Under the pieces are notes generated by a model. That model searched no databases and had not been told where the DNA came from. It was given only the letters and a program-made list of their open reading frames with translations. Positions 1 through 32,000 of a DNA stretch of 32,000 nucleotides are shown here, piece by piece (the stretch's first letter is position 1; each line of letters starts with the position of its first letter). Origin of the DNA: Rhodothermia bacterium (lineage in GTDB: Bacteria > Bacteroidota > Rhodothermia > Rhodothermales > UBA2364); assembly GCA_017303715.1 (NCBI GenBank), contig JAFLBZ010000017.1, positions 33,357-65,356 of the forward strand, read 5' to 3'. The position numbers were made by a program, and so were the translations under genes.

Positions 1-1
1 T

Positions 2-2077
2 GGACTTGGTTTCTCCCCTGATGGTAAAATAGCCTATGCCACAGTTTTTGCTGCAGGTTCTACTGCGAGCGTGATCAACCCTACCTTGCAAAAATTCACG
101 GCTCCAGCGCCATCTACAGGTCGTATGATTACGTTGATGGTGAACATGGCATCCACCCGCGACACCGTAGGCGTAAAGCGTATGATCCAAGTACGTGGGG
201 ATAATGGCGGCCCATTGCCCGACGGCAACAACATTACATGGGACAATGCAACCACCCTCAAACCTGTGAACGTAGGTGGGGACTACTGGAAAATCCAATT
301 TAAAGCCAATCCCGAAAAAGACCTCAAATACAAATTCTGGGGCGCTGGCGATGGCCTTGGCGATGGTTGGGAAAATGGTAGTGACCACGTTATTGCAGCC
401 GGTACAAGTGATGTGGATCGAGGCCTGCACTTCTTTAACCGTACAGGCGGTGACAAAGCCTATGACTGGAAGCCATTCCGTCAGGTAGGTACAGACTCTG
501 TGGCTGTACTCTACCGTGTGTATATGAATACCAAAGAAGCTGGAACCAATGGCTATGACCGTGCCAAAAATCCCGTTGTTGGTGTTCGTGGTGATGGTAC
601 GCCCGGCGGCGTTGTGGATTGGGGAAGCACCAAAGTGAAGCTCAAACCGGAAAGCAGCAACCAAAGTGATGTTGGATACCATATTTATTCTGGTATCGGT
701 GTATATCACAAATCGGAATCTGGAAAAGTACAGTGCTTTAAGTACTTCATCGAACCAAGTGGTTGGGATGATACTGCCGGAAAAGGCGGATGTCCTACCG
801 ATGGCGGAAACCGCTGGTTTAAAATCCCTAAATCAGACTCAACCCTCCACTGGGTGAAGTTTGCGAACGGAACCGATGCGCCAAATGCAACCAAAGACAA
901 ACACAATGTGGTATTCTCCGTAAACCTTGCACCCTTGGAAGCCATCGGAATCTTTGACCGCACCCGTGGGGACTCCCTCCAAGTCCGTGGTGACTTTAAC
1001 GGATGGGGCTGTTCCAAGACCAACTTCGATCGCTGCTTGTTAGACAAAGTACCGGGAGGCGCGATCTATGAACTCCCTGCACTTTTGGAAAACTATGCGG
1101 GTACCGAGATGAACTATAAGTATTACTTAGACTTCAACAATACGGAGTTTGAGAAAAAATTTGCTTGGACGCCAAATGGCTGGGAAGAACCACTCTCCAC
1201 CACTGGTTCAAACCGCAAATTCGTATTTGCTGCTGGAACCGCTGACCAATCTTTGGAACAAGCTCGCTTCAATGACATACAGTCCAAAAACATCATTCCA
1301 AATGGAACGACCGTAAATGTGAAGTTTATGGTGGATATGAAGCCTGCACTTACCGCTGACCGCACGTTCAATCCTGCTTCTGACTCGGTTTATGTTGACC
1401 TGACCGGTGACCCCATCTGGGCATTAACACAGGGGTTTGGAGTGCAAAATGGCACTGATGGCAAGCCAAATGGTAATGCTGCCTTCAACTACAAGCTCTT
1501 CCTGACGGATGCCAATAACGATATGGTTTATGAAGGCTCTATTCCGGTGAAAGGACCTGTTTATGGCACGCTCCAATATAAGTATGCTTTTGGTACCAAG
1601 GCTTCTGGAACATATGTTGAAGAAGGCGGAACAACGGCTGGTATTGGTCGTCGTCGTACTCGCTATATCCAATGTAATTGGACTACCAAAGGCACTTGTG
1701 CTTCTTGGCCAGCAACTTTCGCCTTGGCTGCGGAAACCTTCCAAGCGAAAGGAAACTTGCCCTATGAGCAAAACGTGGTGGCGGTAGAACCTGTTGAGTC
1801 TTCGCAACTGCCAACCGCATTTACGCTTTCTCAAAACTATCCGAACCCATTCAATCCTTCTACTAATTTTGAATATACCTTGGCCAAAGACAGCCATGTA
1901 AAGGTTCAAGTATTTGACCTAACGGGTCGTTTGATTCAAACCTTGGTGGATGGCTTCCAAACACAAAACACCTATCGGGTATCGTTTGATGCCAGCACTC
2001 TTGCTTCCGGTACATACTTGTATCGTATGCAAGTTGGAAACAACATCATTACCCGCAAGATGACGTTTGTGAAGTAA
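2..2077 (+). CDS. Secreted T9SS cargo protein with repeated carbohydrate-binding-like beta-sandwich modules (5' end truncated by the window)
   Basis: The frame of ORF 71-2077 stays open back to nt 2 (GLGFSPDGKIAYATVFAAGSTAS...), so the real start lies upstream of the window. The C-terminus (FTLSQNYPNPFNPSTNFEYTL...VQVFDLTGRLIQTL...SGTYLYRMQVGNNIITRKMTFVK) is a typical T9SS/Por C-terminal sorting domain. VRGD(F)NGW-type motifs recur (IQVRGDNGG, VGVRGDGTPGG, LQVRGDFNGWG) and resemble CBM48/CBM20-like modules. Confidence 0.8.
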   Translation, partial: GLGFSPDGKIAYATVFAAGSTASVINPTLQKFTAPAPSTGRMITLMVNMASTRDTVGVKRMIQVRGDNGGPLPDGNNITWDNATTLKPVNVGGDYWKIQFKANPEKDLKYKFWGAGDGLGDGWENGSDHVIAAGTSDVDRGLHFFNRTGGDKAYDWKPFRQVGTDSVAVLYRVYMNTKEAGTNGYDRAKNPVVGVRGDGTPGGVVDWGSTKVKLKPESSNQSDVGYHIYSGIGVYHKSESGKVQCFKYFIEPSGWDDTAGKGGCPTDGGNRWFKIPKSDSTLHWVKFANGTDAPNATKDKHNVVFSVNLAPLEAIGIFDRTRGDSLQVRGDFNGWGCSKTNFDRCLLDKVPGGAIYELPALLENYAGTEMNYKYYLDFNNTEFEKKFAWTPNGWEEPLSTTGSNRKFVFAAGTADQSLEQARFNDIQSKNIIPNGTTVNVKFMVDMKPALTADRTFNPASDSVYVDLTGDPIWALTQGFGVQNGTDGKPNGNAAFNYKLFLTDANNDMVYEGSIPVKGPVYGTLQYKYAFGTKASGTYVEEGGTTAGIGRRRTRYIQCNWTTKGTCASWPATFALAAETFQAKGNLPYEQNVVAVEPVESSQLPTAFTLSQNYPNPFNPSTNFEYTLAKDSHVKVQVFDLTGRLIQTLVDGFQTQNTYRVSFDASTLASGTYLYRMQVGNNIITRKMTFVK

Positions 2078-2101
2078 GACGGATAAAGCTTAATCGCTTC
2101 G

Positions 2102-2143
2102 CAACAAGGGGTTGTGCCATTAGGTGCAACCCCTTTGTTGTTG
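2102..2143 (+). terminator. Hairpin terminator candidate downstream of the T9SS cargo gene
   Basis: CAACAAGGGGTTGTGCC (2102-2118) pairs with GGTGCAACCCCTTTGTTG (2123-2140) around a 4-nt ATTA loop, with one bulge and two G:U pairs. It starts 25 nt after the stop. The T residues lie partly inside the 3' arm, so this is not a textbook U-tract. Confidence 0.55.
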
Positions 2144-2281
2144 AGGTACATTTATGTGAGCCATTAATCCCTATTTATGGATATAAGTAATTGTTATTAA
2201 AAGAGATGTGTTATATATTTTAGTCTGTCTTCTCCAAATCACACAATCCCGATGGCATGATTGAGACCGGTTTCCTACACA

Positions 2282-2415
2282 GCCCAGCCCCGTAGGGGTG
2301 GCATCTTGGTAGGAAGCCATTCCCAGCGCACGGCATTCGCCTTTATCCACCGTTCAGGGCTAAAGCCCAATGCTATTCGGAGCCTACTACTCCGCCCTAA
2401 AGGACGGAGTTAATG
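2282..2415. repeat. Composite dispersed repeat, copy 1 (52-bp unit A + 19-nt linker + 63-bp unit B)
   Basis: Nearly identical to 2687-2821: gcccagccccgtaggggtggcatcttggtaggaagcc(a/c)(-/g)ttcccagcgcacggcattcgcc..ttcagggctaaagcccaatgctattcggagcctactactccgccctaaaggacggagttaatg. A degenerate half-unit precedes it at ~2254-2281. Confidence 0.9.
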
Positions 2416-2527
2416 TTTTTTGTGCCGGTCTCTCCGCCCTGTTGGGTGATGTTGCGAGACGCCTTTTAACCCCATGCTTCAGCGTGGGGTTTTCTGCGAC
2501 GATCACACTCTCGGCTTTAGCCCTGAA
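2353..2527. repeat. 15-bp perfect inverted repeat pair bracketing a ~145-bp segment
   Basis: ttcagggctaaagcc at 2353-2367 and its exact reverse complement ggctttagccctgaa at 2513-2527. Confidence 0.85.
2468..2495 (+). terminator. Terminator-like hairpin inside the repeat cluster (no upstream CDS)
   Basis: AACCCCA (2468-2474), 10-nt loop, TGGGGTT (2485-2491), followed by TTCT. It sits in the unique segment between the inverted repeats. Confidence 0.35.
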
Positions 2528-2530
2528 TAA

Positions 2531-2738
2531 GCCCAGCCCCGTAGGGGTGGCATCTTGGTATAAGCCCGTTCCCCAACGCATAGCCCAGCCCCGTAGGGGT
2601 GGCATCTTGGTAGGAATCCCGTTCCCAGCGCACAGCCCAGCCCCGTAGGGGTGGCATCTTGGTAGAAAGCCGTTCCCCAGCGCATAGCCCAGCCCCGTAG
2701 GGGTGGCATCTTGGTAGGAAGCCCGTTCCCAGCGCACG
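2531..2738. repeat. Tandem array of 4 x 52-bp unit A
   Basis: Units start at 2531, 2583, 2635 and 2687 (exact 52-nt period). The first 30 nt are identical in all copies (gcccagccccgtaggggtggcatcttggta). The last 22 nt are diverged but clearly homologous. Each unit carries a CCCC-GTA-GGGG hairpin core. Confidence 0.95.
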
Positions 2739-2821
2739 GCATTCGCCTTTTATTATCGTTCAGGGCTAAAGCCCAATGCTATTCGGAGCCTACTACTCCG
2801 CCCTAAAGGACGGAGTTAATG
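2687..2821. repeat. Composite dispersed repeat, copy 2 (unit A5 + linker + unit B2)
   Basis: Duplicate of 2282-2415, with small indels in the linker (ctttatccaccg vs cttttattatcg). Confidence 0.9.
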
Positions 2822-2975
2822 CCTTGCTTCACTTTTCATCTCTGGCAAGCTATTGCTTTTGGGTTGCACTCACCTCCGCCCTAAAGGACGGAGTTAATGC
2901 CTTGCTCCACTTTTCATCTCTGGCAAGCTATTGCTTTTGGGTTGCGCTCACCTCTGCCCTGAAGGACGATGTAAT
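2796..2975. repeat. Tandem array of ~2.3 x 78-bp unit C
   Basis: ctccgccctaaaggacggagttaatgccttgct(t/c)cacttttcatctctggcaagctattgcttttgggttgc(a/g)ctcac starts at 2796 and 2874, with a truncated, diverged third copy from 2952. The unit begins with the imperfect hairpin CTCCGCCCTAAAGGACGGAG, which is also present in unit B1 at 2390-2409. Confidence 0.9.
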
Positions 2976-3183
2976 TTTTTTAAACTTAATAAGCCCCTTG
3001 TATTTGTGTGCTTGTATGACAGAGCTAATGCGATGTTAAGCAACCACCTACGGGGTTAAATATCAGGCATAAAGAGAGCTTTGTTCAATTTGCTGTGAGT
3101 TTAACGTATCTTGCCAATATCAAAAAAAGCCTTCATAGGCAAAGACAAACACCTAACCTGAAATTAGCAGCCATAGACGTTCC

Positions 3184-5646
3184 ATGCACCATCAACCTTT
3201 ACATAACAACTGGATCCTTCAAGAAGCGGGGACAAATGAGACCATTCCTGCGAAGGTTCCGGGAACGGTTCATACAGATTTGTTGTCGAATGGTCAAATT
3301 CCCGATCCGTTTTACCGAGACAACGAAAAAAAATTGCAGTGGATTTCCGAAAAAAGTTGGTTATACAGCACCCAGTTTGATGCCGAAGAAGCCCTTTTGG
3401 GGCAACAAAATATTGAATTGGTTTTTGAGGGCTTAGACACCTTCGCTACGGTTGTATTGAATGGTTCCGTACTTGGTCGGACGCAGAACCAGCATCGAAC
3501 CCATATATTTGACATAAAGCCCCATTTGGTTGCTACGGGAAATCGCCTTGAGGTTCGTTTTGATTCAGTGTTGCCCTACATACGGCGCAAAACGGCGGAA
3601 AAAAAGTTGCCAGAATGGAAAGGTCCTCCCGAAGAAGCGGGCCGTGCTTACGTCCGGAAAATGAGTGCAAATTTTGGTTGGGACTGGGGGCCGATTTTTA
3701 CCACGGCTGGCATTTGGCGTAATGCCTCGATCCGAGCGTACCAAAACCGGATTTCCGATGTGCAGATTCTTCAGCACCACCAGTCGGGTATAGTAGAATT
3801 AGACATTACCACAGAATTGGTCCATGGGTCTGGTGAAGTTCGGGTAGAAGTTTTGTTTGAGGGTCAAGTTATTGCAGGAGCAATTGCCGAACGCCATCAA
3901 AATATGGCAGAGGCACGTTTGACCCTTGAAAATCCGTCTTTATGGTGGCCAAATGGTCTTGGAGAACAGCCACTCTATACGATACGGGTGACCTTAACAG
4001 ACACGGAAGAGGAGGTTTGGGAGAAAAGAATTGGTCTTAGAACCCTACGCTTGCAACGCAAACGCGACCAATGGGGAGAGTCATTTTATTTTGAAGCGAA
4101 CGGTATTCCTTTCTTTGCAAAAGGAGCGAATTGGATCCCCGGAGATGCTCTCTATACGCGCTTCGACCGCTATCAAGACATCTTGCAATCTGCCGCTGAT
4201 GCGCATATGAACATGATCCGCGTATGGGGTGGGGGCATTTATGAAGAAGAAGAGTTCTATGACCTCTGCGATGCGTTGGGGCTATGTGTCTGGCAAGACT
4301 TTATGTTCGCTTGTGCCAACTACCCGGGACGAGATCCGGAATTCCTTGAAAACGTTCGGAAGGAAGCCGAAGATAACGTGCGCCGGATTCGGCATCGGGC
4401 GTGTTTGGCGCTTTGGTGTGGCAATAATGAGCTGGAAGCGGGCTTGGTAGGCAAAGTTGCGACCGCTTGGAATGGTGTTTGGGAAGATTATGACCCTATC
4501 TTTAATAAGGTCTTGCCTGCTGTGGTTGGACAATTAGACCCTCAGCGTCAGTATTGGCCATGTAGCCCACACAATCCCTTAGACCGTTCTACGCATAATT
4601 TTCCGGGAGCTGGGGATGCCCATTTGTGGACTGTTTGGCACAAAAAAGAACCCTTCGAGTGGTATCGTACCTCATTTCACCGCTTTGTATCCGAGTTTGG
4701 ATTCCAGTCTTTCCCAGAACCCAAGTATGTTCGGACGTTTACCGTGCCGGAAGACCATCGTTTAGACTCGGAGGTGATGTTGGTGCATCAGCGAAGTTTT
4801 GTCAATAAGGTGAGTGGCAATTTTACGATTTTGGAATATGCCGATTCGTGGTTCCGGAAAGCAAAAGACTTTGAGGCAACTTTGTGGCAAAGCCAACTCT
4901 TACAAGCCCTTGCGATGCAGTATGCCGTAGAACATTGGCGGAGGAATATGCCGCGTTGTATGGGGGCTTTATATTGGCAACTGAACGATTGTTGGCCTGT
5001 GGCAAGTTGGGCTTCGTTGGATTTTGAAGGCCGATGGAAGGCCCTACATTATGCCGCCAAACGCTTCTTTGCGCCTGTTCTGGTGTCTGGGGTGGAGGAC
5101 GTGAAGCGGAAAACCGTTGAGATCCATCTTACAAGTGACCTCGGAGAACCGCAGGAAATGGTTGTGGAGTGGGCGGTTTTTACGGCAAATGGTAAACGGT
5201 TGGCAAAAGGCAATATCTATAGAAAAATCCCCGAAAGAACTTCGCTTTTGTTGGAAACGTTGGATGTGTCTGCCTATGTTCAAAACGAAGGGGCAGAAAA
5301 TATCTTGGTACATCTATCCGCGCACTTAAGTGGGAGTGTGGTTTCCGAAAATGTGATTACACTCAAAAAACCCAAGGACTTAAGACTTGGTTGGACTGAA
5401 ATTGGATTGGAAACCGAAGAAAAGGCTGATGAACTCCAAGTGACGTTACGGGCAGAAAAACCGGTTATGTGGGCTTGGCTTGCGCATGACAAGGCCGAAT
5501 TTAGGGCAAATGACAACTTTTTTCCGCTCATGCCCGGTCGCCCAAGAACGTTGATTTTGCAACCTAAAGCAGGAAATACCGTGGCTGACCTCCGTGAAGG
5601 CTTGATGGTGATACAAGTCTCGGATTTGGAAAATAGATCGGTATAA
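3184..5646 (+). CDS. Beta-mannosidase, glycoside hydrolase family 2
   Basis: 820-aa ORF. The N-terminus (WILQEAGTNETIPAKVPGTVHTDLLSNGQIPDPFYRDNEKKLQWI) and the catalytic region (NMIRVWGGGIYEEEEFYDLCDALGLCVWQDFMFACANYP...LWCGNNE...SEFGFQSFP) match the GH2 beta-mannosidase pattern as I remember it. Confidence 0.85.
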   Translation: MHHQPLHNNWILQEAGTNETIPAKVPGTVHTDLLSNGQIPDPFYRDNEKKLQWISEKSWLYSTQFDAEEALLGQQNIELVFEGLDTFATVVLNGSVLGRTQNQHRTHIFDIKPHLVATGNRLEVRFDSVLPYIRRKTAEKKLPEWKGPPEEAGRAYVRKMSANFGWDWGPIFTTAGIWRNASIRAYQNRISDVQILQHHQSGIVELDITTELVHGSGEVRVEVLFEGQVIAGAIAERHQNMAEARLTLENPSLWWPNGLGEQPLYTIRVTLTDTEEEVWEKRIGLRTLRLQRKRDQWGESFYFEANGIPFFAKGANWIPGDALYTRFDRYQDILQSAADAHMNMIRVWGGGIYEEEEFYDLCDALGLCVWQDFMFACANYPGRDPEFLENVRKEAEDNVRRIRHRACLALWCGNNELEAGLVGKVATAWNGVWEDYDPIFNKVLPAVVGQLDPQRQYWPCSPHNPLDRSTHNFPGAGDAHLWTVWHKKEPFEWYRTSFHRFVSEFGFQSFPEPKYVRTFTVPEDHRLDSEVMLVHQRSFVNKVSGNFTILEYADSWFRKAKDFEATLWQSQLLQALAMQYAVEHWRRNMPRCMGALYWQLNDCWPVASWASLDFEGRWKALHYAAKRFFAPVLVSGVEDVKRKTVEIHLTSDLGEPQEMVVEWAVFTANGKRLAKGNIYRKIPERTSLLLETLDVSAYVQNEGAENILVHLSAHLSGSVVSENVITLKKPKDLRLGWTEIGLETEEKADELQVTLRAEKPVMWAWLAHDKAEFRANDNFFPLMPGRPRTLILQPKAGNTVADLREGLMVIQVSDLENRSV

Positions 5647-5663
5647 CCCCTAAAGATGATTGG

Positions 5664-6179
5664 ATGCAAACACCCATTTCTATCAATCGAACAAAAGATC
5701 CCAAGATCCTTGATCGGTGTGCGCAGTGGATGGCAGAGTCGGAGCCTTGGATAACATTACAGCGAAGTGAAACGGACTGTAAAGCGTCTATGAGAGGCGA
5801 TTACAAGGAAGTTTATATTGCCTCCATCCAAAGTGCGTTGATGGGGTTTGTGGTGATCCAAATGGCGGGTACATTTAAAGGCTACATCCAGTCCGTTTTT
5901 GTGGTTCCAGAGGCAAGGCGCCTCGGAATCGGTGGGGTACTCTTGAACTATGCCGAAAACCGCATTTTCGAGGCGTCGCCAAATGTCTTTTTATGCGTCT
6001 CGTCGTTCAATGAAGAGGCACAGAAACTTTATAAGTCGCGGGGGTACACACAAGTGGGGCTTTTACAGGACTTCTTGATAGAAGGTGCAGACGAAATCCT
6101 TATGCGAAAAACCATCGCCCCTTGGCATCGTTATACAGTTAATAAAAACAATTACTTGGAATCGGAAACATCTCTTTGA
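5664..6179 (+). CDS. GNAT family N-acetyltransferase
   Basis: 171 aa. Acetyl-CoA binding motif A is VFVVPEARRLGIGGVLLNYAE, followed by KLYKSRGY. It starts 17 nt after the mannosidase stop and ends 8 nt before the next start. Confidence 0.8.
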   Translation: MQTPISINRTKDPKILDRCAQWMAESEPWITLQRSETDCKASMRGDYKEVYIASIQSALMGFVVIQMAGTFKGYIQSVFVVPEARRLGIGGVLLNYAENRIFEASPNVFLCVSSFNEEAQKLYKSRGYTQVGLLQDFLIEGADEILMRKTIAPWHRYTVNKNNYLESETSL

Positions 6180-6187
6180 CTTAGCTT

Positions 6188-8023
6188 ATGAGTAAAGATA
6201 AACGCACCCTAAACCGGATTCTTCGCTGGTTGCAATACCATGAATGGTGGCTTCTGGGTGGAATGGTGGTGCTTGCCTTTGTCCTTGGTATTCTGGGCTA
6301 TTGGCAATACTACTACATAAACCCGCAAGTTGATGGCTGGACGTGGTGGGATATTTTCTATAAGGTGGGACGGTTTTTTGTGATCGAAGGAGACGAACCG
6401 GCAGGGCCAAATGTACCTTGGGCATTGCAGATTTCAAGGTTTTTAGCACCCATCCCGCCTGTATTTGCAGCAGCAAAGGCCATTTTTTCCGTTTTCAAAG
6501 ATGAGATTCGCAGTCTTAGGGTACATTTTTATCAAGACCATGTGGTTTTTATGGGGTTAGGTTCTCGTGGCGCACCGTTGGCCAAAGAGTTCTTGGAGGC
6601 TGGGGAAAAAGTGGTTTTTGTTAAACCCGCTTTAACCGAAGAAGAAGACGGATGGTTGTACAAACTGGGGGGTATTGGGGTAGAAGGGGATCCCAAAGAC
6701 CGCTATGTCTTAAAAAGAGTGGGAGCGGAAAGGGCTAAACATGTTATTTTATTGGACGATAACGATCAAGTTAATCTGGAAAATGCCGTCCTCTTACGGG
6801 AATACATCAATGATCCAGTGCATAAAGAAAAGGAACCTGTACGGGTATTTATCCACCTGTATAACGATCGCTTAGGCCACATTTTCCGTCGTCATCCCAT
6901 ATTTACAGATACCCAAGACCGCTTTGAAGGCACATTGTTTAACATCTATGAAGCCAGTGCGCGAACGCTGTTGCAGGTTTACCCACCCGAAATGGTGGTT
7001 TATGAAACGGAAAATGCAGCTACGATTTTGGAAAACCGCCCACCTGTACACATTCTCCTCATTGGTTTGGGGCAAATGGGTAAAAATCTTTTACATCAAT
7101 TAATCCTGACCGGACATTATCCGCACCAAGAAAAGCTCTTTGTTACGATTGTAGATCATAAAGCGACCGAAAAAGTGCGGGTTTTTGCAGCTAATTTTCC
7201 AGAACTGATGTGCCTGTTGTCCTTAAAACCGTTGGATGTGGAAATTACGGCACTGCACGACGAGGCTCTTGAACAGTTGAAAGGAAACCCCGCTTATACC
7301 GCGCTGTACCTGTGTTTAGGACAAGATACCCTTGGCGCAGAAGTAGCTTTGTTTTTACGGCAACGCCTCGAAGGTTTATCTCCGGAAACACCTGTGGTTA
7401 CGGTCTTTCCACAGAAAATCTCGATCTCAGATTTGTTGTCCGAAAGCCGCTTGTTTCAGAAAAAAAATCGCATGTACGTCTTCCCTGCAGTCGAAAAGGG
7501 CTGCACCGTAGAAGTCGTTGTCCAGCAAAAATTGGATGTCTTAGCGAAAGCCATCCACGAAGCCTATTTGGAGGAAGCTAAGCGGGATGGATACTATAAC
7601 AAGGACTCGCCCTCGCATCAGCCATGGAGGGCGTTACACGAGGACTTTCGGGATGCGAACCGCCATCAGGCTGATCATATTCGGGTGAAATTAGCCGCTA
7701 TGGGCTGTATGATGCAGCAACAAAACGGGCCATTACCAAAAGTAGATTGGGCTACATTACTCGAACGCCACCCGAACAAATTGCTCGCCTTGGCGCAAAC
7801 CGAACACCGCCGTTGGATGGCCTCTCGCTGGCTTTCGGGGTGGCGATATGCCGAAAAAACCAATCGCGATGCCTTACTTCATGAGAATTTAGTCTCTTGG
7901 GATAACTTGTCGGAACATGTGAAATCACTCGATGCCGATACCGTGCGGAATATTCCTAAGCTCTTAGAAAAAGTGGGCTTGGAAATTTGTATTAAACCAC
8001 CAACAAGCAAAGATGCTGTCTAA
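6188..8023 (+). CDS. Membrane protein: channel-like 2-TM N-terminus + two Rossmann/RCK(TrkA-N)-type domains + C-terminal tandem RyR repeat
   Basis: 611 aa. TM1 is ~aa 20-42 (WWLLGGMVVLAFVLGILGYWQYY). A pore-loop-like segment lies at aa 51-71 (WTWWDIFYKVGRFFVIEGDEP). TM2 is ~aa 77-103. GxGxxG motifs are at aa 122-127 (GLGSRG, in HVVFMGLGSRGAPLAKEFLEAGEKVVFV) and aa 293-298 (GLGQMG, in VHILLIGLGQMGKNLL). RyR-type repeats cover aa ~449-600 (LAKAIHEAYLEE...NRHQADHIRVKLAAMG and EHRRWMASRWLSGWRYAEKTNRDALLHENLVSWDNLSEHVKSLDADTVRNIPKLLEKVGLEI). Confidence 0.8.
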   Translation: MSKDKRTLNRILRWLQYHEWWLLGGMVVLAFVLGILGYWQYYYINPQVDGWTWWDIFYKVGRFFVIEGDEPAGPNVPWALQISRFLAPIPPVFAAAKAIFSVFKDEIRSLRVHFYQDHVVFMGLGSRGAPLAKEFLEAGEKVVFVKPALTEEEDGWLYKLGGIGVEGDPKDRYVLKRVGAERAKHVILLDDNDQVNLENAVLLREYINDPVHKEKEPVRVFIHLYNDRLGHIFRRHPIFTDTQDRFEGTLFNIYEASARTLLQVYPPEMVVYETENAATILENRPPVHILLIGLGQMGKNLLHQLILTGHYPHQEKLFVTIVDHKATEKVRVFAANFPELMCLLSLKPLDVEITALHDEALEQLKGNPAYTALYLCLGQDTLGAEVALFLRQRLEGLSPETPVVTVFPQKISISDLLSESRLFQKKNRMYVFPAVEKGCTVEVVVQQKLDVLAKAIHEAYLEEAKRDGYYNKDSPSHQPWRALHEDFRDANRHQADHIRVKLAAMGCMMQQQNGPLPKVDWATLLERHPNKLLALAQTEHRRWMASRWLSGWRYAEKTNRDALLHENLVSWDNLSEHVKSLDADTVRNIPKLLEKVGLEICIKPPTSKDAV

Positions 8024-11000
8024 AACAAATCATCATTACCGTTATTGGGCGTTTGTGAGTTATAGCCATCGCGACAACAAGTGGGCCGAGTGGTTACACC
8101 ATGCTTTGGAGCATTTTACCATCCCAGCCGCCTTACGGGACAACTTTGTAGCCAAAGATGGTACAGTACCCAAACGCTTGTTCCCCATCTTTCGAGACAA
8201 AGACGAATTGCCTACATCCGCAGATTTAGGAGAACGGCTAAATGCAGCCCTCGAAAATGCGGCCTATCTGGTGGTGATCTGCTCGCCCAACTCAGCGCGC
8301 TCACAATGGGTTGATGCAGAAATACGTCATTTTAAGAAAATAGGACGGGCAGACTACATTTTACCCATTATTGTGGATGGAGAACCTTATGCTTCCGATG
8401 TCCATAGTGGCTTTGATCCGGCGCAAGAGTGCTTCCCACCCGCTTTACGGTTTCAGGTAGATGCCGACGGCAACCTTACCGATATTCCCGCCGAACCTAT
8501 CGCTGCCGATGTACGGCCGGGTAAAGATGCTAAGCCAGATGCGATACTTCGCTTGGCCGCAGGAATACTCGGGACGGGGTACGATACCCTAAAACAGCGG
8601 GATGCTAAACGGCGACAACGGCGCTTAGTCAGCGCTCTTGCACTAACCTTGGCTGTTTTGGCTGTGATGATCGCGCAGTTGTTTCAGGTTAATGCCGAGA
8701 AACGCCATACCGATGTTGCACGTCAAGAGGCCGTATTCCAAAAAAACGTTGCCTTGGCTGCACAAAAAGAAGCCATCAACGAGAAAAATGAGGCCATTCG
8801 GCAAAAATCCCGTGCGGACTCGCTGCTTTTCGTCGCTACCGATGCCCTTGCCAAAATCGAAGAACAAAACGAGGAATTGGGGCAAAAAAACAACGAACTC
8901 TCCGACCTTGTGACTGCATTAGAAAACGAAAAGGAGCAAACACTGGTTGCCAAAAAGAACGCTGAGGCGCAACGCGATCTTGCACATCAAGCCTCAAACA
9001 GAGCGGAGAACGAGCGCCTGCGGGCAGAGCAAGAAAAACAAACTGCCATTTCCGCACAAGCACAACTCCTATTCCGACGAGGATTAACCGCTATCAAAGA
9101 AAATGCAGAACCCGAAGCCATGACCGCTCTGGCCAAGGCCATACAACTGAAGCCGGATTTATATGGAGCGCAATTCTCTTTGGTTCAACTATTGGAAAGG
9201 CAAAATTCGCCCTTTCCCATACGTTCCTTTCGGGATTCTTTAAGTATTAGCGGGCTGCTAATCCCGACGCCCGATCGTAGTGGTTTCGTTACAGGAAATA
9301 TAAGTGGTTTTAGAAAGTGGGATTTTGATCCTAATCCCCAGAATGGGCGCTATTTTCCAACAAATGGGCTAATCGTGGCGGCTTGTCGTCCAGAAGGCTA
9401 TGATCAAATGCTGACCTTACTGGTTGATGTCGCTCCAAACGGGATGCGCCGTCTCAAATACCAAGCGTGGGACATGGCTACCATGAAACCCGTTAAATCG
9501 TCAACGGTACTCTCAACTACTGTCTTAAGACTCTTCCAGACAGAGTCGTGTAGTGATTTGGTCTTGCAAACTCAACCAGACACCTTTTTTATGTTGGGTA
9601 AAGACCTACAGACTTGGCGCCAAGCCACCATTAACGGAGTCCTCTTTTCTACATATACCATGAAAGCGGAAAAAGCGGCTTTCCTTCAGCGGGATAGTAC
9701 ATTGGTGTATTGGGAGGCTGCTACGGGGAAATCTGTCGGGGAGTCGTTTCGCATGAAGGGGCAAGTGCGTGGTATTCGGGTTAGTCAAGATGGAAAATGG
9801 CTGGCTTCTTTACATAACAACGAATCCCAGATTTATCTACGTCCCTTTGGAGCGGCGAGTATAACACAACGGATTCCGATGGGTTCTGTACCGCTGGGGA
9901 TTGGATTTTCGGAAGATGGGGAAATGATGTATGCCTATGGTTCGGATAGCAGGCTTTTGATATGGGACGTGAAGAAAGAAAATGTTGTGTGCATGACCGA
10001 TAAAATACCCCCGATTATAAACATACGGTTCTATCCTACCGAGAAAATGTTCTCAATGGTCGTAAGTAAAACTGGTCACCAGACCTATAGTACCGAGACC
10101 TGTCGTCCAAAGGGGAGGTCTGTCCATAGCGAAGGCTTGATGCTGTCCAGCCTAATGTCACCCCGTATGGACAAGGTTGCTACGTTCAGTAACGATGGGA
10201 AGATGCAAGTGTGGCAAAATAGCAATACCCTAGACCATTTGACAAGCATCCCGATCTTGGAGAAAAACGTGCTCAATGCGTCTTTATCCCCAGATGGAAC
10301 CATTTTGTTCACCCAAAATGAGGCACAAAGGTTACAGGCTTGGGATATGGTAAGCAAAGCTCCTATTCCTCTAGATTTTCTTCCGAAACAAAATGTACAA
10401 CAGGAACGCCTTATGCGGGATGGGTATATTCTTTCCACGCTGATGGATAGTACGGCAACCTTGTGGCATGTTGACAACGGAAAACCCTTGAAAATAAACA
10501 TCCCGAAGCATGTCCCCGGAACCGTCCTGATCAATAAGGGATATAAATTATTGTCTTATTTAGGCTTGGATGCACTTAGGGTTTTCCACTTAGATCGGGC
10601 TGAAGATCAACCCCTCATCGTTGTACCGCGTCAAAATCTGTTGGATTACGACTCGTCTGTGGATAATAAATGGTTTGTTGCGAGTTCGATAGATTCTACC
10701 CTAAGTATATGGAACACCTATCGCCCTGCGGATGCACCAAAAACCATGAAGCTAAAGTCCCCCACTGCTCGGGTTTATACAGACCCCAACTCAAAATTTG
10801 CCCTTCTTGGGGATACCAATGGAAACAATTGGGTCGCCGATCTCGAAAAAGTCACTCTTTTGCCCATAAATCTTAAAAATCGTGCCATGACCCTCCAGAT
10901 GACCTTCTCGCCTGATGGCGAAAAGGTTGCCATATATTCGGGTGATGCGACCATTCGGATTTTTAGTTTGAGCACAGGCCAACCACAGACCGATTATATT

Positions 11001-11417
11001 CAGCTCGATTCTGGTCTAAACGGCTTTATCTTTTCAGCAGATGGAAAGGCGGTTTTGATTCGAGGTGGTGATAATGTGATCCGATATTTAGATGCCGAGA
11101 GTGGTTTATGGCTGGGTAAGCCATTGGAATTGCAAAATTTACAGGCGATATCTTTTCATGAGAAACTTAACAAGGTGGTCATTTCCATAAAAGGTGAAGG
11201 TGTTTTTATGATGCCGATCTCGGATATTCCAGCGAAGATTCCAATAGAAGTGCTACGCCTTTCCGAGCTTGTGGCTGGTTTAGAAATAGATGCGGTTGGG
11301 CAAACAAGACCCATTACAAACCGGAGCGAAGCTTTAGAGGTGCTACGGAACGAATTTCTTATGCGCCCGAACGATGATCCGGTGAAAATGAAATACCATT
11401 GGTTTTGGCAAGAATAA
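8013..11417 (+). CDS. TIR domain protein: N-terminal TIR, single TM helix, ~125-aa coiled coil, degenerate WD40-like beta-propeller
   Basis: 1134 aa. The ATG at 8013 overlaps the upstream gene by 11 nt (its stop is at 8021-8023). The TIR domain spans aa ~11-125 (YWAFVSYSHRDNKWAEWLHHALE...LVVICSPNSARSQWVDAEIRHFKK...ILPIIVDGEP), with Glu103 at nt 8319-8321. A KRRQRR stop-transfer patch is followed by the TM helix LVSALALTLAVLAVMIAQLF (aa ~205-224). A Lys/Glu/Gln/Asn-rich heptad region covers aa ~225-350. Repeated propeller-blade motifs follow (VSQDGKWLASL, FSEDGEMMYAYGSDSRLLIWDV, FSNDGKMQVWQ, LSPDGTILFT, FSPDGEKVAIYSGDATIRIFSL, FSADGKAVLIRGGDNVIRYLD). Confidence 0.85.
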   Translation: MLSKTNHHYRYWAFVSYSHRDNKWAEWLHHALEHFTIPAALRDNFVAKDGTVPKRLFPIFRDKDELPTSADLGERLNAALENAAYLVVICSPNSARSQWVDAEIRHFKKIGRADYILPIIVDGEPYASDVHSGFDPAQECFPPALRFQVDADGNLTDIPAEPIAADVRPGKDAKPDAILRLAAGILGTGYDTLKQRDAKRRQRRLVSALALTLAVLAVMIAQLFQVNAEKRHTDVARQEAVFQKNVALAAQKEAINEKNEAIRQKSRADSLLFVATDALAKIEEQNEELGQKNNELSDLVTALENEKEQTLVAKKNAEAQRDLAHQASNRAENERLRAEQEKQTAISAQAQLLFRRGLTAIKENAEPEAMTALAKAIQLKPDLYGAQFSLVQLLERQNSPFPIRSFRDSLSISGLLIPTPDRSGFVTGNISGFRKWDFDPNPQNGRYFPTNGLIVAACRPEGYDQMLTLLVDVAPNGMRRLKYQAWDMATMKPVKSSTVLSTTVLRLFQTESCSDLVLQTQPDTFFMLGKDLQTWRQATINGVLFSTYTMKAEKAAFLQRDSTLVYWEAATGKSVGESFRMKGQVRGIRVSQDGKWLASLHNNESQIYLRPFGAASITQRIPMGSVPLGIGFSEDGEMMYAYGSDSRLLIWDVKKENVVCMTDKIPPIINIRFYPTEKMFSMVVSKTGHQTYSTETCRPKGRSVHSEGLMLSSLMSPRMDKVATFSNDGKMQVWQNSNTLDHLTSIPILEKNVLNASLSPDGTILFTQNEAQRLQAWDMVSKAPIPLDFLPKQNVQQERLMRDGYILSTLMDSTATLWHVDNGKPLKINIPKHVPGTVLINKGYKLLSYLGLDALRVFHLDRAEDQPLIVVPRQNLLDYDSSVDNKWFVASSIDSTLSIWNTYRPADAPKTMKLKSPTARVYTDPNSKFALLGDTNGNNWVADLEKVTLLPINLKNRAMTLQMTFSPDGEKVAIYSGDATIRIFSLSTGQPQTDYIQLDSGLNGFIFSADGKAVLIRGGDNVIRYLDAESGLWLGKPLELQNLQAISFHEKLNKVVISIKGEGVFMMPISDIPAKIPIEVLRLSELVAGLEIDAVGQTRPITNRSEALEVLRNEFLMRPNDDPVKMKYHWFWQE

Positions 11418-11527
11418 AACCATACTGGGGAACCCATAAACCGGGTGGGCGTGTACGCCTGCCCTAATTTTGGCCCTTATCATGACGAATGGCGTAGGTC
11501 AAGGGCTTCGTAATAAAAAATGATTTG

Positions 11528-12310
11528 ATGACAATAGCAATTTGGAGCGAGCCTTCTGGGGATTGGTTGGCCTCCGCGTATGCGTTTTTGGGGCATAGCG
11601 TTTTGCGCTTACCTGCTTATGCCACTCACGAGGCATTGATGCGTGGAAAGGTGGAGGCGGCACTCCTCCCAACCCTCACGGTGTTGAGAGAGCCTGATCT
11701 TTACACCATTTCGTTACAAGTGGGTTTGGTTGCAGGTGCATACCCCTTTATGCAATTCTTGGTACGGGATGGCCTAGACAAAATCAAGCGGGTAGCCTTT
11801 GACCCCCGCTATGTACAGGAAGTGCTTATGGCACGTATCCTCCTTGCAGAACACTACCAGACAAATGCCAAGTTTTTACCGTTCGTAGATGAAACCCTTA
11901 CAGAAGTAATCGAAAAATCGGATACGGTGCTGTGGCCAAATAATGGGGATGCTCCAACCGCTACCTTCAATTTGGACTTGGGGCAAGAATGGATGGACCT
12001 GACCGCTTATCCGACCATCTGGGCGGTGATGGCCATGAGAAAAGACACGATGGACGATGAAAAATCGGAGGCACTGGCCGCCATTTTAGATCGTTCCATG
12101 CCATTGGTCAAACCCCAAAACGAGGCGCAAGAAGACTTTTGGCAGACCCATTTCTCCGCTCGGATAGATGATTTTGCCTTGGCTGGACTAACGGCCACCA
12201 TCGAAACGTTTTTTCATCATGGCGTTTTGGAGGAGTTGCCCAACGTGCCTTTCTATCAAACCTTACAAGAACAAACCGAAACTGATACGGAAGACGAAGA
12301 AGAGGAGTAA
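11528..12310 (+). CDS. MqnA/MqnD-like (periplasmic-binding-protein fold, futalosine-pathway family) protein with an acidic C-terminal tail
   Basis: 260 aa from the ATG at 11528; the ORF track starts 3 nt earlier at a TTG. HEALMRGKVEAALLPTLTVLREPDLY and KRVAFDPRYVQEVLMARILLAEHYQ resemble the MqnA pattern (L..G.lD.alis..ey... / valt..s.ts..Ll.ilL...yg). The tail is TETDTEDEEEE. The family assignment is from memory only. Confidence 0.4.
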   Translation: MTIAIWSEPSGDWLASAYAFLGHSVLRLPAYATHEALMRGKVEAALLPTLTVLREPDLYTISLQVGLVAGAYPFMQFLVRDGLDKIKRVAFDPRYVQEVLMARILLAEHYQTNAKFLPFVDETLTEVIEKSDTVLWPNNGDAPTATFNLDLGQEWMDLTAYPTIWAVMAMRKDTMDDEKSEALAAILDRSMPLVKPQNEAQEDFWQTHFSARIDDFALAGLTATIETFFHHGVLEELPNVPFYQTLQEQTETDTEDEEEE

Positions 12311-12340
12311 TATATCTAAAATAAGTAAAAGTAAACGTTT

Positions 12341-12826
12341 ATGGCAAAGCAAATACAGCCCGATAAAACCATCATGACCAACCGTCGGGCAAGGCACGAG
12401 TACCACATCGAAGACGAATATGAAGCCGGAATTGTCTTAACCGGAACCGAGGTAAAGTCCATCCGAGACGGTAAAATCAATCTTCAAGATGCGTTTTGCG
12501 AAATTCGATCGGATGGCGCTTACCTCATTGGCGCGCATATCTCGCCTTATACACACGGTGGCCAATATTTTAACCATGAACCTGTTCGTGGTCGGCGGTT
12601 GTTACTTCATAGCCGTGAAATAAAAAAAATGGCACGCGCAAAAGACCAAAAAGGGTACACCTTGATTCCACTTGCGGTTTACTTGAAAAATAAACGTGTT
12701 AAAATAGCGGTTGGTGTTGCAAAAGGAAAAAAACTCTATGACAAACGGGAAACCATTGCCGAGCGCGATTCCGAAAGAGAATTAGACCGAATCCGGAAAA
12801 ACGCCCGCCGTAGCGATGAGGATTAA
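12341..12826 (+). CDS. smpB: SsrA-binding protein SmpB
   Basis: 161 aa. TIMTNRRARHEYHIEDEYEAGIVLTGTEVKSIRDGKINLQDAFCEI...LLLHSREIKKM...GYTLIPLAVYLKNKRVKIAVGVAKGKKLYDKRE is the canonical SmpB sequence pattern. Confidence 0.95.
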   Translation: MAKQIQPDKTIMTNRRARHEYHIEDEYEAGIVLTGTEVKSIRDGKINLQDAFCEIRSDGAYLIGAHISPYTHGGQYFNHEPVRGRRLLLHSREIKKMARAKDQKGYTLIPLAVYLKNKRVKIAVGVAKGKKLYDKRETIAERDSERELDRIRKNARRSDED

Positions 12827-12983
12827 GATAATGGACAGCAATCTGTATAAATGAATTTGTATTTGGCTATAATGGTGCAACTGGATCACTGAATGGGCGT
12901 AACTGCAAGGTGAACCGTAAGCACAAAGGAAATGTATTTCGTACCTTTCTATTTGGTGATGGTATAACCTAAACCTAAAAAAG

Positions 12984-13274
12984 ATGAAACGTTCGTTCGT
13001 TCTGATTCCGCTCGTGTTGTTGGGTGGGATTTTATTAAGTGGTTGTATGCCTAACACAGGTGTTTTCACCGATGCACAGCCCGCAAATTTCCTGCATGGG
13101 GTATGGCACGGATGGATCGCACCGATTTCGCTGATTTTCAGCATTTTTAGCGATCCAAGTATCCGAATTTACGAGATTCAAAACATTGGATTCTGGTACG
13201 ACCTCGGATTTTACATGGCCATCATCAGCGGCTTTGGCGGGTTGTCGTTCTTCCGGAAGAAAAAAGAAACGTAA
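12984..13274 (+). CDS. Small lipoprotein / membrane protein, function unknown
   Basis: 96 aa. It has a signal peptide with a lipobox (LLGGILLSGC) and two further hydrophobic segments (WIAPISLIFSIF, FYMAIISGFGGLSFF). It ends 11 nt before tyrS. Confidence 0.55.
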   Translation: MKRSFVLIPLVLLGGILLSGCMPNTGVFTDAQPANFLHGVWHGWIAPISLIFSIFSDPSIRIYEIQNIGFWYDLGFYMAIISGFGGLSFFRKKKET

Positions 13275-13285
13275 CCAACCTAAAA

Positions 13286-14497
13286 ATGCTACAATTTCCT
13301 CCCTTAGAAGTACAATTAGCCCAAATTAAACGGGGCGTTGAAGAAATTATTCCAGAAGCGGACTTGGTTAAAAAGCTGAAGCGCTCGTTTGAAACCGGAA
13401 AGCCATTAACGATCAAATTGGGCTGTGATCCGAGTCGTCCGGATTTACATCTCGGTCATGCGGTCGTTTTAAGGAAACTCCGACAATTCCAAGACTTGGG
13501 CCATCGCATTATTCTCATTGTCGGTGACTTTACGGGCATGATTGGTGACCCCAGTGGCCGCTCTAAAACACGCCCAGCGCTTACCTTAGAAGATACCCGT
13601 GTGAATGGGCGGTCTTACTTCGAGCAAGCCTCCAAGATTTTAGACCCAGAAAGAACCGAAATCGTGTATAACTCCGACTGGCTTGGGAAAATGTCCTTTA
13701 CTGATGTCATCCAACTGGCAGGAAAATACACCGTAGCGCGGATGTTGGAGCGCGATGAGTTCTCGAAGCGCTTCAAGGCTGGCGAACCCATCTCCATTCA
13801 CGAATTTCTTTACCCATTGGCACAAGCCCAAGACTCGGTTCACTTAAAAGCGGATGTTGAGCTTGGTGGAACAGATCAGAAATTTAACCTCTTGGTGGGG
13901 CGTGATGTGCAATCTGCCGTTGGGATTGAGCCGCAAGTCTGTATTACCCTGCCCATTCTTGAAGGCTTAGATGGTGTTCAGAAAATGTCTAAATCGTTAG
14001 ATAACTATATTGGTATTTCAGAAGCACCTGAACAAATGTATGGTAAAACGCTCTCTATTCCAGATGCCTTGATTTATCGTTATGTAGAATTGGCAACAGA
14101 TATTCCGACAGAAGCCCTGCCCAACTGGAAAGCCCGTGCCGAGCAAGATCCCAGAAACGCCAAGCATGATCTGGCATGGAACATTGTAAGGATGTATCAC
14201 GGTGAGGATGCTGCGAATGAAGCGCGGAACCACTTTGAAAAAACCGTCATCCGCAAAGAAAATCCAGACGATATGCCCGAATTTGCCACAAGTGGTGACG
14301 TTGGCCTCCTGAACTTAATTCGGGAAAGTGGCTTGGCGGCTTCTAATGGCGAGGCCAGAAGGTTGGTAGTACAGGGCGGTGTTTCCATAGACGGAGAAAA
14401 GGTCTCTGACCCGGCAACCACAATAACAATTTCAACAAAAGCGCCGTTTGTTCTAAAGGTGGGAAAACTCAAGTTTGTAAAAATAACCCAAGTTTGA
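13286..14497 (+). CDS. tyrS: Tyrosine--tRNA ligase
   Basis: 403 aa. HIGH motif (PDLHLGHAVV), GDFTGMIGDPSGRS, GGTDQKFN, KMSKS motif (QKMSKSLDNYIG) and a C-terminal S4-like domain (SNGEARRLVVQGGVSIDGEKV). Confidence 0.93.
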   Translation: MLQFPPLEVQLAQIKRGVEEIIPEADLVKKLKRSFETGKPLTIKLGCDPSRPDLHLGHAVVLRKLRQFQDLGHRIILIVGDFTGMIGDPSGRSKTRPALTLEDTRVNGRSYFEQASKILDPERTEIVYNSDWLGKMSFTDVIQLAGKYTVARMLERDEFSKRFKAGEPISIHEFLYPLAQAQDSVHLKADVELGGTDQKFNLLVGRDVQSAVGIEPQVCITLPILEGLDGVQKMSKSLDNYIGISEAPEQMYGKTLSIPDALIYRYVELATDIPTEALPNWKARAEQDPRNAKHDLAWNIVRMYHGEDAANEARNHFEKTVIRKENPDDMPEFATSGDVGLLNLIRESGLAASNGEARRLVVQGGVSIDGEKVSDPATTITISTKAPFVLKVGKLKFVKITQV

Positions 14498-14614
14498 GCA
14501 ACTCAATCGGTGTTACATTGCACGATCACCTTGTGGCAACCAGTATCGGGTTGGGTACCAGAAGTGCTTTATGTGTATGGTCTCCAACCCTTGTTTAATA
14601 AAAGACGAAAGGTT

Positions 14615-17164
14615 ATGAAAACAGCTCAATTCCTCTTAGTGACCTGCCTCGCTTGCTGTATTTTTGGGGGCAATCCGATTTTGGCACAAGATGCTGGAAC
14701 AAGTCCGCAAACGGAAACACCTTTCGACAAAGGCGTTCGTGCCTTCCGAGGTGGGCAATATGCCGAGGCTAAGGCCATTTTTGAAGCCATTCCAGAAGTG
14801 GATGCCACTTTTGCAGAATCCCGTTTTATGTTGGCGCGAATATTGGTTGAAAGTTCCGAAAAGGACTTTAAAGGAGCAAATCGTTACTTAGACCACGCCT
14901 TGCGAAAAGACCCTGAAAATGTACGGTACTTGGTCGCCAAATTAAACATCATCCGAGATCCAGAAAACCAAGTTCAACTCGGCGGCAAGTCTGGCGAGGA
15001 TAGAAATGTAATCATAGAACGATTGTCAACTTTTTTGTCGAAAAACTGGCTACAAGAGCGGTATCGTGATGCCTTGGCGCGTGATTTGTCTCGAAAAATC
15101 TTGCAGAAAGACCCGAACAATGCGTTTGCGCACGAGGAAATGGGGATTACCTATATCAAAGACTACTGGCGCTTCCGAAATGCCATTGCCGTTCCACAAT
15201 ATACCAATACCAATCGTGCAGACCGGAATCGAGACAGAACGATTGAGTCCACGGATATTCGGCAGACGCCGGGTAGCCTTACAGACCCGAATGCGACCTT
15301 AGAATTTAACCCCGGCTTGCCTAATGATCCTTTTGCAGACCTAATTTCCTTGGCAGAAAAACAAGACCCGTTCGGAATGTATTCGGTTACATTGAATGAC
15401 CAGTTTGATCTGGAAGAAATGAAAACCCAAGGCATTCCAGTAAAAGATTTTAGCAATCGTGCCGAATATGCTTACAATAAAGCGACTTCACACCTCAAAA
15501 AAGCGCAAGAAAACGACCCTATGCGGCGTTCGGTTTATAACCATCTGATGCGGGTTTATTTGCTTAAAGGAGAATACCGCGAAGCAGCCATCATGCTGCA
15601 AGACATGTACGCTTTTTTTGCAGATGATCCAGAAACGAACCTTTTTATTGGAGCGGCACAATACAAACTCGGTAATTATGAGGCCGCTATGCAGTTTTTT
15701 GACCGTGCCTTTGAAAAAATGGATACGAAAACCCGATCCGCATTTGAAGACATCGGCGTCATTTTGCCCGAAAGCGAGCGGGCAGCTTATCGAAACGATC
15801 CAATAGGATATGCCACTAAGTTCTGGACAAGTCAAAATCCACGCTTCCTTACCCCATTTAATGAGCGGAAGATGGAGCATTATTATCGGTTGGTCTATGC
15901 AGATTTACTGTATTCGGTTCAACGATTGGGAATTCGTGGCTGGGAAAGCCAACGTGGCCAAATTTTGATTCGATACGGCGTCCCGAGCGTCGAGATTATT
16001 ATGGAGAAAGATGGCCCACTCGGAGGGAGGGGGAAGGGCTGGGATTCGCCCGTAGGCCAGAGCGTGGAACAAGCCTCTCAACTTTCTACCTCGCAGCGTG
16101 GAAATGTGTTTCAAGAGGAAGTTTATGACTCAAGAAAAGCTGCAAAACTTTATAATATCTGGATTTATCCGCAATTCAGATTTGTGTTTGAGGACGCTTT
16201 TCGGAATGGGGACTATGTTTTTTATTCCCCAACCCAAGAAGATATAGACAGTGGCGTAGATCCCTACGTCAATGATTATGAATTGAAGTCTCGCGAAATT
16301 TTTAAAAAGTATAACGATTTTTATCAGTATAAGTCGAATGGCCGTCAGGTGAGTTTGCCCTATTTGGTCAATACCTTTAAAGGCAAGGGGAGCCAGGCGG
16401 ATCTTTATCTCCATGCAGGGGTTCCGGTGCAACAGTATGATGCAAATAAGTCGGAAATAAACCTAAACCTTAACTTTGGTACTTTTCTGATCGGCGAAAA
16501 TCGCGACTTTTTGGTGGAAAGACGCCTAACGACTTATGGCATGAAAACGGCACAAATCGTGAAGTTCAAAGAAACGGATTTGTGGATTTATACCCAAGCT
16601 ATGACGGCTCCGGCGGGGAGCCAGACCCTGAGCGTAGAATTTGAAACGGCAAGTGGTGGAACGATGGGGGTTCAGCGCCGGCGAATATCAGTTCCCGATT
16701 ATACCAAGCCCGTTTTTGCCATGTCGGATGCGATGTTGGCGTATAATGTCGAAGAATCGCCGGATAACAAGCCCATTAATACTGGAGATGTAGTCCGGAA
16801 TGGCCTTTCTATACGGCCCGCGCCTTGGAGCGTTTTTGATAAAACCAGTCCAATTTATTTCTATTTCGAGATGTACAATTTATCCATGGATGGGGCTGGG
16901 AAAACAAAATATCAGGTAGAAGCCCAGTTGGTTCCAAAAGAAACCGGTAATGGGGTGCAAAGGACCATGAACAATTTGTTTCGCAGGAAAGAAAAGGGGG
17001 TTTCTGTTAAGTTTGAAAACAGCGGGTCTTCGGTTGATGATGCACAATATTTGGTCTTGGAGGCCGGAAAACAAGAAGCGGGTCTTTATACATTGACCGT
17101 CCGCATCAAAGACGTCGTCTCCGGAAAAGCGGTGGAGCGGGTGAAAGACCTGTTTTTGGAATAA
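14615..17164 (+). CDS. Secreted TPR-repeat / GWxTD-domain protein
   Basis: The ORF is open from 14510, but the ATG at 14615 gives a clean signal peptide (MKTAQFLLVTCLACCIFGGNPILAQ). TPR-like helices are present (GQYAEAKAIFEAI, GEYREAAIMLQDMY, GNYEAAMQFFDRAFE). The GWxTD signature is RLGIRGWESQRGQILIRYGVPS. Confidence 0.75.
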   Translation: MKTAQFLLVTCLACCIFGGNPILAQDAGTSPQTETPFDKGVRAFRGGQYAEAKAIFEAIPEVDATFAESRFMLARILVESSEKDFKGANRYLDHALRKDPENVRYLVAKLNIIRDPENQVQLGGKSGEDRNVIIERLSTFLSKNWLQERYRDALARDLSRKILQKDPNNAFAHEEMGITYIKDYWRFRNAIAVPQYTNTNRADRNRDRTIESTDIRQTPGSLTDPNATLEFNPGLPNDPFADLISLAEKQDPFGMYSVTLNDQFDLEEMKTQGIPVKDFSNRAEYAYNKATSHLKKAQENDPMRRSVYNHLMRVYLLKGEYREAAIMLQDMYAFFADDPETNLFIGAAQYKLGNYEAAMQFFDRAFEKMDTKTRSAFEDIGVILPESERAAYRNDPIGYATKFWTSQNPRFLTPFNERKMEHYYRLVYADLLYSVQRLGIRGWESQRGQILIRYGVPSVEIIMEKDGPLGGRGKGWDSPVGQSVEQASQLSTSQRGNVFQEEVYDSRKAAKLYNIWIYPQFRFVFEDAFRNGDYVFYSPTQEDIDSGVDPYVNDYELKSREIFKKYNDFYQYKSNGRQVSLPYLVNTFKGKGSQADLYLHAGVPVQQYDANKSEINLNLNFGTFLIGENRDFLVERRLTTYGMKTAQIVKFKETDLWIYTQAMTAPAGSQTLSVEFETASGGTMGVQRRRISVPDYTKPVFAMSDAMLAYNVEESPDNKPINTGDVVRNGLSIRPAPWSVFDKTSPIYFYFEMYNLSMDGAGKTKYQVEAQLVPKETGNGVQRTMNNLFRRKEKGVSVKFENSGSSVDDAQYLVLEAGKQEAGLYTLTVRIKDVVSGKAVERVKDLFLE

Positions 17165-17208
17165 TTGTGCAAGTGGTGAAAGTGCATAAATTTTAACAAG
17201 ACAAAACC

Positions 17209-17247
17209 ATGCGTGTAGGTAACTTTGAGCCTACACGCATTTTTGTT
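17209..17247 (+). terminator. Rho-independent terminator after the GWxTD gene
   Basis: ATGCGTGTAGG (17209-17219), 10-nt loop, CCTACACGCAT (17230-17240): a perfect 11-bp stem followed by TTTTGTT. It ends 8 nt before the purK start. Confidence 0.8.
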
Positions 17248-17254
17248 ATAGAAT

Positions 17255-18421
17255 ATGAATCTTTCACCTATCGCTTCGGGCTTCCGTCTTGGTATTCTGG
17301 GCGGGGGGCAATTGGGCAAAATGCTTTGCCTTGCCGCACATCGTTGGGATGTGGAAACATGGGTTTTAGACCCGAATCCGGCCGCCTCTTGTTCCGTTAT
17401 TGCAAATCGTTTTGTGGTTGGCGATTTCAATGACTTAGAGACGGTTCTACACTTCGGACGGCAAGTCCATGTACTTACCATAGAAATTGAGCATGTAAAC
17501 ATAACAGCATTGCAGATTTTGGAAAAGGAAGGGATTAAAGTATGTCCATCTTCGAACGCTTTGTCTGTCATAAAAAACAAGGGTTTACAGAAGGCGTATT
17601 TATGGGAAAATGGGCTTCCTACAACACCATTTACGCGGTTTTCATCGGTAGAAGCCCTTCTCGCCGCAGTTGACCAAGGTGATATTTGCTTACCTTTTGT
17701 CCAAAAAACGGAAGAAGACGGCTATGATGGGCGTGGAGTCTCGGTTGTCCGGTCTGAAAATGACCTACGACATAACCTTCTTTCGGGTGCAACATTGGTT
17801 GAGCCGGTTGTAGAAATACAAAAGGAGATTGCTGTTATTGCGGCGCGGAATACACATGGGGAGATCGCCTTGTTTCCACCCGTCGAGATGGCCTTTCATC
17901 CAACAGCGAACTTGGTGGAGTATCTTTTTTGTCCAGCAGATATTCCAAATGCGATTGCTGAGGTGGCGGCACAATTGGCCCACAAAACGATCGAGGCTTT
18001 TGATGTGGTAGGACTTCTGGCGGTTGAAATGTTTTGGACGCGGGAGGGTGCTGTACTCATCAATGAGGTCGCGCCACGTCCACACAACAGTGGGCACCAT
18101 ACCCTTGATGCACATCATACGTCACAGTTTGAGCAACATTTGAGAGCGATCTTGGGATTTCCTTTGGGAGATACCTCCGCCCATAGTGCCTCCGTGATGG
18201 TTAATCTTTTGGGCGAGCCCGAACATAGCGGTGCGGTGCATTATGCAGGAATCGAAAAGATCATGCAAATTCCCAATGCCAATATCCATTTGTATGGGAA
18301 ACTTGAAACCAAACCATTTCGGAAAATGGGACACCTTACGCTGGTTGCGCCTGATTTACAAACAGCCCTTTCGCACCTATCAACCATCAAAAAGACCTTA
18401 CGTGTGGTCTCAATAAAATAA
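17255..18421 (+). CDS. purK: N5-carboxyaminoimidazole ribonucleotide synthase
   Basis: 388 aa. N-terminal [13 protein letters not shown], an ATP-grasp body ([15 protein letters not shown]...[15 protein letters not shown]) and C-terminal [18 protein letters not shown] are all typical of PurK. Confidence 0.9.
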
Positions 18422-18426
18422 ACCTA

Positions 18427-20472
18427 ATGCGCAATCAATTAGCACAAGAACTCAGCCCATACTTGCTACAACACGCGGATAATCCCGTACATTGGTTGCC
18501 TTGGGGCGATGAAGCATTTTTGCAGGCGCAGAGGGAAGATAAGCCCATCTTTCTTTCCATTGGTTATGCTACCTGCCATTGGTGTCACGTAATGGCGCAC
18601 GAATCCTTTGAAGACCCCGAAGTTGCGGCATTGATGAACGATGCTTTTGTTTGCATCAAAGTGGATCGCGAAGAACGGCCAGATGTGGATGGGGTCTATA
18701 TGACGGTTTGTCAAATGATGACAGGGCATGGCGGTTGGCCTTTAACGGTCGTCATGACGCCGGATAAGAAACCCTTCTTTGCCGGAACGTATTTGCCCAA
18801 AAAAAGCCGATCTGGACGAATCGGTATGTTGGATTTTATCCCACAGGTTAAAAATTTATGGAATAACGACCGCTCACGAATACAAGAAACCGCCCGATAT
18901 GTTGCGGACAAATTACACATCAAGCACAACGAAAAACATAACAATGTGGGATTGGATGTAGCCGACCTTCAGCATACGGTTGATCTTTTTATTCAACGCT
19001 ACGATCCAGAATACGGTGGTTTTGGAGACCGACCCAAATTTCCTTCGCCACATAACCTGTTGTTTTTATTACGTTCTTGGAAATATACAGAGGATGAACG
19101 ACTGTTGCAGATGGTGCTTCATACCCTAAAGCAAATGCGGCTTGGTGGCTTGTTTGATCACGTCGGATATGGTTTTCACCGCTACGCTACTGATGCACGG
19201 TGGTTTTTGCCACACTTCGAGAAAATGCTCTACGACCAAGCGATGCTGGCTTGGGCCTATCTGGAAGCATACATGGCCACTAAAGACGACTTTTTTGCGA
19301 ATACGGCAAAAGAGGTTCTCCAGTATGTTTTGCGGGACATGCAATCGGAAGAAGGTGGTTTTTATTCTGCTGAGGACGCTGACTCCGAGGGGGAAGAAGG
19401 CCGCTTTTATGTGTGGGAATTTAATGAGTTGCACGAATTGGCAACGTCTGAAGCAGAAAAGAACCTTATTCAGCGTTTTGGTGCGGCTCGTTCTGGTAAT
19501 TTCCTCGATGAGGCGACGGGCAGGCCCATGCACACCAATGTTCTTCACCTAACCGAAATCCTTTCTGCGGAGGAAAACCAAACTTGGCAGATCTTTAGGG
19601 AAAAGCTTTTCCATTATCGGAAACGGCGCATTCATCCGCTAAAAGATGACAAAGTTTTAACCGATTGGAATGGCCTAATGGTAGCGGTTCTGGCAATGGC
19701 TGGCCGATTTCTCCACGAGGAGCAATACATCCATGCTGCCGAAAAAGCTTTAGCCTTCATCTTAGAAAAAATGGTCTTGGCCGATGGGAGACTGCTCCAT
19801 CGTTTTCGGAAGGGTGAAGCCGGTATTCAAGGAAATTTAGACGATTATGCCTTTCTTATTCTCGGATTGACCGAGTTGTACCAAGCAACGTTTAACCCAG
19901 ATTACCTCGAAAAAGCCCTGAAATTACAAGAAATACAAAATCAGTGGTTTTGGGACGATCAAACTGGGGGCTATTTCTTTTCTCCAACCGATGGCGAACC
20001 CCTCTTGTTCAGAGAAAAACAATATTTTGATGGTGCTATTCCTTCGGGTAATGCCATTTCTGGTTATAATCTTCTGCGCTTATCGCGGCTAACAGGAGAA
20101 GCCCACCATGAGCAACAGGCAAATGACCTTTTGTCCACCTTCTCCGATGACGTTAAGCGATATCCAACCGGTTTTTCCTTCTTGATGACGGCCTTTCATT
20201 GGCTGCAAAAGGGTGGTTATGAGGTGATTTTGGTAAGTGAATCCCACAACGAAGTCGTTCAAGAAATGATTTCTACCCTAAATGTTGTCTATCAACCTCA
20301 ACTTGTGGTGCTGCTCAAAACCGAAGCAAACAAATTAAGACTTGCCGAGTATGCACCATTTACGGGTCATTATGCTATTGCAACAGGCCAAGTTAAGGCT
20401 TTTGTTTGCCAAGATCATGTTTGTGACCAGCCCATAAACTCCGTATCAGCCTTGTTCGAGCGTTTGCGGTGA
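18427..20472 (+). CDS. Thioredoxin-domain protein, DUF255/YyaL family, with C-terminal (alpha/alpha)6 N-acylglucosamine-2-epimerase-like domain
   Basis: 681 aa. [62 protein letters not shown] is the hallmark DUF255 N-terminus. It starts 5 nt after the purK stop, so it is probably co-transcribed. Confidence 0.88.
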
Positions 20473-20497
20473 GCCTCTTACATTAGTCCATAAAAAA

Positions 20498-20527
20498 AGC
20501 GGGAACGAATCGTAGTCCATTCCCGCT
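20498..20527. terminator. Hairpin terminator between convergent genes (best fit on the - strand, for hsp20)
   Basis: AGCGGGAA (20498-20505), 14-nt loop, TTCCCGCT (20520-20527). On the - strand the hairpin is followed by a T7 run (complement of the A-run at 20492-20498). On the + strand the trailing sequence TGTTGG is weak. Confidence 0.65.
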
Positions 20528-20546
20528 TGTTGGCTCGCTCTATCGG

Positions 20547-21038
20547 TTATCCAACCCTGATCTCCGTTTTTGATTGCTGTGCTTCCAATGTTTTGGGAAG
20601 CGTTATACGCAAAATACCTTCCTCATATGAAGCCGTAATTTCTTGTGTCAAGACTTTTCCGGCTAGATCGAAAGACCGTCTAAAACTGTTTACAGGAAAA
20701 TCGCGGCGTGTATAAGTTTGGTTCTCGGTGTTTTGTTTTTCATCAACACTCACCGTCAAAGTATCTTCACTAACACCAATTTTGAAATCCCCTTTTTGAA
20801 ATCCAGGTACCAAGAGTTCAATCACAAATTCGGTTTCTTTTTCTAATATATTAATCGGAACCGGATTGAAACTGTTCATAAAGGGATTCTTACCTTGAAA
20901 GGGATTTCCACCTGTAAAGGGATTTCCACCTGCAAACGGGAATCCACCCATTTTGCGCATGAAAGGATGGCCGAAGCCGTGTTTTGCAGCATGACACGCC
21001 GCACGATGATGATGTTTTCCAAAGAATAATCTACACAT
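20547..21038 (-). CDS. Hsp20/alpha-crystallin family small heat-shock protein with an atypical His/Cys-rich, GNPF-repeat N-terminal extension
   Basis: 163 aa. The alpha-crystallin domain is PINILEKETEFVIELLVPGFQKGDFKIGVSEDTLTVSV...YTRRDFPVNSFRRSFDLAGKVLTQEITASYEEGILRITLPK. The N-terminus is MCRLFFGKHHHRAACHAAKHGFGHPFMRKMGGFPFAGGNPFTGGNPFQGKNPF. Confidence 0.85.
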   Translation of the reverse strand: MCRLFFGKHHHRAACHAAKHGFGHPFMRKMGGFPFAGGNPFTGGNPFQGKNPFMNSFNPVPINILEKETEFVIELLVPGFQKGDFKIGVSEDTLTVSVDEKQNTENQTYTRRDFPVNSFRRSFDLAGKVLTQEITASYEEGILRITLPKTLEAQQSKTEIRVG

Positions 21039-21156
21039 AGTTGTTTTGGTTTTGGTTCTTAAAGTTATGTTGTTTGTTATGTATTAGCAGACGAACCAAC
21101 TTTGGAATTACTTTAAACAAGGATACATTTTTTTGAGAACGAACGCATCAACAAAA

Positions 21157-21180
21157 AAGGCTTGGTTTGCTCCAAGCCTT
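21157..21180 (-). terminator. Rho-independent terminator after the sigma/membrane-protein operon
   Basis: AAGGCTTGG (21157-21165), 6-nt loop, CCAAGCCTT (21172-21180): a perfect 9-bp stem. On the - strand it lies 20 nt past the stop of 21200-21538 and is followed by TTTTTTGT. Confidence 0.75.
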
Positions 21181-21199
21181 TCGTCTCTTTTTTTCGCTG

Positions 21200-21538
21200 C
21201 TAATTTCCCATTTTGCGTTTTTCGCATTTTTGCCGCCAAACTGCCTTGAACTCGGCGCGTTCTTCCTCGCTCATTTCTTTCCATTTATCACGCATTCTCG
21301 CATTTTGGTCTTGTTCATGGTGTTTCCAATGATGGTTTTTACCTTGTGGAAAATTACCAAACAATAAACGACACAGCACCAATAAACCCAATGCTTGCGG
21401 ATAAAGCAATGCTTTAAAGCCCATGACATCGGGTATGATTGCATTCCATAACAGCATAACAATCCATGCTGCGACGAATGCAACACCCGTCATAATGAGT
21501 GGGATTATCCAAAAAGGTTTTTTAGTATAGTAAGGCAT
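21200..21538 (-). CDS. Small membrane protein with a charged His/Lys/Glu-rich C-terminal tail (possible ECF sigma partner)
   Basis: 112 aa. Two TM segments (FWIIPLIMTGVAFVAAWIVMLLW, ALGLLVLCRLLFG) are followed by KNHHWKHHEQDQNARMRDKWKEMSEEERAEFKAVWRQKCEKRK. Its start lies 13 nt downstream of the sigma-factor stop. Confidence 0.6.
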   Translation of the reverse strand: MPYYTKKPFWIIPLIMTGVAFVAAWIVMLLWNAIIPDVMGFKALLYPQALGLLVLCRLLFGNFPQGKNHHWKHHEQDQNARMRDKWKEMSEEERAEFKAVWRQKCEKRKMGN

Positions 21539-21551
21539 GGTATTTAATGGT

Positions 21552-22118
21552 TTAGTAATTTAAGAGATCTAAATAAAGGGCTTCCAATTTTTTGCGGAGG
21601 AATTTAACCGCATAGCCTTTTCGAGAAATGATTGTTTTCAACTTCTCGCCTGTTTCGTTCGCAATTTCCTGCAAGGTTCTATCCTCAAACTCATTCCATA
21701 CAAACACATCTCGCTGATTTTTAGGCAACTCGTCTAAGGCTTGCATCAAGGTCTCCCAAAACAGTTCGCGCAAAAAATCTGTTTCAGGAGTGTTCTCATC
21801 GGAATAATAATAATCTAACAAGCTAAATTCATTTTCTTCGTCGTCAAAGTCCATCTCCTCTAAACTAAGCGTGTTCTTCTTCCGATAGCGATCCGTGATT
21901 TTGTTTCGTGCCACCCGATATAGCCAACTGCTAACTTTCTCAATTTCATCTACTTGCGTCAAATTGCTGAATTGATACCACACTTCCTGCACAATGTCTT
22001 CGGCATCTTCGTCCGTCTTGACACGTCCCCGAACAAAACCGAACAACTTCTTGCTGTACGTTTTGACAACCTCCGTGATATTCGAGCGTTTATCTATTGG
22101 CATAAAATAGGTGTCCAT
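21552..22118 (-). CDS. RNA polymerase ECF-type sigma-70 factor
   Basis: 188 aa. Region 2 is EDAEDIVQEVWYQF...SSWLYRVARNKITDRYRK. Region 4 is LPKNQRDVFVWNEFEDRTLQEIANETGEKLKTIISRKGYAVKFLRKKL. Confidence 0.88.
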   Translation of the reverse strand: MDTYFMPIDKRSNITEVVKTYSKKLFGFVRGRVKTDEDAEDIVQEVWYQFSNLTQVDEIEKVSSWLYRVARNKITDRYRKKNTLSLEEMDFDDEENEFSLLDYYYSDENTPETDFLRELFWETLMQALDELPKNQRDVFVWNEFEDRTLQEIANETGEKLKTIISRKGYAVKFLRKKLEALYLDLLNY

Positions 22119-22400
22119 CTTTTTTTTGTTTATAGACGAACATGTTTTAAAAATACTTTACGCATGTTATGAATAAGTTCATTGTCGTTCTCAAGCATGA
22201 GTTGTTAACATATTCGAAGCGTAACAAATAGCTTTTCCTTATATAAATATCCGTTATTGTATAAAGATTTTAAGCGTTAAATTAATAAAAAACAAGCCAA
22301 GTTGGTCAATGTTTTTATCGTGAGGCGGTCTTGTTTGGCATGAAAATTGCACGATTATACATTGTTCCTTCCGTAAATACCCACGCTACCCTTGGTGTTC

Positions 22401-23000
22401 ATGTTACACAAATTCACGACCCAGCTTGGACAATTTCAGATTCGTCGTGCGATCGAGCATCGTAAAGTCCAGCCTTGGCCCCTTGATCCACAGCAGCGTT
22501 CTGTTTTATTTGTTGTTCCGCAAGAAGTTGGGGCGCAGCGTTCTTTCTGGCAATTTTTGGATGAGCTACACCTCAAGTGGCGAGGTGTTTTTGTCGCCAT
22601 TTTGTCTGAACAGGTTGTGTTTATCCCGCCAGCATATATCGGGCAAGCATTGCTCATTAAGCCGGAGGACTGCACGTCACTTGGTCTCCCGAAGAAAAGT
22701 TTTTTGGAGAAGGTTTGGTCTCGAAAACCGGATGTTGCGATAGATTTGAGTTTGGAAGCAAACCCCATCTCTGCTTTATTGGTGGGTGGCTCTTCCGCAA
22801 AATACCGCATTGGGCCACACCACGAAGATGCTGGTTTGTATTATGACCTCATGTTGGACTTTGGTCAATGTGTGCAAAATGGGCAAAGTCGCATAGAGTA
22901 TTTAAAAAGACATTTAGGACAAATGGAGCCTATGCCGCTCCTTTTTCGTCATAAAACGACTCCTTTTTTGCGTCCAGTGCGGATGCCCATAAGCAACTAA
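22401..23000 (+). CDS. Hypothetical protein
   Basis: 199 aa from the ATG at 22401; the ORF track starts at a TTG at 22392. I found no motif I can name. A strong terminator follows, and coding support is ORF length only. Confidence 0.5.
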   Translation: MLHKFTTQLGQFQIRRAIEHRKVQPWPLDPQQRSVLFVVPQEVGAQRSFWQFLDELHLKWRGVFVAILSEQVVFIPPAYIGQALLIKPEDCTSLGLPKKSFLEKVWSRKPDVAIDLSLEANPISALLVGGSSAKYRIGPHHEDAGLYYDLMLDFGQCVQNGQSRIEYLKRHLGQMEPMPLLFRHKTTPFLRPVRMPISN

Positions 23001-23013
23001 TGAACAGACAAAC

Positions 23014-23046
23014 AAGCCTCTTGACCAACGCAGGAGGCTTTTTTCT
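23014..23046 (+). terminator. Rho-independent terminator
   Basis: AAGCCTC (23014-23020), 13-nt loop, GAGGCTT (23034-23040), followed by TTTTCTTT. It starts 14 nt after the stop at 23000. Confidence 0.75.
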
Positions 23047-23117
23047 TTCGCCATTTGTCCTTTGGGTGAGAACGGGTTAAATTACGACTTTCCCCACCTT
23101 TGCGTAACCCTCTTCCA

Positions 23118-24569
23118 ATGCTTACATCTTTAGATTATTCGGTCATTTTTCTATACCTAATTGGCTCTATCGTTTTTGGCCTATGGATGGCAGGAAAACA
23201 ACGCGATAACAGTGACTATTTTTTTGGCGAACGAAATTTGCCATGGTGGGCCGTGAGTTTCTCGATTGTTGCCACTGAAACCAGTTCGTTGACGGTCATT
23301 AGCGTGCCAGCCATCGCATACGGAGGGTCTTTAACGTTTCTCCAAATTGCATTTGGGTACCTAATTGGTCGGATATTGGTGAGCGCAATTTTCTTGCCGC
23401 GATACTTTGCTGGTGAATTGACAACGGCGTATGAACTGATTGGCCAACGTTTTGGTGAGCGGATGCGGGTAACAACATCGGTTACGTTTATGATTACCCG
23501 TTTGTTGGCGGATGGGGTGCGTCTTTTTGCAACGGCAATTCCTGTAAAAGTGGTACTTGCAGCCAGTGGCTTAGACGTGGCGTATTGGCAAATTATTATA
23601 GCGATCTCTTTGGTGACCATTGCTTATACGCTCTTTGGCGGTATAAAAGCCGTGATTTGGATGGATGTGGTTCAGATGTTTTTGTATCTGCTCGGTGCGG
23701 TATTGGCGATCACGGTATTGCTGCAAGAAGCGCCCATAGATTGGTTTGCCCAAGCCACGGCAGCAGGAAAAACACAAATCATAGATTTTAGCTCAGATTG
23801 GCTTACGTCTCCTTATATGTTTATTACGGCTGTGGTGGGTGGCGCTGTTTTGTCTATGGCTTCGCACGGGACAGATTACCTCATTGTCCAAAGGCTCTTT
23901 ACCACCAAGAACCTACAAGAAAGCCAACGTGCCTTGGTGATGAGTGGCGTTGTGATTCTGATTCAATTCGCCCTCTTTCTCTCTGTGGGGCTTTTGCTTT
24001 GGGTGCATTATGGTGGCGCCACGCCCCAAGCGCTTGGTCTCTCCCGTGCGGATGAGATTTACCCCAAATTTCTGATCGAAGGCTTGCCTGCTGGAGTTTC
24101 TGGATTGCTGCTGGTGGCCATTTTTGCCGCTGCAATGAGCACCGTTTCTTCCTCACTCAACTCCCTTTCGGCGGCCTCCGTTATGGACTTGTACAAAAGG
24201 TTTGTTCCCAATACTACGCCAGCGTCGGAGTTCCGAATGGCACGCATCACCACCTTGATTTGGAGCGGGTTGTTTGTGGTCTTTGCCAATTTGTTTCAAG
24301 ATACCAAGCAACCTATTGTAGAGTTGGGCTTGGCTATTGCGTCCTATACTTATGGTGGGCTGTTGGGTGTTTTTCTGTTGGGGCTGCTGAATAAACGTGC
24401 AAAACAGACGGATGCCATGATTTCTTTTTTTGTTGCAATCTTGTCAATGGCCGTCATTATTGCACAATTCAAAATTGCTTGGCCTTGGCATACGGTAATT
24501 GGGTCTGGAATTTGTTTGATTTTGGGAAGCCTTTTGTCATTCAGACATTCAAAACAACCCGAAGTATAA
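23118..24569 (+). CDS. Sodium:solute symporter (SSS/SSF family)
   Basis: ~483 aa from the ATG at 23118; the ORF is open from a TTG at 23100. It has about 13 hydrophobic segments. SSS-type N-terminus: LDYSVIFLYLIGSIVFGLWMAGKQRDNSDYFFGERNLPWWAVSFSIVATETSSLT, then YELIGQRFG and GGIKAVIWMDVVQ. Confidence 0.82.
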   Translation: MLTSLDYSVIFLYLIGSIVFGLWMAGKQRDNSDYFFGERNLPWWAVSFSIVATETSSLTVISVPAIAYGGSLTFLQIAFGYLIGRILVSAIFLPRYFAGELTTAYELIGQRFGERMRVTTSVTFMITRLLADGVRLFATAIPVKVVLAASGLDVAYWQIIIAISLVTIAYTLFGGIKAVIWMDVVQMFLYLLGAVLAITVLLQEAPIDWFAQATAAGKTQIIDFSSDWLTSPYMFITAVVGGAVLSMASHGTDYLIVQRLFTTKNLQESQRALVMSGVVILIQFALFLSVGLLLWVHYGGATPQALGLSRADEIYPKFLIEGLPAGVSGLLLVAIFAAAMSTVSSSLNSLSAASVMDLYKRFVPNTTPASEFRMARITTLIWSGLFVVFANLFQDTKQPIVELGLAIASYTYGGLLGVFLLGLLNKRAKQTDAMISFFVAILSMAVIIAQFKIAWPWHTVIGSGICLILGSLLSFRHSKQPEV

Positions 24570-24582
24570 CGCGAAAGACACG

Positions 24583-27048
24583 ATGGGCATACTCACGCGC
24601 TTAGGCTTAACCCCTAAAAGACCACGACTCAAACCGGTGGGAAATCGGTTGGAAATTGGAAAGGAAACCCCAAATGCCAATTCACGGAAAAATTGGTGGA
24701 TAAAAGGAGCTATTTTCATTGGCTTGGTACTGCTCACGCTTTTTTCGTTTCCAGAACAACAATCCTATGATTGGGCAGATGCAAAAGTGGACGATGTTTG
24801 GCGTAAAGGGGATGTGATAGCCGATTTTGACTTCCCTATTTATCGGACAGATCAGCAGTTGTCCCGGGAAAAAAAACGGGTCTTGGCAGAACTTGAGCCA
24901 ATCTTTATCCCAATGGACAATGCAGAGGGGCAGTATGTTGCGAATTTAGATACTTTGGACGTCCGGCTTCAGCGAACCGTTTCTTCTTTCTTGGAATGGG
25001 AGTTTAGCCGGAGTAGAGGACTGGGTGACAAAGCCGCCATTGACTCCGCACAATACTATCGCTTTAAGTCCAATTTGCCGATCAATGTAAATGAACGTCA
25101 ATGGTCTTATTTGCTCGAATCCGCCAAGAGTGTTACGCCGGGGGTCACAACAACCGCGCGTGAGGAAAAAGGGATGGCCTTAAAAGAACAACTTATTCAA
25201 AAATTGTCTGGCCTGAGCAACCTATTCGATCAGCCTTCTGTTGAGCTTGTACGGGATAGCATCCACTCGGAAAACATCATGGTTCGGGACAAATCGGCAC
25301 ATGTGGACCGAAGTATCGCCCTAAAAAACATTCTCACCAAAGACCAAATCATCAAACAGGTTGAAAAACAACTTGCAGATACTTTTCCCCAAAAACAAGA
25401 CACCGTAGCCATTGGTATTGCTTTTTTTGAAGCAACCTTCCAGCCGAATTTGGCTTTTGACCGAGAAACCACGCAGGCGCTTTGGAATACCAATATCGCC
25501 CAAATTTCCCCGACCCAAGGGGTGGTCAAAAAAGATCAAGCCATTATTCGACAAGGGGAGGTAGTAACACCGGAGGTTTTGGCAAAATTGCGCTCGTATT
25601 CACGGTCGCGGTCTTCGGGAACGGGGGTTATTCCCAACTGGCGAATCACGATTGGCGAGTTGTTGTTGATCCTAAGCATTTATTCTGTCTTCTTTTTATA
25701 CTTGTATTTATTCCGCAAGCATATTTTTGACCGAAACCTGCATATTTTGCTCATTGCACTTCTTTTTGGTGGCTTTGTGGTGGCTTATGGCATTGTCCTA
25801 AGATCGGATGTGGAACAAGCCTTTAAATTGGTGATCCCCGTTACCATCCTTTCCGTGATGTTTACCATCGTCTTTGACTCAAGGGTGGGACTTTTTGGAA
25901 CCATTACAATGTCTCTGGTTGCGGGCTTGTTGTTCGCCTTCGACTTCGAGCTGACGTTCCTTACCTCGTTTGCAGGCATGATTGCGGTTTTTAGTGTTCG
26001 CGATATTCGGAACAGAGGGCAATTTTTGAGTACTGCCGGATTGGTTCACTTTTCGTATGCACTTGGGGCAACTTCTTTTACGTTGTTGCAATCTAATACC
26101 GTCGAAAGCTATTTATACACCATGTTGTATGTGGCTATAAATGCAGCACTTACTTTGTTTGTTTATCCCATTGTTTGGGTAATAGAACGTATTTTTGATG
26201 TAACCACCGATCTTACCTTGTTAGAACTCTCGGATACAAATCGGCCACTCCTTAAAGAATTAAGTTTGCGTGCTCCGGGAACGTTTAACCACTCGTTACA
26301 GGTCTCTAATTTGGCAGAGGCGGCAGCGGTTTCTATTGGTGCCAATGCACTGCTGACCCGTGTCGGTGCGCTCTATCATGATATTGGAAAGATGAGTAAA
26401 CCGGAATACTTTGTAGAGAACCAACAACCCGGAGAAAACCTTTTAGATGGCTTAACCCCGCGAATGGCCGCATTAATCATCGTAAACCATGTAAAAGAAG
26501 GGCTACAACTTGCACAAGAAGCCAAATTGCCCAAGGTGGTGCAGCAGTTTATCCCGATGCATCATGGCTGTATGCGCATCGAGTTTTTCTATCGGAAAGC
26601 GTTGGAAGGACAAAAAGACGACGCTTCTCCCATCTTGGAGTCGGATTACCGTTATCCCGGCCCACGACCGAATACATTGGAAACGGCCATTCTTATGTTG
26701 GCCGATGGCGTCGAAGCAGCTTCAAAAAGTTTGGAAAAACCAACCCTGAAAAAGCTGGAATCCGTAATTGATAAAATTATTGAAGCCAGAATTGCCGATG
26801 GCCAATTGAAGGAGTCCCCGCTAACTTTCCATGACTTGTCTAAAATAAAAGAGGCATTTCTTGGTATCTTGGGCGGGATGTATCACTTCAGGCTGAAATA
26901 TCCGGGGCAAGAGGAGGAAGTGGAACCCAAGACCGAAGAGCGGAAACTGCGGGGAACAAACGATATACCTACTAAGGAAAATATCGTGATTCCGAAAGAA
27001 ATGCACGTAAAGCCCACGCTAAAAAAGAAAATGCCCCCCGAAGAATGA
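24583..27048 (+). CDS. 7TM-receptor HD/HDIG phosphohydrolase (PgpH-like, putative cyclic-di-AMP phosphodiesterase)
   Basis: 821 aa. It has an N-terminal TM helix and extracytoplasmic domain, then a 7-TM block (aa ~350-530), then the HD domain: GTFNHSLQVSNLAEAAA...GALYHDIGKMSKPEYFVENQ...IIVNHVKEG...IPMHHG...LMLADGVEAASKSL. The C-terminal tail is Lys/Glu-rich. Confidence 0.8.
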   Translation: MGILTRLGLTPKRPRLKPVGNRLEIGKETPNANSRKNWWIKGAIFIGLVLLTLFSFPEQQSYDWADAKVDDVWRKGDVIADFDFPIYRTDQQLSREKKRVLAELEPIFIPMDNAEGQYVANLDTLDVRLQRTVSSFLEWEFSRSRGLGDKAAIDSAQYYRFKSNLPINVNERQWSYLLESAKSVTPGVTTTAREEKGMALKEQLIQKLSGLSNLFDQPSVELVRDSIHSENIMVRDKSAHVDRSIALKNILTKDQIIKQVEKQLADTFPQKQDTVAIGIAFFEATFQPNLAFDRETTQALWNTNIAQISPTQGVVKKDQAIIRQGEVVTPEVLAKLRSYSRSRSSGTGVIPNWRITIGELLLILSIYSVFFLYLYLFRKHIFDRNLHILLIALLFGGFVVAYGIVLRSDVEQAFKLVIPVTILSVMFTIVFDSRVGLFGTITMSLVAGLLFAFDFELTFLTSFAGMIAVFSVRDIRNRGQFLSTAGLVHFSYALGATSFTLLQSNTVESYLYTMLYVAINAALTLFVYPIVWVIERIFDVTTDLTLLELSDTNRPLLKELSLRAPGTFNHSLQVSNLAEAAAVSIGANALLTRVGALYHDIGKMSKPEYFVENQQPGENLLDGLTPRMAALIIVNHVKEGLQLAQEAKLPKVVQQFIPMHHGCMRIEFFYRKALEGQKDDASPILESDYRYPGPRPNTLETAILMLADGVEAASKSLEKPTLKKLESVIDKIIEARIADGQLKESPLTFHDLSKIKEAFLGILGGMYHFRLKYPGQEEEVEPKTEERKLRGTNDIPTKENIVIPKEMHVKPTLKKKMPPEE

Positions 27049-27309
27049 GTGCGCTCCGTATAAGCATGTCTGGGGTGATGTTGCTTTAGACCGCAAAAAA
27101 ACGATCTGGCTATAAATGTTTTGAAAATTGCCTTTTGGTAACAGACAAATAATAACCTTAGCGGAAGTTTTTTGCTTCCCGATAATCATGCAGGGCAGTT
27201 TTTTAGAAACTATTGTGCTTGTGAGAATTGCAGTGTTGTTGAAATCAACGAGGCCACCAAGACGCCAAAACGTTGGTAAGTATTTCAAAAAAAGACGAAC
27301 AACAATAAA

Positions 27310-28011
27310 ATGATAACAATTGACAATTATTTAGACAGCCACTATATCCACCGAAGCAATTGGTTGAGAGCCGCCGTTTTAGGAGCAAATGACGGTATTA
27401 TCTCAATTTCAAGCCTTGCAATTGGTGTAGCAACAGCAAGCGCTACAAGAGACCCTATTCTATTAGCGACTATTGCAGGGCTTGTGGCAGGTGCATTATC
27501 CATGGCCGCTGGTGAATATGTGTCGGTTAGTTCTCAAACAGACATTGAAAAGGCAGATATTGAAAGAGAAAGACAAGAACTTCAAGAAATGCCCGAAATA
27601 GAAATAAAAATACTTGCAGAGATTTATGAAAAACGTGGACTTAAAAAGGAAACAGCTTTACAAGTTGCAAAAGAATTAACAGAATTTGACGCCTTGGGGA
27701 CACATGTTCGAGATGAATTAGGAATAAATGAAATTAGTCAGGCCAACCCTATTCAGGCAGCTTTTGCCTCTGGTGCAGCATTCACTGTTGGAGGACTATT
27801 GCCGCTTTTGGTGACACTTTTCGCTACAATTTCTAGTATGGCGTATTTTTTATATGGCTTTACAATTGTATTCCTCGTTATCCTTGGAGCCGTTTCAGCA
27901 AGAACAGGTGGCTCAAGTGTAGTTAGGGCCGTAACAAGAATCGTAGTTTGGGGAACAATTGCTATGGGCACTTCTGCCTTGGCTGGATATGTTTTTGGTG
28001 TCAATCTGTAA
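27310..28011 (+). CDS. VIT1/CCC1 family iron/manganese transporter
   Basis: 233 aa. HRSNWLRAAVLGANDGIISISSLAIGVA...MAAGEYVSVSSQTDIE, a central acidic helix region, then C-terminal TM helices. This is the typical VIT-family layout. Confidence 0.85.
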   Translation: MITIDNYLDSHYIHRSNWLRAAVLGANDGIISISSLAIGVATASATRDPILLATIAGLVAGALSMAAGEYVSVSSQTDIEKADIERERQELQEMPEIEIKILAEIYEKRGLKKETALQVAKELTEFDALGTHVRDELGINEISQANPIQAAFASGAAFTVGGLLPLLVTLFATISSMAYFLYGFTIVFLVILGAVSARTGGSSVVRAVTRIVVWGTIAMGTSALAGYVFGVNL

Positions 28012-28573
28012 TCTGAAGCCTTAAAAAATATGAATATGGCACATTTTTATTTTGTGGAAAATCGTTGAGGTGACAGGAAATTACATTGAAAGGCACGAAG
28101 AGTCAGCAGGACTACTTTCCATCCTTTTTTTATTCTCTATGGACTTACATTTTTTAGGATTGCTGGCTTGTATCAAACAAAGAAATACCCAAATATTGTA
28201 AATATTTTAGTTTTTAATTTTTGTATTTGTAGTCACCTTATTTGGGAAAGTACAAGAACAAAAAGTGGCTAAATTTGACAGATTGAATCAGAGAAAACAA
28301 AAAAGTAACACCAAAAAATTAAATCAATATCAATATTGACCAAGATGGGGACTGAAAAAACTGTTTGGAAAGGAATTGAATAAAGACCAATAAATTGATT
28401 TTTTGAACGGGGGATTTTTTGCCTAAAAAAACCGATCTTGTGTACTGCAAAAATGTATATAGGAAAGATGGAATTAGACAGATAAGAGATTTATAAAGTG
28501 TTTTTTTAAAACTTAGTTAACTGGAAAGCTTTTGGCCATTACACATGAATAAAATGGAAAATAAATTTAATTT

Positions 28574-28906
28574 CTATCCAAAAATTATTTTTCTATGTTT
28601 TTGACCCCACTCCACGATAGAAGCAATTAAAGGGTCTAATGAATATCCATGTTCTGTTAGACTATATGTTACTTTAGAAGGGTTATCAGGATCTAATTTA
28701 CGAATTACCAATTTGTTTAATTCTAAATATTTTAACTCCTTGATTAAAGTGCGCGGGGTTATTACTCCCAAATCCCGTTTGAGTTCATTAAAACGTTTTT
28801 CTTTATCACATAAACTCGCTAAAATTGCCCCTCTCCAGCGTCCGCCTATAATGTTTATCACATCTTGGACATCTCGAAGTTGCACCTGTTTTTGTTTGTT
28901 TTTCAT
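28574..28906 (-). CDS. HxlR family transcriptional regulator
   Basis: 110 aa. IIGGRWRGAILASLCDKEKRFNELKRDLGVITPRTLIKELKYLELNKLVIRK...VTYSLTEHGYSLDPLIASIVEWG is the winged-helix HxlR signature. It is divergent from an NAD(P)H-binding oxidoreductase, which is a classic pairing. Confidence 0.85.
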   Translation of the reverse strand: MKNKQKQVQLRDVQDVINIIGGRWRGAILASLCDKEKRFNELKRDLGVITPRTLIKELKYLELNKLVIRKLDPDNPSKVTYSLTEHGYSLDPLIASIVEWGQKHRKIIFG

Positions 28907-29035
28907 TGTAAAATCAGCATTTTATATAAAGTAGTATCCTAAAAGATAGTTGTAATTTTACAAACCAGTTGTGATTTTAATGTAAAGGCAGTATATTTTG
29001 AATACCAAATTTTCTGTTAAAAAGTTTTTGAATTT

Positions 29036-29671
29036 ATGAGGATAACAATTATAGGGGCTTCTACTGGCGTTGGGCTTGAAGCCGTAAAAATAGCACTACA
29101 ACGCCATCATATTGTAACAACCCTTTCTCGGTCGGAGATTGATTTACCACCAAGCCCAAATCTGATAATACAAAAGGGCAGTGCAACCAATAGGGTTGAT
29201 TTGCAGAAATCACTCGAAAATGCTGATGCCATTATTGTAGCACTTGGTACTGGCAAAAATATGAAACCTACAAACTTGTATTCAGATTTTGCCAAATTGT
29301 TGGTTGATTTGCAAAAAGAAGTAAAGAAGGAAGTTCCGTTTATCATTTTGACAGGTTTTGGGGCAGGGGACAGTTGGGACTATCAGCCTAACTTCATCAT
29401 GAAATTGTTCTTTAAATATCTTTTAAGAGATGTTTATTCCGATAAAACCAAAATGGAAGAAATCATCAGCCAAACAAATTTAAAATGGGTTATTGCTCGC
29501 CCCGGTCTTTTGAAAGACAAGCCTTTGACAGGAAAGTATAGGGTAGAAACTACGCTTTTTAAAGGGATAAAGATTGGTAGTATAAATCGGGCAGATGTTG
29601 CGGATTTTTTAGTTAAACAAGCCGAAAACCCTACACAACTGTATAAATATTGTTCATTATCTAATTTGTAA
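29036..29671 (+). CDS. NAD(P)H-binding oxidoreductase (atypical SDR / NmrA / flavin-reductase-like)
   Basis: 211 aa. The N-terminal Rossmann motif is MRITIIGASTGVGLEAVKIAL. WVIARPGLLKD and RADVADFLV are typical of this family. Confidence 0.75.
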   Translation: MRITIIGASTGVGLEAVKIALQRHHIVTTLSRSEIDLPPSPNLIIQKGSATNRVDLQKSLENADAIIVALGTGKNMKPTNLYSDFAKLLVDLQKEVKKEVPFIILTGFGAGDSWDYQPNFIMKLFFKYLLRDVYSDKTKMEEIISQTNLKWVIARPGLLKDKPLTGKYRVETTLFKGIKIGSINRADVADFLVKQAENPTQLYKYCSLSNL

Positions 29672-29682
29672 ATACATTCATC

Positions 29683-30084
29683 ATGAAAAATCAAAATTTA
29701 GCTTCGGGTATTCCGATACCCGTTAAAATCTTTACATGGATGCTCATCGTGGCAGGGAGTTTCTTCTTCTATGTATATACATTTAATCCAAGCCTGAGTT
29801 TTCCAAGTGCTACTTTGGATACTTATTCTGCAAAAATGGGTTTTGCAAGTACAGGTGTCCGCATTTTAGGCAGCGTACTTGCCTTGCTTATTTCGGTAAT
29901 TGCCAATAATCCGCGCTGGTTATTTATTACCCTTATTTCGAGGGTTTTTATAGAATTGGGTGATGTTGTTGTCGGACTTTTGCTTGACGGCGTTACAGCC
30001 AATACTTTTGCATTATGCGTTTTAGCCGTAGCTGAAATATGGGCAGTTTTAAAACTTTGGCACGTTATAAACACAAATCCATAA
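29683..30084 (+). CDS. Small 4-TM membrane protein, function unknown
   Basis: 133 aa with four hydrophobic segments. It starts 11 nt after the oxidoreductase stop. Confidence 0.55.
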   Translation: MKNQNLASGIPIPVKIFTWMLIVAGSFFFYVYTFNPSLSFPSATLDTYSAKMGFASTGVRILGSVLALLISVIANNPRWLFITLISRVFIELGDVVVGLLLDGVTANTFALCVLAVAEIWAVLKLWHVINTNP

Positions 30085-30223
30085 TTAATTTGATGTGCTT
30101 TTTTGCAAAAGAAGGGGAGGAAATAAAATCCATTCTTTTTTGGTTATGCGATATGTTTTTTGATGGAAAACGATGGGGATACAACATTGCACAACTGGAA
30201 CCATATCTGTCCACCAATTGCGA

Positions 30224-30700
30224 TTAAAAATACTTTTCAAACCGTTTTGGGGAATCGTCCATATAAGTTTTGATTTGCCAAAAAGAATGCTCCTCGCCCG
30301 TAATGCGCAAGTGTAGTAGGTCTTTTCGGAAAAGGCGCATGACCAAACCGATCGGCGTAACGAGCAAGAAAAAAACAATCGTTAGGATTACGCGGCTCAT
30401 AATGGCCCCCATGACGAAAGCTAAGCCCATCCAGAGGCGATAAATGGGGGTTAATATCTTTGGGGATAAAGTGCCTAAAGTAAATAAAAACAAGCCCAAG
30501 ACGGATGAGAGATACCCAAAATGTTGATGTGTGGGATCGCCCTTGAAGAGGAACCAGAGGCCGAGAGCGAGTAAAAGCCCACCAATCAACCAGCCGAATT
30601 TTTGCAAGGCGCTACGGGAAACGTTTAAGTTCCTGAGTTCCTGAATAATTTCGTGCAACATAGGGGCAAATTGCGTATTTTGGGTTGTCATTTGCCGCAA
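30224..30700 (-). CDS. SxtJ-like small membrane protein (tentative)
   Basis: 158 aa. KFGWLIGGLLLALGLWFLF...LTPIYRLWMGLAFVMGAIMSRVILTIVFFLLVTPIGLVMRLFRKDLL resembles what I remember of the SxtJ family. The assignment is from memory only. Confidence 0.45.
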   Translation of the reverse strand: MRQMTTQNTQFAPMLHEIIQELRNLNVSRSALQKFGWLIGGLLLALGLWFLFKGDPTHQHFGYLSSVLGLFLFTLGTLSPKILTPIYRLWMGLAFVMGAIMSRVILTIVFFLLVTPIGLVMRLFRKDLLHLRITGEEHSFWQIKTYMDDSPKRFEKYF

Positions 30701-30742
30701 TCCTGCGGTTTTCCTTAAACGCTAAAGTTACGACGAACCACT

Positions 30743-31150
30743 ATGGATCAACAAAACAATGCGCCATTTTTACACTTTATTTTGGACGAGACTTGGACTG
30801 ATGCCCAGCAAACCGCTTTGTTAGAACTTATGGTTTGGGCGATGTATGTAGATAAAGCCATTCGGGTTGAAGAAAATGAGTTGATAGACCAGATTTTGGA
30901 CCAAATGTCTGTTGGCGACATCACACCGATTGCCCAATCCCTGAATCCGACCATTGCCAAAGTGCGGGACGCTTTTCATGATGAGCAAGCGGCGGCATAC
31001 CTCCTCGAAGATATTTGCCTATATTTGGACGATGCCGATGTTCGGGCGCAAGCCTTGGACTATTGTTTGCAAATTCTGGAGGCGGATGGACATCTACATC
31101 CAGACGAAGCCACGTTCCTTGAGCATGTCAAAATGCGGTTTCTTCAGTAG
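30743..31150 (+). CDS. Acidic TerB-like (tellurite-resistance TerB / DjlA-N fold) protein, tentative
   Basis: 135 aa. Paired motifs MVWAMYVDKAIRVEENELIDQI and ILEADGHLHPDEATFLEHV fit the two-fold TerB-like ADG-x-x-x-x-E helical repeat. Confidence 0.45.
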   Translation: MDQQNNAPFLHFILDETWTDAQQTALLELMVWAMYVDKAIRVEENELIDQILDQMSVGDITPIAQSLNPTIAKVRDAFHDEQAAAYLLEDICLYLDDADVRAQALDYCLQILEADGHLHPDEATFLEHVKMRFLQ

Positions 31151-31193
31151 ATGGTATTTTTTGTAAAGTGATTTCACCTGCCTTGAAAAGTCC

Positions 31194-31230
31194 AAACGTC
31201 CCAAATCTTATTTGGTTTGGGGCGTTTTTT
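31194..31230 (+). terminator. Rho-independent terminator for the TerB-like gene, overlapping the 3' end of the convergent MFS gene
   Basis: AAACGTCCCAAA (31194-31205), 10-nt loop, TTTGGGGCGTTT (31216-31227), with one mismatch, followed by TTT. Confidence 0.55.
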
Positions 31231-32000
31231 CGTGCGGAAATCCTTTCTGCGCCAGTAGAATTAGGGCAGCCAAGCCAAGAGGGATGAGCATGGCATTCCG
31301 AAGCCCCAAAAGTTCACTAGCAAAACCGATGAGGGGCGCACCCGTCATAATGCCGGCAATACCCACAGAAAGTACAACGGCAATCGCTGTTTCGGGCGGG
31401 GGATGCTGGAACTTGGTAGCCTCTGAAAACAAGAGCGGAACCAAGGCCGAAGCCCCAAGACCAATGACTGCAAAGGCCGCTATTGCCGAAATAAATTGTT
31501 GGGACATCCACAAAAGGGCAAAGCCAATAACGACGATACCAGATCCAAACGTCATGAGTTGACGCACAGAAAAGCGGCCGAAAAATTGGTTTCCAGACCA
31601 TCGGCCAAGGGTCATGGTAGCAGAAAAGGCCAAAAAACCAGCACTTACCAAGCCAGCTGAAGTTGCGGCTTCGGTTTTGAGGAATAAGCCACTCCAATTT
31701 AGAATAATGCCCTCGATGGACATTAAGACAAAGGACGTTAGGGCAAGCAAGACCAAATAGCGTGACCAGCCAACCTTTTCTTTGCGTTGATGGGTTATGG
31801 ATTCTTTAGGCAGGACAATTTTTAGTAAGTACAAATTGCAGAGGGACAACACAAAGGACAATATACCAAAAAAAGCTTGTGTACTTAGGGAAAGACTACC
31901 GGCAATGACGCCAAAAGCAGAACCCAACATTCCACCAAAGCTATACATTCCATGCGAAGCCGCCATAATCGGTTTCCCCGTTTGGTGTTCGTAAGCGCCA
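31208..32000 (-). CDS. MFS transporter (N-terminus lies beyond the window end)
   Basis: The - strand frame stays open from 31966 to the window edge (...GAYEHQTGKPIMAASHGMYSFGGMLG...). At least six hydrophobic helices are visible, which fits the C-terminal half of an MFS protein. Confidence 0.7.
   Translation of the reverse strand, partial: GAYEHQTGKPIMAASHGMYSFGGMLGSAFGVIAGSLSLSTQAFFGILSFVLSLCNLYLLKIVLPKESITHQRKEKVGWSRYLVLLALTSFVLMSIEGIILNWSGLFLKTEAATSAGLVSAGFLAFSATMTLGRWSGNQFFGRFSVRQLMTFGSGIVVIGFALLWMSQQFISAIAAFAVIGLGASALVPLLFSEATKFQHPPPETAIAVVLSVGIAGIMTGAPLIGFASELLGLRNAMLIPLGLAALILLAQKGFPHEKTPQTK

Follow-up and report, generated by a model that had tools for sequence, protein, structure and literature searches.

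Among the systems described to date, Thoeris comes closest to the locus reported here, above all types II, V, VI and VII with their membrane effectors, in which a TIR gene with a catalytic Glu lies beside the gene of a second protein. Type X Thoeris, reported in December 2025 and validated against phage, pairs a TIR with an 'ion channel' effector, ThsK, and types II, V, VI, VII and X are precedents for a TIR acting with a membrane or channel effector (10.64898/2025.12.03.692087). A structural parallel is provided by the GsuK/MthK/TrkA group, in which each chain carries a 2-TM pore with a pore helix and, after it, two RCK (KTN) Rossmann domains; the titles of its PDB entries mark GsuK as regulated by NAD+/ADP. 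With regard to ligands, two 2026 preprints, both on phage proteins, reported nanomolar binding, or hydrolysis, of 2'/3'cADPR and cADPR by proteins with RyR/R12 domains (PMC13232231; 10.64898/2026.06.04.730250). Finally, Toll-like receptors and PknD-type bacterial receptor kinases are chains in which a sensor outside the cytoplasm, built of repeats or a propeller, is joined through one TM helix to a signalling domain on the cytoplasmic side.

The window, which is the whole 32,000-nt stretch of DNA that was analysed, from a Rhodothermales-like bacterium, contains two genes on the same strand encoding proteins of 611 and 1134 aa (Table 1). A preliminary description of this DNA had reported that the two ORFs overlap, and their coordinates, the start codon of the downstream gene and the stop codon of the upstream one were all verified; overall, the observation was confirmed and its interpretation partly supported. 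The tight junction between the channel gene and the TIR gene is conserved: the identical 11-nt overlap recurs at three loci, 93%-identical relatives among them, a 55% relative has a 1-nt gap, and in a 25% relative the channel gene overlaps a TIR-NB-ARC gene by 4 nt. Since the 55% relative keeps the two genes adjacent in another genomic context (LplA, DUF423, M20), the pair travels as a cassette. The hairpin downstream of the TIR gene is probably the end of the transcript, and a longer transcript is possible given that only 8 nt separate the stop codon of the upstream GNAT gene from the ATG of the channel gene. A defence-island setting, which the preliminary description had proposed to check, was not found; the window is a housekeeping neighbourhood (GH2 mannosidase, GNAT, MqnA-like, SmpB, TyrRS). 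In agreement with that description, SIR2/SLOG, Macro, STING, SAVED, Argonaute and cyclase genes were absent from the 18 window ORFs scanned, and the PADLOC models matched no system in the window.

Table 1. Features of the gene pair, with positions in the window.
Feature	Position	Strand	Evidence
611-aa 2TM-RCK1-RCK2-RyR channel-like protein gene	6188..8023	+	ORF with ATG; Pfam TrkA_N and RyR; AF2 pLDDT 81; Foldseek
TM helix 1, residues 20-38	6245..6301	+	hydropathy 1.99; AF2 helix 19-44
Pore-helix-like helix and loop, residues 53-77	6344..6418	+	AF2 H53-64 then loop; aligned to GsuK membrane part
TM helix 2 / inner helix, residues 78-103	6419..6496	+	hydropathy 85-103; AF2 H78-102
RCK1 / KTN Rossmann, G123-x-G125-x-x-G128	6536..6982	+	Pfam TrkA_N 119-206; GxGxxG conserved >90%
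RCK2 Rossmann, G293-x-G295-x-x-G298, D323	7046..7507	+	Pfam N-termini 289-338; conservation; tandem-RCK match to GsuK/TrkA
Tandem RyR (Repeat12-like) domain	7529..7993	+	Pfam; PDB sequence matches; Foldseek; conservation; residue spacing
11-nt gene overlap	8013..8023	+	ATG 8013 inside upstream gene; upstream TAA 8021-8023
1134-aa TIR-TM-coiled-coil-WD40 protein gene	8013..11417	+	ORF with ATG; Pfam
TIR domain, residues 10-125	8040..8387	+	Pfam TIR_2/ThsB_TIR; AF2 pLDDT 92; Foldseek
Catalytic Glu E103 (predicted)	8319-8321	+	codon GAA; aligned to W-x-x-x-E Glu of solved TIR domains
Post-TIR extension and juxtamembrane segment (EPIAADVRPGKD ... LKQRDAKRRQRR)	8388..8612	+	conservation
Single TM helix, residues 205-223	8625..8681	+	hydropathy 2.41
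Charged helical / coiled-coil-like stalk, residues about 225-350	8685..9062	+	read from sequence
Two WD40-type beta-propeller regions, residues about 560-1070	9690..11222	+	Pfam beta-propeller/WD40 families
Terminator-like GC hairpin and T-rich tail	11443..11464	+	26 nt past TIR stop; consensus scan only

The earlier TIR_2, RyR, TrkA_N and WD40 assignments were borne out by Pfam profiles. In the 611-aa protein, TrkA_N (residues 119-206, E 3.8e-9) and RyR (residues 534-600, E 2.3e-10) both exceeded the gathering score, and the second of the two GxGxxG domains noted before was located at residues 289-338 by the N-termini of F420_oxidored/NAD_binding_2. When the AF2 model (pLDDT 81, pTM 0.74) was compared with the PDB using Foldseek, the best match was the full-length GsuK channel (E 5e-9, 550-617 columns), including the entries 4gx2 'bound to NAD' and 4gx1 'bound to ADP'; the TrkA ring, CASTOR and Slo1 were also among the top matches. 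The upstream protein is thus predicted to fold like the NAD/ADP-gated GsuK channel, with two TM helices, a pore helix and tandem RCK domains, and the proposed 2-TM, pore-loop-like N-terminus agrees with both hydropathy (residues 20-38 and 85-103) and this match. It differs from GsuK, to which it is about 12% identical, by an added C-terminal RyR domain and by the lack of a TVGYG K+ filter, which is absent from the pore loop (FFVIEGDEP) and from the family consensus (QLFVLESG). With this filter missing and only moderate conservation of the pore loop across the family, the name 'channel' reflects the fold, a point against the channel reading. Unlike in GsuK, MthK and TrkA, the usual acidic ribose-binding residue of RCK1 is missing in this clade: the beta2 position 146 is E/D in 97% of the family and Lys here, which counts against a nucleotide-signalling reading.

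Pfam scores the second RyR repeat only; the tandem arrangement claimed earlier was recovered through a Foldseek match of the AF2 model to RyR3 Repeat12 (9l9b/9ls7, about 187 columns) and through a first-repeat motif, H457, Y460, W480 and R492, which is invariant in the family. These four residues are the counterparts of H540, W543, H565 and D582, the predicted ligand pocket in the second repeat. PDB sequence matches of the domain comprised a Bacteroides thetaiotaomicron 'putative ryanodine receptor' and RyR1/3 repeats. In its fold and in the ligand residues H-x-x-W ... H ... D the domain agrees with phage RyDEP and RyR Tad and with animal R12 domains, and, as in the latter, the tandem repeat forms a pseudo-dimer. 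The pocket reproduces the spacing of H75/W78/H100/D117 in RyDEP and of H129/W132/H154/D171 in RyR Tad. Among 154 family representatives E539/H540 is 99% conserved and W543 is 99% aromatic, and position 582 is Asp in 68% and Asn in 22%. A link between RyR domains and cADPR, ventured in the preliminary description, is now backed directly by published work, since phage RyR/R12 proteins bind or hydrolyse 2'cADPR and 3'cADPR and the ligand residues are present here; ligand binding is a prediction for this domain, whereas it was measured for the phage proteins. The latter are small, soluble anti-defence sponges or glycosidases, in contrast to the present domain, which is host-encoded, fused to a channel-like protein and placed beside a putative signal-making enzyme. 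Attachment of an RyR domain to an ion channel (here channel-like by fold) is also seen in animal RyRs, which are giant 6-TM channels unrelated to the 611-aa protein.

The 1134-aa protein matched TIR_2 (residues 14-125, E 7e-15) and ThsB_TIR (E 9e-9), and Foldseek aligned its TIR fold with those of SPARTA, TLR, RUN1, RPP1, SARM1, AbTir and ThsB. The placement of E103 at the Glu of the W-x-x-x-E motif proved correct by codon and by alignment to solved TIRs, and the residue is invariant in 33/33 relatives. Within the post-TIR extension P162, A164, A165, D166, R168, L193 and R196 are likewise invariant in 33 relatives. Hydropathy places a TM helix at the same position in partner proteins from seven loci, one of which has the extension in common. 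By the positive-inside rule, the strongly basic N-flank of the TM helix predicts that the TIR lies in the cytoplasm and the C-terminal part outside it; the earlier description had named the helix and had not drawn this consequence for the WD40 propellers, the predicted sensor. The domain order would then give a Toll-like-receptor topology, as judged from hydropathy and charge, and the layout of PknD-type receptor kinases. The predicted differences from Toll-like receptors are a WD40 instead of an LRR sensor and an enzymatic TIR in place of a scaffold.

The RCK-RyR channel family comprised 4,162 representatives at E<=1e-30. A gene for TIR, or for DUF4062, a TIR-like NADase (10.64898/2026.05.01.722283), was found within 6 kb at 15/46 distinct full-length loci, nine of them with the gene within 300 nt, as against 3/52 loci of shorter relatives (Fisher p = 0.001); the Chromatiaceae-type group had such a gene within 6 kb at none of the loci tallied. 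About two thirds of RCK-RyR loci have no TIR within 6 kb and more than half have no recognisable partner. Linkage beyond close relatives, which the preliminary description had called for, held on the channel side: distant homologues (22-31% identity) adjoin TIR, DUF4062 or SIR2-TIR genes in Acidobacteriota, Planctomycetota, Gamma- and Betaproteobacteria and others. The linked scaffolds included TIR-NB-ARC-TPR plus DUF4062-STAND, DUF4062-STAND, TIR-TPR, TIR-WD40, TIR-PKD-PD40, TIR-RHS, TIR-RDD, SIR2-TIR and TIR-HsdR, so the sensors vary, and the majority of TIR partners are TIR-TM-sensor proteins. It did not hold on the TIR side, where none of three same-subfamily TIR-TM genes sampled, all on long contigs, had an RCK-RyR gene within 6 kb. 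The linkage is one-sided, the TIR subfamily being mostly alone.

We lean, with modest conviction, towards reading the pair as a two-gene, Thoeris-like, NAD-derived signalling module of membrane proteins. As in Thoeris, a TIR gene with the catalytic Glu stands beside a second gene, whose product joins a membrane part to a domain type known to bind TIR-made cADPR isomers, and a signal is predicted to be produced first and then to activate a membrane effector. As far as the text and tables of the source are searchable, no Thoeris type, among 11 named and 29 proposed, combines a 2TM pore, tandem RCK and RyR R12 in its effector. Furthermore, ThsB is small and soluble, whereas the TIR here belongs to a 1134-aa single-pass membrane protein with a large sensor of its own, and this pair lies outside a defence island and is described from sequence analysis. 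Assignment to type X was rejected: a Vibrio example of ThsK, of 208 aa, has a weak Ion_trans_2 match only, carries neither RCK nor RyR domain and shows no detectable similarity to the 611-aa protein, and its TIRs are soluble, ThsB-type proteins of 155-163 aa. The statement that the pair matches no named system, with PADLOC empty, needs qualifying in that a TIR with an ion channel, albeit an unrelated one, has been published.

The two proteins might be merely operon-mates, a housekeeping channel or transport regulator gated by NAD(H) or ATP/ADP next to a self-contained, NAD-depleting TIR sensor-effector. The housekeeping context, the short distance to the GNAT gene, the solitary habit of the TIR subfamily and of many RCK-RyR genes, and the binding of ATP/ADP by animal R12 domains are all compatible with this. 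In a 74%-identical syntenic sister lineage, moreover, the channel gene is intact and the TIR gene has decayed to a pseudogene by internal deletion, and the channel thus does not strictly need this TIR. Against such independence, TIR or TIR-like genes with unrelated sensors recur beside RCK-RyR genes in different phyla, in many cases with an overlap or a distance within 300 nt, which makes chance or synteny alone hard to invoke; the pair also stayed together after relocation in the 55% relative, and other neighbours of the homologues are of immune type (STAND, prok_STING, patatin, SIR2-TIR). We judge independence unlikely, if the best placed of three alternatives. Next in rank, and improbable, is the same wiring used for envelope signalling rather than anti-phage abortive infection. 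A cue from outside the cell or from its wall would be relayed by a periplasmic WD40 receptor, and the TIR product would open the channel to give an ionic response that can be reversed, for example in adapting to stress, in sensing kin or contact, or in dormancy. The predicted extracytoplasmic sensors of the partners (WD40, PKD-PD40, RHS/YD, TPR) are typical for surface or periplasmic proteins, and the gene lies on the chromosome, in synteny and retained by vertical descent within the clade; it does not occur in phage records and is found only rarely on plasmids. Every characterised bacterial TIR signalling system so far is anti-phage, however, defence-type genes (STAND, SIR2-TIR, HsdR-TIR, SNF2, patatin, STING) abound at many homologous loci, and gene decay as in the sister lineage is typical for defence genes.

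The counterparts of H540 and D582 form the catalytic dyad of the RyDEP glycosidase, and the RyR domain might therefore destroy rather than sense the signal. The membrane protein would then hydrolyse or sequester the TIR product, as RyDEP and RyR Tad do, and serve as a regulator or immunity factor that checks a dangerous NADase signal or resets the system. The exact spacing of the dyad is consistent with this role, the Asp/Asn division at position 582 resembles the split between enzyme-type and sponge-type homologues, and in Proteobacteria a SLATT-like 4-TM membrane protein, encoded directly downstream as a third gene, could be the real effector. Yet most of the RyDEP homologues tested that carry the same residues did not hydrolyse, the 611-aa protein is the only candidate effector found in the window, and a hydrolase or sponge needs neither a 2-TM pore nor a tandem-RCK ring, a GsuK-like architecture kept in more than 4,000 representatives. 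We consider signal removal the least probable of the alternatives.

Because relatives of the channel often adjoin TIR genes, a TIR-to-channel module is suggested that looks to be undescribed. In the preferred reading, that of a Thoeris-like module, the downstream protein would be a single-pass receptor with stalk and propellers in the periplasm and the TIR in the cytoplasm. A trigger sensed by the WD40 propellers would cluster the TIR domains, which through E103 would cleave NAD+ to ADP-ribose or a cyclic ADPR isomer. This nucleotide would be bound by the Repeat12-like pocket of the 611-aa receiver, in which a 2-TM pore of GsuK/MthK type is joined to a tandem-RCK gating ring; a drop in NAD+ may also be registered by the NAD/ADP-type Rossmann sites of this ring. 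The bound nucleotide would gate the pore, so that ions flow and the membrane depolarises, and the cell would respond with arrested growth or abortive infection, or else with an ionic response of graded strength.

The reading frames of the channel gene and the TIR gene overlap by 11 nt on the plus strand, the downstream ATG lying inside the upstream gene, which bears out the coupled pair proposed in the preliminary description. A GNAT gene stops 8 nt ahead of the channel ATG and follows a GH2 mannosidase gene by 17 nt. Given these short gaps, and since terminator-like hairpins were found at only two positions, the pair may be the last part of a four-gene transcript. A sigma-70 promoter scan returned counts no higher than the shuffle expectation, the consensus being uninformative for a Bacteroidota-like genome. 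Eighteen further ORFs of the window are ordinary genes, among them those for a T9SS-tailed protein, GH2 mannosidase, GNAT, an MqnA-like protein, SmpB, TyrRS, a TPR protein, PurK, a DsbH-like thioredoxin, Hsp20, an ECF sigma factor, an SSF symporter, a 7TM-HD protein and VIT1. This neighbourhood is no defence island; a location of the pair in one, raised earlier, does not apply to the window, where the neighbours are of housekeeping type and PADLOC models matched no system. The latter outcome had been anticipated for a novel system. The G+C content falls sharply between the VIT1 gene and the next small ORFs, from about 0.46 elsewhere. Among named relatives, a 'Bacteroidetes Order II incertae sedis' MAG is the closest.

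Coordinates of features in the window (nt), in the two proteins (residues) and at homologous loci (nt)
Sequence	Feature	Position	Remark
Window	Terminator-like hairpin	2106-2135	
Window	GNAT gene	5664-6187	
Window	Channel gene	6188-8023	+ strand, 611 aa
Window	Codon of K146	6623-6625	
Window	TIR gene	8013-11417	+ strand, 1134 aa
Window	Stop of channel gene	8021-8023	TAA
Window	Codon of E103	8319-8321	GAA
Window	Terminator-like hairpin	11443-11464	
Window	Low-G+C segment	28001-29000	G+C 0.30
611-aa protein	TM1	20-38	Hydropathy
611-aa protein	Short helix	53-64	AF2 model
611-aa protein	TM2	85-103	Hydropathy
611-aa protein	TrkA_N	119-206	Pfam
611-aa protein	Start of second Rossmann domain	289-338	Pfam
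611-aa protein	RyR	534-600	Pfam
1134-aa protein	TIR_2 and ThsB_TIR	14-125	Pfam
1134-aa protein	Hydrophobic helix	205-223	
1134-aa protein	WD40-type propellers	about 560-1070	Pfam
L001	TIR pseudogene remnant	9844-10710	
L002	TIR pseudogene remnant	3841-4803	
L013	Locus with four TIR-TM genes in a row	9100-15213	
L029	N-domain of third gene alone	11641-12486	
L036	RCK-RyR variant locus	9320-12897	Cyclobacterium
L096	RCK-RyR paralogues with TIR-RDD genes	2122-10110	
L102	Third gene	8688-10658	
L110	DUF4062-NACHT, RCK-RyR, WD40, RyR genes	4538-14051	
L168	TIR-R subunit gene	3318-6737	- strand
L170	ThsK candidate	3369-3992	Vibrio sp. JCM 19052

Pfam searches of the 611-aa protein identified a TrkA_N domain, the start of a second Rossmann domain and an RyR domain (41 bits against a gathering cut-off of 27.4), and hydropathy revealed two TM helices, in agreement with the RCK, RyR and pore-like assignments made from the sequence alone. 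An AF2 model built with seven homologues in the alignment (pLDDT 81.4, pTM 0.74) showed the order TM1, short helix, loop, TM2, two Rossmann domains and a helical C-terminal domain. The top PDB match of the model in Foldseek was the full-length GsuK channel (E 5e-9, 550-617 aligned columns), including entries titled 'bound to NAD' and 'bound to ADP'; the TrkA ring, CASTOR and Slo1/BK ranked next, and the tail matched RyR3 Repeat12 (E 2e-5, TMt 0.53-0.56). Taking the model and these matches together, the predicted architecture is a 2TM pore followed by RCK1, RCK2 and RyR(R12). The protein thus resembles the RCK-gated 2-TM K+ channels MthK and GsuK in its pore with a pore helix and its GxGxxG Rossmann RCK domains but differs from them in having no TVGYG selectivity filter. 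FFVIEGDEP is the sequence of the loop behind the pore helix, against a family consensus of QLFVLESG, and Pfam gave no Ion_trans_2 match in the protein. Ion conduction and selectivity are predicted from the fold only.

Repeat12 of the human RyR is a drug site (for dantrolene) and a suspected cADPR/ATP site, and the direct action of cADPR on RyR has long been disputed. The domain in the 611-aa protein belongs to this family (PF02026) by its profile score, its R12 fold and the pattern H-x-x-W, H(+25), D(+42). Its PDB sequence matches were 3NRT/6UAG and the repeats of RyR1/3, and it aligned residue for residue with a Bacteroides thetaiotaomicron RyR-like protein, the structural relative used in two 2026 preprints which showed that phage PF02026 proteins act on TIR products, binding or cleaving the cADPR signals of Thoeris (PMC13232231; 10.64898/2026.06.04.730250). 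One of these, RyR Tad, has 1''-3' gcADPR, 1''-2' gcADPR and cADPR as ligands and contacts them through H129/W132, K147/H154 and K170/D171 (10.64898/2026.06.04.730250). In the 611-aa protein H540, W543 (+3), H565 (+25) and D582 (+42) are all present with the spacing of RyDEP H75/W78/H100/D117 and RyR Tad H129/W132/H154/D171, as judged by spacing and the B. thetaiotaomicron alignment rather than by alignment of the phage sequences themselves. It is a putative ligand-binding RyR domain, binding of cADPR isomers having been shown only for the phage homologues. A host-encoded RyR-domain receptor is described in neither preprint (PMC13232231; 10.64898/2026.06.04.730250).

Among 154 family representatives, E539/H540 and W480 are kept in 99%, R492 in 94%, D323 in 90% and both GxGxxG motifs in >90%, and the position of W543 is aromatic in 99%. 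Beta2 of RCK1 ends in Glu or Asp in 97% of the family but in Lys (K146) in the window protein and those most closely related to it, which suggests that nucleotide binding at RCK1 is altered or lost in this clade. The family is not rare, as a word-based search yielding 7 homologues might have implied: an exhaustive profile search of 1.84 billion representatives returned 21,527 matches at E<=1e-3 and 4,162 at E<=1e-30, the best 150 being mostly full-length proteins of about 600 aa. Some members carry extra RyR repeats or are fused to HD, nSTAND5 or DUF3616. A literature search on RyR domains and TrkA in bacteria found nothing. One protein from the homologue search, P0007, is an 878-aa fusion with PF04607 (RelA/SpoT), TPR, RyR and PF18171 (a prokaryotic SLOG of TRPM type), and would be another case of an RyR domain among nucleotide-signalling modules.

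The TIR_2 (E 7e-15) and propeller assignments for the 1134-aa protein were likewise recovered by Pfam, the former together with ThsB_TIR. E103, which the preliminary description had placed at the catalytic position, aligns to the catalytic Glu of TIR domains and is invariant in 33/33 relatives. The N-terminal 234 residues, modelled with 32 homologues (pLDDT 92, pTM 0.85), matched the TIRs of SPARTA, TLRs, SARM1, AbTir and EcThsB2 and of plant RUN1, RPP1 and L6 in Foldseek. The TIR domain is followed by a conserved segment (EPIAAD.RPGKD ... LKQR) and by one strongly hydrophobic helix with KRRQRR on its N-terminal flank. By the positive-inside rule this flank would place the TIR domain in the cytoplasm, so that the coiled-coil stalk and WD40 propellers are predicted to be extracytoplasmic. 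In nearly all partner TIR proteins a single TM helix immediately follows the TIR domain; the layout is that of the window protein in at least 12, and several contain PKD, PD40 or RHS domains. The predicted arrangement of extracytoplasmic sensor, one TM helix and cytoplasmic TIR would be of Toll-like-receptor type, with a sensor of WD40 rather than LRR repeats. Nothing specific on TM-TIR periplasmic receptors was found in the literature.

Conservation of the pair was then considered. Relatives at 93% keep the same pair and synteny. In the 55% relative the genes are 1 nt apart in another genomic context, and its TIR protein is 33% identical to that of the window over the full length. The 74% syntenic relative (GCA_016788705.1) has an intact channel gene and an internally deleted TIR pseudogene, whose remnants at L001 and L002 correspond to window-protein residues 9-120 and 986-1134, in frame and interrupted by stops; the TIR partner seems to have been lost recently.

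Distant homologues (22-31% identity) were collected from 160 genome and metagenome loci. At one of them a TIR-TM protein with 35% identity to the window TIR module is encoded directly upstream of the channel gene, and another has DUF4062-STAND-TPR upstream and an overlapping TIR-NB-ARC-TPR gene downstream. Further neighbours are DUF4062-STAND, TIR-TPR, TIR-WD40, TIR-PKD-PD40, TIR-RHS, SIR2-TIR, TIR-HsdR, nSTAND1 proteins, patatin and prok_STING. DUF4062 is a TIR-like NADase (10.64898/2026.05.01.722283), and the DUF4062 preprints mention no RyR or TrkA partner. At L110 the genes for a DUF4062-NACHT protein (786 aa), RCK-RyR (605 aa) and a WD40 protein with 14 repeats (804 aa) follow one another in this order, with a further RyR-containing gene after them; the arrangement resembles a STAND receptor divided in two by the channel gene. 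L096 has three TIR-RDD genes between two RCK-RyR paralogues, L033 two channel paralogues in tandem, and L013 four TIR-TM genes (one TIR-RHS) downstream of a single channel gene. At L168 the gene for a type I restriction R subunit (HSDR_N, SWI2_SNF2, ResIII) carries an N-terminal TIR fusion and lies next to, and divergent from, an RCK-RyR gene.

With the loci clustered at 80% identity, a gene for TIR or DUF4062 was detected within 6 kb in 15/46 full-length loci (within 300 nt in nine) versus 3/52 shorter relatives (Fisher p = 0.0012), figures that are lower bounds since the TIR detector was a small home-made HMM; linkage beyond close relatives, as seen from the channel, was thereby upheld. None of the three shorter relatives belongs to the Chromatiaceae-type group. 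The Chromatiaceae and other gammaproteobacterial loci L032-L089 match only the second Rossmann domain and RyR (query ~250-600), with no TIR-like gene within 6 kb in any. The TIR+extension+TM module is itself a large conserved subfamily (606 matches; 46-57% identity among those aligned), and in 3/3 members sampled on long contigs no RCK-RyR gene occurred within 6 kb. Reciprocal linkage was thus absent from these samples, and the association runs from channel to TIR, not the reverse. Searches for mobile-element carriage gave no phage matches and only 6 weak plasmid matches; a Sinorhizobium plasmid locus has TPR and cyclase neighbours and no annotated TIR.

In Gamma- and Betaproteobacteria a third conserved gene without annotation lies directly downstream of RCK-RyR (L013, L015, L016, L019, L027, L028, L100-L103, L137); it is absent from the window. 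Its product has an N-domain of ~350 aa and 4 TM helices, with weak SLATT_3/DUF4231 matches; in Proteobacteria it may act as a third component, or the true effector that forms the pore may be this protein. The N-domain alone (250-280 aa) occurs at L029, L112, L115-L117 and L167. That this proteobacterial downstream protein, in its ~670-aa form, is a hidden TIR was ruled out, as it has no similarity to TIR. Three Cyclobacterium loci (L036, L066, L119) encode an 829-aa RCK-RyR variant whose 200-aa N-terminal extension weakly matches SLOG-type YAcAr (E 0.011). An M48 peptidase is encoded ahead of this variant and a 354-aa prokaryotic-STING protein after it; a cyclase was not identified there.

Bacterial TIR signalling, as in Thoeris, is a fast-growing field. 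A December 2025 survey names Thoeris types V-XI, proposes 29 types and gives an 'ion channel', ThsK, as the type X effector; no RyR or TrkA annotation stands in its text or in the searchable part of its tables (10.64898/2025.12.03.692087). Membership of type X was ruled out because ThsK and the 611-aa protein are unrelated: the candidate from Vibrio sp. JCM 19052 (208 aa, weak Ion_trans_2) gave a BLASTP E of 0.18. The TIRs of this type X locus are small and soluble. STAND/NLR-type systems (Kaur et al., 2020) differ in possessing a STAND P-loop NTPase module placed between effector and repeat sensor; NB-ARC, NACHT, AAA_16 and nSTAND had no Pfam match in the 1134-aa protein, and such modules do occur in the partners of distant homologues. 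The conflict-system paper makes no mention of RyR, TrkA or DUF4062 (Kaur et al., 2020). With Thoeris the pair shares a confidently folded TIR with a putative catalytic Glu; the adjacent protein, with its RyR/R12 domain and conserved predicted ligand residues, may correspond to the signal-binding effector. The pair differs in its lack of a defence-island context. It would thus be Thoeris-like in action while falling outside type X and outside a defence island, and without a STAND module.

In the best-supported reading, the outward-facing WD40 receptor would activate its cytoplasmic TIR, the TIR would generate an ADPR-type nucleotide, and the GsuK-like channel, co-translated with the receptor, would bind this nucleotide by its RyR domain, which would gate the pore. 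We infer every biochemical step, and give this reading as a whole slightly better than an even chance. A Toll-like-receptor-style bacterial pathway in the narrower sense, in which TIR-made cADPR itself directly gates the channel via R12 beneath an extracytoplasmic WD40 sensor, is possible and rather doubtful.

Several RyDEP homologues are nanomolar sponges (PMC13232231), as would be expected if the RyR domain degraded or buffered the signal; with the domain forming the tail of a GsuK-like protein, we hold this to be quite improbable. The two genes could also share an operon with no signalling between them. Many channel genes have no recognisable partner, as this would allow, and the enrichment of TIR/DUF4062 genes at full-length loci argues for a functional link, making mere co-residence unlikely. 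Finally, the same wiring might serve non-immune envelope sensing; some distant homologous loci, unlike the window, have defence-rich surroundings, and we consider a non-immune role fairly improbable.

To our knowledge, no host protein using an RyR domain as a receptor has been described. Should the TIR link fail, the family would still be a channel type that is widespread, uncharacterised and equipped with nucleotide-binding modules of two kinds. If direct gating is true, there would be a prokaryotic axis from TIR through cADPR to an RyR-domain channel, R12 of animal RyRs would descend from a cADPR-sensing gating module, and a simple model for the disputed action of cADPR on RyR would be at hand. 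Confirmation of the proposed mechanism would add a new class of effectors to TIR immunity, reveal the first bacterial TIR sensors that are anchored in the membrane, face outward and are tied to a second-messenger effector, and offer a bacterial model in which nucleotide gating via RyR Repeat12 is tractable. RyR-bearing RCK channels may form a large, phylum-spanning family, with thousands of representatives, recurrently wired to TIR or TIR-like NADases, and the pair, with its presumed biochemistry, would give the phage RyR-domain anti-Thoeris proteins a concrete counterpart in the host and would parallel, in bacteria, the animal cADPR-RyR axis.
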